Below, piece after piece: positions 1 through 57,089 of a stretch of DNA of 57,089 nt. Made by a program: the position numbers and the translations under genes. The notes under the pieces were generated by a model that did not search any database, was not told the DNA's origin, and saw nothing but the letters and a program-made list of their open reading frames with translations. The stretch is from Campylobacteraceae bacterium. GTDB taxonomy: Bacteria; Campylobacterota; Campylobacteria; Campylobacterales; Sulfurovaceae. The number at the start of each line of letters is the position of its first letter. Position 1 is the stretch's first letter. Location of the stretch: assembly GCA_026996165.1 (NCBI GenBank), contig JALWMP010000062.1, positions 1-57,089 on the forward strand, read 5' to 3'.

Positions 1-213
1 CGTAGCTAATTCAAAAATTTTATTTTGGGAAGATTGCCTATTTTTAGGCTTCCCTTCGGGTTTTACGAGGTTTCCCATATGCTTAGACAGATTTTTTTGG
101 TAAAACTCCGCAACGAAGTGAGGACAATTAACTAGTTAGTCCTGCAAAAATCTGCCATTGCCTATGAAAAACCTCGTAAAATTGTGGATATAGTATTCCG
201 TCGAACTCAGGTT
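1..213. mobile_element. MITE-like structured repeat, copy 1 (left end truncated by window)
   Basis: Ends in ttgtggatatagtattccgtcgaactcaggtt, nearly identical to the terminal IR at 56086-56117. The body aligns to the reverse complement of 55828-56036 and to 40265-40415. Confidence 0.85.
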
Positions 214-338
214 ATAAATAGTTTGTTTATACTTTAACAAAAAAAACAGCGTTCAGATATAGATTAGTTAAGTAAATACTTACACATTTATTCTATTTTT
301 CGATAAAGTCCGAAATATTAAATGTAGAAGGCTATATC

Positions 339-470
339 ATGGGCATCAATCAGATTGAAGAGTTAAATCAAAAGAGATTTAAAAAGAGACAAGAGGTTGA
401 AATCTTTTTTAATAATCTAAAAAATATTACTAGAGATAGAAAAGTTAACGTGAACCTCACTCTCCCATAA
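339..470 (+). CDS. possible 43-aa small ORF or gene remnant (MGINQIEELNQKRFKKRQEVEIFFNNLKNITRDRKVNVNLTLP)
   Basis: Read by hand: ATG at 339 after agaagg. The stop lies inside the palindrome at 450-497. No recognisable family. Confidence 0.25.
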   Translation: MGINQIEELNQKRFKKRQEVEIFFNNLKNITRDRKVNVNLTLP

Positions 471-497
471 TCTTTGATTTGGGAGAGTGAGGTTCAT
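450..497. repeat. REP-like palindrome family A, copy 1
   Basis: tgaacctcactctccc (451-466) pairs perfectly with gggagagtgaggttca (481-496). A second copy lies at 44304-44340. Confidence 0.75.
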
Positions 498-622
498 GAT
501 ATTAATAAGTTTAGTAGTTAACTTCCAAAATTCTCCAAAAAATAAGTTTTATGTCATTAGCAAAAATAATTGGCTATTTTTTACTCTAACTCTTTGTGCT
601 ATTATTCTGTAGAACTAAGGTT

Positions 623-650
623 TAGAGCTTAGTTTAAAAACTAAGCTCTA
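623..650. terminator. hairpin overlapping the tilS stop codon, possible terminator
   Basis: tagagcttagttt-aa-aaactaagctcta, a perfect 13-bp inverted repeat. Confidence 0.45.
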
Positions 651-1614
651 TCTTCTCTCTAAAAAGATAGGGGCGAATTTTAGATGGAACAGAGAGTACT
701 CTACACTGCTCTTTAAACTTTTTAGACATTGTCTCATTTGAGTAAGGTGCAATAAAGATTCTATTTTCTCTTACTTCTACAGCCCATTTCCCACCAAAGA
801 CGATAGATGTTTCACTCTTTAACTCCTCTCTTTGAGAAGCAGATAACAAATAGCCTAGTTTTTTTAGATATTGGTCAACAGCTCTTGGTATTTGATAGGT
901 ATGATTATACCCTATAATAAAAAGCTTTTTATACTGAAAAAGCTCAATAATTCCATTACTTAATGCCTCTTTATCCTCTTTTAAGTAGTTAAAACTGCGT
1001 TTAATTCCATCACTATATCTCTCTAAGAGTTCATTAGAAAAATTTTCTCTAAAGATATTTCGTTCATAATAAGGCTCAAAGTTACTTTGGTCAACAAAAT
1101 AGTTATGTTTATTACTTTTAAGATAACTTATTAGCTCATCTTTACTATATTGAAGTAGAGGTCGAATAACATTATAGTTATTTCTCATAGAGAACTCTTC
1201 TAACCCTATAAGCTCATGAACTCCTGCTCCTTTCGTAAACCTCATTAAAAACCATTCTAGCTGGTCATTGAGTTGATGGGCTGTAATAAGGTTATCATAG
1301 TTACTCATAAGATTATCAAAAAATGAATATCTAAAATCACGAGCATTTTTCTCAAAGTTACTTTCAAACTTTGGAGCATGTAAAATATGAGCTTTTAGAT
1401 TATATTTTTTAGATAGTTCAAGAGCATAAGACTCCTCCTCTTTAGCTTGTTGGCGTAAACCATAATTAACCAAAGCAATATCAAAAGGTATATTATGTTC
1501 AATAAGTATAAAGAAGAGAGCAGAAGAGTCTACTCCTGCTGAAAAAGCAAGAAGATTTCTCTTACCACTAAGTAAAGATAGGGATTTATTAGAGAGATTT
1601 AGTAAGTGTTCCAA
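634..1614 (-). CDS. tilS: tRNA(Ile)-lysidine synthetase
   Basis: PP-loop AFSAGVDS, FEKNARDFRY, TAHQLNDQLEWFLMR, RPLL and DQSN motifs. Confidence 0.93.
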   Translation of the reverse strand: MEHLLNLSNKSLSLLSGKRNLLAFSAGVDSSALFFILIEHNIPFDIALVNYGLRQQAKEEESYALELSKKYNLKAHILHAPKFESNFEKNARDFRYSFFDNLMSNYDNLITAHQLNDQLEWFLMRFTKGAGVHELIGLEEFSMRNNYNVIRPLLQYSKDELISYLKSNKHNYFVDQSNFEPYYERNIFRENFSNELLERYSDGIKRSFNYLKEDKEALSNGIIELFQYKKLFIIGYNHTYQIPRAVDQYLKKLGYLLSASQREELKSETSIVFGGKWAVEVRENRIFIAPYSNETMSKKFKEQCRVLSVPSKIRPYLFREKIELSF

Positions 1615-2902
1615 GAAGTCTATCTCCTACTATTTGAGTTATCTTTGCTTCATACATTGCACCAAAAACAATTTCTAAATCAGAGGTATCATTAATCAAA
1701 ATATCTCCATCAATATCTTTTGCCCAAAGTATTGGACGAGCCGATAAAATATACTCATGCTCATCACTCTCTCCCTCTAAAATGACTATAATAGTTTTAT
1801 TTAGCATCTTCTTTAGAGAGTTCATGGTTGTCTCTTTAGAAATATCTTCAAGTACTTCAACTCGCTCTTCAATAATCTCTAAAGGTACTGGTTTCATTGT
1901 AAAGGCAGGAGTAGTCTCTTCATTGGAGTAGAAAAATACGTTAAATCGGTCAAATTGAAACTCTTTTAGAAAGATACAAAGACGTTCAAAAGCTTCATTA
2001 CTCTCTTCTGGGTGACCAGCAATGATGGAAGTACGTATAAAAGCATCTTTTTTAGATTTCATATACTCTAAAAGTTCAATAGTCTTTTTTTCTCCAAAAC
2101 CACGACGCATTATCTTTAGAACACCATCATCAATATGCTGAATAGGCATATCGTAGTAGGTTTGAAAAATCTTTGAATCTGCAATAGTATCTATGAGTTT
2201 AAATGTAGTGGTACTTGGATATAGATATAAAATACGAGCTACCTTTACACCTTCTATCATATCAATAGTTTTAATAAGTTCTACTAAACCATCTTTTAGT
2301 CCTATGTCTCGCCCAAAACTAGATGAGTCTTGAGATATAAATGAAAACTCATAAAATCCCTTAGCTACTAAAGCTGTAACTTCTTTTTTTATTGACTCTA
2401 AAGTACGAGAGTGTAGTTTTCCTTTAAATGATGGAATAGCACAAAATGAACAGCTTTGATTACACCCCTCTGCAATTTTAATATAGGCATGAGTATTTGA
2501 ACCAGTAATAACTCTTTCTGATTCTTCATTAGCAAGATAGACAGATGGTGAAAAAATACTACGCTTTTGAGCTATCATCTTATCAATTTTTTCATAATCT
2601 CCTACTCCTGTAAAGATGTCAACTTCAGGTAAGTCTTGTTGTAACTCTTCTTGATAACGTTGGGTTAAACAACCACTAACTACCAATAGTGAACCCTCTT
2701 TACGCTCTTCATGAAGGTTTAAAATAGTACTAATACTCTCCTCTTTAGCTGCATCTATAAAGCCACAAGTATTGACAATAATAACATCAGCTTCACTTGC
2801 ATTATTAGAAATATCATAGTCTCGAAGTCGCCCAAGCATAACCTCTGAATCGACAAGATTTTTAGTACAGCCAAGACTTACAAGATGCAATTTTTTTGAC
2901 AA
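1589..2902 (-). CDS. rimO: ribosomal protein S12 methylthiotransferase
   Basis: SLGCTKNLVDSEVML N-terminus, NTCGFI, radical SAM motif CNQSCSFC. Confidence 0.95.
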   Translation of the reverse strand: MSKKLHLVSLGCTKNLVDSEVMLGRLRDYDISNNASEADVIIVNTCGFIDAAKEESISTILNLHEERKEGSLLVVSGCLTQRYQEELQQDLPEVDIFTGVGDYEKIDKMIAQKRSIFSPSVYLANEESERVITGSNTHAYIKIAEGCNQSCSFCAIPSFKGKLHSRTLESIKKEVTALVAKGFYEFSFISQDSSSFGRDIGLKDGLVELIKTIDMIEGVKVARILYLYPSTTTFKLIDTIADSKIFQTYYDMPIQHIDDGVLKIMRRGFGEKKTIELLEYMKSKKDAFIRTSIIAGHPEESNEAFERLCIFLKEFQFDRFNVFFYSNEETTPAFTMKPVPLEIIEERVEVLEDISKETTMNSLKKMLNKTIIVILEGESDEHEYILSARPILWAKDIDGDILINDTSDLEIVFGAMYEAKITQIVGDRLLGTLTKSL

Positions 2903-2934
2903 GTTAGTTCTCCAAATATTATTTCTCCAATGAG

Positions 2935-2960
2935 TATTCCAAAGTTAAAACTTTGGAGTA
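2935..2960. repeat. REP-like palindrome family B, copy 1, or terminator
   Basis: tattccaaagtt-aa-aactttggagta. Same geometry as 48702-48727. Confidence 0.45.
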
Positions 2961-3010
2961 GTTAAGGAATGTTTTTTCATATTGTATCTAATACCTCAAT
3001 ATATTTGGCT

Positions 3011-3472
3011 TTATGGTCGAAGAACTTGAACTACAAAACTATTTTTATGAAGATATTTTTTTACACTTCCTATATGAGAGTGAGCTTCATTGTATGATTT
3101 GTATGGTCCAACAAGTACATAATCTTTATTGTATTTATTAAGAACAATATAGTTAAAAGATGAGTTATTTAATGGAGCAAGAAAAGCTTTACTTGGACGA
3201 TATTTTTCAAAAACAGCTATTTGTAAATAGAAACCTGGTTGTGCTGATTTGGAGAAAATTTTATTACTACTCCCTTTTTGTAATGTTTTAGAGTATTTTT
3301 TATCTACTATTCCTGAAAGTGGTTCACTTTGATTAGTGCTTTTTACTGCTGTACTATGGTCTACTATTCCTGAAATAGATTCATCATTTGTCTGTTTTGT
3401 TTTATTACTTACTCCTGTTTCACAACCAAGTAAAAAGAAGAGTACAATAGTTATTAATGCAGTTTTTTTCAT
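3011..3472 (-). CDS. SPOR-domain lipoprotein
   Basis: Lipobox LLGC. C-terminal GFYLQIAVF...VLVGPYKSYNEA SPOR pattern. Confidence 0.8.
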   Translation of the reverse strand: MKKTALITIVLFFLLGCETGVSNKTKQTNDESISGIVDHSTAVKSTNQSEPLSGIVDKKYSKTLQKGSSNKIFSKSAQPGFYLQIAVFEKYRPSKAFLAPLNNSSFNYIVLNKYNKDYVLVGPYKSYNEAHSHIGSVKKYLHKNSFVVQVLRP

Positions 3473-3720
3473 GTTTTCCCTTTTGACATAAAATATATTA
3501 AGTAGCTGAGTTTATCAGATACTTGGCTAATAAAGTATGATAACTTACTCAAACTTGATACCACTTTATAAATGTACTTAAAAACAACACAATTTAAAGA
3601 AAGCTACTTTAAATCTATTTTTTTTGATTTAATTAGTTGTAATTTTAGTTTCAAGGACTAATTTATACTTAAGAAATATTTTATTTAGTTTTTCTCTTTT
3701 GTAAAATTTTAAATTTAGAT

Positions 3721-3754
3721 ATAATAACTCAAAAATAAAAAATTGAGTTATTAT
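3721..3754 (+). promoter_or_regulatory. 12-bp perfect inverted repeat over the fic -10 box and start codon (candidate operator)
   Basis: ataataactcaa-N10-ttgagttattat. TATAAT at 3720-3725, ATG at 3753. Confidence 0.55.
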
Positions 3755-5084
3755 GGCAAAAAGTATTATTGAAAAAGCACCATTTAAATTTTCTGAACTT
3801 CCTAAAAATTTGACTCCTGAAAAGTTTGAATATATTTTGAAATATAAAGAGACCGATAGTCAAGGGCGTTACTTATATTGGGATAAATTTAAATATAGAG
3901 TAAAAAATGGTGATGATCTAGAGACAGCTTGGTGGGCTACTAAATGGAATCGTTTAGCTAAGATGAAGCCTATTGACTATGAGGGTAAAACTGATGAAGA
4001 TACATTTGCCTTTTGTGTTCCTGATATACTTCAAGCTCAACTTCATAAAATTGCGACTTTATCTTCTCAAGGTATTGTTCCTCATAACTCTATCAAAAAA
4101 AACTATCTAATTTCATCATTACTTATGGAAGAGGCTATAAGTAGTTCACAACTTGAAGGAGCTTCTACTACACGTCGTGTTGCTAAATCAATGCTAAGTT
4201 CAGGCAGAAAACCTACTAATGAAGATGAACAGATGATTTTAAATAACTATCTACTTATGCAAGAGATTAAGCGAAGTAAAGATGAAGAGTTAACACTAGA
4301 TTTAATTTTAGAGTATCATAAAATTGCCACACGAGGAAATAAGATAAATGGCAATGTAGCAGGAGTTTTTAGAGATAATGATGAGATTGTAATTACAGAT
4401 GGTTTTGAAGAGATAGTTCATGTTCCACCACCTTACAAAAATATAGAAGAGCGTTTACAAAAGGTTTGTGCTTTTGCAAACAAAGAGCATTTAGGAGAGA
4501 GTGGAGAGATGTTTATTCACCCTGTGGTGAAGGCTATTATTTTACATTTTATGATTGCTTATGAACATCCATTTTCTGATGGCAATGGACGAACAGCACG
4601 AGCTATATTTTATTGGTTTATGCTTCGTAGTGGATATGACTTTTTTGAGTATATCTCTATTAGTAAATTACTTAAAGAAGCTCCTACTAAATATGGAAAA
4701 TCATTTCTTTATACTGAGATAGATGATAATGACTTGACCTATTTTATCTTTTATCAGGTAGAGATTATTATTCGTGCTATTGATGAGCTATTGCGTTACT
4801 TACAAAAGAAGAGCCAAGAGTTTGAAGAGGTCTCTAAACTTTTAAATAGTTCACCTGTTGGTAGAGCTTTAAACTTTATACAAAAAGATATTGTCAAAAA
4901 AGCTATTAAAAATCCTGGTCGTATATTTACAAGTAATGAGATAGTAAGTGACTATGACATCTCTGAAAATACAGCACGAAAATATCTCAATGAGTTAGTT
5001 AAATATAAGATTTTAGCCTCCTATAAAGAGGGGAGAAGAGTTAACTATATTGCTCCTTCTACTATTCGTGAGACACTTTCATAA
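3753..5084 (+). CDS. Fic family protein (AMPylase-type) with C-terminal HTH
   Basis: Canonical HPFSDGNGRTAR motif, N-terminal inhibitory SSQLEG, C-terminal ISENTARKYLNELV helix-turn-helix. Confidence 0.92.
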   Translation: MAKSIIEKAPFKFSELPKNLTPEKFEYILKYKETDSQGRYLYWDKFKYRVKNGDDLETAWWATKWNRLAKMKPIDYEGKTDEDTFAFCVPDILQAQLHKIATLSSQGIVPHNSIKKNYLISSLLMEEAISSSQLEGASTTRRVAKSMLSSGRKPTNEDEQMILNNYLLMQEIKRSKDEELTLDLILEYHKIATRGNKINGNVAGVFRDNDEIVITDGFEEIVHVPPPYKNIEERLQKVCAFANKEHLGESGEMFIHPVVKAIILHFMIAYEHPFSDGNGRTARAIFYWFMLRSGYDFFEYISISKLLKEAPTKYGKSFLYTEIDDNDLTYFIFYQVEIIIRAIDELLRYLQKKSQEFEEVSKLLNSSPVGRALNFIQKDIVKKAIKNPGRIFTSNEIVSDYDISENTARKYLNELVKYKILASYKEGRRVNYIAPSTIRETLS

Positions 5085-5124
5085 ATAAGTTAGATTAAAA
5101 TTTTAGGTAAATTTTATTTTAATC

Positions 5125-5195
5125 AATCAGGCACTATTATTTTTTTTAAAAATAGTTTCCGATTAAATTTCTTTGAAGCTTAATTTATATATAAT
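5125..5195 (+). promoter_or_regulatory. putative promoter of the sap/glycan operon with upstream imperfect inverted repeat
   Basis: aatcaggcactatt (5125-5138) / aatagtttccgatt (5151-5164), 11 of 14 matching. TATAAT at 5190-5195, SD aagga at 5212. Confidence 0.4.
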
Positions 5196-5221
5196 TTTCT
5201 TTAAGAAGATAAAGGATCGTT

Positions 5222-6622
5222 TTGGCTAGAAGATATAGAATTTTTATAACAAATTTACCTTTTTTAGTTTTTTTAGGAAGTATAGACGGTATAACACTTT
5301 TTAAAGAGAAAGAGGATTATAAATATTTTTTAATTTTAATAAAAAATTTAAGTAAAAAATATCTACTAGATATACACTCTTATATACTTTTAGAGAATTC
5401 AATTTATTTTTTAGGAACACCCAAGACAAAAGATAGTTTAGTAAAATTTATGCAGAGTTTAGCAAGAAGTTATACAACATATTATAATAAAAAATATAAT
5501 AGAAAGGGTACACTTTGGGCAGGACGATATAAAGCAAGTTTAGTAGATGAACGAGCCTATCTTTTAGATGTAATGATATATATAGAGTCTTTATCAAACT
5601 ATAAGAATAAAAGAAATAACTATTATAGTAGTATCGGTAAAAATTTTTTTAATGAAGAGAATGATTTTCTTATAGAACATACTATATATAAAGAATTAGG
5701 AAAAAACAGTAAAGAGAGAAGTATTAACTACTCAGCCCTTTTTAACAGTAGATTAAATAGTATTCACTCATTTCAGTTTATAAGAGAAAATTTAGAGAAA
5801 CAGTTGATTATAGGAACTCTACCTTTTATAAAAAAGATAGAAAAAACTATAGGAAAAACATTAAGAGCCAAAAAAAGAGGCCGACCTAAAAAAAATCAAA
5901 AGAAAAGGAAAAAGATGTATAAAAAATTAGTAGTGTTAGATAAAAGTAAACATTTAGATTTAAAATTAAATAAGATGAAAAATTTAGATTTTGCGAAAGA
6001 GTTAAATTTTTGTCCCATAGTAGCTAAAGAGTTAGAGCAAATGGCACAACTATTTCCAGTAGTTTTCAGTGGAGATAACGAGAATCCTGTACTTGTATCA
6101 TTGTTATCATTAGGTACACAGAATCTTGCCATTAATAGTGAAGGGAAATGGATAGGTAGTTATATACCATTATTTATAAGAAGATACCCTTTTTCTCTTG
6201 CCTCATCAGGTGAAAATAGTGAACAGAAGATAGTTTTAATAGATGAAGATTCTAGCCTATTTTCAACAAGTACTGGAGAAAATCTCTTTACTAAAGATGG
6301 AGAACAGACAGAACAATTAAAAAATGCTATTAATTTTTTAACAGTTTATGATAATGATGTTACTATAACAAATAGTGTTGTTAAGACTATAAGTCAAAGT
6401 GGTATATTAGAAACAAGAGAGATTACCGTTGGAGAAGGAGATGAAAAAAAGGTATTAGTAGAGGGATTCAAAGTTGTAGACAGAGAAAAACTTAATCAGT
6501 TAAGTGATGAGATATTAGCTAATTGGACAAGAAAAGGAATTATCAATTTTATAGAGGTGCATTTAAAATCTTTAAATAATATAGAAAGATTATTTACGCT
6601 AATGACACAACAACAGAGATAA
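5222..6622 (+). CDS. sapC: fusion of a degenerate Y1/RAYT transposase domain (aa 1-~225) and SapC (from M232)
   Basis: N-half has MARR, KFMQSL..SYTTYYNKKYNRKGTLWAGRYKASLVD and KKRGRPKK, but the HUH position reads SIY. C-half has FPVVF, YIPLFIRRYPF and GFKVVDREKLNQLSDE SapC motifs. Lies directly upstream of the T1SS genes. Confidence 0.85.
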   Translation: MARRYRIFITNLPFLVFLGSIDGITLFKEKEDYKYFLILIKNLSKKYLLDIHSYILLENSIYFLGTPKTKDSLVKFMQSLARSYTTYYNKKYNRKGTLWAGRYKASLVDERAYLLDVMIYIESLSNYKNKRNNYYSSIGKNFFNEENDFLIEHTIYKELGKNSKERSINYSALFNSRLNSIHSFQFIRENLEKQLIIGTLPFIKKIEKTIGKTLRAKKRGRPKKNQKKRKKMYKKLVVLDKSKHLDLKLNKMKNLDFAKELNFCPIVAKELEQMAQLFPVVFSGDNENPVLVSLLSLGTQNLAINSEGKWIGSYIPLFIRRYPFSLASSGENSEQKIVLIDEDSSLFSTSTGENLFTKDGEQTEQLKNAINFLTVYDNDVTITNSVVKTISQSGILETREITVGEGDEKKVLVEGFKVVDREKLNQLSDEILANWTRKGIINFIEVHLKSLNNIERLFTLMTQQQR

Positions 6623-6631
6623 AGTAAAAAA

Positions 6632-8395
6632 ATGAATAAAGTAGATAAAAAGTTAGCAGAGAGTAGTTTAGAAAATGTTTTAAAAAGAACTAGGAAATGG
6701 TTCTTTTATGCAGGATTATTTAGTCTTTTTATAAATATACTTATGCTTGTTCCATCATTTTATATGCTTCAAGTATATGATAGAGTAATGCAGAGTAGAA
6801 GTTTGGAGACACTACTTTTTTTAACAATACTAGTTGCAGTACTGTTTGTAACAATGGGACTTTTACAAGTTATTCGCTCTAGAGTACTTGTAAGAGTATC
6901 AAATAAAATTGATATGGACTTAAATGGTAAAGTTTATGATACAATCTTTAAACTAGCAAGATTACAACCTGGAAAAGTATCAGCCTCTCCAATAAATGAT
7001 TTGACAAAACTAAGACAATATATGACAGGAAATGGAGTTTTTGCATTTTTTGATGCACCTTGGTTTCCAATATATTTGTTTGTAATGTATCTCTTTAGTC
7101 CTATATTTGCTGCTTTTACTGTATTTGCTGCTATTGTTATCTTTTCTATTACAATTATAAATGAAAAATCAACTAAAAAAGGTTTAGAAAAGGCAAACAG
7201 TTTAAATAATCAATCATCATTTTTTTTAAATAAAAATATTCAAAATGCAGAGATTATTCATGCACTTGGTATGCATGAAGCTATAAAAAAGAAATGGTAT
7301 GATAAACATTTAAAATTTTTACATATACAGTCACAAGCAAGTGATGTAGCAGGAAAATGGGCTAATCTTAGTAAGACTTCAAGACAGTTTTTTCAATCTC
7401 TTACATATGGAATTGGTGCTTATTTAGCAATAAAAGGACTTATATCTCCTGGTACAATTATTGCTGGTGCAGTCTTAATGGGAAGAGCCTTAGCTCCATT
7501 AGACCTTTTAACAGCTTCATGGAAAGGTTTTGCAGAAGCACGAAGTGCTTATGGAAGATTGAATAATATGTTAAAAGAGTTCCATGAAAAAGAGGATAAT
7601 ATGGATTTGCCACCACCAAAAGGAGAACTTTCTATTGAAAGAGTTGTTGTAGCTCCACCTTTGGCGAAGACAGCAGTTTTAAAAGGTATAAGTATGAAAA
7701 TACCTAAAGGGAGTGTAGTAGGACTAATTGGGACTAGTGGAAGTGGAAAATCTACTCTTGCTAGAGCAATGTTAGGCGTATGGCCATTAATGAGTGGTAC
7801 TGTGCGATTAGATGGTGCTGATATACATAAATGGGATACTCAAAAATTAGGACCATATTTAGGATATTTACCTCAAGATATTGAACTTTTTGAAGGGACA
7901 ATAGCAGAAAACATAGCTAGATTGGGTGAAGTAGATGCTGTAAAAGTTGTAGAAGCTGCTCAGATAGCAGGTGTTCATGATATGATACTCAAATTTCCAA
8001 ATGGTTATGATACTAAAATTGGTGCAGGAGGTATTGGATTAAGTGGTGGGCAAAGACAAAGGGTTGGTTTAGCAAGAGCAATCTATAAAAATCCTATTTT
8101 TGTGGTACTAGATGAACCAAATTCAAACTTAGATAGAGAAGGTGAAGTTGCACTTGCTAGTACTATTAAGTATCTAAAATCAATAGGAACAACAGTTGTT
8201 ATAATATCTCATAAGACAGAAATTTTGCTTAGTACAGATTTAATAGCAGTCTTAAAAGAAGGAATGTTATCTATGTATGGTAAAAGTAGTGAGGTATTAG
8301 TTAAACTTGGACTTGCAAAAGTACAACCACAAAAAGAGCAAAAATCTCAATCAAGTGTATCACTTGCTAAACCAAGTAGTGAAGGAAAGAGATGA
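6632..8395 (+). CDS. sapD: type I secretion ABC transporter, PrtD/SapD family
   Basis: YMLQVYDRV, FFDAPW, Walker A GTSGSGKST, LSGGQRQR, LDEPNSNLD. Confidence 0.93.
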   Translation: MNKVDKKLAESSLENVLKRTRKWFFYAGLFSLFINILMLVPSFYMLQVYDRVMQSRSLETLLFLTILVAVLFVTMGLLQVIRSRVLVRVSNKIDMDLNGKVYDTIFKLARLQPGKVSASPINDLTKLRQYMTGNGVFAFFDAPWFPIYLFVMYLFSPIFAAFTVFAAIVIFSITIINEKSTKKGLEKANSLNNQSSFFLNKNIQNAEIIHALGMHEAIKKKWYDKHLKFLHIQSQASDVAGKWANLSKTSRQFFQSLTYGIGAYLAIKGLISPGTIIAGAVLMGRALAPLDLLTASWKGFAEARSAYGRLNNMLKEFHEKEDNMDLPPPKGELSIERVVVAPPLAKTAVLKGISMKIPKGSVVGLIGTSGSGKSTLARAMLGVWPLMSGTVRLDGADIHKWDTQKLGPYLGYLPQDIELFEGTIAENIARLGEVDAVKVVEAAQIAGVHDMILKFPNGYDTKIGAGGIGLSGGQRQRVGLARAIYKNPIFVVLDEPNSNLDREGEVALASTIKYLKSIGTTVVIISHKTEILLSTDLIAVLKEGMLSMYGKSSEVLVKLGLAKVQPQKEQKSQSSVSLAKPSSEGKR

Positions 8396-9696
8396 ATAAA
8401 ATAGTAGAAAAAGAAGAAGTAACTCTTCCTCCTAGTGACCCAACAAAAATAGTACTATTTGGTATAGTTTTACTTATAGTTGTATTTGGTGTTATTGGAG
8501 GCTGGATGGCATATGCACCATTAGCTAGTAGTTCAGTTGCTAATGGAAAGGTTGTTATTGGTGGAGTGAAGCAAAAAGTACAAAGTTTAGATGGAGGTAG
8601 AGTAAAAGCTATTTATATTAATGATGGTGATATAGTAAAAAAAGATACTCTTTTGATAAAGTTAGATGATGTTCAAATTGAAGAAGCTTTAAAAAATTTA
8701 AAATCACAATATCAAAATACAATGGTGGAATATGCAAGATTGAAAGCAGAATTAGAAAATAAAAATAAAATAAATTTTCCAAATAATATTGATAAACACT
8801 TAATTGAAACTCAAAAAAGTATATTTAAAACAAGAAAAAAATCTCTAAATGATGAAAGATTAATAAGTAAAAAGAGAGTAATACAAGCTAAAAAGCAGAT
8901 AGGCTCTTTAAAAGCATTAATTAACTCAAACAAAAGAAGACTTAAAGATGTTATAGAGCAAAAAAGAGAACAGCAAATTCTATTTAAACAAAGATTAATC
9001 AATAAACTAAAAATTCAAGAACTAGAAAAAGAAGAAAATCTTTTAAAAGGAGATATTGCAAGTAAAAGAGCAGATATTTTAAGATTAAGAGAGAAAATAG
9101 GAGAGATAGAGACTCAAGAGCTTTTAAGTAAAAAGAAGTTTAGAGAAGATGTTTTAAATAAATTGGTTCAAACACAATCTGAAATTGAAAAATTAAAAGC
9201 ACAAATTGCTACTAGTGAAGATAAGTTAAAAAGAACAGAAATAAAAGCACCTATTGGTGGGGCAATAGTAGGACTTAAAGTTCATACAATAGGAGATGTA
9301 ATTAGACCAGGAGCTGATATTTTAGAGATAGTTCCAGCTGATTATAAGCCATTAATAGTGGCTTATGTCAACTTAAAAGATATTGATAAAGTAAAAATAG
9401 GAGAAAAGAGTATAGTAACATTTCCTGCTTTTAATATGAAAAATATGCAACCTATAGAGGGGAAAGTTATTTATATTTCAGCTGATAGTATGAAAAATAA
9501 AGATTTAAGAGGCTATTTTTATAAGGCGAAAATTGAATTAACAGAAAAAAGTAAAAAAGAGTTAAACGATAATAATCTTACACTTGTTTCGGGTATGCCA
9601 GTCGTAGCAATGATTAATACAGGAAATAGAACAATGTTAGATTACCTTATTAAACCATTTGTTGATATGTTTAGAAAGAGTTTTAATGAAGAGTAA
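8392..9696 (+). CDS. sapE: type I secretion membrane fusion protein, HlyD/PrtE/SapE family
   Basis: Single TM segment, long coiled coil, IKAPIGG, GMPV...RTMLDYLIKP. Confidence 0.92.
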   Translation: MNKIVEKEEVTLPPSDPTKIVLFGIVLLIVVFGVIGGWMAYAPLASSSVANGKVVIGGVKQKVQSLDGGRVKAIYINDGDIVKKDTLLIKLDDVQIEEALKNLKSQYQNTMVEYARLKAELENKNKINFPNNIDKHLIETQKSIFKTRKKSLNDERLISKKRVIQAKKQIGSLKALINSNKRRLKDVIEQKREQQILFKQRLINKLKIQELEKEENLLKGDIASKRADILRLREKIGEIETQELLSKKKFREDVLNKLVQTQSEIEKLKAQIATSEDKLKRTEIKAPIGGAIVGLKVHTIGDVIRPGADILEIVPADYKPLIVAYVNLKDIDKVKIGEKSIVTFPAFNMKNMQPIEGKVIYISADSMKNKDLRGYFYKAKIELTEKSKKELNDNNLTLVSGMPVVAMINTGNRTMLDYLIKPFVDMFRKSFNEE

Positions 9697-11005
9697 ATAT
9701 AGTTTAATTTTTATATTAAGTATAAGTTTACTATATAGTAAAGAGATACTTACTGTATCAGAAGCATATCAGTTAGGACTTTCTCATGCAAATGAGATAA
9801 AGTCTTCTTTCTATCAATATAAAGCAAATGAAGAGAGAATAAAACAACAAGAGTCAAATTTATATCCTCATCTTTCAGTCTCCTCAAATATCAATAGAGG
9901 TTATAATGAATTAAGACGAGAGAGTGCTTATCAAAATGCAGACCTTAGTGAGTCTACAGATAGTATATCAGTTAGCTTTACACAAGTTGTATATGATCCA
10001 TCTATAAATATAAGAACAGATATAGAGAAGAAACAAACGGAACTCTCTTTTTTAAATCACTCTATATTAAAACAAAACTTTGCTACAGAAGTTTTAGAAA
10101 GCTATTTAAAAATACTGAAATCAAGAAATAGAATAGCTGTCTTAGAGTCTTATGTTGATTATTATAGTTCTTTTAAAAAATTAATAGAAGAGAAATTAAA
10201 ACTTAACCTTGTAAGTAAAATGGATCTTTTAGATATAGAAGTAAATCTTGAACAATCAAAGTTACAAGTTACAAAAGAGAGAGAGCTATTAAAAGCTTAT
10301 AAGAAAAACCTATCTTACTTAATAGGTATAGATAGTAAAGAGATAACTCTTCCTCAGAATGAAATAAAGTATATTTCAGAGAATAAGATTCAAGAAATGT
10401 TATCTGTAGTTCAAAACTTTACTCAAATAAGTAATAGTCTTCAATATGTAAAAGCAGAAAAAGGTATTGAACTTATGGAAAAAAAAATAGAAGAGGCTAA
10501 AAGTTCACATCTTCCTAAAGTTAATTTTCAAGCAAACTATAAGAAAAATTTTTCAGATAGTCCTACTACATACTATGATAATACAAAAATATTATCTTTA
10601 CATATAAGTATGCCTATTTATCAGGGGGGTATGGTTAAAGCTCAAATAGAAGAGGCTAAATTGAACAGATTAGCAGCTTTAGAAGATTCAAAAAAGATAG
10701 AAAAAAAAATAGATATTGATTATAAGCAGGAGCTATCTAACTTTGAATATTTGGTTAAAGCAGTGGAGCTTTATCGGAAAGCTTATGAAAAATCTGAACT
10801 GTATCTAAAACTTGCTAATGAGGGTTATAAGAGTGGACTTAAAAGTATAGTAGATATTTATGATGCACAAGCCAAACTAAATGACAATAAATTTAAATAT
10901 ATGCAAAATGTATACGATATGTTTACATCTTATATTAATCTTTTAATTATTACAAATAATATGAAAGAGTTGGTATTGGTAGATAAAATTTTAACTAGAG
11001 GATAA
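9686..11005 (+). CDS. TolC-family outer membrane channel (SapF-like)
   Basis: Signal peptide from ATG 9686 (the ORF track start at 9659 is probably too long). HLPKV, MPIYQGG, GLKSIVDIYDAQ. Follows the ABC and MFP genes. Confidence 0.88.
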   Translation: MKSKYSLIFILSISLLYSKEILTVSEAYQLGLSHANEIKSSFYQYKANEERIKQQESNLYPHLSVSSNINRGYNELRRESAYQNADLSESTDSISVSFTQVVYDPSINIRTDIEKKQTELSFLNHSILKQNFATEVLESYLKILKSRNRIAVLESYVDYYSSFKKLIEEKLKLNLVSKMDLLDIEVNLEQSKLQVTKERELLKAYKKNLSYLIGIDSKEITLPQNEIKYISENKIQEMLSVVQNFTQISNSLQYVKAEKGIELMEKKIEEAKSSHLPKVNFQANYKKNFSDSPTTYYDNTKILSLHISMPIYQGGMVKAQIEEAKLNRLAALEDSKKIEKKIDIDYKQELSNFEYLVKAVELYRKAYEKSELYLKLANEGYKSGLKSIVDIYDAQAKLNDNKFKYMQNVYDMFTSYINLLIITNNMKELVLVDKILTRG

Positions 11006-11008
11006 GTA

Positions 11009-12043
11009 TTGAAAAAAGTAATAATTACAGGAATAACAGGACAAGATGGAGCATATTTAGCTGAATTACTTTTAGAAAAAGGTTATGAAGTTTATGGAAC
11101 ATATAGAAGAACTGCTTCTGTAAACTTTTGGAGACTTAAAGAGTTAGGTATAGAAAATCATAAAAATCTACACTTGGTAGAGTATGATTTAACAGATGCT
11201 ACAAATAGTATAAGAATGGTATCTAAGATTCAGCCTGATGAGATATACAATTTAGCAGCTCAAAGTTTTGTTGGAGTAAGTTTTGAACAGCCTTTAGCAA
11301 CGGCTCATATTACAGGTCTTGGGTGTGTACATCTTTTAGAAGCAATTAGAACTGTTAATCCTAAAATTAAATTTTATCAAGCCTCTACATCTGAGATGTT
11401 TGGAGAGGTACAAGAGATACCTCAAACAGAAAAAACACCATTCTATCCAAGAAGTCCTTATGGTGCTGCAAAGATGTATGCTCATTGGATGGTGATAAAC
11501 TATAGAGAGTCTTACAATATATTTGCTACAAGTGGAATACTCTTTAACCATGAGTCACCATTAAGAGGATTGGAGTTTGTTACTCGTAAGATTACCAATG
11601 CAGTAGCTAAAATTAAATTAGGGAAACTAGATGTTTTAGAGCTTGGAAATATGGATGCAAAGAGAGACTGGGGATTTGCTAAAGAGTATGTTGAGGGAAT
11701 GTACCTTATGCTTCAATCTCAAAAACCAGATACTTATGTTTTAGCAACCAATAGAACTGAAACTGTTAGAGACTTTGTAAAGATGGCATTTAAAGCTGTA
11801 GATATAGAGTTAGAGTTTAAGGGTAAAGATGAAAATGAGATAGCAGTTAATAAGTATACAGGAAAAACTGTTGTAAAGGTAAATCCTAAGTTCTATAGAC
11901 CATCAGAAGTAGACTTACTTATAGGTAACCCCGTGAAAGCAAAAAAAGAGTTAGATTGGGAGCCAAAATGTACACTTGAAGAGTTGTGTAGTATTATGGT
12001 AAAAGCTGATTTAACAAGAAATAAAACAGGTTTTGTATTTTAG
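11009..12043 (+). CDS. gmd: GDP-mannose 4,6-dehydratase
   Basis: [44 protein letters not shown]. Confidence 0.96.
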
Positions 12044-12925
12044 ATGTCTAATAGAGTTCTTATTACAGGGATAGATAGTTTTACGGGGAAACATTTAGCT
12101 AGTTATCTTGAAAAATTTGATTTTGATGTCTATGGAACATCATTGTCTAGTAGTTCAGATAAAAAATATAGGTGCGATATTACAGATAAAAATCAGATTA
12201 TTAATATTTTAAAAACTCTAAAGCCAAATTATTTTGTTCATTTGTCTGGTATATCTTTTCCTGCTCATATGTATAGTAAAGATTTTTATAAGGTTAATAC
12301 TATTGGAACTACAAATATTTTAGATGCTATTTTAGAAGTTAATTTAACTTTAGAAAAAGTTATACTTGCTAGTAGTGCTACAGTATATGGTAATCAAGGT
12401 GTAGAGGTTCTTGATGAATCACTTTGTCCTCAACCTGCTAACCATTATGGTGCTAGTAAGTACTCTATGGAGTGTTTAGCTAGAGGTTATTTTGAGAAAC
12501 TTCCTATTGTTATTACAAGACCTTTTAACTATACAGGAGTTGGACAGTCTGAAGAGTTTTTAATACCTAAAATAGTTAAACAATTTAAAGAGAATAAAAA
12601 AGAGATAGAACTTGGAAACCTTGATGTAAGTCGTGAGTTTAATGATGTTGATTTTGTAAGTGAAGTCTATAGGCGACTTTTAGAATCTAGTGCAAAATCA
12701 ATAGTTGTAAATATAGCTTCAAATAGAGGTATAAGACTTTTAGATGTAATTGAGATGATGGAGAGTATAGCTGGTTATAAGATGGAAGTTAAAGTAAATC
12801 CTGAATTTGTTCGTAAAGATGAGATAAAGAGTTTAACAGGCTCTTCTAAAAAACTTTTTAATATTATAGGAAGTGTTGAACAGTGTCATTTTGTTCAAAC
12901 ACTAAAAAAGATGTATGAAGCCTAA
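12044..12925 (+). CDS. GDP-4-keto-6-deoxy-D-mannose reductase-like SDR (Rmd/Tld type)
   Basis: SDR with HYGASK, RPFNYTGVGQ and LGNLDVSREF. Directly follows gmd and lacks Fcl features. Confidence 0.75.
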   Translation: MSNRVLITGIDSFTGKHLASYLEKFDFDVYGTSLSSSSDKKYRCDITDKNQIINILKTLKPNYFVHLSGISFPAHMYSKDFYKVNTIGTTNILDAILEVNLTLEKVILASSATVYGNQGVEVLDESLCPQPANHYGASKYSMECLARGYFEKLPIVITRPFNYTGVGQSEEFLIPKIVKQFKENKKEIELGNLDVSREFNDVDFVSEVYRRLLESSAKSIVVNIASNRGIRLLDVIEMMESIAGYKMEVKVNPEFVRKDEIKSLTGSSKKLFNIIGSVEQCHFVQTLKKMYEA

Positions 12926-14033
12926 GATTGTTATAGATAGTATCTCTTTACTCTCTCCATTAACAGGAATAGGTAGATATACATATGAGGTATCAAAAGA
13001 GTTAAAATTAAAAGAGAATTTTGATATTGAGTTTTTTTATGGATATTACTCTCAAAGTTTAGTTGAACCATCTATGAAATCTGAGTTAAAGAATTTTAAA
13101 TCGCTCATAGTCAAAAATCAATTAATTAAAAAATTTGTTCGCAGATTAATATTTCTTTTTAGTAAAATATTAGCACAAAAATATGATTTGTATTGGCAAC
13201 CAAATTTTGTTCCAAATAGTGGTATTAAAGCAGATAGAGTAGTAACTTCTGTTCATGATTTTTCATTTATATTACATAGAGATTTTCACCCTAAGGAGAG
13301 AGTTGAATATCTTGAAAAGTATTTTTTTAAAAATATTATTAGAAGTAATATTATAATTACAGGTTCAGAATTTTCAAAACAAGAAATTTTGCAAAGATTA
13401 GACTTTCGTAGCGAACAAGTTAGAGTTGTCTATCATGGAATTGATCACAATTTATTTAAAGTTTATAATGAAATAGAGGTAGATTTTGAACTACCTAAAA
13501 GATTTATATTTTGTGTTGGAAGCATAGAGCCAAGAAAAAATTTAATAGGACTATTGAAGGCATATAACAGTTTAGATAGGAAGACTAAACGAGAGTATAA
13601 ACTTCTTTTAGCTGGGTTTAAAGGTTGGGAGAATAAAGAGATAATAGAGTTAATTGAACAAAATAGAGAAGATATTAGCTATTTGGGCTTTGTCTCCGAT
13701 ATTGAATTAGCAAAAGTCTATAACCTTGCATCACTGTTTGTCTTTCCCTCTTTTTATGAGGGATTTGGACTACCTGTGCTTGAGGCAATGGCTTGTGGAA
13801 CTCCTGTTGTATGCTCAGATACTACATCTATTCCAGAGGTAGGAGGAGATGCTGTAGTGTACTGTAATCCTTATGATGTAGATGATATAAAAGAGAAGAT
13901 AAAGATGGTTTTAAATAATAAAAAGTTACAACAAACAATGGTAGCAAAAGGACTTGTTCGAGTAAGAGAGTTTACTTGGAAGAAATCAGCTAGAGAACAT
14001 ACAAAAATCTTTGAAGAGGTATTGAAAAGTTGA
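12915..14033 (+). CDS. GT4 glycosyltransferase (WbdB/WbpY-like)
   Basis: [35 protein letters not shown]. Confidence 0.88.
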
Positions 14034-15118
14034 AAATAGCAGTAGTACATGATTGGCTTGTTACCAATGCAGGAGCAGAAAAGGTTTTAAAGGCTATTTT
14101 AGAGATTTACCCTAATGCAGACATTTTTTCTCTTGTTGACTTTTTAAATAAAGAAGATAGAGAGGTAGTTTTACAAGGAAAATATGCAAAAACCTCTTTT
14201 ATACAAAAACTTCCATTTGCAAAGAAGTATTTTAGACATTATCTACCATTATTTCCAAAAGCGATTGAGAGTTTTGATTTAAGTAGTTATGACTTAATTA
14301 TCTCTTCTTCTTGGGCAGTAGCAAAGGGGGTTAAAAAGAGAGATAGTCAGACTCATATCTCCTACTGCTATACACCCATTAGATATGCTTGGGATTTATA
14401 TGATGAGTATACTAAAGATTTAAAACAACCCAAAAAATTTTTTGTAAAAGTCAGTTTAAAATATATACGCCATTGGGATTTGAAAACACTCAATAGAGTT
14501 GACTACTTTATCGCTGACTCAAAATTTGTTCAAGAAAGAATAAAAAGAATCTATAATAGAGATTCAAAAGTTATCTACCCACCTGTAGATATTGAAAAAT
14601 TTACTCTATATGAACAAAAAGAGGAGTTCTATCTCTCTGCTTCGAGATTGGTTTCATATAAAAAAACAAAACTAATAGTTGAAGCTTTTAATAGTATGTC
14701 AGATAAGAGGCTTATAGTTATAGGAGCAGGTGAAGAGTATGAAGAGATTAAAAAAATAGCAAAGAGAAACATAACAGTTTTGGGTTATCAAAAAGATGAT
14801 ATTTTAGTCTCTTATATGCAAAGAGCCAAAGCTTTTGTTTATGGTGCTATTGAAGATTTTGGAATAGTCCCAATAGAAGCTATGGCATGTGGAACACCTG
14901 TTGTCGCTTTAAATATTGGTGGAACAGCAGAGACGGTTATAGATGGACTTAATGGTGTACATTTTAATAGACAGACAAAAGAGGATATTTGTAAGGCTAT
15001 TGACAGATTTGAGAAGTTAGAGTTTAATCCATCTATCGTAAGAGAGACTACTTTTAGATATACCAAGTTTAAATATGAATTTAAAAAAAATTTAGATGAT
15101 AAAATAAATAAGATATAA
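14030..15118 (+). CDS. GT4 glycosyltransferase (WbaZ-like mannosyltransferase)
   Basis: [37 protein letters not shown]. Confidence 0.88.
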   Translation: MKIAVVHDWLVTNAGAEKVLKAILEIYPNADIFSLVDFLNKEDREVVLQGKYAKTSFIQKLPFAKKYFRHYLPLFPKAIESFDLSSYDLIISSSWAVAKGVKKRDSQTHISYCYTPIRYAWDLYDEYTKDLKQPKKFFVKVSLKYIRHWDLKTLNRVDYFIADSKFVQERIKRIYNRDSKVIYPPVDIEKFTLYEQKEEFYLSASRLVSYKKTKLIVEAFNSMSDKRLIVIGAGEEYEEIKKIAKRNITVLGYQKDDILVSYMQRAKAFVYGAIEDFGIVPIEAMACGTPVVALNIGGTAETVIDGLNGVHFNRQTKEDICKAIDRFEKLEFNPSIVRETTFRYTKFKYEFKKNLDDKINKI

Positions 15119-15125
15119 TTTTATT

Positions 15126-16442
15126 ATGAAAAAATATCTATTAAACTTTATTATTATAATGATTGATATTTTATTTTTAGTTGGATTGTTCTATTTAACA
15201 CTTTTCATAAGAGTAAACTTACATGGCTTTCATATATCAGAGTTCAATGCGTTTTTATTGTCTGATTTCTCTTTTGTGATTTTCATTATATTCTCTTTAC
15301 TATATTATGAAAAAATCTATATATTTAGGTATGATTTTTGGCAAGAGACACAAAAGATACTCAAATCTTTTATTATTGGTTTCTTAATGGTGTTATCATT
15401 ACTAACACTCACTAAAACAAACTTAGAGTACTCAAGACTCTTTATAGGAGTATACTTTGCATTAGGAATGCTTTTAATGCCTATATTTAAAAGATACACC
15501 AAAAAGATACTCTACAGTTTTGATTTTTTTAAAAAGAGAGTATTGGTTATAGGTATAGAAGAACAAGTCAACATATTTAAAAAAGAGTTTGAAAATAATT
15601 GGTACTTAGGAGAGAAGTACTCAAAAGATAACTTTGATGCAGTCATAATATCTTCAAAAGATATGCCAATAGAGAGAGTAAATCAACTACTTGTAAAGTA
15701 CCTAGATACAAATAGAGACTTGTATGTAGTACCATATATTAGAGATATTAACTTTGCTAACTCAAATATTATGGAGTATTCAAACATAAGACACAATACT
15801 ATACATGTAGAGAATAAACTCTTAATACAGAGAAATATTTTAATAAAAAATGGTTTCGATAAGCTAATGGTACTTTTGTTATTTCCTTTTTTTTTACTAC
15901 TACATATTGCAATAAGCTTAGCTATTAAGCTAGATTCAAAAGGTAGTGTTTGGTTTAAGCAACATAGATTAGGAAAAGATGATATTGATTTTGAAGTTTA
16001 TAAATATAGAACCATGTATACTAATGGAGATGAATTGTTAAAAGAGTATTTGAAAAAAAATCCAAATGAGATAGAATATTATGAAAAATTTCATAAGTAC
16101 AAAAATGACCCACGCATTACAAAAGTAGGGAAGTTTTTAAGAGCAACATCACTAGATGAACTACCTCAACTTATAAATGTACTAAAAGGTGATATGAGTT
16201 TAGTAGGTCCAAGACCTTATATGTTAAATGAAAGTGACAAACTAAAAGAGTATAAAGATTTTATACTAAAGGTAAAACCAGGTATTACAGGACTTTGGCA
16301 AGTAAGTGGAAGAAACAATCTAACCTTTAAAGAGAGAAATGAACTTGAAGTTTGGTACATAAGAAATTGGTCTTTGTGGGCTGATTTAGTAATACTTATA
16401 AAAACTATAAAAGTAGTATTCTATAAAGTTGGGGCAAGATAG
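15126..16442 (+). CDS. initiating undecaprenyl-phosphate hexose-1-phosphate transferase (WbaP-like)
   Basis: N-terminal TM segments. KYRTM, DPRITKVG, SLDELPQL, VGPRP, PGITGLWQVSGR. Confidence 0.92.
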   Translation: MKKYLLNFIIIMIDILFLVGLFYLTLFIRVNLHGFHISEFNAFLLSDFSFVIFIIFSLLYYEKIYIFRYDFWQETQKILKSFIIGFLMVLSLLTLTKTNLEYSRLFIGVYFALGMLLMPIFKRYTKKILYSFDFFKKRVLVIGIEEQVNIFKKEFENNWYLGEKYSKDNFDAVIISSKDMPIERVNQLLVKYLDTNRDLYVVPYIRDINFANSNIMEYSNIRHNTIHVENKLLIQRNILIKNGFDKLMVLLLFPFFLLLHIAISLAIKLDSKGSVWFKQHRLGKDDIDFEVYKYRTMYTNGDELLKEYLKKNPNEIEYYEKFHKYKNDPRITKVGKFLRATSLDELPQLINVLKGDMSLVGPRPYMLNESDKLKEYKDFILKVKPGITGLWQVSGRNNLTFKERNELEVWYIRNWSLWADLVILIKTIKVVFYKVGAR

Positions 16443-17648
16443 ATGGTTAAAATAGATTATGATAAAACTATATACTATATGACTTTAGCATTGGCTTTTA
16501 GTATGCCTTTGTCTCGTGCGATGATTAGTGCTTTAGTTGTGTTATTAATACTCTTTTGGATACTCGAAAAAGATTTTAAAGACAAATATAGACAGATAGT
16601 ATCAAGTAGACTTCTTGTAGCTATATCCATATATTTACTCTTTAGTGCTATATCGGTTATATGGTCATCTAATATAGATGAAGCACTAAATATGATGCGA
16701 CTAAATATATATTGGTTGGTTATATTTGTAATTGCCACCAAAATAAAAAAAGAGCAGATAAACTCTATAATCAATGCTTTTTTAATAGGTATGTTTATAA
16801 GTGAATCTATAGCCTATGGTGTCTTTTTTGAACTATGGAAATTCAAATATGCAACTGTTGGAAATCCTAGTCCATTTATGTTTTGGATAGACTATAGTGT
16901 ATTTATGGCATTTACCTCCTTGTTACTTCTAAATAGGATTTTCTCCAAAAACTATACTTTCAAAGAAAAGATTATGTTTGTTTTCTTTTTTACAACGGTT
17001 ACAGGTAATCTTTTTTTAGCCATTGGTAGAACAGGTCAAGTGGCTTTTATAGCAGGAGTACTAGTACTAATGATTATGCGATATAGATTTACTTTTAAAT
17101 CTATTTTTATGACAGTTCTTACACTTGGTATTATTTTGACAACAGCTTATAGTATAAGCAATACCTTTAAAATGAGAACAAATGTTGCTATAGAAGATAT
17201 AAAAAACATATCAAATATGAACTTTGAAGGCTCTTGGGGCATTAGAGTAGCATATTGGATTACTTCATATCATATTTTTAAAGAACATCCAGTTATAGGT
17301 GTAGGAGTTGGTGATTTTCAAGATGAAACAAAAAAACTTTTACAAAGTGACAACTACCCATATCTAAATAGTGAGACAAAAGAGTTTATGAGTAACCATC
17401 ACCCTCATAATCAATTTCTACTTGTAGCTATGCAGATGGGAGTAGTAGGATTAGTTCTATTTATATATATGATTTATCAAATAATAAGATTGAAGATTAA
17501 AGATAGAGAGATTAAAGAACTTTCTATACTCTTTGTTACTGTATTTTTTGTGAGTTGCTTTGCAGAGCCTCTACTTCTTAAACAGTTTACTTTAGTTCTT
17601 TTTATTTTGTTTGTTGGACTATTTGCTACTCAAGAGCAAAAAATCTAA
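16443..17648 (+). CDS. O-antigen ligase / O-oligosaccharyltransferase family (Wzy_C) protein
   Basis: Polytopic membrane protein with GRTG, SWGIR..W, HPVIGVG and HPHNQFL. Confidence 0.85.
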   Translation: MVKIDYDKTIYYMTLALAFSMPLSRAMISALVVLLILFWILEKDFKDKYRQIVSSRLLVAISIYLLFSAISVIWSSNIDEALNMMRLNIYWLVIFVIATKIKKEQINSIINAFLIGMFISESIAYGVFFELWKFKYATVGNPSPFMFWIDYSVFMAFTSLLLLNRIFSKNYTFKEKIMFVFFFTTVTGNLFLAIGRTGQVAFIAGVLVLMIMRYRFTFKSIFMTVLTLGIILTTAYSISNTFKMRTNVAIEDIKNISNMNFEGSWGIRVAYWITSYHIFKEHPVIGVGVGDFQDETKKLLQSDNYPYLNSETKEFMSNHHPHNQFLLVAMQMGVVGLVLFIYMIYQIIRLKIKDREIKELSILFVTVFFVSCFAEPLLLKQFTLVLFILFVGLFATQEQKI

Positions 17649-17707
17649 ATATAAAGTTAAAAACTATATAATTATATAAAATTTAATATTAAAAAGTATC
17701 TTAAAAT

Positions 17708-19081
17708 ATGATAAACATTATTTTATGTGGTGGAAATGGTACAAGGCTTTGGCCAGTTAGTCGTACTCTTATGCCAAAACAGTTTGTAAAGCTTTTCAAT
17801 GACAATTCTCTTTTTCAACTAACAGTAAAGAGAAATCAAGATGTCTGTAAAGAGCAGTTTATAGTCTCAAATGCAGAGCAGTACTTTTTGGCACTAGACC
17901 AACTTGAAGAGTTACAATGTGCTACAAATAAGTTCTTGCTTGAACCTGTTGGAAGAAACACAGCCCCTGCTATTGCTCTTGCTTGTTTTGCTCTTAATCC
18001 TGAAGATATAGTACTTGTCTCTCCCTCTGACCATCTCATAAAAAATCAAGAGGCCTATTCTGTAGTATTGCAAGAGGCAAAGAGATTAGCCCAACAAAAC
18101 AACCTTGTTACTTTTGGTATTACACCAACATTTGCCCAAACAGGTTTTGGGTACATAGAGGCTAATGGCAATGATGTTTTAGCCTTTCATGAAAAACCAG
18201 ATGCAAAAACTGCAAAAGAGTATGTTGAGTCTGGAAACTTCTACTGGAACAGTGGTATGTTCTGTTTTAAAGCAGGTATCTTTTTAGAAGAGCTTCAAAA
18301 GTTCTCTCCTGAGATTTATCAAGCATCTTTAGATGCTTTTAAAAATGCTTCTAAAAATAGTATCTATCGTATAGCTCATAAAGATATGGCAAATATACCT
18401 GAAGATAGCATAGACTATGCAGTTATGGAAAAATCAGAGAGAGTAAAAGTAGTAGCTTCCAACATAGGTTGGTCAGACCTTGGAAGTTTTGATGCTTTGG
18501 ATAAAGAGTTTGAAACAGATGAAAATGGTAATACAAAAGATAAAAATCTTTTGGCAATAGACTCTAAAAATAACTTTGTATATAGTAGCAACAGGCTCAT
18601 CGCTACAGTTGATATAGATGACTTAATAGTAGTAGATACTCCTGATGCTCTACTTCTTAGTAAAAAAGGTAACTCTCAAAAGATTAAAGATATTGTCAAA
18701 CAACTAAAAGGAAGAGAGAGTACTCTACACCATATTCACCTTACAGTTCATAGACCATGGGGAACTTATACTGTTTTAGAAGATGGATTAGGATATAAAA
18801 TTAAAAAAATTGTAGTAAAACCTACTAAAAGATTAAGTCTACAAAAACACCTACATAGAAGTGAACACTGGATAGTAGTAGAGGGAACAGCACTAGTAAC
18901 CATAGGTAAAAAAGAGATTCTCATAAAACAAAATGAGTCAACATATATTCCTATAGATGAGTTACATAGACTTGAAAATCCTAGTAAAGTAGACGATGTG
19001 GTCTTGATAGAGGTTCAAGTTGGTGAGTATCTTGGTGAAGATGATATTATAAGAGTTGAAGATGACTATAAAAGAGAATAG
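17708..19081 (+). CDS. manC: mannose-1-phosphate guanylyltransferase / mannose-6-phosphate isomerase
   Basis: GGNGTRLWPVSR, PKQF, EPVGRNTAPA, WSDLGS. Cupin domain with RPWG and HRSEHW. Confidence 0.95.
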   Translation: MINIILCGGNGTRLWPVSRTLMPKQFVKLFNDNSLFQLTVKRNQDVCKEQFIVSNAEQYFLALDQLEELQCATNKFLLEPVGRNTAPAIALACFALNPEDIVLVSPSDHLIKNQEAYSVVLQEAKRLAQQNNLVTFGITPTFAQTGFGYIEANGNDVLAFHEKPDAKTAKEYVESGNFYWNSGMFCFKAGIFLEELQKFSPEIYQASLDAFKNASKNSIYRIAHKDMANIPEDSIDYAVMEKSERVKVVASNIGWSDLGSFDALDKEFETDENGNTKDKNLLAIDSKNNFVYSSNRLIATVDIDDLIVVDTPDALLLSKKGNSQKIKDIVKQLKGRESTLHHIHLTVHRPWGTYTVLEDGLGYKIKKIVVKPTKRLSLQKHLHRSEHWIVVEGTALVTIGKKEILIKQNESTYIPIDELHRLENPSKVDDVVLIEVQVGEYLGEDDIIRVEDDYKRE

Positions 19082-19876
19082 ATGAAGCAGATACTTTTAG
19101 CAATTTGGGGCTATAGAGATTTTATACTTTCGTCTATAAAAACAGAGTTCAAATCTCGTTTTGCTAGAAGTAAACTTGGTGGGTTTTGGATGGTACTTCA
19201 TCCCTTAGCTTTAGTTCTTATATATGCTCTTATTCTTTCTCAAATTATGAAAGCAAAGCTACCAGAAGTAGAGACACAATATGCCTACCCAATATATATA
19301 CTTTCAGGCATGGTTGCTTGGACACTCTTTTCTGAAATTTTAAGTCGTCTTCTTACTGTTTTTATAGATAATGCAAATCTACTTAAAAAAGTATCTTTTC
19401 CAAAACTTACACTCCCTCTTATAACTATAGGTGGAGCTTTTATTAACTTTTTAATGCTCTTTTTAATGATGTTTATTGTTTTTGGTTTTTTAGGGCATCT
19501 TCCCTATCATGCTTTAGGTTGGTTGCCCCCTTTGGTAGTTCTAACCATAGCTCTTGCAACTGGAATAGGTATCTTTTTTGGTGTTCTAAATGTTTTTATA
19601 AGAGATATTGGGCAAGTGATGAATATTGTACTACAATTTTGGTTTTGGTTAACTCCTATTGTCTATATGAGTTCTATTATACCACAAAAATACCATTGGC
19701 TTTTGATGTTAAATCCAATGACAGGAGTAACCATGGGTTATCAAAATATTTTGCTTTATGACAAAGTGCCAAATTTTACTATTTTAATTTATCCTACTAT
19801 GGTTACTCTATTATTTTTAACTCTTGCTTTAGTAATTTTTAAAAAAGCTAATGAAGAGATGGCAGATGTACTATGA
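19082..19876 (+). CDS. wzm: O-polysaccharide ABC transporter permease
   Basis: SKLGGFW..LHPL, KKVSFP, FIRDI, TPIVY, LNP. Confidence 0.92.
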   Translation: MKQILLAIWGYRDFILSSIKTEFKSRFARSKLGGFWMVLHPLALVLIYALILSQIMKAKLPEVETQYAYPIYILSGMVAWTLFSEILSRLLTVFIDNANLLKKVSFPKLTLPLITIGGAFINFLMLFLMMFIVFGFLGHLPYHALGWLPPLVVLTIALATGIGIFFGVLNVFIRDIGQVMNIVLQFWFWLTPIVYMSSIIPQKYHWLLMLNPMTGVTMGYQNILLYDKVPNFTILIYPTMVTLLFLTLALVIFKKANEEMADVL

Positions 19877-21102
19877 GTAGTAGTGTTTTAGAAGTAAAAA
19901 ATATCTGTAAATCTTTTATTGATTACAGAAGTGAATGGCAAAGAGTCTTTTCTTGGTTTGGAGTTAAAAGTAAAGGTAGCGAAGAGCATAAGATTTTAAA
20001 ACATATTAGTTTCTCTATAGCATCTGGAGAAGCAATAGGTATAGTTGGACAAAATGGTGCAGGAAAGAGTACACTGCTTAAAATTATTACAGGTACATTA
20101 AAGCCCTCTGCTGGAACACTCTCTGTAACAGGAAGAATCTCTGCCATATTAGAGCTAGGAATGGGTTTTGACCCAAACTTAACAGGAAGAGAAAATGTTT
20201 ACCACTCAGCAGGTATTATGGGTTTTACGCATAAGCAGGTAAATGAGGTTATAGATAAAGTTGAATCATTTATTGAGATTGGTAACTACTTTGATGAACC
20301 TATTAGAACTTACTCTAGTGGTATGCAGATGCGAGTAGCATTTGGTGTAGCAACAATGTATAGACCAGAAATCCTCATAGTAGATGAAGCACTCTCTGTA
20401 GGTGATGCCTACTTTCAACATAAAAGTTTTGAAAAGATACGCGAATTTCAAAGAGCAGGAACAACTCTTCTTCTAGTCTCTCATGATAAAGGAGCTATTC
20501 AGGCTATTTGTAATAGAGCTATTTTACTTGAAAAAGGAGCTATTATTAAAGATGGTGATCCTGAAGAGATTATGGATTTTTACAATGCACTTATAGCCCA
20601 AAAGGGGAATTCTATACTAAATCAAATAAAAAAAGAGGATGGTAGAGTAGAGACCATCTCTGGCACAGGTGAAGTAGAGATAGAAAAAATAAAACTCCTA
20701 AATAGTAAAAAGGAGAGTGTTGAGTATATCTCTGTTGGAGAGAGAGTAGAGTTGTACATAGAGGTCAAAGTTAACAAACCAGTACCTCAAATAGTCATAG
20801 GATATATGATAAAAGATAGACTAGGACAACCCATCTTTGGAACAAACACACACCACCATAAAAAAGTTGTAACAAACCCAAAAAAAGATGACAAGCTACT
20901 CTATAGTTTCTCTTTTCCTATGAACTTGGGTATTGGTTCTTACTCCATAACTGTAGCTATTCATGGAGAAGATACACATCTAGCAAATAATTATCAATGG
21001 AGAGACCAAGCACTAATATTTAATGTTATAAACACCTCAAAAGAGGAGTTTGTAGGTTTAGCTTGGTTAGAACAAAAAGTAGAGGTAGAGTATGTCAAAT
21101 AG
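19873..21102 (+). CDS. wzt: O-polysaccharide ABC transporter ATPase with C-terminal carbohydrate-binding domain
   Basis: GQNGAGKST, YSSGMQMR, DEALSVGDAYF, plus a ~160-aa C-terminal beta domain. Confidence 0.93.
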   Translation: MSSSVLEVKNICKSFIDYRSEWQRVFSWFGVKSKGSEEHKILKHISFSIASGEAIGIVGQNGAGKSTLLKIITGTLKPSAGTLSVTGRISAILELGMGFDPNLTGRENVYHSAGIMGFTHKQVNEVIDKVESFIEIGNYFDEPIRTYSSGMQMRVAFGVATMYRPEILIVDEALSVGDAYFQHKSFEKIREFQRAGTTLLLVSHDKGAIQAICNRAILLEKGAIIKDGDPEEIMDFYNALIAQKGNSILNQIKKEDGRVETISGTGEVEIEKIKLLNSKKESVEYISVGERVELYIEVKVNKPVPQIVIGYMIKDRLGQPIFGTNTHHHKKVVTNPKKDDKLLYSFSFPMNLGIGSYSITVAIHGEDTHLANNYQWRDQALIFNVINTSKEEFVGLAWLEQKVEVEYVK

Positions 21103-22333
21103 AGATTTTTATAGAGCTTTTGAAGAAAGATATAGAGGTTCAAGAGAACTTATTAAAGAGAGACTTTTAGTTTATTTACCATTTGTTTTGCCTTTAAAAG
21201 AGTTATATCCTGATGGTATAGCACTAGATATTGGTTGTGGTAGAGGGGAGTGGTTAGAGTTACTTGGTGATAACCAAATAACAGCTAAAGGCATAGATTT
21301 AGATGATGGTATGTTAAAAGCTTCTCATAAACTCAATCTCGATGTTATGCAAGGTGATGGTATAGAGTATCTTAAAAAACAAGATAGTAAAAGCATAACT
21401 ATAATCAGTGCTTTTCATGTAGTTGAGCATATCTCTTTTGAAGAGTTACAGTCTCTAGTAGAGGAGTCTCTTCGTGTTTTAAAACCAGGGGGAATACTAA
21501 TCTTAGAGACACCAAACCCAGAAAACATAAGAGTAGCTACAGAACATTTCTATCTTGACCCAACACACATTAAGCCAATTCCATCTAGTCTATTGGCTTT
21601 TTTACCAGAGTTTTATGGTTTTAGTCGTACAAAGGTACTCAAACTTCAAGAGTCAAAAGAGCTTATAGCTCAAAAGAGCATAAATCTACTGCAACTCTTA
21701 GAGGGGGTCAGCCCTGACTATGCCATAGTTGCTCAAAAAGCTACAACGCAAGATAGTTTAGAAAAGTTTGATGAGGTATTTTCAAAAGATTTTGGACTCT
21801 CTCTAAATTCGCTTGGTGAAAAGTTTGAAAATCGTATATTACACATAGAATTAAAAGCAACTGAAGCTGAGAGAAAAGCAACAGAATCTGAAACAAGAGC
21901 TATTGAGGCAGAAGCAAGAACAGATGAAGCTCTATATCACTATAATGCTATCATAAATAGTAAATCTTGGAAAATTACAAAACCACTTAGATTAGCTGGT
22001 GATTTTATTCGTTGGTTTAAAAGAGGAGTCTACCATTGGGTAACTTTTTCTCCAACAAGTCGTCCAAGACGAGTAGCTAAAAAGATTTTAATTTCACTAA
22101 AGTATTACATACATACAAAACCAAGACTAAAAACAAAACTCTTAAATATCTTAGATAGGTTTCCAAAACTAAAAACAAGACTTAAAAGCATTGGTTCAAC
22201 AGATTTTTCTAACCATAATTTATTAGAAGTAGATATATATACTAACAGTGAAGTAAAACTATCTCCAAAAGCTAAAAAAGTATATAGTGACCTCAAAAAA
22301 GTAATCGATTTACAAAAAGGTAATAAATCATGA
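21092..22333 (+). CDS. SAM-dependent methyltransferase with short coiled coil (WbdD-like chain terminator)
   Basis: FEERYRGS, LDIGCGRGE, HVVEH, LKPGG..ETPNP, heptad repeats, then NSKSWKITKPLR. Confidence 0.85.
   Translation: MSNRDFYRAFEERYRGSRELIKERLLVYLPFVLPLKELYPDGIALDIGCGRGEWLELLGDNQITAKGIDLDDGMLKASHKLNLDVMQGDGIEYLKKQDSKSITIISAFHVVEHISFEELQSLVEESLRVLKPGGILILETPNPENIRVATEHFYLDPTHIKPIPSSLLAFLPEFYGFSRTKVLKLQESKELIAQKSINLLQLLEGVSPDYAIVAQKATTQDSLEKFDEVFSKDFGLSLNSLGEKFENRILHIELKATEAERKATESETRAIEAEARTDEALYHYNAIINSKSWKITKPLRLAGDFIRWFKRGVYHWVTFSPTSRPRRVAKKILISLKYYIHTKPRLKTKLLNILDRFPKLKTRLKSIGSTDFSNHNLLEVDIYTNSEVKLSPKAKKVYSDLKKVIDLQKGNKS
21854..21931 (+). repeat. degenerate 21-nt (7-aa) tandem repeat, about 3.7 units
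   Basis: KATEAER-KATESET-RAIEAEA-RTDEA. DNA aaagcaactgaagctgagaga / aaagcaacagaatctgaaaca / agagctattgaggcagaagca. Confidence 0.7.
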
Positions 22334-25300
22334 GAATAGTTATTGACCTACAAGGTGCACAGAGTGCAAGTAGATACAGAGGTATAGGTAGATACTCTGT
22401 AGCCATATCAAAAGCAATAGTTAAAAATAGTGGTAATCATGAAGTCATTATTGCATTGTCAAATCTTTTTGCAGATACTATTGATGAGATAAAACAAGAG
22501 TTTAAAGAGATTTTACCTCTAAAAAATATAAAAGTTTGGCATGGAGTAGCCCCTGTAAAAGAGTCCGAAGAGCAAAACTATAAAAGAAGAGAAATTAGTG
22601 AACTCTTAAGAGAGTCTTTTTTAAGTAACCTAAAACCAGATATAATATTTATTACAAGTCTCTTTGAGGGTTATGTAGATAATGCAGTTACAAGCATAAA
22701 GAAATATGACAAACATACAAAAGTAGCTGTTACTAGTCATGACCTTATACCATATATCCATCAAGATAAGTATCTATCAAATAGGCTATATAAAGAACAC
22801 TATCTACAAAAGATTGAGTATCTAAAACAAGCAGACTTAATCTTAGGCATCTCAGAAAGCTCTTGCCGTGAAGTAGTAGAACATTTAGGTATTAGTAGAG
22901 AAAAGGTAGTCAATACTTCAGAAGCTGTAGATGAAATCTTTAGACCAAAAGAGCTAACCAAAGAGGAGAAGTCTACACTCTATAAAAGATTTAATATAAT
23001 TAGAAAAACAATAGTTTATGCCCCTGGAGGATTTGACGTTAGAAAAAACTTTGAAAATCTTATTGAAGCCTACTCCATTTTGCCTAAACATATAAAAGAA
23101 AACTATCAACTAGTCATCATTAGTAAAGTAGAACAAGCTGATAAAAAGAGACTTTTAGAGTTTGCAAAATCTAAAGGAGTCAAACAAGATGACCTAATCT
23201 TTACAGGCTATGTTTTGGACAATGAATTAATATTTTTTTATACTCTATGTGACCTCTTTGTTTTTCCATCTATACATGAGGGGTTTGGGTTACCTCTATT
23301 AGAGGCAATGAGTTGTGGTGCAGTTGTTATAGGTTCAAACACAACAAGTATTCCAGAGGTTATAGGGTGCAATGAAGCACTCTTTGACCCCTATGATGTT
23401 AACTCTATATCTAGTAAGATAGCAGAGGTCATTGAAAACAAAGCACTACAACAAAAGCTCTTGGAACATAACAAATCTCAAATCAAAAAGTTTTCGTGGG
23501 ATAATTCTGCTAAAAAGGCTATACAAAGCTTTGAAACTATGTTTGAGAAGACTCTACAAACAAAAAGTTGGAAAGAAAAGTTTCAAAGCTATAAAAAGAA
23601 CTATAATAGACAATTAGAACAAATAGCTAAGCTTTGCAATCTATATAAGCTAGATGAAGAGGAACTCTATGCCATATCTAAAGCCATTGCAAAAAATGAT
23701 GAGGTAGCAGATGAGATTTTAAGAGAGACTCCATTACCTCAAAAGATAACTTGGAGAGTAGAAGGACCATTTGATAGTTCCTATAGTCTTGCACTGTTAA
23801 ATCGTGAAACAGCTTTAGCACTAGATGAGTTAGGTCATGATGTTATACTCCACTCAACAGAAGGACCTGGTGACTTTGACCCTTCACAAGAGTTTTTAGA
23901 CAACAACCCAAAGTTAAACCAACTCTATCAAAAGTCTCTAAACTCCTCTTATAAGAGTGCAGAGGTAACAAGCCGTAACCTCTACCCACCTAGAGTAGAT
24001 GATATGACCTCTCAACTAAACTTACTACATCACTACGCTTGGGAGGAGTCGGGTTTCCCTATGAAGTGGATAGAGAACTTTAACCAACATCTTCAAGGCA
24101 TAACTTGCCTCTCTAAACATGTAGAGAAGATTTTAATAGACAATGGAGTTACTGTACCACTAACCACCTCAGGGTGTGGTGTAGACCATTGGGAAAAGAT
24201 TATACCAGAGACAAACTACAAACTAGAAGACTCAAATTTCCACTTTTTACATGTCTCCTCATGTTTTCCAAGAAAAGGTGTAGATGTTCTACTAAAAGCC
24301 TATGGTAAAGCATTTAGTCGTATAGACAAAGTAACTCTTGTTATTAAAACTTTTTCAAACCCACACAACCAAGTCCATGAGTGGCTAAAAGAGGCAAAAA
24401 AGAGTAATAGCAACTATCCAAAAGTAGTTATTATAGAAGAAGACTTAAGCCAAGAGCAACTAAAAGCACTCTATAACCAATGCGATGTTTTAGTAGCCCC
24501 TAGTCGTGCAGAGGGCTTTGGGCTTCCTCTAGCAGAGGCTATGCTCTCAAATCTTGCAGTTATTGCCACTGGTTGGGGAGGTCAACTTGACTTTTGTAAC
24601 GATGAGACGGCTTGGTTGATTGACTATAAGTTTCTACCTGCACAAACACACTTTGAGCTTTTTGACTCTGCTTGGGCTGAACCCTCTATAGAGCATTTGG
24701 CTCTACTTATGCAACAAGTTTGGCAACTTCCTAAAGAGAAGAGATTAAAAAAGACAAAAAAAGCAAAAGAGCAACTTCTAAAAAGCTTTAAATGGAGAGA
24801 CATCGCCTCAAACCTTGTAGATGCTACTAGAGAGTTTTCCAAAAAGAGTTATACTAAGTCTCCAAAAATAGGTTGGGTAACAACATGGAATACAAAGTGT
24901 GGCATAGCAACCTACTCAGAACATCTCATAAACAATATGTATGAGCCTGTTAGTGTATTGGCATCGCAGACAAATAACCAAACAGCACAAGACAAAAGCA
25001 ATGTCTACCGATGCTGGAGACAAGGAGAAGAGGATAACTTAATAGAGCTTTCAAAAACTATAGAACAACTCAACCTAGATACCATTGTCATACAGTTTAA
25101 CTATGGCTTTTTTAATTTTGAACACTTTAAAGAGTTTTTAGAGGAGCAAACAAAAAAACAAAGAGTTGTTGTTATTACTCTGCACTCCACAAATAATCCA
25201 AAACATGCCCCTAACAAAAAACTAGAGTACCTAGTAGAACACTTTGCAAAATCTAGTCGCATTTTGGTTCATACCTATAACGACCTCAATAGACTCAAAA

Positions 25301-25977
25301 ATCTTAATCTTATAGACAATGTAACACTTTTTCCTCATGGTCTAGTAGATTGGAATGCACAAGTAACACCTACTAGTAATACTACTTTTACCATCGCTAG
25401 TTATGGATTTTTTCTGCCACATAAAGGTCTTTTAGAGCTTATTGAGGCTTTTTCACTCCTTATTAAAAGAGATATAAAAGTAAAACTAAAAATGGTCAAT
25501 GCACTCTATCCAGTACCAGAGTCTCAAACTATAGTCTCTCAAGCAAAAGAACTTATAGAGTCTCTAAAATTAAGTAACTACATAGAGTTACATACCGACT
25601 TTTTACCAGACCAAGAGAGCTTAACACTACTCTCTCAAGCAGATTTAATAGTTTTTCCATACCAAGAGACGGGTGAGTCTTCTAGTGCTGCTGTTCGTTA
25701 TGGCTTAGCAACTAAAAAGCCAGTGGCAGTTACTCCCTTGGCTATTTTTGATGATGTCCAAAAAGCTGTCTTTAGTCTACCTGGAACATCTGCACAAGAT
25801 TTAGCAGATGGTATAGAGGAGTTAATGGTAAATATAAAACAAAATAGTAAACTCATACAAAACAGAGAACAAGATGCCAAAAAGTGGCGAAAATCACACA
25901 GCTACTCACACTTAGGCTCAAAACTTACAAACATACTAATAGCTTTAAAAAAGCAAAAACTCTTAACCAATCCATAG
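22330..25977 (+). CDS. three-domain GT4 glycosyltransferase (WbdA-like polymerase)
   Basis: RGIGRY...EGFGLPLLEAM (domain 1), RKGVD...EGFGLPLAEAM (domain 2), KCGIATY...HKG...ESSSAAVR (domain 3). Confidence 0.85.
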   Translation: MRIVIDLQGAQSASRYRGIGRYSVAISKAIVKNSGNHEVIIALSNLFADTIDEIKQEFKEILPLKNIKVWHGVAPVKESEEQNYKRREISELLRESFLSNLKPDIIFITSLFEGYVDNAVTSIKKYDKHTKVAVTSHDLIPYIHQDKYLSNRLYKEHYLQKIEYLKQADLILGISESSCREVVEHLGISREKVVNTSEAVDEIFRPKELTKEEKSTLYKRFNIIRKTIVYAPGGFDVRKNFENLIEAYSILPKHIKENYQLVIISKVEQADKKRLLEFAKSKGVKQDDLIFTGYVLDNELIFFYTLCDLFVFPSIHEGFGLPLLEAMSCGAVVIGSNTTSIPEVIGCNEALFDPYDVNSISSKIAEVIENKALQQKLLEHNKSQIKKFSWDNSAKKAIQSFETMFEKTLQTKSWKEKFQSYKKNYNRQLEQIAKLCNLYKLDEEELYAISKAIAKNDEVADEILRETPLPQKITWRVEGPFDSSYSLALLNRETALALDELGHDVILHSTEGPGDFDPSQEFLDNNPKLNQLYQKSLNSSYKSAEVTSRNLYPPRVDDMTSQLNLLHHYAWEESGFPMKWIENFNQHLQGITCLSKHVEKILIDNGVTVPLTTSGCGVDHWEKIIPETNYKLEDSNFHFLHVSSCFPRKGVDVLLKAYGKAFSRIDKVTLVIKTFSNPHNQVHEWLKEAKKSNSNYPKVVIIEEDLSQEQLKALYNQCDVLVAPSRAEGFGLPLAEAMLSNLAVIATGWGGQLDFCNDETAWLIDYKFLPAQTHFELFDSAWAEPSIEHLALLMQQVWQLPKEKRLKKTKKAKEQLLKSFKWRDIASNLVDATREFSKKSYTKSPKIGWVTTWNTKCGIATYSEHLINNMYEPVSVLASQTNNQTAQDKSNVYRCWRQGEEDNLIELSKTIEQLNLDTIVIQFNYGFFNFEHFKEFLEEQTKKQRVVVITLHSTNNPKHAPNKKLEYLVEHFAKSSRILVHTYNDLNRLKNLNLIDNVTLFPHGLVDWNAQVTPTSNTTFTIASYGFFLPHKGLLELIEAFSLLIKRDIKVKLKMVNALYPVPESQTIVSQAKELIESLKLSNYIELHTDFLPDQESLTLLSQADLIVFPYQETGESSSAAVRYGLATKKPVAVTPLAIFDDVQKAVFSLPGTSAQDLADGIEELMVNIKQNSKLIQNREQDAKKWRKSHSYSHLGSKLTNILIALKKQKLLTNP

Positions 25978-25992
25978 AGTAGTAGAGAAAGC

Positions 25993-26952
25993 ATGTTTGG
26001 TTATTTACGGTTTGTTTTAGCTATATTAGTTATGCTTTCACATCTTGATATTCGCTTTTTTACCCTAAATCAAGGGGTATTTGCTGTTACAATATTTTAT
26101 ATGTTAGCTGGGTATGTAGTATCTTATCTATATACCTCTGTAATTCCAAATGGAAAGTACAAAATACTACTTTTTTATAAAGATAGAATAAAAAGAATAT
26201 TTCCTCTATATCTATATATTATTAGTTTAACTATAGTTTTTCTACTGTTAACTAACTATGGAAATCCACACTTTACTCCTCTAAAACTTATATATAATAT
26301 AACTATTATTCCTCTAAATTACTATATGTACATAGATAGTACTATACTTACAAACCCCTCTTGGTGTCTAATTCCTCCTGCGTGGTCACTTGGAACAGAG
26401 CTTCAAGCATATATTTTGTTACCTTTTGCCATAATCTCACTTAAATTTAGATATTTTTTTATTTTTTTATCTATAATTATTTATACTTTAGCAAATTTGA
26501 CACTTTTACACCCTGATTATTTTGGTTATAGGTTTATTGTAGGGGTCTTTTTTATCTTTTTAATAGGCGTTTCTATTCGAGAGTCCAAATATAAACTTTT
26601 AACTATAATATGGATTTTTGTTCTAATACTCATTCTCATACTAATATATTTAGATTTAGAGAAGATAGCTTATGCAAGAGAGACATCACTAGGAATTTTA
26701 GTTGGTATACCCTTAATACACATATTATCTAAAATAAAAAGAAAATTTCTATTTAACTCTCTATTAGGTTCTATCTCTTATGCTATTTTTTTAAGTCATT
26801 TCCTATCTATATGGATAATAGAGGCTTTTTGGGGTAAAAAAGAGACTATTTTAATATTAATTTTAACGATTTTCATTTCTTTTAGTGGAGTATTTGTCGA
26901 AGAATATATAAAAAAATTAAAAAAAAGTATAAAAAAAATACAGTTTAAATAA
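25993..26952 (+). CDS. acyltransferase-3 family membrane O-acyltransferase
   Basis: LRFVLAILVMLSH, FY..RIKRIFP, AWSLGTE, GSISYAIFLSH. Confidence 0.85.
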   Translation: MFGYLRFVLAILVMLSHLDIRFFTLNQGVFAVTIFYMLAGYVVSYLYTSVIPNGKYKILLFYKDRIKRIFPLYLYIISLTIVFLLLTNYGNPHFTPLKLIYNITIIPLNYYMYIDSTILTNPSWCLIPPAWSLGTELQAYILLPFAIISLKFRYFFIFLSIIIYTLANLTLLHPDYFGYRFIVGVFFIFLIGVSIRESKYKLLTIIWIFVLILILILIYLDLEKIAYARETSLGILVGIPLIHILSKIKRKFLFNSLLGSISYAIFLSHFLSIWIIEAFWGKKETILILILTIFISFSGVFVEEYIKKLKKSIKKIQFK

Positions 26953-27058
26953 AATTAAATCTTTTTAGTATTGATTTAAGATTTTTGTGTTAGAATGATG
27001 CTAGAGTAAAGTTTTTTACTTAAATACCAAGAAAAATTTCTTAACTAAGGAGAAAAGT

Positions 27059-30000
27059 ATGGCATTAACAAAAACAGAGGTTTCAAAACTATATGTCGCG
27101 ATTTTTAATCGTGCATCAGAAGGTAATGGAAACACATATTGGCAAGATCAAGGGGATTTAGCAGAAGTAGCTACAAAAATGTTGGCTACACCAGATGCGG
27201 CAAGTTACTTTGGAGATAGTTTAAATGATGATAAAGCATTTATAGAGTGGATTTATAAAAATACATTAAATAAAACTTATGCAGATGATGCCTCAGGTAT
27301 CGACTACTGGGTTTCAGAGTTAGCAAGTGGTAAGACAAGAGGTCAAGTTGTAGCAGATTTAGTGACAGCAGCAACAGACCCTGCAAATGCAGGACCAGCA
27401 CAAGATCAATTTCATAATAGAGTAACAGTTTCTGACTACGTAGCAGATCATGTACCAGAAGTTCCTGAAGATTATAAGACTGCTTTAGGTTTTGATGGAG
27501 ACTTAGTTGTTACTAATCTTGGTCAAACTGTTATAGATTCAATAAAATATGTTGATCAAACATTGGCTGCAGGGGAAACTTTTAAACTTACTACAGATGT
27601 AGATGTTCCTGAATTAACAGATAAAAGTGATACTATTATAGCTGAATCTAGTTCAGTTCTTGGTCCTGATGATAAAATTATTGATACAAGTGTTAAAGAC
27701 CATGATGTTATGAATTTAACAGTTCAAGCTGACACACCAGCATTTACTGCACTTAATATTGAAGAGATTAATGTAACTTTAGAAACAATGGGTGGAAATA
27801 CTATTGATGCTTCAAATATTACTGGAAGTACTATATCTGTAGCTGCTGATCCAGCTCAAATTGGTTTTACAGGTGCTGCAACAATAGCTAATTTAGGTGA
27901 TAACAATGCTGTAGCAGGTGATGGTATTACAGATTTCACAGTAAATGGTGTAAAAGGTGGTCTTATAGATACAGGTTCGGCAACCTCTCTTACTACAGCT
28001 TCAGCTGCCGCAACAGATAGCCTTAATCTTAAAATTAATGGAGATGTATCTTTAACTGCAACTGCACATAAAGATTTAAATGTAGAGACAACTGCTGATG
28101 CAACTCTTACACTTGGTGGTACAATCTTCTCAGGTGATGGTGTAATTACAGGTAAAGGAGATTTAACTGTTAAAACTGCAACATCTACTTTTGATACTGC
28201 TAATGATGCAAAAACATTAGATAATCAAGGTACAGGAAAATTGGCAATTGAGTTAACTGATAGTGCTGTAGGTGTTGACCTTACAGGTGTAGATGCTAAT
28301 GATGTAATTACAGATGTTGCATTTACTCAAAATATTGAGTTTACAAATACGCTTGATGTTACAGCTAAAGCTACAGCAAACACTATGACTTTAACAGATG
28401 CAACACCAGCAGGTACAGGTGGTAGTGCAGGAACTCAGGCAAATATTCACTTAACAAAAGCAGGAACTTTAGCAACTGATTCATATACTTTTGTTGATGT
28501 AGATGAAGCATCTATTGAAGCTCAACAAGGTGGTGGAATTGCACAAATTGATACTGGTAGTGCAAACCTTACATTAAATACAGCAAAAGACTTAACTCTT
28601 ACAAACTTAATTGCTTCAGGACAAGGTGTTGTTGTGGATGCAGCATCAGCTGGTAAACTTACTATTACAAATATGGAAGCATCAGCTCTAAATGCAAAAG
28701 GATTTACAAAAGATCTTACTGTAACAGAAGCTGAAATTGCTGATACTCATACCTCAGGAGCAAATACAGATGCAACAGCTAGTCAAATAACTGTATTAGG
28801 TGGAACAGCTAAAAACTCTATTACTCTTGCTACTCAAACAGCAGCTGCAACAGTTGTAACACAAGACGATAAAGATACTATTACAGCTGTAAATACAACT
28901 GGAAAACTTACTATTGATTCTGCAGGTGGTGATGATACAGTAAGTGCTATTGCTATGACAACATCTGTAGCACAAATTGATTTAGGTGCAGGAAAAGATA
29001 CACTTACAGTTCAAAATGCTGATGCTACTGGTGATGCTACTGTAAATGCTGGTGCAGATGATGATACAGTTCTTGTTCTTGATACAACTGCTGGTAAAAT
29101 GGTCGTTAATGGTGATGCTGGTAATGATATTGTTGATTTACAAGCTAAAATAACAGGTGGTGCTAATGTTGGTGGTGGAAAACTAGCTGCTACAGCAGAT
29201 GTTACTGTAAATGGTGCTGATGGTAATGATACTGTTAAAATCAATGCAGCTACTGCTGATACAGCTACAATTACTATTGATGGTGGTGATGGTACAGATA
29301 TTGTTGAAGTAACAAAAGATGCAGACTTTACAAATACAACTCTAACTCTTTCAACAATTGAAAACTTAAAAATTGATACTGCTGCTACTTTTACAGATGA
29401 TCAATTAAATGATCAAACATTTGCCGTTACTTCAGGTACAGCTGCTGTTGATATTCTTACTGTTAATCTTAATGCTTCTACTGCAACAGATAGTGAAAAT
29501 ACAACAAACTTAAGTACATTAGACTTCTCTGCTTCTAGTTCAACAGAAGTTGAATATGTAAATATTAATGCTACTGCAAGTTTAAGTGATGATATTATCA
29601 AAGGTGCTCATAATTCTACAAATGTAATTGATCTTGGTGCTGCTTCTGGTAAAGAGACAGTTCAACTATTTGCAGATGCTATTGGTACAACTATTGATAA
29701 CTTACAAACAGGTGCTACACAACCTGATGTAACATCATCTATGTTAACAGGAATAGATACAACAAAAACTACTTTTGATGTAGCAGTAATTAATCATTTT
29801 GAAACAGCAGATGATTCATTAATCCTTGGTGATGCTGCAACTTCAACAAACTATAAAGCAATTTCTGTTGATGCATTTAATGGTTCAGCAGCACCTGATG
29901 CAGGGGTTGAAGAGTACTTAGCCAATGCTATAGAGGGTGCAAATACAGAACTTGGTAATGATAGCAACTTAGAGTATGTTTATGTTTACAATTCAGATGC

Positions 30001-30151
30001 AACTACTGCAAATCCAAATACAAAAGATGCTTGGTTATTGTGGGATAGTGATGGTAACCATAGTATAGATGCTGCAATACTTCTAGTTGGTGTTGAACCA
30101 GATCCATCAGATGGTTCAGGTTTTGCTGCTTCTGATATTGTTGCAGGATAA
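27059..30151 (+). CDS. S-layer protein (SapA/RsaA-like, DUF4214-type N-terminus, T1SS substrate)
   Basis: No signal peptide. LYVAIFNRA...YW anchor domain, Ala/Thr/Asp-rich and Cys-free, RTX-like turns (LGAGKDTL, GDAGNDIV, GADGNDTV, GGDGTDIV), strong SD aaggag, same island as sapCDEF. Confidence 0.88.
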   Translation: MALTKTEVSKLYVAIFNRASEGNGNTYWQDQGDLAEVATKMLATPDAASYFGDSLNDDKAFIEWIYKNTLNKTYADDASGIDYWVSELASGKTRGQVVADLVTAATDPANAGPAQDQFHNRVTVSDYVADHVPEVPEDYKTALGFDGDLVVTNLGQTVIDSIKYVDQTLAAGETFKLTTDVDVPELTDKSDTIIAESSSVLGPDDKIIDTSVKDHDVMNLTVQADTPAFTALNIEEINVTLETMGGNTIDASNITGSTISVAADPAQIGFTGAATIANLGDNNAVAGDGITDFTVNGVKGGLIDTGSATSLTTASAAATDSLNLKINGDVSLTATAHKDLNVETTADATLTLGGTIFSGDGVITGKGDLTVKTATSTFDTANDAKTLDNQGTGKLAIELTDSAVGVDLTGVDANDVITDVAFTQNIEFTNTLDVTAKATANTMTLTDATPAGTGGSAGTQANIHLTKAGTLATDSYTFVDVDEASIEAQQGGGIAQIDTGSANLTLNTAKDLTLTNLIASGQGVVVDAASAGKLTITNMEASALNAKGFTKDLTVTEAEIADTHTSGANTDATASQITVLGGTAKNSITLATQTAAATVVTQDDKDTITAVNTTGKLTIDSAGGDDTVSAIAMTTSVAQIDLGAGKDTLTVQNADATGDATVNAGADDDTVLVLDTTAGKMVVNGDAGNDIVDLQAKITGGANVGGGKLAATADVTVNGADGNDTVKINAATADTATITIDGGDGTDIVEVTKDADFTNTTLTLSTIENLKIDTAATFTDDQLNDQTFAVTSGTAAVDILTVNLNASTATDSENTTNLSTLDFSASSSTEVEYVNINATASLSDDIIKGAHNSTNVIDLGAASGKETVQLFADAIGTTIDNLQTGATQPDVTSSMLTGIDTTKTTFDVAVINHFETADDSLILGDAATSTNYKAISVDAFNGSAAPDAGVEEYLANAIEGANTELGNDSNLEYVYVYNSDATTANPNTKDAWLLWDSDGNHSIDAAILLVGVEPDPSDGSGFAASDIVAG

Positions 30152-30161
30152 TCTTTTTTAG

Positions 30162-30221
30162 TTCCACATCATAAGATGTGGAATTTATTGTATTGGAGTA
30201 ATAGAACTGCTTACTCCAATA
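30162..30221 (+). terminator. tandem hairpins after the S-layer gene
   Basis: ttccacatc-ataa-gatgtggaa (30162-30183) and tattggagtaa-N9-ttactccaata (30191-30221). Confidence 0.7.
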
Positions 30222-30308
30222 TATAAATAATATACTTCTTTTTATTCCCTATTTTAATCTAACTATTTTTTGCTATAATTGCTTTAATTAAATCTATTTA
30301 AAAGGGAA

Positions 30309-32291
30309 ATGGTGGAGAGTAAACTTGAAACTGCAATATATCTAAAAGAGTTAGCAAACTTTAAACAGGCTATATTGTTATTAAAAAAATATATAAAAAA
30401 AAATCCAACCAATATAGAAGTTTATGGACATTTAATACATGCTTTAACATTGAATAATCAAATTAAAGAGGCATGGCATTATCTTAATAAAGCAGAAAAA
30501 CTTCAAAAAAACAATAGCATAATCTTGTCATATAAGGCTAGACTATTATTAAAAGAGAGAAAACTAGAAGAGGCTTTTAATACTATACAGTTTGCATATA
30601 ATCAAGATAAAAATTCAGGGTTTATACTTTTAACATTTGCAAATATACTTAGTTCGATGGGTGCAACAGATAAAGCAAAAGAGGCTCTTAATTTAGCTAT
30701 TAGAGTTGATCCAAAGTTAGCTGAGGCTTATGCTCTTCGTGCTATATATTTTAATAAAGAAGGAGATAGAGCAAAAGCTTTATTATATGCAAAAAAAGCT
30801 CTTTTACTTAAACCTCACTTAAAAGTTATAGAATCAATAACAGAAGCAAATAATCTTTTAGAAGCAATATCTCTTATTAAAGAGGTATTAAAATCTATTC
30901 CAGCTAAAAAAAATATATTGCTTCTTAATAAACTAGCAGACTATCAATATCAGGTAAATGATAAAGAGAGTGCAATGGATACATTGACTCAAATAATAAA
31001 TCGTGTTCCAAATTCAGTTGATGTACGAATAAAAATAGCCAATATATTAACAGAAAAAGGAGAGTATAATAGTGCCATAAAACACTATAATATAGCAAAA
31101 AAATATGCTCCAAATAATTCTCGAATATTTAATAACTTAGGATTATGTTATAAGCAAAAAGGGGATGCTGAACCTTCTGAAAAAAATTTTAAAAAAGCTT
31201 TGAGTTTAAATCCAAATGATTATCATATATACTCAAATTTAGCTCTTTTGTTTATAGATGAAAACAGATATGAAGATGCTATAAAGGTTATAAATAGTGC
31301 CTTAAAAATAAATCCCGAAGAGATGGATTTATATATGACATTAGGACTCTGTTATATTGGGTTATATAGATATTCACAAGCCATGGAAGTTGCTAAAAAA
31401 GCACTTAATATAAATCCAAATGCAAGTAAAATACATCATCTTGTAGGTGAAATATATATGAAACAGGGAGAGTTAAAAAAAGCTTTAGATAGTTTACACA
31501 CCTCTTTGGAGTGCTATTTACAAGATTTAGAAAATGCAAAAATTATTAAACCACCAGTTATTTCTAGATATATGAATACTGAGAATGCGAAAATAGTTTT
31601 AAAAAAAGTTTACAAAGTATTTAAAGAAAAAAATATAAAAATCTTTCTATCTTCTGGAACATTGCTGGGAATAGTTAGAGATGGTGATTTACTACCTTAT
31701 GACAAAGATATGGATATTGGTGTAGATTGGGATGTTTCAAGAGAGTTAGTAGAAGAGACACTAAAAGAGATTGGTTTTAAAATACAATATTCATCAGCTA
31801 AAGATAGAGAGTGGTTAGTAACAGGTGCAGATAGAGAGTTAGGAGTTACTGTAGATTTTTTCTTTTATAAAAAATTACAAAATAAAACGGTTTATGGTTT
31901 CCATGGAGAACCATACCCTATTTTGTGGGAGTTTCCTCATTTTGAACTATCTACCATTGAGTATAATGGAGATAAATGGCTTATCCCTTCACCTTATGAG
32001 GTCTATTGTGAGACTATGTATGGTGAAAATTGGAGAACTCCTATTTCAAATTATGATACTATGTTATCTTCTTCAAATCTTGTAAAAGAGTCAGAAACTT
32101 TAGCTATTTGTTATGGTATTGCTAGATTAATAGATAATATAAAAAGAAGTAATTATAAAAAAGCAAAAGGTTACTGCGAACAACTATTAGCTATACACAA
32201 TGCACCAATTATCCATAAACTAATGAAGAAAATGGAGACTATTTTAGATGACTATGAAAAAACTATTAGTTTAAAAAGAGATGGTGACTAA
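30309..32291 (+). CDS. TPR-repeat protein with C-terminal LicD/fukutin-family phosphotransferase domain
   Basis: Many TPRs in aa 1-~400. GTLLGIVRDGDLLPYDKDMDIG, VDFFF and YGENW motifs. Confidence 0.85.
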   Translation: MVESKLETAIYLKELANFKQAILLLKKYIKKNPTNIEVYGHLIHALTLNNQIKEAWHYLNKAEKLQKNNSIILSYKARLLLKERKLEEAFNTIQFAYNQDKNSGFILLTFANILSSMGATDKAKEALNLAIRVDPKLAEAYALRAIYFNKEGDRAKALLYAKKALLLKPHLKVIESITEANNLLEAISLIKEVLKSIPAKKNILLLNKLADYQYQVNDKESAMDTLTQIINRVPNSVDVRIKIANILTEKGEYNSAIKHYNIAKKYAPNNSRIFNNLGLCYKQKGDAEPSEKNFKKALSLNPNDYHIYSNLALLFIDENRYEDAIKVINSALKINPEEMDLYMTLGLCYIGLYRYSQAMEVAKKALNINPNASKIHHLVGEIYMKQGELKKALDSLHTSLECYLQDLENAKIIKPPVISRYMNTENAKIVLKKVYKVFKEKNIKIFLSSGTLLGIVRDGDLLPYDKDMDIGVDWDVSRELVEETLKEIGFKIQYSSAKDREWLVTGADRELGVTVDFFFYKKLQNKTVYGFHGEPYPILWEFPHFELSTIEYNGDKWLIPSPYEVYCETMYGENWRTPISNYDTMLSSSNLVKESETLAICYGIARLIDNIKRSNYKKAKGYCEQLLAIHNAPIIHKLMKKMETILDDYEKTISLKRDGD

Positions 32292-33350
32292 ACTATTATT
32301 TGCTCGACTCTCTTTTTTTAAGCTTATTTGAAGTTTAATTAACTCTTCTTTGTCAATAGTATAACTACTAAACTCTGTAGAGATATTTAACTCTTTTAAA
32401 ATATCTTTTAACTTATTTGATGAGAGTTCCCCAAAAATTTCTGTTAAAGCATTATCTATAAAATCATATTTACCAATAATATTATCTATCAATAAAGGCA
32501 GAGTAAAACTACAAGCTATGCCATGAGGTATGCCTTTGTATGTGGTTATATAGTAACTCATGGCATGAGCTAAAGCTGTTTGAGTATTTGAAAAGGCCAA
32601 TCCTGCATACATAGAAGCTTTTAAAACTTTATCTCTATAGTTAAGATTTTCTAAATTATTTGAGAGTGCTACAAGATTTTCTACAATCAATTTAGCTGAT
32701 TTTATAGCATAATTTATCGTTATTTCATTCGCATTTTTATTCCAAATAGACTCTAAAGCATGAGATAGAGTATCTAATCCTGTTTGAATGGTTATATCTT
32801 TTGGAACTGATAGAGTTAAAGTAGAGTCATAAATAGCAATTTCACTAAACAAATTAGTCAGATGAAGTGAGTATTTTTTCTTTTCACTCATATCCCAAAT
32901 AGTAGCCCAAGGTGTTATTTCACTTCCTGTTCCTGCTGTTGTAGGAACAGATATAATAGGTATGAGTCTATAATCTTTTTTTGGTAGTTTACCTTTTATA
33001 ATATCTTCTACAAACTGATACTCTTTTTTTTGATTGTAAACTGAAAAGAATTTTGAAGCATCTATAACACTTCCACCACCAATAGCCAATATAAGTTCAA
33101 ACTCTATCTTGTGTACTTTACTATAAATAGCCTCTAAGTCTTTAAACTCAGGGTGTGATTTTACCTCTGATATAACATTAACAATACTATTTGTTAAAGC
33201 TTTTATCTTATCTACTAAACCCCTTTTTACAAATCCAGCAGAGGTTATCAATAGAGTTTTTCTGCCATCTATATACTTATCAATATTTTCTAACTCATTA
33301 TTGCCATAAACTATTTTAGTAGGCATCTGATATGTAAATCTTTTATTCAT
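32271..33350 (-). CDS. iron-containing alcohol dehydrogenase, probable phosphonoacetaldehyde reductase
   Basis: IGGGSVID, VPTTAGTGSE, DTLSHALES, HAMSY, PHG. Translationally coupled to ppd. Confidence 0.85.
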   Translation of the reverse strand: MNKRFTYQMPTKIVYGNNELENIDKYIDGRKTLLITSAGFVKRGLVDKIKALTNSIVNVISEVKSHPEFKDLEAIYSKVHKIEFELILAIGGGSVIDASKFFSVYNQKKEYQFVEDIIKGKLPKKDYRLIPIISVPTTAGTGSEITPWATIWDMSEKKKYSLHLTNLFSEIAIYDSTLTLSVPKDITIQTGLDTLSHALESIWNKNANEITINYAIKSAKLIVENLVALSNNLENLNYRDKVLKASMYAGLAFSNTQTALAHAMSYYITTYKGIPHGIACSFTLPLLIDNIIGKYDFIDNALTEIFGELSSNKLKDILKELNISTEFSSYTIDKEELIKLQISLKKESRANNSLVTISF

Positions 33351-34390
33351 TTTAGTCTATTTACCTTTACTTTTTCTACTGGTGGTCTTGGAGTCTCATT
33401 ATCTACTCCACACTTAATATGCAGAAAATTTAGCCCTTTTTTAGGACTATTTAAAAACTCTTCAAAATCTTTTAATATATCTAAACCTGCACCTTTTGCA
33501 ATAGAGTTATAATCAATATGATTTTGATAGCTATTTTGTCCACCTGTTGATTTATTCTGCTCATTATCAAATAATATATAAGTTAAATTTATGTTTTTGT
33601 ATCTACCTGCTGTAGTCAATCCTCCCATGTGCATAACAAACTCAGCATCTCCACCACAAACAATCACTTTTTTACCTGCTAAACTTGCACCAAGCCCAAG
33701 ACTCAAAGCACCTCCCATATTTCCTACCATATAGAAGTTATTTGTATTTGGCATAAAACTATATATCTCTCTTGCTGTATGTCCTGTTGTTCCTATAAAA
33801 AGTGTATCTGTATCTTTAAAATTTTTGTTTAATCTCTCTAAAAACTCACTTCTAGGTAGATAACTTGTCATATCTAATTTATGTTCATTATCTAACTCTA
33901 CTTTTGAAAAAGTATCTTTTTGTAAAATTGCTATAGTTTCTGAGTTATTGCATAAATTTATTTGGGATATTGTATTTTCTATATTTTTGTTATCTAAAAT
34001 AGTATAGTCATAACCATAAGCATTTATAAGAGCAGGCAGCTTTGTTGCTAAATGTTGATGCTGTATTTCACTATCACCATCTTTATATGTTCTCCAACTA
34101 GTGATGATAGGAAAGGTAACTCCATAAGGTTTTAAAAGACTTGTGATACAACTTCCCATGTTTGTCAGTCCAGAAGATTGCACTATAACTATAGGTTTTT
34201 TACCAGCCATTTTTAAACCAGCTGCTATCGAACAAGCTACTGCTTCACTTGCACTTGGAATATACTCTAGTTTATCACTATTTATAACTGAATTTATAAG
34301 ATTTTTAGCAAAACTACATGGAACTACACATATATGGGTATATCCTTCTTTAATCAATTTTTCTACAAAAATATTAGTATCTAATGCCAT
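33347..34390 (-). CDS. ppd: phosphonopyruvate decarboxylase
   Basis: VPCS, SEAVA, QSSGLTN, EIQH, GTTGHTARE, FYMVGNMG, ThDP motif GDAEFVM...DN, STGGQ. Confidence 0.88.
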   Translation of the reverse strand: MALDTNIFVEKLIKEGYTHICVVPCSFAKNLINSVINSDKLEYIPSASEAVACSIAAGLKMAGKKPIVIVQSSGLTNMGSCITSLLKPYGVTFPIITSWRTYKDGDSEIQHQHLATKLPALINAYGYDYTILDNKNIENTISQINLCNNSETIAILQKDTFSKVELDNEHKLDMTSYLPRSEFLERLNKNFKDTDTLFIGTTGHTAREIYSFMPNTNNFYMVGNMGGALSLGLGASLAGKKVIVCGGDAEFVMHMGGLTTAGRYKNINLTYILFDNEQNKSTGGQNSYQNHIDYNSIAKGAGLDILKDFEEFLNSPKKGLNFLHIKCGVDNETPRPPVEKVKVNRLK

Positions 34391-35679
34391 TATTTTGTTC
34401 CTGGGATTAAGTCTAATATCTCTTCAATTGGAAGTAATTCCTTTTCTACTTCATAGCTTCTATCATTTTTTAAAATAGATTCTGCAACTTTTATCATACC
34501 AGGATATGCTGCTCTTAGCATATGATTGGCATATATTACAATATTGACTCCAGCTTCTCCTAGCTCTTTAGCCGTAATCTGATTATAACTTGTTGGAACT
34601 GCAACAATAGGTATCTTTTTATCATACTTTCTTAAAATATCACAAAATTCTAAAATCTCATCGGGAGATTTTTTTCTTGAGTGTATCATGATACCATCAC
34701 TACCTGCTTGAATATAAGCTTTTGCTCTTGTTATAGCATCTTCCATACCTTTTTCCAAAATTAAACTCTCTATTCGTGAAATAATCATAAAATCATCGGT
34801 TATTTGTGCTCTTTTACCTATTTTAATTTTATTACAAAAATTTTCTATACTATCTTGTGTTTGTAAAACTTCATTTCCAAAAAGAGAGTTTTTCTTTAAT
34901 CCTGTTTTATCTTCGATAATAACAGCACTTACCCCTGTTCTCTCAAGTGTTCTAACAGTAAAAACAAAATGTTCAGCTATCCCACCTGTATCTGCATCAT
35001 ATATCATAGGTTTTGTTGTAACTTCAAAAATCTCATTTATTGTATTTATTCTTGCACTTACATCTACTGCCTCTATATCTGGTTTCCCTTTTGATGTAGA
35101 ATCTGTTAAAGAGCTTGACCACATGGCATCATACTCTATGTTGTTACTTTTTATATTTTCTACTATTAAACCACTTAAGGCATTGTGTACTTCCATTACT
35201 CGCACTATAGGTTTAGATTTTATTAACCTTCTTAATCTTGCTCTTCTTATGTCTGGTGTTGTTCCTATCTCTTTTAAAGAATTATTAAGTTGAGTTGAAG
35301 AGATACCCTTAGTATATTCTACCTCTACAAGTTTTCCACCCCATTTTGCTAAAGTATCTATAACTTGTTGTCTGGTTTTTGCTTGAACTCCCTCTCTCCA
35401 ATCATCACCATGCACAACATAATCTGGTTTAAGTTTTTCTAAATTTGGTCTATAGTCCAGAGTCTCTTGTGGAACAACTTTTGATACACCTTTAATATTT
35501 TCTACTACAGCTTTTCGTTGTTCATAAGTCATATACGGTAGTCGTTTATAACTTGCTATTGCTTTATCTGTCAAAAGTCCAATAGTAATTTCACCAAGTT
35601 TTATAGCTTCTTTAATTATGTTCATATGTCCAGGGTGAATAAGGTCTGCACTCATACCAATATAGACTTTTTTATTCAT
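34390..35679 (-). CDS. pepM: phosphoenolpyruvate mutase with N-terminal cytidylyltransferase-like domain
   Basis: [10 protein letters not shown] fits the PepM signature EDKx5NS. N-terminal DLIHPGH, VHGDDW and ISST (HIGH-family NTP transferase). Confidence 0.95.
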
Positions 35680-36009
35680 ACTAATACCTTTTAATTTTAA
35701 TTGAAAGGATTATATCAAAACTTTTCTCATTTAATACAAGACATAATAGTTTATAAATATTTTATCTTTTTAATTCATTTCTTATATAAATTATTAAATA
35801 AAATAATTAATTATATTTTAAATTATTACATAGTATTTAATTTAATTAAACATATTTTTATCAAATATTTAATAATTTTAGCTATTTTACAATTCAGTTT
35901 TTAAAACTAATTATAAATAAAGAATAATTTTAAGCTTAATATATTAATATATATATTATCTTGGATTATTTATGTAGTTTAAGTATAAATTTATTATAAA
36001 GGAGAGAGT
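35680..36009. promoter_or_regulatory. very AT-rich divergent promoter region
   Basis: Lies between the divergent starts of pepM and the 36010 gene, with SD sequences at both ends. Individual boxes cannot be resolved. Confidence 0.5.
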
Positions 36010-39000
36010 ATGTATAACTTTAGATCTATAGTGTTAAGTACAATAGTTGTTTCAACACTATTTTCAAGTTCCCTTGAAGCTAAAGAGGTTTCCTTGGAGG
36101 AAAAAGTTGAGGGGCTTTATGTTGCCTATTTTAATCGTGCTGCTGATAAAAATGGGTTAGATTATTGGAAAAATAGGGCATTGACAGTAGAACAAGAGGG
36201 TAAGTCAACTGAAGAAGTACTAAAAGAGTTGTCTAAAAGTTTTTCAAAAAATGAGGTATATTCTGCAACCTATGACAGTTTAGATAATCAGGCTTTTGTA
36301 GAGTTGATTTATAAAAATACTTTGGGTAAAGAGGGGGATAGACAAGGTATTGACTATTGGAAAGAGCAATTAGATAGTGGTATGAGCCGTTCTGATATGG
36401 TAGCTACTTTCATTGAAACTTCACTTAGTATAGATATAAATAAAGAAAATTTTCCTAATTATAGTGATACAGAACTTTCTATAGCACAAAAAAGACAAGA
36501 TTTTTTATCTAATAGAGTAAAAACAGCATTAACTTTTACTAATAAATTAGGTACGGTAAATAATATTGAAGATAACACACAAGATGTAAAATCTCTACCA
36601 GAATATTTAGCTTCTATTAATATTATCAAGAAAGTTAATGATGACCCTAATAGCATGACTGAAGCTATAAATTACATTAATAGTTTAAGTCCTGATAAAA
36701 CAGCTATTGAACTTATTAATAATGGATGGAATAAACCACCTCTTGCTAAAGATAAATCTATTAAAATTAGTGATAGCAACAGTAGTGTAAAAATTGATTT
36801 AAAAACAATGATATCAGATCCTGATGGTATAGAAGATATTGTATCTATTGTAGTAGATTCATCTAAAACTCAAGGTAAAGTAACTTATGATGAATCAAGT
36901 AAAATTATCACTTATCAAGCTAAGCAAGGATTTAAAGGCACTGATACTATTATCTATACGATTAAAGATCTTGCAGGATTAAGTGCTAGTGGAAAAATTA
37001 AACTTACTATAGGCTCAACTATAGGTAGTGGTGGTGTTGGTGGAGGAGTTGGTGGTTCATCTTCTTCTAAAAGCAATTCTGTTGTTGAACTTGGTAGATT
37101 GGCAGATGCTATGGTTAGTATTTATGAATTAGAAGAAAATGCTACTGTCTGTGAACTTCCTGAACCAAAATGGAAAGATATTAAAACTTCAGGAGATAAT
37201 TCTGATTTAGAAAAAATAGGTATTTTTGATGCTCATATAAAAGAACTTGATCCAAATAAGTACTATTTATATAGAGTAAAAGGTGGTAAAGATTGGGATA
37301 GTGATGATGATGGTGTTAAAGATGCTACTCCTACACCAAATAGAGGTACTATTAATTTAGTTATTAAAGGCGATGATGTAGAAGATAATTTACGTGTCAC
37401 AGTTGCTTCAGAACTAATTTTTAGAAAACTTGGATGTAATAGTTTAACTAAAGATGAACTTGATGGTTATGCTAAATCATTAGTTCAAAAAGATTTAAAT
37501 GGTGATGGCAAGATAGATTCTAAAGATGTAGCAAAATATAATCCTGTAAAAGATAAAAAAGATGAAGGTACTCATTTAAATGGTGAGAGTGAAGATGAAA
37601 TGGATAATTTACTTACTAACATTCATGATGATACTTCAGATAGTGATGGAGATGGGATTACAGATAAAGATGAGAAAACTATAGGTTCTAATCCAAATAA
37701 TCCAGATAGTGATGGTGATGGTGTTAAAGATGGTGAGGAGATGAAAAATGCTGATGGGGATTTAGACCTTACTATTGATACCGATGGAGATGGTAAAGTT
37801 AATGCTATAGACCCAGATGATGATGATGATACTATTTTAACAAAAATAGAAAATACTGATGGTATTAGTGATACAGATAAAGATGGAACACCAGATTATC
37901 TCGATAATGATGATGATGGAGACAAAGATGAAGCTGGTGGTGGTTTGACTATTGATGAGAAAAAAGATGGAGATAGAGACAATGATGGTTTACCTGATTA
38001 TCTTGAAGTTCCAGCTTTAGAGACAGTTTATACATTACGAAGTAAAGATTTTGCATTTGCCTTAGATGATGATGGTAATCCTGATGTAGGAAATGCTTGG
38101 GTTGCTCCAACCTTTGGAGCTGGTAAATTAACTTATGCTATCAAAAAAACTGATACTGATGATCCTGTTGATGATAAGTATGAATATAATGAGTATGAAT
38201 ATAGAGTAGATAAAATAAATGGTTCAGACCCTGCTGTTAAAGATACAACTACACATATAACTAGAAGTGTAGAACTTTTAGATAAAGCAACAGCTATTGT
38301 AGCTACTGGATATAAAGTAGAGAAGTACGATGTTAGTGATGTTGCAAATATTGGAGACCCTGTTGTAGAGACAGATATTAGAGAAGATATAACAGAAAAT
38401 GATCGAGCAATGATTTTAAAATATAGGGGATTGAGTACAGTAAATCTTACTAATTATGATATATCTTTAAATGCTGATAAAGATAAAATTTATGTATCTA
38501 CTAATAGAGGTATATTTGAATATAATGCAGGTTTAGCATTGCAAAATATTTATGGACATAGAATACCTTTTGTTGCATCAACAGTATCTAAAAATACTCC
38601 AACAACTTTGTATGGCTTACATCGTGGAGGATATTTAGTAAAATTAAATATGAAAAGAGATGCAGATAAGTGGTGGGATAAAACACTTGCTAATCTTCCA
38701 AGTTATCATTTTGGAGGTTTCTCTTATGATGTAGAGACTACCGTTATTGATGGTAAAGAGTATGCAATTATTGCAAATGGTAGATATATTACTAAGATAG
38801 ATTTAAGTATTCCAGCTATATCTAGTCAAATGAGAACAAATTATTGGCAATATAAAAAAGATATATGGAAAAGTACAGCAGATGGTGGAGTAGATGGTTG
38901 TCGTGTAGCAACGGGTATTACTATAGACCCTGATGACCCTGCTAAAGTTTATGTCTCTTGTGCCAATGGAGCAATCAGACATACAGATATACCAGCAGAA

Positions 39001-40089
39001 GCCGTTAATGAACAAGGACCACATATCAATAAAATTCTTGCTGCTGACTTAATTGTTTCTGGAGATGGTGCAAGTGCTTATGTTATAACAGGAAGAGAGG
39101 GTTCTGGTGCTTCTAAATTAATAAGATATGCAATAGATGATGATGGTGAATTTTACAATAAAACACAACTTTTACCAGAAACAGACCCTACTATACCTCT
39201 AAGAGATAGAACTATAGGCGTTAGTGATATTATCTTTGTTCCTGATTCAGATGATTTAGCTGCATTTGTAACAGCTAATCGAGGTATTTATAAGGTAAAT
39301 CTTATGACAGGTAAAGCTACAAGATTAGATGATGATGGAGCAACAACTGTATTTGAACATTTTTATAATAGACCTATTGGAGTATTAAATAAAAATGTTA
39401 GAAAACTAGCTCTTGCTCTTACTGATGAAAATGCAAACATTGCGTTTAGTCGAGTAGCATACTCTATTGGAACTATGCCAGCAGCAGGAGGACCAGCAAT
39501 ATACAATATGGTACCTGGACCTAAATCGAATGCACTCTATAATAATTTACTACAAGGTACATCATATATACTAGCAATAGATATAGATGCTGACTTTAAT
39601 GTCTTTACAGCTCATGGTAATAGAGGATTAGTTAAATCAATTCAAGGTGGGACAGATTATACATTTGATAGTATTTTAACACCACAAGAAGATTATAGAG
39701 CAGCTATTGCCGCAGCTGGTCGACTTGTTCCTTATCATGGGGGAATGGAAGATGTACAACTAGCAGGTGGAGATGCAAATGAAGATTATATTTATGTTGC
39801 AACTAGTACAGGTTGGCTAGAGCAAAGAGCTAAAAATTTAGCTTTAGTAGGAGACTATGTTCAAATAGGAGATGATAATGGTATTACAAATTATGAAAAC
39901 TTACGAGATAGAAATGCTAAATTAGATGGTCCAACACTTAAAATAGCAGGTTGTTATAGAGCAATGGGTGTCTATCTTTTTGCAAATAAAGCACATGTTG
40001 CTTGTGGAAATAGACTAGTAACTGTTGATTACGTAGATGATGCTTTACATCAACCATTTACTCAACCATATCTTCCTCTTCCTGAGTAA
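36010..40089 (+). CDS. large surface protein: signal peptide, DUF4214-type domain, Ig-like domain, DxDxDG Ca-binding repeats, probable beta-propeller
   Basis: Signal ending LEA-KE. LYVAYFNRAAD..GLDYW, NKPPLAKD...GFKGTDTIIYTIKD, Gly/Ser linker, many DSDGDG/DTDGDG repeats, C-terminal beta-rich region with Cys. Confidence 0.8.
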   Translation: MYNFRSIVLSTIVVSTLFSSSLEAKEVSLEEKVEGLYVAYFNRAADKNGLDYWKNRALTVEQEGKSTEEVLKELSKSFSKNEVYSATYDSLDNQAFVELIYKNTLGKEGDRQGIDYWKEQLDSGMSRSDMVATFIETSLSIDINKENFPNYSDTELSIAQKRQDFLSNRVKTALTFTNKLGTVNNIEDNTQDVKSLPEYLASINIIKKVNDDPNSMTEAINYINSLSPDKTAIELINNGWNKPPLAKDKSIKISDSNSSVKIDLKTMISDPDGIEDIVSIVVDSSKTQGKVTYDESSKIITYQAKQGFKGTDTIIYTIKDLAGLSASGKIKLTIGSTIGSGGVGGGVGGSSSSKSNSVVELGRLADAMVSIYELEENATVCELPEPKWKDIKTSGDNSDLEKIGIFDAHIKELDPNKYYLYRVKGGKDWDSDDDGVKDATPTPNRGTINLVIKGDDVEDNLRVTVASELIFRKLGCNSLTKDELDGYAKSLVQKDLNGDGKIDSKDVAKYNPVKDKKDEGTHLNGESEDEMDNLLTNIHDDTSDSDGDGITDKDEKTIGSNPNNPDSDGDGVKDGEEMKNADGDLDLTIDTDGDGKVNAIDPDDDDDTILTKIENTDGISDTDKDGTPDYLDNDDDGDKDEAGGGLTIDEKKDGDRDNDGLPDYLEVPALETVYTLRSKDFAFALDDDGNPDVGNAWVAPTFGAGKLTYAIKKTDTDDPVDDKYEYNEYEYRVDKINGSDPAVKDTTTHITRSVELLDKATAIVATGYKVEKYDVSDVANIGDPVVETDIREDITENDRAMILKYRGLSTVNLTNYDISLNADKDKIYVSTNRGIFEYNAGLALQNIYGHRIPFVASTVSKNTPTTLYGLHRGGYLVKLNMKRDADKWWDKTLANLPSYHFGGFSYDVETTVIDGKEYAIIANGRYITKIDLSIPAISSQMRTNYWQYKKDIWKSTADGGVDGCRVATGITIDPDDPAKVYVSCANGAIRHTDIPAEAVNEQGPHINKILAADLIVSGDGASAYVITGREGSGASKLIRYAIDDDGEFYNKTQLLPETDPTIPLRDRTIGVSDIIFVPDSDDLAAFVTANRGIYKVNLMTGKATRLDDDGATTVFEHFYNRPIGVLNKNVRKLALALTDENANIAFSRVAYSIGTMPAAGGPAIYNMVPGPKSNALYNNLLQGTSYILAIDIDADFNVFTAHGNRGLVKSIQGGTDYTFDSILTPQEDYRAAIAAAGRLVPYHGGMEDVQLAGGDANEDYIYVATSTGWLEQRAKNLALVGDYVQIGDDNGITNYENLRDRNAKLDGPTLKIAGCYRAMGVYLFANKAHVACGNRLVTVDYVDDALHQPFTQPYLPLPE

Positions 40090-40096
40090 ATTAATC

Positions 40097-40130
40097 TATT
40101 CCACATCTTTTGATGTGGAATATTTTTTTT
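40097..40130 (+). terminator. rho-independent terminator
   Basis: tattccacatc-tttt-gatgtggaata followed by T8. Confidence 0.85.
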
Positions 40131-40200
40131 ATTTAGCTATTTAGGGTCAGGTGGTGAAAATAAACTTTTAAGAAAAAAGTACTATAATACTTAATCTAAA

Positions 40201-40415
40201 AACCTGAGTTAGATGAAATATTATATTCATATATTCACAAAAGCCTAAAAATAGGTAAGATTTTCCATATGATTAGATAGATTTTTTTGGTGAAACTCTA
40301 CAACGAAGTGAAGACAATTAGCTAGTTAGTTTTGTAAAATTTGCCATTGCCTATGCAGTGCTTTGCATTCTCTTTGAGAAAAACCTCATATATCATATTT
40401 CGTCGAACTTAGGTT
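40201..40415. mobile_element. MITE-like structured repeat, copy 2 (diverged, internally deleted)
   Basis: aacctgagttagatgaaata...tatttcgtcgaacttaggtt ends. Internal blocks shared with copies 1 and 3. taaaa at 40197-40201 and 40415-40419. Confidence 0.85.
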
Positions 40416-40433
40416 AAAAATAAGGAGTCATCA

Positions 40434-41204
40434 ATGGCAAGAAGACCAAGACTTGATATAGCAGGTTTTCACCATATCATAAATAGGGGAGTAGCAAGAG
40501 ATAATGTATATAAATGCGATGCAGATAAAGAGAAATATTTAGAGATACTTTGCAAAGCATGTAGAATATACAAGGTCAATGTTCATGATTATTGCTTGAT
40601 GGATAATCACTATCATTTATTAGTAGAGACAACAAGTGACAATCTATCTTTATTTATGAGACAAGTAAATTCAAACTATGCTATTTATTTTAATAAAAAA
40701 TATAAACGAACAGGTCATTTATGGCAGGGAAGATATAAATCATGGTATATCGTTGAAAAGCAATATCTATATGAGCTATTTCGATATATTGAACACAATC
40801 CAATAGAAGCAAAAATAAGTAGTAGAGTAGGTGAGTATCCATTTACATTGTTAGCAACAGTTTTAAATAGTGACCAAGAGTTAATACCTTGTGCTGAACA
40901 TTCACAAATAAAAAAAGAGATAGAATATGAGGGGATAAGAGAGCATTTAGAGATGACATTAACTAAACAAGAATTAAAAGAGTTAACAATTATGCAAAAG
41001 AAGAAGATAGTAGAAAAAGAGTATAAATATGGATATAATAGAGAAAAAAGACTTGAAGAACACTTTGAAAATTTTAAAAGTAAAGAGGAGAGAAATAGAG
41101 CAATAATGAAAGCATTAGATGATGGTTATACTCAAGCAGAGGTGGCTAGATATTTGAAGCTTACAGCTTCAGCTATCGCTAAGATTAGGAAGAAGTTCGA
41201 CTAG
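40434..41204 (+). CDS. REP-associated tyrosine transposase (Y1 HUH) with C-terminal HTH
   Basis: MARRPR, HIINRG, intact HUH in LMDNHYHLL, GHLWQGRYKS, catalytic YIEHNP, C-terminal YTQAEVARYL HTH. Confidence 0.92.
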   Translation: MARRPRLDIAGFHHIINRGVARDNVYKCDADKEKYLEILCKACRIYKVNVHDYCLMDNHYHLLVETTSDNLSLFMRQVNSNYAIYFNKKYKRTGHLWQGRYKSWYIVEKQYLYELFRYIEHNPIEAKISSRVGEYPFTLLATVLNSDQELIPCAEHSQIKKEIEYEGIREHLEMTLTKQELKELTIMQKKKIVEKEYKYGYNREKRLEEHFENFKSKEERNRAIMKALDDGYTQAEVARYLKLTASAIAKIRKKFD

Positions 41205-41322
41205 AAGTTTATTTTCATTACCTGACCCTAAAAAGTTTACCCACAACTAAACAGAGTTAAGATATAATTCCACGATTATTCATTAGAGATAAATAGAAAA
41301 AACTAAAGGCAATGGTATATAA

Positions 41323-42576
<1,254 letters not shown>

Positions 42577-42585
42577 GGAGTATAT

Positions 42586-43137
42586 ATGAGACTAAAATCA
42601 AAACAGACAGGCTATGTAGCAAATAAGATAGGTATTGATTTGGCTAATGCTCCATTTATAACTATGCCAAAGGGTAAAGAGGCTGTCGTTGCAGTATGTA
42701 AAGAGATTATAGATGAAAATCTTGAAAAAGAGAAGAGACTTGATGCTAAAGTAAATGAGATGATAGAGGAGAACTATGATGAGATTGAAATTCAGCAAGT
42801 AAAAGAGCGTGAACTCTTCTTTATGATTAAAAAACGTTTAGCACCTGAGTATGGGGTTATTATGAATTATGATGACCGATACAATGAGGTCTCTCACCAA
42901 ATTTTAGATGAACTTTACGATAGATACCTTTTGGAATATGATGTTAACGATAATCAAGTTAGAAATGTTATCTTTAAAGCTTTTAAGAGTTTTGCAGATG
43001 CTTATGATAAGATAGATGATATTGTCTATGATAAGATAAAAAAGATGAAAAAAGAGTATATACCAGGTTCAGTTGAATATGAATTACTCTATGACCGTCT
43101 TTATGAAGAAGAGTTAAAAAAGAGAGGAATGTTGTAG
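42586..43137 (+). CDS. DUF507 family protein
   Basis: MRLK..., ELFFMIKKRLA and IPGSVEYELLY...EELKKRG pattern. Conserved position before carA. Confidence 0.75.
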   Translation: MRLKSKQTGYVANKIGIDLANAPFITMPKGKEAVVAVCKEIIDENLEKEKRLDAKVNEMIEENYDEIEIQQVKERELFFMIKKRLAPEYGVIMNYDDRYNEVSHQILDELYDRYLLEYDVNDNQVRNVIFKAFKSFADAYDKIDDIVYDKIKKMKKEYIPGSVEYELLYDRLYEEELKKRGML

Positions 43138-44255
43138 TGAAAAAGGTCTCATTATATTTTGAAAATGGTCTTTTACTAGAGGCAAAGAGTTTTGGAGCAG
43201 AGGGTACATCTGTTGGTGAAGTAGTTTTTAATACCTCTTTAACAGGTTATCAAGAGATTGTAACTGACCCATCTTACGCAGGACAGTTTGTAACATTTAC
43301 AACACCAGAGATTGGAAATGTTGGGTGTAATGTACAAGATATGGAGAGTAAAGGAGCGTACTGTAAGGGAATTATTGTTCGTTCATACCAAAAGAGACCA
43401 TCTAACTTTAGGTGTGAAGAGACTCTAGCTGAACTACTTAAAAAATATGATGTTTTAGGTATTACTGATATAGATACACGCTTTATTACCAAAATGTTAA
43501 GAAGTGAAGGTTCTATGATGATGATAGCTTCTACAGAAATTCATGAGGCTAATGAACTTAAAAAAGTACTTGAGTCTAGCCCTAGAATTGAAGAAGTAAA
43601 CTATATAGAGCAGGTAAGCACAAAAGAGTCTTATGTTCATAAAGAGGCACGATATAATGCAGATAAATTTGAGTATGAAAAGCCAAATACCTCTAAAAAG
43701 ATAATAGCTTTAGATTTTGGGATTAAACGAAACATTTTAAATGAACTAACTCATGCAGGTATGGAAGTTGAAGTTGTTCCAAATAATATGGAAGTCGCTA
43801 TTATAATTGAAAAGTTTAAGTCTAAAGAGATAGATGGTGTCTTCCTCTCAAATGGACCTGGTGACCCACTTATCTTAAAAGATGAGCAAGAGAAGATTAA
43901 AAAGTTAATCGAAGCTAAAATTCCTCTCTTTGGAATCTGTCTTGGACATCAACTCCTATCTATTGCTCATGGGTACGATACCTACAAGTTAAAGTTTGGT
44001 CACCATGGTGGAAACCACCCTGTAAAAAACCAAGCCAATGGAATGGTAGAGATTACAGCTCAAAACCATAACTATAATGTTCCAGACAATATTGTAGAAG
44101 TAGCAACAGTAACTCATAGAAATCTATTTGACAACACTATTGAGGGGCTAAAGTATAATGACTCTCCAACGATGTCAGTACAACACCACCCCGAGGCAAG
44201 TCCTGGACCTCATGAGTCAGCTTATATTTTTAGTGAGTTTAAGGAGATGTTGTAG
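43137..44255 (+). CDS. carA: carbamoyl-phosphate synthase small subunit
   Basis: GEVVFNTSLTGYQE, LSNGPGDP, GICLGHQ, HPEASPGP. Confidence 0.97.
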   Translation: MKKVSLYFENGLLLEAKSFGAEGTSVGEVVFNTSLTGYQEIVTDPSYAGQFVTFTTPEIGNVGCNVQDMESKGAYCKGIIVRSYQKRPSNFRCEETLAELLKKYDVLGITDIDTRFITKMLRSEGSMMMIASTEIHEANELKKVLESSPRIEEVNYIEQVSTKESYVHKEARYNADKFEYEKPNTSKKIIALDFGIKRNILNELTHAGMEVEVVPNNMEVAIIIEKFKSKEIDGVFLSNGPGDPLILKDEQEKIKKLIEAKIPLFGICLGHQLLSIAHGYDTYKLKFGHHGGNHPVKNQANGMVEITAQNHNYNVPDNIVEVATVTHRNLFDNTIEGLKYNDSPTMSVQHHPEASPGPHESAYIFSEFKEML

Positions 44256-44303
44256 TTCTTTTAAATACTACGAAAGAACTTGAACAAAATATAATTCACA
44301 ATC

Positions 44304-44340
44304 CTCTCCCATAATCTATGATTTAGGAGAGTGAGGTTTA
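44304..44340. repeat. REP-like palindrome family A, copy 2 (partial)
   Basis: ctctcccataatctatgatttaggagagtgaggttta matches 460-496 with 3 substitutions. Lies between convergent genes. Confidence 0.75.
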
Positions 44341-44359
44341 CATCTAAGTTCTTTTCTCT

Positions 44360-46825
44360 TTATTTTTTAAACGGCTTAAACACCATCAAAACCTTAGGCA
44401 ACAAAATAATATTTGCCAAAAGTGCAGCTCCCATAACCAACATAGTTAAAAGACCAAAGTAGATAGTTGGAATAAGATTTGAGAGTACTAAAATAGAGAA
44501 GCCTAACATAATAGTTACAGATGTATACTCCATAGCATGACCAATAGAGTTTGCAGAGGCTTTGACAGCTTCTACATAATCTTTACGTTTCTCATACTCA
44601 TGCTCAAAACGGTGAATATAGTGAATGGTATCATCTACTCCAATACCAATGGCAATAGCTGCAATAGTAATAGTCATAATATCTAATGGAATACCAAACC
44701 AACCCATAAAACCAAAAATAAGGCTAATAGGTACAATATTTACCCCAATGGCAATAACTGCTAGGTAGAGTGACCTAAAGAGGAAAATAAACATAATAAA
44801 GATAGCAACTAACACAAAACCAAGAGTTTTAATTTGTGAGTCAAAGAGAGACTGTAACATATTGTTGTAAAGAACCATTAGATTAGAGAGTTTAGTGGTA
44901 GCAACTTTAGGGTTAATTAGTCTATCTAAATCAGACTGAATCTTTTTAAGTAAAATATCTCGTCTTAGTGTTGGATTTGAGTCAACAATACGTGTAGCAA
45001 AACGTGCTTGGTTATTTTCTATATTAACATAAGGTGAGAGAATAAGGTTTTTATATTTTTGGGGAAGATTGGTATAGAGTAGTCCAAGAGCCAATCCATC
45101 TAGCTCTCTGTTGTGATTTAACTCTTTTCCTATCTTTAAGATACTTGCCAAAGACTGAACAGTTCCTATTTCATCAATACTCTCTAGGTAGTCATGTACC
45201 TTTAAAATAGTATCCATCTTCTCTTTTGTAAACCAATATTGGGCATCGTTTTCATTTTGGCTAAACTCATCTTCAAACTCATCTTCATCATCAGAAGTTG
45301 AACTCTCTTTAGGTGTATCTTTAAAGGTTAAGATAATATCTAAAGGGGTAGTTCCTCCTAACTCTTTATCTATAACTCTCATTCCCTTATAGATTTCTGT
45401 ATCTTTTTTAAAATAGTTAATAAATGAGTTTTCAACAATAAGTTTTGAAGCCCCTGTAAGACTAAAGATTAAAATAGCAAAAGTTGTTGCAAAGATAGCG
45501 ACTCTGTCTCTTAAAACAATTTTAAGACAGTACTGCGTAAAGGAGCAGATACGTCCTGAGTCACAACTTCTTATCTCTCTTGCTTTTCGTTTAGGAAGTA
45601 ACAAAAGTAGAGTAGGAAAGACAATAAATGAGATAATCAATGAGATGGCAATCCCTGCACTCATCATCCAACCAAGGTTAATAATTGGTTTAATATTTGA
45701 AACAATAAGTGAGGAAAATCCTGCAATAGTTGTAATAATAGCAAAAAAGGTTGGAGTTGCTTTTCTTAGTACAGTAATATAAATAAGCTTTCGATTTGGT
45801 GCTTTAGGATACTTTGCCAACATCTCATTGTAGTGAACAATTAGGTGTAGAACAATAGAGAGGGTTATAATGAGTTGCAAAGCAATAAAGTTAGAAGATA
45901 TAACTGTAATCTCCCATCCAAAAAAGCCCAAAGTGCTAGTAATAGCCAAAATTGAAATAGCAGATATAAGTAGAGGTAGTACAACCCAACGTACCTCTCT
46001 AAAGACAAACCACAATACTACTATAAATATAAGCACTAAAGTAGAGCCATAGATAACAAGGTCACTCTTAACATAGCCAACAATATCATCTGCTATCATA
46101 TTGACCCCACCCAAAAAGAGAGAGGCTTTAGTTTGGTATTTGGCAAGAATAGCACGAATATTTACAATATTTTGATGTTGTAAAATACGCTGTTTATCTC
46201 GATGTGCTTTAAAGGCTTTTATTGTCTCTTTTAGTTTAGCTTCCTCTTTGTTAGTTCGTTTTTGTTTAGCAAGAAGTTCATTTCTTTGATTGAGTAATTT
46301 TAGATACTTCTCATCTTTGTATAGGTTAACTAAGATAGCAGATGTTGTAAAATCCTCACTAACTAGATTACCTCTGTATAGAGGATTATGAAGAAACTCC
46401 TGTTTTGCTAAGGTTTTATCTACTTTAGAGTTTGAGAGGGTCTTTACATTGTCAATAATCTCTGAAATCTCCTGTGGAGGAGAGAGTAGTAGAGGAACTG
46501 TTAAGATAGAGTCTACTGACTTTACAAGGGGGAGTTTTCTCAGTTCATCAGAGAGATTTTTAATAGTCTCTAAACTCTTATCTGAAAGCATATCCTCTTT
46601 TGGAGTGTAGGTAACAACTAATCTATTTCCACCATTTGTAAAATGTTTGCTTACTTCTCTTGAAAACTTAAGCGCAGGGTCATTGTCTAGCAGAAGGGTC
46701 TCAGCTGAAGCATCTATCTCTAATTTGGTTGCATAGTAACCAAAAGAGAAGATGACAATTAATAAGAGAGAGAGTATACTCGCAGGATATTTTAAAATTA
46801 AGTTTTTATAAATTCGTTTGAGCAT
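44360..46825 (-). CDS. MMPL/RND family transporter
   Basis: Two TM clusters with large periplasmic loops. TTIAGFSSL, LGGTTPLDI, IGIGVDDTIH. Confidence 0.88.
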   Translation of the reverse strand: MLKRIYKNLILKYPASILSLLLIVIFSFGYYATKLEIDASAETLLLDNDPALKFSREVSKHFTNGGNRLVVTYTPKEDMLSDKSLETIKNLSDELRKLPLVKSVDSILTVPLLLSPPQEISEIIDNVKTLSNSKVDKTLAKQEFLHNPLYRGNLVSEDFTTSAILVNLYKDEKYLKLLNQRNELLAKQKRTNKEEAKLKETIKAFKAHRDKQRILQHQNIVNIRAILAKYQTKASLFLGGVNMIADDIVGYVKSDLVIYGSTLVLIFIVVLWFVFREVRWVVLPLLISAISILAITSTLGFFGWEITVISSNFIALQLIITLSIVLHLIVHYNEMLAKYPKAPNRKLIYITVLRKATPTFFAIITTIAGFSSLIVSNIKPIINLGWMMSAGIAISLIISFIVFPTLLLLLPKRKAREIRSCDSGRICSFTQYCLKIVLRDRVAIFATTFAILIFSLTGASKLIVENSFINYFKKDTEIYKGMRVIDKELGGTTPLDIILTFKDTPKESSTSDDEDEFEDEFSQNENDAQYWFTKEKMDTILKVHDYLESIDEIGTVQSLASILKIGKELNHNRELDGLALGLLYTNLPQKYKNLILSPYVNIENNQARFATRIVDSNPTLRRDILLKKIQSDLDRLINPKVATTKLSNLMVLYNNMLQSLFDSQIKTLGFVLVAIFIMFIFLFRSLYLAVIAIGVNIVPISLIFGFMGWFGIPLDIMTITIAAIAIGIGVDDTIHYIHRFEHEYEKRKDYVEAVKASANSIGHAMEYTSVTIMLGFSILVLSNLIPTIYFGLLTMLVMGAALLANIILLPKVLMVFKPFKK

Positions 46826-46846
46826 AATTTCCCTATAGTTATAAAA

Positions 46847-47410
46847 TTAAAGTGAGGCTAATAGTTCATCGAATGATTTAGTCTTTAAAAACTCAGAGAA
46901 CTGTTTTCTGTAGGTTTGGATAATACTTACACCTGTAATATCAACATCATAGATTTTCCAATCATTACTATTTTTTACTTTATAGAACTTATATATAACT
47001 TCATAGCTCTCCTCTGTACCAATAATCTCTGAGTGAAGATATATACGATTTGCTTTTGGTTTCTCTAACTCTTTAACAACAACTTTTTGGTCAGTGTAGA
47101 GTTCTAACTTCTCAAAGTAAGAGTTTTTAAGCTTTTGTTCAAACTTTTTAGTAAACTGCTCTTGTTGAGAAGATGAGAGCTTTTTCCATACTCTACCTAA
47201 ACTAATTTTTGCCATAGTTTTATAGTCAAAAAGATTGTCTACAGTTGGAGCAATCTGCTCTTTTTTACTCTCTAATGAGAGAGATTTGTTTTGCAAAATT
47301 TGTGTAATAGTAGCAATTTTACTCTCCATCTCACTTTTAATATTTCCCTCTTCTACTGCAAAGAGAGAGCTACATAGAATTAGTACAATAAATATAGTTC
47401 TTTTTAACAT
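46847..47410 (-). CDS. mlaC: MlaC/Ttg2D-family periplasmic lipid-binding protein
   Basis: FDYKTMAKISLGRVW, WKIYDVDITGVSIIQTYRKQF. Confidence 0.88.
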   Translation of the reverse strand: MLKRTIFIVLILCSSLFAVEEGNIKSEMESKIATITQILQNKSLSLESKKEQIAPTVDNLFDYKTMAKISLGRVWKKLSSSQQEQFTKKFEQKLKNSYFEKLELYTDQKVVVKELEKPKANRIYLHSEIIGTEESYEVIYKFYKVKNSNDWKIYDVDITGVSIIQTYRKQFSEFLKTKSFDELLASL

Positions 47411-47421
47411 CTGTTTTTCCT

Positions 47422-48210
47422 TTATTCTAAAATCTCTTTAGCTCTTTTTTGTTCATAAGCATCTCTAAAGAAGGTATAAACATCAAGAGCATCTTTTTTT
47501 AGGTTCTCATACTCTCCTAAATGGAGAGAGTTTTTGTTTGTATAGTAGAGCGAAGCATATCCTAAAGATTCTAAGTTATTTTTAGGAATTTGATACTCCA
47601 ATCCACTATGAGTTCTTGGAGAAATAGCTGTATCAACAGCTAAACCAATGGTATCTCTTAGGTTAGAGGGGCCCAAAAATGGTAAGACAATATGAAAACC
47701 AGAGCCTACACCCCAATAACCAAGTGTTTGTCCAAAATCTTCATCATACCGTTTAATACCAGCTTTTGTTGCTACATCAAAAAGACCTAATACACCAACT
47801 GTAGAGTTTACCATAAAACGCCCTAACTCTTTAATACTATGGTCAAATTTTAGTTGCAAGATATTATTAACAAAACGAATAGGAAACTTAAGATTCTCAA
47901 AGGCATTTGAGACACCAACTCTTACAGGCTTTGGAATAACAAATGCGTAACCTTTAGAGATAGGATTAAAGGCATAGAGATAGATTTTGTCATTGATATT
48001 TGTCATCACTCTATTGTACCCCTCTAAAGGGTCAAAAACCTCTTTTGTTTCATCGTCAAACTCGTCATCAAATTCGTCATCTTCAGATGTTTGAGTACTA
48101 TTTTGTTCTGTAGCTATAATATTCTTTTTAGTGTGAGGAGTAGAAATATTTTTTGAGGAACACCCTGTCATAAGAAAAAATAGAATAAATATTAAACTAA
48201 GGTATCTCAT
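47422..48210 (-). CDS. mlaA: MlaA/VacJ lipoprotein
   Basis: Lipobox MTGC. DPLEGYNR, EDFGQTLG, LPFLGPSNLRD. Confidence 0.92.
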   Translation of the reverse strand: MRYLSLIFILFFLMTGCSSKNISTPHTKKNIIATEQNSTQTSEDDEFDDEFDDETKEVFDPLEGYNRVMTNINDKIYLYAFNPISKGYAFVIPKPVRVGVSNAFENLKFPIRFVNNILQLKFDHSIKELGRFMVNSTVGVLGLFDVATKAGIKRYDEDFGQTLGYWGVGSGFHIVLPFLGPSNLRDTIGLAVDTAISPRTHSGLEYQIPKNNLESLGYASLYYTNKNSLHLGEYENLKKDALDVYTFFRDAYEQKRAKEILE

Positions 48211-48294
48211 TTAACTGTTCCTTCAAAGATAATTTAATAGCATTTTAACATTTTTTTATTGATTATTTCTTAGGAGTTATTTTTACATTAGAGA

Positions 48295-48325
48295 GAAAAA
48301 AAGTAGGATTTTACTCTTCCTACTT
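48295..48325 (-). terminator. terminator of amtB-glnK
   Basis: aagtagga...tcctactt stem with an A-run on its left (U-run on the minus strand). Confidence 0.6.
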
Positions 48326-48332
48326 ATAAATA

Positions 48333-48727
<395 letters not shown>

Positions 48728-48749
48728 CAAGATTAGAGTTAAATTTCTG

Positions 48750-50060
48750 TTATAAGTTCATTCCTCTTTCACCATGAAGTGATTCGTCAAGACCAATCTC
48801 TTCACTCTCTGCATCAACTCTAGCACCACCTGTAAGTGCAGACGCTACAAAGTAAACAATTACAGTACCAATAAGTGTCCATGCTCCAACAATAAGAACA
48901 GACTCTACTTGAACCATAAACTGTCCCATTCTATCACCAGACTCTTTAAGTGGACCATCCCAAAGTAAATCTTTGTCATTAAGTGCAAGAAGACCAGTCA
49001 TCAATGCACCCCAAAGACCTGCTAAGAAGTGAATACCAAAAGCATCAAGTGAATCATCATATTTAAATATCTTTTTAAGACCTACAACACCAAAGAATCC
49101 AATAAGTGAACCACCAATACCCACAATAAATGCTCCACCAACACCTACAAAACCAGCAGCAGGAGTAATAGCTACAAGACCAGCTACAATACCAGAAGCA
49201 ACACCAAGAAGAGTTGGTTTTTTGTAGATAACCCACTCAATTAACATCCATGTAATACCAGCAGCAGCAGTAGCTACAGTTGTTGTAAGTAGAGCCACAC
49301 CAGCAATAGCATTAGCACCAAAAGCAGAACCAGCATTAAATCCATACCAACCAAACCATAAAATTGCTGCACCAACAGCTGTAAGAATAATTGAAAAAGG
49401 TTTCATTGCAGTTCTATTATAACCAGCTCTTTTACCAATTAGTATAGCAAGAACAAGACCAGCTAAACCACCATTCATATGTACAACTGTACCACCAGCA
49501 AAATCTAAAGCACCTGCATCAAAAAGTAAAGCACCATCTCCACCCCATACCATGTGAGTAATTGGAGCATAAACAACAAGTCCCCAAATAGCTACAAAAA
49601 GAATCCATGTAGAGAACTTCATACGTTCAATAACTGAACCAGAAGCAATAGCTACGGTAATAGCTGCAAAAGTACCTTGGAATGCAATAAATACAAACTC
49701 AGGATAAGTACCAGAGAGAGATTTCCAATCAGTAGCAGAGAGAAGAATATTTCCAAAACCACCAATAAACTGTTGCATTCCTGCTGAACTAGCAGTTCCA
49801 AATGCAAGTGAATATCCTGCAACAATCCACATAACAAATGCAACTACAAATGCACTCATAACCATTGTAAATGTGTTAAGTGCATTTTTACTTCGTGTCA
49901 TACCTGCATAAAAGAGTGCAAGACCAGCAGGAGTCATAAGTAATACAAATGCAGTCGAAACCATCATCCATGCTGTATCACCTGTATCGAGTTTGTCCTC
50001 AGCAAATGTAAGAACGGGTAGAGCTAACAGTGTTAGCAGTGCTAGAAATCTATTTTTCAT
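48750..50060 (-). CDS. amtB: ammonium transporter
   Basis: GDTAW, DFAGGTVVH, LWFGWYGFNAGS, GLVAITP, DDSLDAFGIH. Confidence 0.96.
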   Translation of the reverse strand: MKNRFLALLTLLALPVLTFAEDKLDTGDTAWMMVSTAFVLLMTPAGLALFYAGMTRSKNALNTFTMVMSAFVVAFVMWIVAGYSLAFGTASSAGMQQFIGGFGNILLSATDWKSLSGTYPEFVFIAFQGTFAAITVAIASGSVIERMKFSTWILFVAIWGLVVYAPITHMVWGGDGALLFDAGALDFAGGTVVHMNGGLAGLVLAILIGKRAGYNRTAMKPFSIILTAVGAAILWFGWYGFNAGSAFGANAIAGVALLTTTVATAAAGITWMLIEWVIYKKPTLLGVASGIVAGLVAITPAAGFVGVGGAFIVGIGGSLIGFFGVVGLKKIFKYDDSLDAFGIHFLAGLWGALMTGLLALNDKDLLWDGPLKESGDRMGQFMVQVESVLIVGAWTLIGTVIVYFVASALTGGARVDAESEEIGLDESLHGERGMNL

Positions 50061-50126
50061 AAACTTACTCCTTTATTTTTATCTTTTGTATTATAGCTAT
50101 TTTATGAACTAAAATAGTACTTGTTA

Positions 50127-50145
50127 TTGTATAAAAAATAGACAA
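50127..50145. promoter_or_regulatory. candidate regulator site upstream of amtB
   Basis: ttgtataaaaaatagacaa imperfect palindrome, ~32 bp upstream of a minus-strand TATAAT (50090-50095). Confidence 0.35.
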
Positions 50146-50303
50146 GTGTAAAATATATACTGTTCTATAATATAGGTATGTTAAAATAAGAAAGTAACAA
50201 AAATCTTTATTTTTAGATAAATTTATGCTTATATATTTGCAAAAGTAAATCCTTTTATGTTATTATGGTTATACAATTTCATACAAATATAAGGAGTAAA
50301 TAA

Positions 50304-51473
50304 GTGAAGTTTACAAAATTAAGTTTAATAGCAGCATTAGCTGTAACAACAGCAATGGCAGGTGATGCTAAGATTTCTGGAGATGCTAAAATATTTTATG
50401 GTACAGATAATTCAGGAAGTAATAGTCTTTTTGATAAAGAGAATTCTATTGGTGATACTTCTGTAAGTATTGATTATACAAGAGAAGTGAAAGATGGTGT
50501 TACTTTAAATTTAGGTGTTACAGGTGTTTCTACACTTGGTTTAGAAAATGATTTAGTTTCAGGAACATGGGTTAATCATGGTCCATCTGTAGTAAATGAT
50601 GTAGTATGGATTGATACAGCAAATATTGTTTTAAATATGGGTAAAACAACAGCTGTTGTTGGTCGCCAAGAGCTTGACACACCATTTTTTAAATCAGAAA
50701 AATGGAATATTGCGGCAAATACATTTGATGCAGCAGTTTTAGTTAATTCTGATATTCAAGATACAACATTAGTTGGTGCATGGGTTGGTAGAGGGAATGG
50801 TACATCTGGTTCAACAGTAAATCTTGATGATGATACTCTTGGTGGTGGTTTAACTGGTTTTGCTGGTACAAATCCAGCTTATGCAGTAGGTATTATAAAT
50901 AAGTCAATTCCTAATACTAGATTGCAACTATGGGGTTATAAAATTCCTCATACAGCAACAGCTCAGTGGGTACAAGCAGATATAGCTGCTACTAAAGAGA
51001 TAAGCGTTGGTCTTCAGTATGCAGGTACTGATATGACAAATACTTCAGGAGATGCAAAAGCTTATGGTGCAAAAATTGCTTATGAAGGTGGTCCACTTAG
51101 TGCTTCTCTTGCATACTCAAAAGCAGATGATGATAATGCTGGTGTTGGAATTTCTAATATTGCAACAGGTTATGGTACTGGGTCTGAGTCAAGTCTCTAT
51201 ACAGAAGCTTATTGGAATCTTGGTTTTGTAGGTCAAGCAGGTGCTAAAGCATTCGCAGGTGATGTAGCTTATGACCTTGGTGCAGCTCAACTTGGGTTAA
51301 GATATGTTGACTCTGATGCGTTAGGAACAGCTAATGACCTTCAAGAAGCCGCTTTAACTCTTTCAACAAAGGTTGGACCACTTAATGCTGATTTAGCATA
51401 TATTGATGGAGAGATTGATGGTGAATCAACTAATACAGCTCTTATAATGTTAACAGCTCCATTTTCTCTTTAA
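50304..51473 (+). CDS. outer membrane porin (Campylobacterota MOMP-like)
   Basis: MKFTKLSLIAALAV signal, VGRQELDTPF, NTFDAAV and beta-strand pattern. Confidence 0.82.
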   Translation: MKFTKLSLIAALAVTTAMAGDAKISGDAKIFYGTDNSGSNSLFDKENSIGDTSVSIDYTREVKDGVTLNLGVTGVSTLGLENDLVSGTWVNHGPSVVNDVVWIDTANIVLNMGKTTAVVGRQELDTPFFKSEKWNIAANTFDAAVLVNSDIQDTTLVGAWVGRGNGTSGSTVNLDDDTLGGGLTGFAGTNPAYAVGIINKSIPNTRLQLWGYKIPHTATAQWVQADIAATKEISVGLQYAGTDMTNTSGDAKAYGAKIAYEGGPLSASLAYSKADDDNAGVGISNIATGYGTGSESSLYTEAYWNLGFVGQAGAKAFAGDVAYDLGAAQLGLRYVDSDALGTANDLQEAALTLSTKVGPLNADLAYIDGEIDGESTNTALIMLTAPFSL

Positions 51474-51481
51474 AATAGTAA

Positions 51482-51512
51482 ATATATTCTCACTATTTTA
51501 GTGAGAATATAT
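51482..51512 (+). terminator. hairpin after the porin gene
   Basis: atatattctcacta-ttt-tagtgagaatatat, a 14-bp stem. Confidence 0.7.
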
Positions 51513-51758
51513 ATTAAAATAATTTTATTTAATTTTTAAATATAATTACTCTTAATGTCTACAATTTTAAATCCATAAAAAATAAAATTAATTTCTTAAC
51601 TAAAAACAATAGCAAGTTACAAAAAAACACATAAAATGTTAAAAAATAGTAAATATAATGCTATAATAACATATGGGGAAGTTGAGATGAATGCTCTATA
51701 TGCTTCTCTCATACCTCCTCATTAATTTATTACTTTAGTGATAACTAAGGAGAAAAAG

Positions 51759-52532
51759 ATGAAAAAAATTTATATAAGTTTAATGATTATATTTTTTGTA
51801 ACAAGTAGTGCATTTGCTAAGACAGGGGTATCAAATGCAAAAAAATTAGAGCTAATCAATATTGTCAATCAACAACAAATCCTTTCACAACGGATTACAA
51901 AGGCATATTTGTATGTTAATAAGACAAATGTTTCTGGTAATGCAGATAGGCAATTAAAGAGTGCATTAAAGAGTTTTTATGAAACCTACTCTAAGATTAA
52001 TACATCTACAAAAAGTTCACAAATTATAACTATAATGAGTTTCATTAAAAAAAGTTCTAATGAGTTTAATAATTTAGTCAAACAGCCACATAGTAAAGAG
52101 AATACAAAAGAGATTTTAAAACTTAGTGAGATGGTTTTGTCTAAAAGTAAAAAGGTATCAACTTTGTTGAAAAAAGATTTAAATAAAAATATATATGAAG
52201 CGATGGAAAAATCAAATCAACAGCAGGTTTTAGCAGAAAAAATTGCAACCTACTGTAAGGCTTTAGAGTTAAATAAAAATGATGCAACTCTTAAACAAAA
52301 GATAAAAGTTACTATTGAAGCATTTGCTACAAATCATAAAAAGTTAATGCAAAATAAACAAAATAGTGAAATAATTTCAAAAAAATTAAGAGAGGTTGAT
52401 AGACTTTGGAAAGCTGCTTATCCAATTTATCAGGGTAAAAAATTTATTAACTCCATTGTATTTAACTCAACAACTCAAATCTCTAAAAAGATGAAAGAGA
52501 TATCTAAACTATATATGGCAATGAAAAAATAA
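51759..52532 (+). CDS. periplasmic protein with tandem PilJ/NarX-like four-helix sensor domains
   Basis: ATG at 51759 after aaggag. Signal AFA-K. INIVNQQQILSQRITKAY and second repeat QQQVLAEKIATY. Confidence 0.65.
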   Translation: MKKIYISLMIIFFVTSSAFAKTGVSNAKKLELINIVNQQQILSQRITKAYLYVNKTNVSGNADRQLKSALKSFYETYSKINTSTKSSQIITIMSFIKKSSNEFNNLVKQPHSKENTKEILKLSEMVLSKSKKVSTLLKKDLNKNIYEAMEKSNQQQVLAEKIATYCKALELNKNDATLKQKIKVTIEAFATNHKKLMQNKQNSEIISKKLREVDRLWKAAYPIYQGKKFINSIVFNSTTQISKKMKEISKLYMAMKK

Positions 52533-53278
52533 TGAAAAAAATATTTTTAATAGTGATTTTCTCAGTACTATTGTTTGGTTCTACTAGAGGTGACGTAAAG
52601 ATTATTGAAGCTTCTGAAAATATTCAATATTTGAGTCAGAAGATAGCAGTTGATTATCTACTTCTTTATACTAAAAAAGATAGTAGATTTTTAAAAAAAA
52701 GTATAGAAGATAATATTAAAAGATTGGCATTATATGTAGATGAAATATCTGAAACAACTAAAAGTCAAAGTACGAAGACTTATTTAAAGTACTTTAATCT
52801 TAGGTTAGAGAGTATTAAAAAAATTGTTAATCAAAAGAAGAGTATTGATAATGTTGAACGTATTTTAGATTATGGTGAAGAGTTTATCGAAGGGTCTGAT
52901 GCTATTATTGATGAGCATAAGTATAAATATACAAAAGAGGAGAAGATGTTGATGTTAAGTAAAAAAGCTCAATATCTCTTTGAATATGTAACAAGTTATT
53001 ATATGGCATCAAAAATAGGATTAAGTAGTAATTTTAATAGAGAAAAAATGTTTCAAGCTATATCTAAAATAGATAAAATTTTAACAGAAGTAAATGAATA
53101 CACCTACTCTAAAGAACTTAAAAAGAGTGTTGAGCAGATTTGCACTATTTGGACAACTAATAAAGAGTTTTTTAGTAATAAAGATGGACTATATATTCCA
53201 CATATTCTTTTACACTCTACTCAATATAGTCAAGATATTTTGGAAGAGATTGAGCGATACCATAAAAAAAATTTATAA
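52532..53278 (+). CDS. periplasmic helical protein, probable paralog of the upstream gene
   Basis: Signal peptide. IQYLSQKIAVDYL and YYMASKIG patterns. TAATG coupling to the previous gene. Confidence 0.6.
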   Translation: MKKIFLIVIFSVLLFGSTRGDVKIIEASENIQYLSQKIAVDYLLLYTKKDSRFLKKSIEDNIKRLALYVDEISETTKSQSTKTYLKYFNLRLESIKKIVNQKKSIDNVERILDYGEEFIEGSDAIIDEHKYKYTKEEKMLMLSKKAQYLFEYVTSYYMASKIGLSSNFNREKMFQAISKIDKILTEVNEYTYSKELKKSVEQICTIWTTNKEFFSNKDGLYIPHILLHSTQYSQDILEEIERYHKKNL

Positions 53279-55828
53279 TTGGGGAACTGTTTGAGATTGC
53301 TAACTTTACGAAATATATTATATATTATTACTTTTACTCTTGCTATAGTGAGTATCTCTTTTATTAGTTATAGATTATATAGTCTCTATCAAGAGTATCA
53401 AGCTATTAAAAAGAAAAGTCAACACTACTATCATTTTAATGACTTAAATAGGCTTTTAAAAAATATTGAAGATGAACGGTTTTTATCATCTATATATTTG
53501 AGTACCTCATTGGGGTTTGATGAACTTCAAGAAAAAAGATTGCAAGTTAATAAGTTATTAAAAGAGAGTAGTTTACCTATTGATAAACTACTTGAAACTA
53601 TTCGTCATAAGATTGACAAACATACCATTGGTTATAAATATATGATGAGTGATATTTATGAGAAGCAACTTATTGAGCCAATTTTAATAAAGATGAAAGA
53701 ACTCTCATCATCAAAAATAGAAGAGAATATTTTGATGTTAGCTAAGTTACATAACAATATAGAGTTAGAAGATAGTTTTTTAGCCTTTATCCTTTTAAAA
53801 TCAAAATCAATGCAAAGCAGTGATTTAAACTTTTGGGATACTATTATTGCAAATAGAGTTTTACCTTATTTTATGCAAGGTAGAAAGTTTAGTGCTAAGC
53901 ATTTTAGAGAGATTGGAGATAAAGAGTATACACAAATTTTAATAGATTCTAAAAGTGGAAAATATAGAGTAACTTTTGATAGATGGCACTATTTGACAAT
54001 GCAAAAACTTGAAAAGATTAATTACTTAGAAAATAGTTTCAATAGGCATGAAGTGAAGAAGCTTAATAAGATGATATCAGGTATTGAGTATAAGATAAAA
54101 AAGTATTTTTTAATACTATTGCTTCTTCTTGTTTTAGTTTTATTTATACTCTTTTTTATATATTATTTTTTCAAAATGCGTATAGAAGTGCGTTATCTTA
54201 AAAATACACTTAAAAATATTGAAGTAGATATTGACGTTGAAAAAAGAAGAGAGTTAGAAAAGCTATTAAAACGTAATGATAGTATTGAAATTTATAAATT
54301 TCTTGCTAATGCTATTAAAGAACCCAATAGAGCAAAAGACCTTTTTTTGGCAAATATGTCACATGAGATACGAACTCCTCTTAATGGGATTGTAGGTTTT
54401 ACAAAAGAGTTACGTCAAACACCTCTTAATACTGATCAAGAGGAGATGCTATCTATTATTGAAGAGAGTTCTAACCAACTGATTCATATTGTTAATGATA
54501 TTTTAGACTTCTCTAAAATTAAAGCTGGGAAAGTTGAACTAGAGGCTATTCCATTTGACCCTATTGCTACTCTTGAATCATCTGTTGATACTTTTATTGC
54601 TAAAGCAAGAGAAAAAAATGTTGAGTTAAAAGTTAATATAGACCCTAAAACTCCTACGGAACTTATAGGAGACCCTACTAAGTTATCTCAAATTTTAAGT
54701 AATCTAATCTCTAATGCCATTAAATTTACAGAAGAAGGTGGACTTGTTGTCATCTCAATGTTAATGGTAAGAGAAGATGAAAAAAGTACATTATTAAAAT
54801 TTAAAGTTAAAGATTCAGGCATAGGTATTAGTAAAGAAGAGAAGAAAAAGATTTTTGATGCTTTTTCTCAAGCAGATATAAGTACAAATAGAAAGTATGG
54901 AGGAACAGGATTAGGACTTAGTATCTCAAATAAATTTATACAATATATGGGTGGAAAGCTAGAGATTCAAAGTGAAGTAGGAGAGGGAACTTCATTTTAC
55001 TTCTCTTTAAATTTAGAAAAAACCTCTTCTGCTAAATGTAATAATAGATTGAATCTATTTTCATATAAAATAGGATATGTACCTCCTATTACTCCTCAAT
55101 GTATTGACCGATATTTAAAAAAATATATTGAGTTTTATGGTGCAAAATTTCAGATTTATAATAGGTATGAGATACTTAATTTGAAAAAAGATGAGTTACC
55201 CGATTTACTTTTTATAGATTATAAATGTTTTAAAAGTCAAAAACAACTTGAAGTCTTTTTGGATTTACCTTTACAAAAGATTTTAATTGTTGCAGATAAT
55301 AGAGAAGATGAATTGGTTGGAGTAAGAGATAAGATAGACTATCTTCTACATAAGCCTGTTAACTTTACTCGGACATTAAAAGCCCTAGAGGTACTAGAGC
55401 ATCACAAAATAGAAAGTCGTTTACCTCATCAAAAGCCTAAAGTAATTCAATTTGTTAATAAAAAAGCATTGATTGCAGAAGATAATAGAATAAATCAAAA
55501 GCTTATGAAAAGTATTTTGGAGCGTTTTGGATTTGAAGTTACAATAGTAGAAAATGGTCAAGAGTCTATAAAATTATATAATGAGACTAGTTTTGATATT
55601 ATTTTTATGGATATTCAAATGCCTATTATGGGAGGCATAGAAGCAACTAAGAAGATTTTATCTTTAGAAAAAGAGAGAGGAAAAGAACATATTCCAATTA
55701 TTGCTTTAACAGCTAATGCTCTTGAGGGAGACAGAGAGAAGTATTTAAATTTTGGTATGGACGAGTACCTTTCTAAACCAATTAATATGGATAGATTAGA
55801 AGAAATATTAGTAACCTTTATATTTTAA
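53279..55828 (+). CDS. membrane hybrid sensor histidine kinase / response regulator
   Basis: FLANMSHEIRTPLNGI, NAIKFT, DSGIGI, GGTGLGL, receiver EDN...FMDIQMP...SKP. The start may be TTG at 53291. Confidence 0.93.
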   Translation: MGNCLRLLTLRNILYIITFTLAIVSISFISYRLYSLYQEYQAIKKKSQHYYHFNDLNRLLKNIEDERFLSSIYLSTSLGFDELQEKRLQVNKLLKESSLPIDKLLETIRHKIDKHTIGYKYMMSDIYEKQLIEPILIKMKELSSSKIEENILMLAKLHNNIELEDSFLAFILLKSKSMQSSDLNFWDTIIANRVLPYFMQGRKFSAKHFREIGDKEYTQILIDSKSGKYRVTFDRWHYLTMQKLEKINYLENSFNRHEVKKLNKMISGIEYKIKKYFLILLLLLVLVLFILFFIYYFFKMRIEVRYLKNTLKNIEVDIDVEKRRELEKLLKRNDSIEIYKFLANAIKEPNRAKDLFLANMSHEIRTPLNGIVGFTKELRQTPLNTDQEEMLSIIEESSNQLIHIVNDILDFSKIKAGKVELEAIPFDPIATLESSVDTFIAKAREKNVELKVNIDPKTPTELIGDPTKLSQILSNLISNAIKFTEEGGLVVISMLMVREDEKSTLLKFKVKDSGIGISKEEKKKIFDAFSQADISTNRKYGGTGLGLSISNKFIQYMGGKLEIQSEVGEGTSFYFSLNLEKTSSAKCNNRLNLFSYKIGYVPPITPQCIDRYLKKYIEFYGAKFQIYNRYEILNLKKDELPDLLFIDYKCFKSQKQLEVFLDLPLQKILIVADNREDELVGVRDKIDYLLHKPVNFTRTLKALEVLEHHKIESRLPHQKPKVIQFVNKKALIAEDNRINQKLMKSILERFGFEVTIVENGQESIKLYNETSFDIIFMDIQMPIMGGIEATKKILSLEKERGKEHIPIIALTANALEGDREKYLNFGMDEYLSKPINMDRLEEILVTFIF

Positions 55829-56117
55829 ACCTGAGTTCGACGGAATACCATATCCACAATTTTACGAGGTTTTTCTCAAAGAGAGTGCAAAGCACTGCAT
55901 AGGCAACGATAGATTTTTGCAGGACTAACTAGTTAATTCAAAAAAATCTATCTAAGCATATGGGAAACCTCGTAAAACCCGTAGGGAAGCCTAAAAATAG
56001 GCAATCTTCTCAAAATAAAATTTTTGAATTAGCTACAGCTAGTCCTGCAAATTTGATTTTGAAAATCTTACCTATTTTTAGGCTTTTGTGGATATGGTAT
56101 TCCGTCGAACTCAGGTT
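55828..56117. mobile_element. MITE-like structured repeat, copy 3 (complete, inverted relative to copies 1 and 2)
   Basis: Perfect 34-bp IR including flanking TA: taaacctgagttcgacggaataccatatccacaa (55826-55859) / 56086-56119. No transposase inside. Confidence 0.9.
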
Positions 56118-56312
56118 TATAGTTATTTGTTTTTGCGTTTTTAAATCTTTTTTATGGTTTATTTGTCTCATGTTTATTCCTTTAGTTTTAATGTTTGAAT
56201 GGTAGTGAAATTTTTTGTCGTATTTTGTCCACTTTAAAATTCACTATATTTATTAATATTTTTTTAAAAAAATATAGTATAATTTAAAATAAATAAATTA
56301 AAAGATTATAAA

Positions 56313-56879
56313 ATGAAAAACAATACATCAACCGTTCACTCCTTCTACTCAGATGCTCCTAGTTATAAAGTAGAAACTAGAAAAAACAATAAAGGAATAG
56401 AGTTTAATTATGATGAAAAGAATCCTATTCTTATCTATACGATTATTCCCTTAGGTATTATATTTCTGCTATTACTTGACGATGTCTCTTTTTTGGCTAT
56501 AGCTATATTTTTAGGAGTTATTGTTAGTGTGGTTTTCTTTCACAGTATCTTAAAAAATGAAATGCTAGTATTTGATACACAGAGAAATATGTTTTATAGG
56601 TTCAATAAAAAGAGTAAAAAGAAGAGTGATTTGACCTCTTTTTCTAAAATAAATGCTATTCAGATTTTACATTTTGTACATACAACGACCCATACAGATA
56701 CCGATGATGATGGTTTTGACAATAGCTATAAAACCTATACTGATGCCTATGAGCTAAATTTAGTTTTGGAGAACAAAAGGATTAATGTGGAAGCAAACTC
56801 TGACTACAAAGAGATACAAAAAAATGCTCGAAAAATATCTAAGTTATTAAATGTCCCTATTGTTGAAGTGAAACAATAG
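56313..56879 (+). CDS. hypothetical membrane protein
   Basis: Two N-terminal hydrophobic segments followed by a soluble domain. TATAAT upstream. Confidence 0.65.
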   Translation: MKNNTSTVHSFYSDAPSYKVETRKNNKGIEFNYDEKNPILIYTIIPLGIIFLLLLDDVSFLAIAIFLGVIVSVVFFHSILKNEMLVFDTQRNMFYRFNKKSKKKSDLTSFSKINAIQILHFVHTTTHTDTDDDGFDNSYKTYTDAYELNLVLENKRINVEANSDYKEIQKNARKISKLLNVPIVEVKQ

Positions 56880-56958
56880 TGCTTATTTCATCATACTTAA
56901 CAGGAATAGATGAATTTATAGAGTTTTCAGATAGAAAAAATATTAAATTTGAGGTTTA

Positions 56959-57089
56959 ATGATGAGCCAAAAATCAAGCCTATACCGAACCATTGAAATC
57001 TTAAAACGCCTAAATGAAAGCAAACAACTCTGTGTAACTAGACTAGCCCAAGAGTATGAAGTAAGCGAACGAACTATTCGCCGTGACTT
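56959..57089 (+). CDS. N-terminal fragment of an HTH transcriptional regulator, probably WYL-domain type
   Basis: Hand translation MMSQKSSLYRTIEILKRLNESKQLCVTRLAQEYEVSERTIRRD. SD gagg. Runs off the window. Confidence 0.7.
   Translation, partial: MMSQKSSLYRTIEILKRLNESKQLCVTRLAQEYEVSERTIRRD

What the first reader, a model, noticed from the sequence alone, without database searches (positions are those of the whole stretch)
5222..6622. Catalytically degenerate RAYT transposase fused in frame to SapC at the head of the S-layer secretion operon
Seen: the N-terminal ~225 aa align by eye with the intact RAYT at 40434 (HSYILLENSIYFL vs HDYCLMDNHYHLL; GTLWAGRYKAS vs GHLWQGRYKSW; IYIESLS vs RYIEHNP). 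Both metal-binding His of the HUH motif and the NP after the Tyr are lost, yet the frame stays open with its own SD and TTG, and the basic YYNKKYNRKG and KKRGRPKK segments are kept. Established: HUH histidines are required for Y1 cleavage, and SapC precedes sapDEF in Campylobacter fetus with unclear function. Inference: a domesticated transposase acting as a nucleic-acid-binding module, possibly linking S-layer export to gene control.
Basis: partly seen in the sequence, partly recalled or inferred. Interest (0 to 1): 0.8.

Follow-up and report, generated by a model that had tools for sequence, protein, structure and literature searches.

The report
Dead transposase turned S-layer export regulator
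The first gene of this surface-layer export operon is a conserved fusion of a transposase that has lost its cutting residues with the poorly understood protein SapC, and it keeps a copy of the transposon's end sequence just in front of its promoter, so it likely acts as a DNA-binding regulator of its own operon; the SapC of Campylobacter fetus carries a more decayed form of the same domain.

Summary
Confirmed and extended. ORF 5222-6622 is a Y1 (HUH) transposase domain fused to SapC. The fusion recurs across Sulfurovaceae, Sulfurimonas, Sulfuricurvum and Arcobacteraceae, always directly before sapD (26 of 26). None of 45 aligned proteins has both HUH histidines, yet the rest of the fold is kept (dN/dS median 0.18). 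The parent is a TIR-flanked Y1 subfamily (TIRYT), not a REP-associated RAYT and not the element at 40434.

New here: (1) An inverted pair of the parent's terminal-repeat motif sits at a fixed distance before the promoter; the window copy (5125-5164) is the genome's best such site. (2) An internal ribosome site plus ATG (25 of 25 genes, three codon phases) and a weak TTG start predict two isoforms. (3) Named Campylobacter fetus SapC proteins carry a more decayed version of the domain; long Campylobacteraceae SapC loci keep one repeat arm (6 of 6), short SapC genes lack it (0 of 16). (4) Dead or decaying relatives recur with arms at histidine-decarboxylase and glutamate-synthase loci.

Best reading: a domesticated transposase that regulates transcription through its former terminal repeat. 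DNA binding, direction of control and expression are untested.

The parts
5125..5138 (.). Left arm of the TIR-derived inverted repeat (predicted operator half-site)
   Evidence: PWM 15.7 bits; top pair in the genome also with a PWM trained without this site
5151..5164 (.). Right arm of the TIR-derived inverted repeat, 12 nt from the left arm; weaker here than in most relatives
   Evidence: (I12)
5190..5195 (+). Predicted -10 box (TATAAT) of the operon promoter, 25 nt after the right arm
   Evidence: sequence; position compared with relatives; no transcription start mapped
5212..5216 (+). Shine-Dalgarno motif of the long isoform, followed by TTG at 5222
   Evidence: TTG start in 23 of 25 fused genes against 39 of 402 genome starts
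5222..5914 (+). Catalytically dead TIRYT-type Y1 (HUH) transposase domain with subclass C-terminal extension, aa 1-231
   Evidence: Pfam PF01797; AF2 model mean pLDDT 89.9; best fold match 4ER8 TnpA-REP; dN/dS
5399..5407 (+). Degenerate HUH motif (Ser60-Ile61-Tyr62)
   Evidence: His at 60 in 1 of 45 and at 62 in 1 of 45 aligned fusions, never both
5435..5539 (+). Conserved basic helix and loop, aa 72-106 (8 K/R, no acidic residue), predicted DNA-binding surface
   Evidence: many invariant positions in 45 of 45; equivalent region carries DNA contacts in TnpA-REP
5579..5596 (+). Tyr120 with the metal-ligand Asn and the Pro of YxxxNP lost
   Evidence: Asn in 0 of 45; Tyr kept in 31 of 45
5870..5893 (+). 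Basic tail KKRGRPKK; GRP invariant (AT-hook-like, label recalled)
   Evidence: G220, R221, P222 in 45 of 45; linker 220-229 has low pLDDT
5905..5917 (+). Internal Shine-Dalgarno motif (5905-5909) and ATG (5915-5917): predicted start of a SapC-only isoform
   Evidence: SD in 25 of 25 genes in three codon phases; Met in 44 of 45
5915..6622 (+). SapC domain, 235 aa
   Evidence: Pfam PF07277; model pLDDT 94; no clear PDB fold match
6632..11005 (+). sapD-sapE-sapF type I secretion genes, the predicted regulated operon
   Evidence: TIGR01842, HlyD, OEP; sapD follows the fusion in 26 of 26 loci
27059..30151 (+). Candidate S-layer protein gene (DUF4214), likely cargo
   Evidence: Pfam DUF4214; 29-56% identity to the large genes beside Campylobacteraceae sapCDEF
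40137..41235 (+). Comparator only: intact TIR-flanked Y1 element (gene 40434-41204), a distant relative
   Evidence: 34-nt TIRs; separate clade

Best explanation
The gene encodes a transposase-derived Y1 domain that lacks its metal-binding residues, fused to SapC, and this domain likely binds the terminal-repeat motif kept just upstream of the operon promoter and would thereby regulate, most likely activate, transcription of the S-layer export genes. Shown: the fusion, the selective loss of catalytic residues, purifying selection on the rest, the conserved site and its fixed spacing, the co-occurrence of site and domain, and the conserved internal start signal. Inferred history: a TIR-flanked Y1 element landed before sapC, its stop codon was lost in frame, catalysis was lost afterwards (two fusions still have it), and its end sequence became an operator. 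Inferred operation: a weak TTG start gives a little long protein (regulator), and the internal SD-ATG gives more plain SapC. The SapC half would act as the input domain that ties regulator activity to the state of the export pathway or its cargo; this last step is the least supported.
For: (1) Selective decay: H60 1/45, H62 1/45, N124 0/45, while D32, H52, Y54, Y84, N89, R94, G96, R102 and G220 are 45/45. (2) dN/dS of the Y1 half: median 0.18, maximum 0.22, in the 8 of 300 pairs with dS<1 in both halves (SapC half 0.11); window versus nearest relative 0.18. (3) Site: at least one arm of 15 bits or more in 28 of 28 distinct upstream regions, both arms (7 bits or more) in 23 of 28, gap 11-14 nt. 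With the window and its nearest relative left out of training, the window site still ranks first in 1.86 Mb (15.8 versus 11.7). (4) The same PWM finds true TIRs at both ends of intact HUH-positive elements L185 and L186; GGGGWSAS is the published TIRYT TIR motif. (5) Spacing from right arm to -10-like box is 29-32 nt in 23 of 28 and 41 nt (one helical turn more) in 3 of 28. (6) Co-occurrence: 6 of 6 long Campylobacteraceae SapC genes with the relic domain have one arm 25-26 nt before a -10-like box; 0 of 4 short Campylobacteraceae and 0 of 12 other unfused sapC upstream regions have one. (7) Parallels: dead Y1 fused to a HisRS-like domain, divergent from histidine-decarboxylase clusters, with one arm in 3 of 3 intact loci; an arm 69-76 nt before gltB in 32 of 32 Oxalobacteraceae loci beside a Y1 gene, 17 of 33 of which lack HUH and YxxxNP. 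(8) In TnpA-REP the DNA contacts lie on the helices after HUH, the part kept here.
Against: No binding, expression or transcription start was measured. Characterised Y1 enzymes bind single-stranded hairpins, not duplex operators. Mismatches between the two arms are G-T compatible on the top strand 42 times and A-C 8 times, which favours a hairpin, though relatives are not independent. The -10 search used loose patterns in a 22-48 nt window, and the promoter scan did not report this promoter. In the window itself the right arm is weak and 25 nt from the -10 box, off the usual spacing. No second site was found near the S-layer gene or elsewhere in the genome, so the regulon would be one operon. 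An equivalent system exists without the Y1 domain or the site (L180). The Campylobacter relic has lost the W-x-G-R motif and the GRP tail yet keeps an arm. Four of 9 parsed standalone relatives had no arm within 250 nt. Sixteen of 33 genes parsed keep catalytic motifs, so the gltB arrangement does not need a dead enzyme.
Confidence: 0.68

Rival explanations
1. The domain binds the repeat as a single-stranded DNA (or RNA) hairpin, as Y1 enzymes do, and acts on DNA structure, recombination or read-through transcripts at this locus rather than as a classical duplex-binding transcription factor.
For: The arms fold into stems (z -4 to -5.6 in 3 of 5 folded sites); top-strand G-T excess 42 versus 8 and a recurrent mismatch at position 4; TnpA-REP binds an imperfect hairpin.
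Against: Only one arm is kept in 6 of 6 Campylobacteraceae loci and in 5 of 28 fused loci; Oxalobacteraceae arms are direct repeats 48 nt apart. Fixed spacing to the -10 box fits duplex binding. The site lies upstream of the predicted transcription start. The window site folds weakly (z -2.0).
Confidence: 0.13
2. The Y1 half is kept as a protein-interaction or scaffolding module for SapC or the export machine, and the repeat survives only as part of the promoter.
For: Fold-core residues are among the best conserved; the Campylobacter relic keeps the fold core but loses part of the predicted DNA surface.
Against: Basic surface residues and GRP are invariant in 45 of 45; the site tracks the domain across families; the same domain-plus-site pairing recurs with unrelated partners.
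Confidence: 0.1
3. The insertion donated a promoter and a translated leader. Only short SapC matters, and the Y1 half is a slowly decaying relic.
For: The internal SD-ATG is fully conserved; unfused sapC genes exist in similar systems; the domain is much decayed in Campylobacteraceae.
Against: No stop or frameshift in any complete fused locus; dN/dS well below 1; conserved SD (23 of 24) and TTG at the long start; invariant non-catalytic residues at 39% minimum pairwise core identity.
Confidence: 0.06
4. The fusion is still an active nuclease or recombinase that uses a rebuilt metal site and nicks the repeat.
For: Tyr120 is kept in 31 of 45; a Glu often sits at position 62 (31 of 45); two fusions keep the full motif.
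Against: All three metal ligands are lost in the window protein; Tyr is replaced by Phe or His in 14 of 45 and position 62 is Tyr in the window clade.
Confidence: 0.03

Closest known systems
TnpA-Y1 subclass 2.1 / RAYT group 1 / TIRYT (PMC6006769, PMC3733652, PMC5581495)
   Same: Fold, length (about 230 aa), W and SS motifs, no REPs, and a GGGGWSAS-type TIR motif; nearest relatives are intact TIR-flanked genes.
   Different: HUH and YxxxNP lost; fused to SapC; the repeat stands as a head-to-head pair before the promoter instead of flanking the gene. PMC6006769 discarded long fusions and HUH-less proteins from its analysis.
E. coli TnpA-REP (RAYT in the strict sense; PDB 4ER8, PMC3479197)
   Same: Best structural match; the helices that contact DNA there are conserved here.
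   Different: No GTAG-REP hairpins seen near the gene; no catalytic residues; 11% identity.
SapC of Campylobacter fetus (PF07277; sapCDEF locus)
   Same: Same domain and same operon position. Named C. fetus records are 380 aa and their N-terminus matches the dead-Y1 profile (E 5.5e-4 in 2168 sequences; family-level hhalign 97.6%).
   Different: The Campylobacter relic is shorter (about 145-160 aa) and more decayed. The original record AAC97163 (344 aa) starts inside it. No paper found describes a transposase origin or a regulatory role.
TldR and dCas12f regulators: nuclease-dead TnpB/Cas12f turned transcription factors (10.1101/2023.11.30.569447, PMC13472631; search listing only)
   Same: A transposon nuclease of the IS200/IS605 world loses catalysis repeatedly and is predicted to be reused for gene control.
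   Different: A different protein (HUH transposase, not RuvC); no guide RNA; the target is the element's own former end sequence; input domains are fused.
Eukaryotic transposase-derived DNA-binding proteins such as FHY3/FAR1 and CENP-B (recalled, no call)
   Same: DNA-binding part kept, catalysis lost, binding site related to transposon ends.
   Different: Those derive from DDE transposases in eukaryotes; this is a bacterial HUH enzyme.

Membership tests
TnpA-Y1 class 2 (RAYT/TIRYT) active enzymes | Y1_Tnp core fold | tested here: met
   PF01797 above cut-off; Foldseek best hit 4ER8, E 4.3e-5
TnpA-Y1 class 2 (RAYT/TIRYT) active enzymes | HUH motif | tested here: not met
   S-I-Y in the window; 0 of 45 with both His
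TnpA-Y1 class 2 (RAYT/TIRYT) active enzymes | YxxxNP motif | tested here: not met
   Asn in 0 of 45
TnpA-Y1 class 2 (RAYT/TIRYT) active enzymes | ssDNA cleavage and strand transfer | not testable with these tools
   needs a biochemical assay
REP-associated RAYT (REPtron) | GTAG/GTGG-footed REP hairpins flanking the gene | tested here: not met
   inverted-repeat scan of 4900-5400 shows only AT-rich pairs and the TIR-like pair; NF047646 score 20.5 against cut-off 80
TIRYT / TIRtron (subclass 2.1) | Descent from subclass 2.1 proteins (W and SS motifs, about 230 aa) | tested here: met
   nearest relatives by profile search and tree; motifs as in Table 1 of PMC6006769; 2.1.1 versus 2.1.2 not checked against the paper's supplements
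TIRYT / TIRtron (subclass 2.1) | TIRs on both sides of the gene | tested here: not met
   both arms lie upstream; no strong arm after the gene in the window
SapC family (PF07277) | Profile match over the whole domain | tested here: met
   aa 239-457, profile 1-220, E 5.5e-63
SapC family (PF07277) | Position before sapDEF type I secretion genes | tested here: met
   26 of 26 fused loci
Transposase-derived transcription factors (TldR-like in principle) | Conserved loss of catalytic residues with purifying selection | tested here: met
Transposase-derived transcription factors (TldR-like in principle) | Conserved target site at a promoter | tested here: met
   the promoter is predicted, not mapped
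Transposase-derived transcription factors (TldR-like in principle) | Demonstrated DNA binding and change of transcription | not testable with these tools
   needs EMSA, ChIP or reporter assays
TldR family proper | TnpB/RuvC-derived protein with guide RNA | tested here: not met
   only Y1_Tnp and SapC domains found

The most novel reading that the evidence does not exclude
One TIRYT subfamily of HUH transposases is a widespread, unrecognised family of bacterial transcription factors that use their former terminal repeat as operator and have been fused to input domains more than once: SapC for S-layer export (including the sap locus of Campylobacter fetus), a HisRS-like domain as a histidine sensor for histidine-decarboxylase clusters, and a free form at gltBD in Oxalobacteraceae. 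This would supply a host function for RAYT-like genes and a function for the N-terminal third of C. fetus SapC.
Probability: 0.5. Interest if true: 0.92.

Novelty: new variant of a known kind. Interest (0 to 1): 0.84.

Why it matters
It makes two long-open questions testable with a named protein and a named 14-bp site. RAYT-like genes were predicted to serve an unknown host function (PMC5581495), and surveys set aside exactly the fused and HUH-less members (PMC6006769). SapC heads the S-layer export operon of Campylobacter fetus and C. rectus; in the passages seen it is treated as a transport component or mislabelled as a peptide permease. If the reading holds, a single-strand nuclease fold has been turned into a promoter-binding regulator with swappable sensor domains, an HUH counterpart to the TnpB-derived TldR factors. 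A cultured, harmless carrier exists (Sulfurimonas denitrificans DSM 1251, P0009).

Tried and rejected
Rejected. (a) One-genome accident or read-through artefact. (b) Descent from the 40434 element: AU p 1.1e-5. (c) REP association: none seen. (d) Dispersed repeat or large regulon: the arm pattern is not enriched over its reversed control in 5 genomes, and only one pair occurs in G000. (e) The internal SD as a by-product of lysine-rich codons: 25 observed versus 12.2 expected at 4 nt or more, 23 versus 5.5 at 5 nt or more.

Led nowhere. The SapC model has no clear fold match in PDB (best Z 2.6; no Foldseek hit under E 0.001); this does not show a new fold. SapC with SapD co-folding gave no verdict. 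No RNA holder was listed for the region. The Atlas returned only two Y1+SapC clusters of 105 and 60 members. No earlier scan findings were returned. No full Y1-SapC fusion was found in the 401 genomes searched from the phylum of G680. The sigma-70 scan did not report the predicted promoter. The 150-aa gene often upstream of the fusion has no Pfam hit. Whether the Campylobacter relic and the long fusion share one origin is unresolved: the best tree separates them, but one clade is not rejected (p-AU 0.40). One clade for all 17 long fusions tested has only 95/50 support. Ten literature searches listed no paper describing the fusion, the relic in C. fetus SapC or a TIR-operator role. The primary C. 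fetus sap papers were not held, so they were not checked.

Full report
OBSERVATION. The ORF at 5222-6622 is open for 466 codons. It carries Y1_Tnp at aa 31-123 and SapC at aa 239-457. It aligns with the 40434 protein over aa 1-122 only (34%, E 1e-19). The AF2 model has two confident domains joined by a low-confidence basic linker at 220-229 (mean pLDDT 89.9, pTM 0.52), and the best PDB match is TnpA-REP 4ER8. sapD, sapE, sapF and gmd follow. A DUF4214 gene at 27059-30151 resembles the large genes beside Campylobacteraceae sapCDEF (29-56% identity) and is the likely cargo.

CONSERVATION. Of 55 database hits to aa 1-232, 46 are Y1-SapC fusions of 403-480 aa, with named examples in Sulfurimonas denitrificans DSM 1251, S. 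hydrogeniphila and Halarcobacter. In 200 other genomes of the family, 12 hold an unbroken full-length match and one is split by contig ends. A phylum sample of 400 gave 6. The named loci L031-L046 add Sulfuricurvum and Poseidonibacter (L039 is cut by its contig end, and L037 and L038 duplicate L006 and L009). sapD follows in 26 of 26 distinct loci with downstream sequence. No full fusion was found in 401 genomes of the phylum of G680.

SELECTIVE LOSS OF CATALYSIS. Alignment A1 holds the window protein and 44 of the 46 fusions (P0046 and P0048, short at the N-terminus, were left out). His60 occurs in 1 of 45, His62 in 1 of 45, never both; the third metal ligand Asn124 in 0 of 45; Tyr120 in 31 of 45. 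These are the ligands named in PMC6006769 and PMC3479197 (passages). In contrast D32, H52, Y54, T66, M77, Q78, Y84, Y87, N89, Y92, R94, G96, T97, R102 and G220-R221-P222 are kept in 45 of 45 and match the commonest residue in 65 intact relatives. Nei-Gojobori dN/dS for the Y1 half has median 0.18 (maximum 0.22) in the 8 of 300 pairs with dS<1 in both halves; more distant pairs reach 0.48, where dS is likely underestimated. Distances of the two halves correlate (r 0.75). Against a universal loss: 2 of 13 full-length fused cluster representatives (P0061, P0067) keep HUH and YxxxNP, so fusion likely came before loss of catalysis.

ORIGIN. The nearest relatives are standalone proteins of about 230 aa of TnpA-Y1 subclass 2.1. 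Of the best 150 representatives, 71 keep both motifs, 60 lack both and 19 lack one; the profile was built from dead proteins, so these shares are biased. The long fusions form one group (FastTree 0.955; SH-aLRT 96 without P0067; 95/50 with it). Grouping them with the 40434 protein is rejected (p-AU 1.1e-5). The 40434 gene has 34-nt TIRs and fits the TIRYT description (PMC3733652 passages; PMC6006769 parts 2-5).

TWO STARTS. Among 25 distinct genes (27 parsed; L014, L039 and L045 not in this set) the long form starts at TTG in 23, against 39 of 402 confident starts in this genome. The Met that opens SapC is kept in 44 of 45 proteins. It is preceded by an SD match of 4 nt or more in 25 of 25 genes and of 5 nt or more in 23 of 25, with the AGG in all three codon phases (10, 4, 11). 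Expected under synonymous resampling: 12.2 and 5.5. Other in-frame ATGs: 16 and 5 of 165; genome-wide 36 of 2419 for 5 nt or more. Selection therefore acts on the nucleotides, which predicts a SapC-only isoform beside a scarcer long one. Expression was not measured.

THE SITE. Upstream of the fusions lies a head-to-head pair of a 14-nt motif. In 28 distinct regions, 28 have an arm of 15 bits or more and 23 have both arms at 7 bits or more, 11-14 nt apart. The window copy is at 5125-5138 and 5151-5164. It is the only pair above 18 bits in the genome and remains first when it and its nearest relative are left out of training (15.8 versus 11.7). Single arms of 15 bits or more occur 18 times in the genome, so one arm alone is modest evidence. 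The motif is the TIR of the parent family: the same matrix finds it at both ends of intact elements L185 and L186 (5 of 9 parsed genes had an arm, 3 of 12 were not parsed). The right arm ends 29-32 nt before a -10-like box in 23 of 28 regions, 41 nt in 3, 25 nt in the window, and no box was found in one. A site just upstream of the core promoter with a one-turn variant is what a DNA-bound activator would leave (established knowledge, recalled). The contrary signal is a G-T over A-C excess between arms (42 versus 8) and good folding in 3 of 5 sites.

CAMPYLOBACTER. In family f3, SapC comes long (364-395 aa) or short (about 220-230 aa). The extra N-terminus matches the dead-Y1 profile (hhalign 97.6%, E 2.9e-12), and an HMM made from it retrieves intact Y1 proteins (P0071, E 3e-9; the 40434 frame, E 4e-7). 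Named C. fetus records are 380 aa. P0270 scores E 5.5e-4 against the dead-Y1 HMM among 2168 sequences and 72% by hhalign alone. The original 344-aa record starts inside the relic. All 6 long loci examined head sapCDEF, keep the internal SD-ATG and have one arm 10 nt before a TTAA box and 25-26 nt before a -10-like box. The 4 short Campylobacteraceae genes examined are outside such operons and score at most 4.6; 12 other unfused sapC upstream regions score at most 7.6. One of those genomes has a single 15.7-bit arm downstream of sapC. L180 shows sapDEF-sapC beside an S-layer-like gene with neither domain nor site, so export does not need the Y1 half. PMC3887049 (section 10) reports that the sapC-sapA intergenic region is fully conserved between C. 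fetus subspecies.

PARALLELS. Five representatives are dead Y1 fused to a HisRS-like domain, with named members in Photobacterium, Vibrio, Tatumella and Paludibacterium. In 3 of 3 intact loci the gene is divergent from a histidine-histamine antiporter, histidine decarboxylase and hisS cluster and has one arm upstream (12-16 bits). In Oxalobacteraceae a standalone relative precedes gltB. An arm ends 69-76 nt before the gltB start in 32 of 32 loci, with a second arm exactly 48 nt earlier in 30 of 32; 17 of 33 parsed genes lack both catalytic motifs and 16 keep them (one of the 16 is not at gltB). These kin are not independent, but three unrelated target contexts share domain and motif.

MECHANISM. 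Most likely the long isoform binds the arm or arms with the basic helix-loop at aa 72-106, the region that contacts DNA in TnpA-REP, helped by the GRP tail on the AT-rich spacer (AT-hook label recalled). It would set transcription of sapCDEF and the glycosylation genes behind it; activation is favoured over repression by position only. By analogy with the HisRS-like fusion, the SapC half would be the input, reporting on export or cargo. What SapC binds is unknown: its model has no clear fold match. Confidence 0.68 for promoter regulation; rivals are listed separately.

LITERATURE. Seen: PMC6006769 (parts 2-5 of 10 and passages), PMC3733652, PMC3479197, PMC5581495, PMC4943207, PMC3034196, 10.1101/2024.07.26.605372 and 10.64898/2026.03.19.712371 (passages), PMC3887049 (passages and section 10), TldR and dCas12f papers (search listing only). 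No supplements were read; those of PMC6006769 and PMC3733652 may bear on the exact subclass and on whether these TIRs were listed. The primary C. fetus sap papers were not held. Ten searches listed nothing on this fusion, although the domain pair is present in databases.

VERDICT. A real, conserved, domesticated transposase fusion with a candidate operator derived from its own terminal repeat. New variant of a known kind (nuclease-dead transposon protein reused for gene control), new for HUH enzymes as far as these searches reach. Interest 0.84.

Noticed in passing
L064:5768-11881; L177:1545-9189; L178:2672-8786: Dead Y1 fused to a degenerate HisRS-like domain (613-634 aa, annotated as ATP phosphoribosyltransferase regulatory subunit), divergent from histidine-histamine antiporter, histidine decarboxylase and hisS, with a TIR-like arm in the intergenic region. 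Predicted histidine-sensing regulator of histamine production.
   Followed up: partly
L048-L085, about 9900-10900: Oxalobacteraceae keep a Y1 gene before gltBD with TIR arms at fixed positions before both its own start and gltB; about half have lost HUH. Predicted regulator of glutamate synthase.
   Followed up: partly
P0269-P0282 (named Campylobacter fetus SapC); L163-L168: C. fetus and related long SapC proteins have a relic Y1 N-terminus; the 344-aa original annotation starts inside it. In L168 the arm and -10-like box lie about 230 nt before the start codon, implying a long leader.
   Followed up: yes
window 40137-41235: Intact single-copy TIRtron: Y1 gene with C-terminal HTH between 34-nt terminal inverted repeats, between a DUF4214 gene and purA; no further copies of the TIR found in the genome.
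   Followed up: partly
L031:9437-9889; L032:9416-9886; L015:2192-2677; L002:3048-3476: A conserved protein of about 150 aa without a Pfam match lies directly before the fusion in many Sulfurimonas loci and directly after unfused sapC in L015; possible SapC partner.
   Followed up: no
P0058-P0206: 42 of the short standalone representatives lack both HUH and YxxxNP but keep the YFNxxY-R-G-TLW-GRY region: a large pool of dead Y1 proteins with unknown contexts. G1206:C1:549293 lies in a 737-aa frame and L106:337-2244 is an intact Y1 fused to a Mur-ligase-like C-terminus.
   Followed up: no
L169-L172: Short SapC genes in one Campylobacteraceae genus (59 of 73 genomes have SapC) lie outside any secretion operon, which suggests a SapC function independent of sapDEF.
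   Followed up: no
window 3753-5084: Fic/DOC family protein with C-terminal HTH directly upstream of the repeat; a similar gene precedes the fusion in L007 and L044.
   Followed up: no
window 30309-35679: TPR protein with a LicD-like stretch next to PEP mutase, TPP-dependent decarboxylase and iron alcohol dehydrogenase genes: a phosphonate pathway beside the S-layer glycosylation cluster.
   Followed up: no
window 36010-40089: Second DUF4214 protein (1359 aa) with Ig-like and TSP3 repeats, a further likely surface cargo.
   Followed up: no

What the first reader, a model, noticed from the sequence alone, without database searches (positions are those of the whole stretch)
27059..35679. Phosphonate (2-HEP) synthesis plus a TPR-LicD transferase beside an S-layer gene: candidate phosphonylated S-layer system
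Seen: pepM with EDKx5NS fused to a HIGH-type cytidylyltransferase domain, ppd and an Fe-ADH form a translationally coupled operon. It converges on, and overlaps by 21 bp, a TPR-LicD gene that directly follows the S-layer gene. No AEP transaminase or methylphosphonate synthase is in the window. Established: PepM, Ppd and a group III Fe-ADH give 2-hydroxyethylphosphonate, and LicD/fukutin enzymes transfer phospho-alcohols from cytidine-nucleotide donors to surface acceptors. Inference: CMP-HEP is made and transferred to the S-layer protein or its anchoring glycan, giving a hydrolysis-resistant C-P coat. I know of no description of this in Campylobacterota S-layers.
Basis: partly seen in the sequence, partly recalled or inferred. 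Interest (0 to 1): 0.85.

Follow-up and report, generated by a model that had tools for sequence, protein, structure and literature searches.

The report
Phosphonate-tagging enzyme beside S-layer gene
A vent bacterium carries, right behind its predicted surface-coat (S-layer) gene, three genes predicted to make an activated carbon-phosphorus compound and a transfer enzyme that likely attaches it to the coat protein, which would be a first defined route to a phosphonate-tagged bacterial protein.

Summary
Observation confirmed. The cytidylyltransferase-PepM, Ppd and Fe-ADH genes are intact. The cytidylyltransferase domain is about 71% identical to Fom1's HEP cytidylyltransferase, so CMP-2-hydroxyethylphosphonate is very likely made. 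That part is known chemistry. The facing gene encodes a cytoplasmic TPR superhelix plus a LicD/FKRP-fold domain with intact catalytic aspartates. New here: related TPR-LicD genes lie beside S-layer, SapC, RTX or flagellin genes in 11 of 30 loci (0 of 89 for stand-alone LicD) and rarely beside polysaccharide genes (2 of 30 versus 47 of 89). They come with interchangeable cytidylyl-donor genes, and a complete relative has two TPR-sulfotransferases in the same post-S-layer slot. Best reading (0.45): the enzyme tags the S-layer protein with HEP before type I export. Against: the S-layer + TPR-LicD + pepM trio was found in no other genome, and pepM lies beside TPR-LicD in only 2 of 30 loci. The closest pepM cassettes sit in polysaccharide loci. 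The one characterised TPR-LicD I found in print (Cps7C) acts on a capsule linker. A predicted rhamnan cluster lies next door. The link to the acceptor would be a P-O ester, so the 'hydrolysis-resistant coat' is overstated.

The parts
34390..35679 (-). Cytidylyltransferase-PepM fusion (CT residues 1-138, PepM about 149-428)
   Evidence: TIGR02320 415 bits over cut-off, PF01467; CT domain E 2.8e-63 to Fom1 CyTase 5X3D, 95 of 134 identical by hand count; motifs [20 protein letters not shown]
33347..34390 (-). Phosphonopyruvate decarboxylase (predicted; divergent clade)
   Evidence: TIGR03297 best hit but under cut-off; TPP motif intact and 62-72% identical to ppd genes beside pepM in relatives
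32271..33350 (-). Group III Fe-alcohol dehydrogenase, predicted phosphonoacetaldehyde reductase
   Evidence: TIGR03405 best hit, 345.8 vs 423.7; GGGS and metal ligands D193, H197, H262, H276 present
30309..32291 (+). TPR-LicD transferase: TPR superhelix (about 1-410), LicD/FKRP-fold domain (about 420-590), helical tail
   Evidence: PF04991 and TPR families; model pLDDT 94.8; domain fold best match FKRP, Z 14.3, rmsd 3.1 over 159 residues; D465, D467, D469 invariant and D516 near-invariant in 46 homologues; no hydrophobic or signal segment
27059..30151 (+). Predicted S-layer protein (type I secreted), candidate acceptor; 219 Ser+Thr
   Evidence: DUF4214 N-terminus; Thr/Ala/Asp-rich, no Cys, two RTX-like motifs, no signal peptide; rank 27 of 978 for high-expression codon use; no solved relative
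30160..30221 (+). Terminator-like hairpin (30160-30185) and a second inverted repeat (30191-30221) after the S-layer gene
   Evidence: second repeat read directly from the sequence
30271..30279 (+). Extended -10 box TGCTATAAT, likely promoter of TPR-LicD
   Evidence: sequence; matches the tgnTAtaAT consensus of C. fetus (PMC3887049, passage); function untested
35709..35717 (-). Extended -10 box TGATATAAT, likely promoter of the pepM operon
   Evidence: sequence; function untested
5222..11005 (+). Context: Y1-SapC fusion and type I secretion genes (PrtD, HlyD, TolC types), predicted S-layer exporter
   Evidence: PF07277, TIGR01842, TIGR01843 over cut-off; TIGR01844 under cut-off
11009..26952 (+). 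Context: ABC-dependent polysaccharide cluster (gmd, rmd-like, GT4s, WbaP, O-antigen ligase, manC, wzm/wzt, methyltransferase, three-domain GT, acyltransferase); predicted D-rhamnan, the rival acceptor
   Evidence: its distal genes are conserved beside S-layer orthologues in relatives that lack TPR-LicD and pepM

Best explanation
The three minus-strand genes are predicted to turn PEP into CMP-activated 2-hydroxyethylphosphonate (HEP), and the facing cytoplasmic TPR-LicD enzyme likely transfers HEP onto hydroxyls of the neighbouring predicted S-layer protein before its type I export. Steps: PEP to phosphonopyruvate (PepM), to phosphonoacetaldehyde (Ppd), to HEP (Fe-ADH), to CMP-HEP (N-terminal domain of PepM); all four are inferred from close homology and intact motifs (about 0.9). 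The LicD/FKRP domain would attack the phosphonate phosphorus, release CMP and leave a +108 Da phosphonate ester (inferred, about 0.7 that CMP-HEP is its donor). The TPR superhelix would bind the unfolded cargo as FlmG's TPR binds flagellin; the acceptor would be Ser/Thr or a short O-glycan on the protein (inferred, about 0.6-0.65 given the former). The module is an add-on: it lies just behind an otherwise conserved S-layer locus, probably as a rare surface variant against phage or grazers (untested).
For: CT domain about 71% identical to Fom1 CyTase (PMC6697681 passages name Fom1 as the CMP-HEP-forming domain). Fused-CT identity is 57-83% in 18 loci with an ADH versus 48-52% in 5 without, regardless of PepM identity. 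No AEP transaminase over cut-off in the genome: best 113 bits vs 400.8 and 173 vs 360.8. The operon has no transferase of its own, while 3 of the 4 closest cassettes have LicD or TagF-like genes just after the ADH. No TagF-like gene in the genome, and its two other LicDs each have their own cytidylyltransferase. Both partners are rare (close TPR-LicD 1 of 250, pepM 6 of 250), so chance adjacency is unlikely. TPR-LicD-type loci: exported-protein neighbour within 4 kb in 11 of 30, polysaccharide genes in 2 of 30, nucleotidyltransferase in 16 of 30; stand-alone LicD 0, 47 and 51 of 89. Examples: flgK-flgL-fliW-TPR-LicD (L011), flagellin (L034, L231), S-layer with sapC (L013, L023, L036, L096, L097). 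Two later-found loci both have an adjacent cytidylyltransferase, one also an S-layer-like gene 4.6 kb away. In complete genome G156 two TPR-sulfotransferases sit between the orthologous S-layer gene and sapC. TPR-LicD shares a cluster with CT-pepM, ppd and ADH in two Helicobacteraceae genomes (L232, L234).
Against: No second S-layer + TPR-LicD + pepM locus found. Only 5 of 25 genomes with TPR-LicD have pepM at all, and the nearest relative with context (L091, 49% in the domain) has a methyltransferase beside it, not pepM. 19 of 30 TPR-LicD loci have no exported-protein neighbour. The four closest cassettes (81-83% PepM identity) are all in Wzx/Wzy polysaccharide loci. Cps7C, a characterised TPR + FKRP-like enzyme, acts on a capsule linker (PMC11666461, passages), and AU tests do not reject grouping the window's clade with capsule-type or stand-alone LicDs (p 0.22 and 0.15). 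The genes converge rather than share an operon. The genome is 86.6% complete. Counted loci are not independent and come from capped scans.
Confidence: 0.45

Rival explanations
1. TPR-LicD uses CMP-HEP but decorates a polysaccharide: the lipid-linked predicted D-rhamnan or LPS made by the adjacent Wzm/Wzt cluster, on the cytoplasmic face, possibly as short poly(HEP) chains in the manner of Cps7C.
For: Polysaccharide cluster 3.4 kb upstream. Closest pepM cassettes are in polysaccharide loci. Cps7C is TPR + FKRP-like and polymerises glycerol phosphate on a glycolipid (PMC11666461). In C. fetus type B, gmd (wcbK) lies beside a sap gene and its LPS binds the S-layer (PMC3887049).
Against: Polysaccharide genes near only 2 of 30 TPR-LicD loci by my classifier (at least one more was missed, L100). 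The capsule-type group sits across a 92/95 branch from the window's group. No TagF-like polymerase in the genome. The cluster's distal genes are conserved in relatives lacking the module.
Confidence: 0.25
2. The two units are unlinked neighbours in a variable surface island. TPR-LicD modifies the S-layer with another CDP donor (for example CDP-methylerythritol or CDP-glycerol made elsewhere), and CMP-HEP goes to one of the other LicDs or to a gene missing from the assembly.
For: Convergent orientation with separate promoters. 20 of 25 TPR-LicD genomes lack pepM. Several S-layer-linked TPR-LicD loci have no adjacent donor gene (L014, L023, L097). Two more LicDs in the genome.
Against: Both units are rare and sit together with a 21-nt overlap. 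The other LicDs have their own donor modules. TPR-LicD shares a cluster with the HEP genes in a second lineage.
Confidence: 0.2
3. HEP goes to a lipid or is released as a small molecule, or the acceptor is another exported protein such as the 1359-aa DUF4214 protein on the other side of pepM.
For: Fom1 uses CMP-HEP in a small-molecule pathway (PMC6697681). The second DUF4214 gene is divergent from pepM.
Against: No tailoring, export or CDP-alcohol phosphatidyltransferase genes beside the operon. The second DUF4214 protein has a Sec-type N-terminus and a less S-layer-like make-up.
Confidence: 0.1

Closest known systems
Fom1 / Fom2 / FomC early fosfomycin steps and the phosphonyl-tailoring (Pnt) logic (PMC6697681; PMC8942020; passages read; Fom2 and FomC names recalled)
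   Same: CT-PepM fusion about 71% identical to the Fom1 CT domain; Ppd and Fe-ADH; predicted CMP-HEP; LicD-like transferase proposed as the next step. PF01467-PepM fusions are 23.6% of PepMs and HEP clusters 8.5% of neighbourhoods, including H. cinaedi and C. jejuni.
   Different: No fosfomycin tailoring genes. The candidate transferase is TPR-fused and sits behind a predicted S-layer gene rather than in a glycan operon.
Cps7C capsule transition transferase of Actinobacillus pleuropneumoniae (PMC11666461, passages read)
   Same: N-terminal TPR plus FKRP-like nucleotidyltransferase domain, catalytic aspartates, cytidylyl-activated donor, cytoplasmic.
   Different: Cps7C is 378 aa, uses CDP-glycerol and works with a TagF-like polymerase in a group 2 capsule cluster. 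Here 660 aa with a much longer TPR, no TagF-like gene in the genome, and a group of homologues that mostly avoids polysaccharide loci.
FlmG flagellin glycosyltransferase of Caulobacter (PMC7591256, passages read)
   Same: Cytoplasmic TPR + transferase; TPR binds an exported structural protein; CMP-activated donor (recalled); TPR-LicD homologues lie in flagellin and flgK-flgL-fliW loci.
   Different: FlmG has a GT-B domain and transfers pseudaminic acid. Here the catalytic domain is LicD/FKRP-fold, the predicted donor is a phosphonate, and no flagellin gene was found in this genome.
FtaABCD phospho-N-methylthreonine modification of C. difficile flagellin glycan (bioRxiv 10.64898/2026.02.12.704994, passages read)
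   Same: CDP-activated head group moved onto a glycosylated structural protein in the cytoplasm; locus L028 has a similar phosphatase / nucleotidyltransferase / methyltransferase set before TPR-LicD.
   Different: FtaD is TagF-like, not LicD; the donor is a phosphate, not a phosphonate.
Phosphonoglycoproteins proposed for Prochlorococcus SB (PMC8931226, passages and section 11 read)
   Same: Phosphonate on a surface protein fraction; rare, variable trait proposed to act against grazers and phage.
   Different: That model uses lipid-linked glycan and a periplasmic O-oligosaccharyltransferase; neither carrier protein nor transferase was identified. Here both are candidate single genes and the route would be cytoplasmic.
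Campylobacter fetus sap locus (PMC3887049, passages read)
   Same: sapC, type I secretion, S-layer gene and gmd-dependent LPS in one region.
   Different: No phosphonate or TPR-LicD genes mentioned in the passages seen; SapC here is fused to a degenerate Y1-transposase domain.

Membership tests
PEP mutase (TIGR02320), Fom1-type CT fusion | EDKx5NS motif and score over the family cut-off | tested here: met
   [10 protein letters not shown] at 256; 415 bits vs 319.55
PEP mutase (TIGR02320), Fom1-type CT fusion | N-terminal PF01467 domain closest to the Fom1 HEP cytidylyltransferase | tested here: met
   5X3D E 2.8e-63, next best 6.4e-17; 95 of 134 identical
PEP mutase (TIGR02320), Fom1-type CT fusion | Forms CMP-HEP from CTP and HEP | not testable with these tools
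   needs an enzyme assay; indirect support
Phosphonopyruvate decarboxylase (TIGR03297) | Score over the curated cut-off | tested here: not met
   192.9 vs 312.5 bits, though the best hit; TPP motif intact and coupled to pepM, so it likely works as Ppd
Phosphonate-linked Fe-ADH (TIGR03405, PhpC-like) | Score over cut-off; Fe ligands; position after ppd | tested here: inconclusive
   345.8 vs 423.7 but far above other ADH families (183.6 next); ligands present
LicD / fukutin / FKRP phosphotransferases | PF04991 over cut-off; nucleotidyltransferase fold with DxD and a third Asp | tested here: met
   29.2 vs 22.6; FKRP top in Foldseek (E 1.9e-7) and VIA-align (Z 14.3, rmsd 3.1, 159 aligned); D467, D469, D516 conserved
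CpsC-type capsule transition transferase | TPR + FKRP-like domain | tested here: met
CpsC-type capsule transition transferase | Encoded with a TagF-like polymerase in a group 2 capsule cluster | tested here: not met
   no PF04464 match in the 86.6%-complete genome; no such cluster in the window
CpsC-type capsule transition transferase | Same clade as capsule-locus TPR-LicDs | tested here: inconclusive
   separated by a 92/95 branch but AU p 0.219; Cps7C itself was not in the tree
FlmG-type TPR glycosyltransferase | GT-B catalytic domain | tested here: not met
   domain is nucleotidyltransferase-fold
FlmG-type TPR glycosyltransferase | TPR binds the exported protein substrate | not tested
Type I-secreted S-layer (C. 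fetus Sap-like) | SapC and type I exporter nearby; no signal peptide; conserved N-terminal anchor; abundant expression | tested here: met
Type I-secreted S-layer (C. fetus Sap-like) | Forms a crystalline lattice on the cell | not testable with these tools
   needs electron microscopy; no solved relative by sequence
O-oligosaccharyltransferase-type phosphonoglycoprotein system (Prochlorococcus model) | pepM within 10 kb of a PglL-like transferase | tested here: inconclusive
   a Wzy_C protein lies about 17 kb away; ligase versus protein transferase not resolved

The most novel reading that the evidence does not exclude
TPR-LicD proteins are an undescribed family of cytoplasmic protein-tagging enzymes that put interchangeable cytidylyl-activated head groups on S-layers, flagellins and RTX proteins before export, and this one attaches 2-hydroxyethylphosphonate directly to Ser/Thr of the S-layer: direct protein phosphonylation, possibly as poly(HEP) chains.
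Probability: 0.25. Interest if true: 0.9.

Novelty: new variant of a known kind. Interest (0 to 1): 0.7.

Why it matters
The enzyme that moves an activated phosphonate onto a macromolecule is the step left open in the phosphonate-tailoring pathway (PMC6697681, abstract and passages), and for the marine phosphonoglycoproteins neither carrier nor transferase was named (PMC8931226, passages). A 2019 review states that direct phosphonylation of proteins is not known (PMC6429109, passage). This locus offers donor enzymes, one soluble transferase and one candidate acceptor within 8.6 kb, so the question can be tested with five genes. The wider TPR-LicD group points to an overlooked class of surface-protein modifications beside S-layer and flagellin genes.

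Tried and rejected
Second copy of the trio: not found in 61 relatives, 250 family genomes, a 401-genome order sample, the best 80 of 141 genome loci and best 80 of at least 507 metagenome loci, or 55 + 151 genomes of two gammaproteobacterial families (searched for TPR-LicD only). The four closest proteins (67-83% in the domain) lie on short metagenome contigs whose DNA I could not obtain; one search gave no context. Longer fused forms: none scored among 1138 candidates, weak evidence. AEP route: the genome's best class V aminotransferase is 27% identical to true AEP transaminases and under cut-off, rejected. Methylphosphonate synthase was checked in the window only, not genome-wide. C-P lyase PhnJ and flagellin not found in the 86.6%-complete genome. 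Assembly artefact rejected. Low-share runs gave only short pieces and no bridge of use. No RNA holder listed. ENC codon measure was too noisy; replaced by a reference-gene score. Whole-protein fold search returned only TPR proteins. AU tests did not separate the clades. Literature: searches listed no paper on TPR-LicD enzymes acting on S-layers or flagellins, or on phosphonate-modified type I-secreted S-layers. One search was swamped by one ambiguous term, the library lacks most subscription papers, and I opened no supplements (Fig. S1c of PMC8942020 could show Campylobacterota clusters with TPR-LicD).


Full report
Observation. The five ORFs, their coupling and the 21-nt convergent overlap are as described. 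PepM passes its family cut-off; Ppd and the Fe-ADH hit the expected families best but under cut-off. Catalytic motifs are intact in all three. Contigs from runs of two further studies bridge S-layer to TPR-LicD and TPR-LicD to pepM, so the layout is real; the holders with a recorded habitat are hydrothermal-vent metagenomes. A hairpin and an extended -10 box separate the S-layer gene from TPR-LicD, and pepM has its own box, so three transcription units are likely.

Donor. The N-terminal domain of PepM matches the Fom1 cytidylyltransferase structure 5X3D at E 2.8e-63, 95 of 134 residues identical by hand count; the next family is at 6e-17. Rice et al. name Fom1 as the CMP-HEP-forming domain and count such fusions in 23.6% of PepMs (PMC6697681, passages). 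Across fetched loci the fused domain is 57-83% identical to ours in 18 loci with an ADH and 48-52% in 5 loci without one, even where PepM identity runs the other way. The genome has no AEP transaminase over cut-off. CMP-HEP is therefore very likely, and it is known chemistry: HEP clusters are reported for H. cinaedi and C. jejuni (PMC8942020, first part and passages).

Where the cassette comes from. pepM is over cut-off in 6 of 250 family genomes, ours included. The four closest cassettes (81-83%; G038, G082, G112, G245) lie in Wzx/Wzy polysaccharide loci; three have a stand-alone LicD or TagF-like gene just after the ADH. Here the operon has no such gene, the genome has no TagF-like gene, and its two other LicDs (C179, C187) each sit with their own cytidylyltransferase. 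The only transferase beside the operon is TPR-LicD.

The transferase. It has no membrane or signal segment. The model is confident (pLDDT 94.8): helical repeats to about residue 410, then an alpha/beta domain. Folded alone, that domain matches FKRP best (Foldseek E 1.9e-7; VIA-align Z 14.3, rmsd 3.1, 159 residues), with antibiotic nucleotidyltransferases close behind (Z 13.0, 12.6). GTLLG, DxDxD and D516 are conserved in 46 homologues. A close form occurs in 1 of 250 family genomes, ours; the other seven matching genomes give 29-35% identity. SapC is over cut-off in 26 of 250 and the S-layer N-terminus matches in 10 of 250, so the module is an add-on to a commoner S-layer locus. Among the S-layer orthologues fetched, most contigs end at the gene; G018 has unrelated genes after it, and complete genome G156 has two TPR-sulfotransferases between S-layer and sapC, the only full-length (640-aa) sulfotransferase matches in that genome.

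Neighbour test. From two capped scans (best 80 of 141; best 80 of at least 507) and genome searches I classed LicD proteins by domain length and score, set aside six capsule-locus proteins, and dropped eight loci (two copies of the window's own gene, six near-duplicates). Of 38 TPR-LicD-type loci 30 had at least 4 kb of flank: 11 had an S-layer-like, SapC, DUF4214, RTX or flagellar gene within 4 kb, 2 had polysaccharide genes, 16 a nucleotidyltransferase, 2 pepM. Of 123 stand-alone LicD loci 89 had the flank: 0, 47, 51 and 17. The six capsule-type loci all had polysaccharide genes and none an exported-protein gene. Ten of the 30 are Helicobacteraceae-type and none of those has an exported neighbour; among the other 20 it is 11 (hand count). 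The eleven loci come from ten genomes or contigs, eight of them named to eight different families of alpha-, beta- and gammaproteobacteria. Fisher p-values are small but overstate, since kin are not independent and the control taxa differ. My classifier used BLAST against session proteins and a composition rule, and missed at least a GT4 in L100 and a nucleotidyltransferase in L028. Two loci found afterwards both had an adjacent HIGH-type cytidylyltransferase; one had an S-layer-like gene 4.6 kb upstream plus GT4 and GT2 genes, the other a 1514-aa protein of unknown kind. Donor genes vary: IspD-like with or without a RuBisCO-like protein, TagD-like, MobA-like. Only 5 of 25 TPR-LicD genomes have pepM; in two Helicobacteraceae a TPR-LicD paralogue is in the same cluster as CT-pepM, ppd and ADH, without an S-layer gene.

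Tree. In a 54-row tree the 34 TPR-LicD rows stand apart from capsule-type and stand-alone LicDs on a 92/95 branch; the window's protein forms a 100/99 group with three metagenome proteins and L091 (larger quick tree). AU tests do not reject joining that group to either other set (p 0.22, 0.15).

Mechanism. Seen or strongly inferred: an intact HEP pathway, a Fom1-like activating domain, a cytoplasmic FKRP-fold transferase, and a highly expressed (rank 27 of 978), Ser/Thr-rich (219 residues) protein with type I export genes nearby. Inferred: TPR-LicD takes CMP-HEP, and its acceptor is the S-layer protein. Type I cargo bypasses the periplasm (own knowledge), so a cytoplasmic TPR enzyme is the kind that could reach it, as FlmG reaches flagellin through its TPR domain (PMC7591256, passages). 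Several homologous loci (L013, L023, L036, L231) show no glycosyltransferase within 4 kb, which favours direct transfer to Ser/Thr, but L278 does, and the C. difficile Fta system shows transfer onto a protein-bound sugar (bioRxiv 10.64898/2026.02.12.704994, passages). The main rival is a polysaccharide acceptor: Cps7C has the same two-domain plan and polymerises glycerol phosphate on a capsule linker (PMC11666461, passages), and the predicted rhamnan cluster is adjacent, as gmd-dependent LPS is in C. fetus (PMC3887049, passages). Because HEP has a free hydroxyl, a Cps7C-like enzyme could also build poly(HEP) chains (speculation).

Novelty. The donor pathway is known; TPR + FKRP-like enzymes are known from capsules; phosphonate on a surface protein fraction has been reported for Prochlorococcus without a named enzyme or carrier (PMC8931226, passages and section 11). 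Nine searches listed nothing on TPR-LicD beside S-layer or flagellin genes, or on a phosphonate-modified type I S-layer; a review says direct protein phosphonylation is not known (PMC6429109, passage). Earlier scan notes describe a TPR-LicD in a glycan locus and a LicD with a peptide-recognition domain beside a surface mini-protein; these are unchecked leads, one leaning to the rival and one to my reading. Verdict: a new variant of phosphonate tailoring, seen once, inside an apparently undescribed group of transferases linked to exported proteins. Confidence in the S-layer acceptor 0.45; interest 0.7.

Noticed in passing
window 5222-6622: SapC is fused behind a Y1 (IS200/REP-type) transposase-like domain whose HUH motif is degenerate. 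The roughly 470-aa fusion is conserved at about 50% identity in many family members, which suggests a domesticated domain; an internal Met could also start SapC alone.
   Followed up: partly
L246:14354-18207 (G156): Two tandem TPR-sulfotransferases lie between the orthologous S-layer gene and sapC/type I secretion genes: candidate sulfated S-layer.
   Followed up: partly
L012, L021, L022, L032, L100: TPR-LicD + IspD-like cytidylyltransferase + RuBisCO-like protein recur as a unit in several proteobacterial families; the RuBisCO-like protein may make the polyol phosphate donor.
   Followed up: no
L028:7148-11284: HAD phosphatase, MobA-like nucleotidyltransferase, Asp/Glu racemase-like and methyltransferase genes precede TPR-LicD, resembling the CDP-N-methylthreonine module of C. 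difficile flagellin with LicD in place of the TagF-like enzyme.
   Followed up: no
L232:261-12342 and L234:1873-13186: Helicobacteraceae cluster with a stand-alone cytidylyltransferase, asparagine-synthase-like and radical SAM genes, TPR-LicD, methyltransferase, CT-pepM, an O-methyl-phosphoramidate-transferase-like gene (L234), ppd and Fe-ADH.
   Followed up: partly
L238:2270-5521 (G000 C187) and L239:13162-19887 (G000 C179): Two further LicD modules in this genome: CT-Gfo/Idh/MocA fusion + class V aminotransferase (not an AEP transaminase) + LicD; and a glycan locus with IspD/TarI-like, LicD and TagD-like genes beside an oligosaccharyltransferase-like gene.
   Followed up: partly
window 36010-40089: Second DUF4214 protein (1359 aa) with a Sec-type N-terminus, Ig and TSP3 domains, divergent from pepM; similar signal-bearing DUF4214 proteins occur in relatives.
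   Followed up: no
L224:152-3133 (G056): TPR-LicD fused to a cyanophycin-synthetase-like ATP-grasp domain, beside a cytidylyltransferase and a DUF4214-like gene; the same genome has a second TPR-LicD + CT near two flagellin genes (L231).
   Followed up: no
L046, L048, L051, L052, L056, L067, L114, L123, L154: Conserved marine cassette: ABC exporter, roughly 400-aa LicD protein, CT-pepM, ppd, Fe-ADH (Marinimicrobia where named).
   Followed up: no
L225-L230: Campylobacterales capsule loci carry CT + roughly 400-aa LicD-like + TPR/TagF-like polymerase, the CpsB-CpsC-CpsD plan.
   Followed up: partly
window 40434-41204 and 3753-5084: A REP-associated tyrosine transposase, with far higher summed contig depth in vent runs than its neighbours, and a Fic-domain gene flank the surface island.
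   Followed up: no
L008:1363-9962 (G007): A same-genus genome has CT-pepM, ppd, CT-AEP transaminase and LicD within an LPS-core-like gene run: an AEP version of surface phosphonylation.
   Followed up: no
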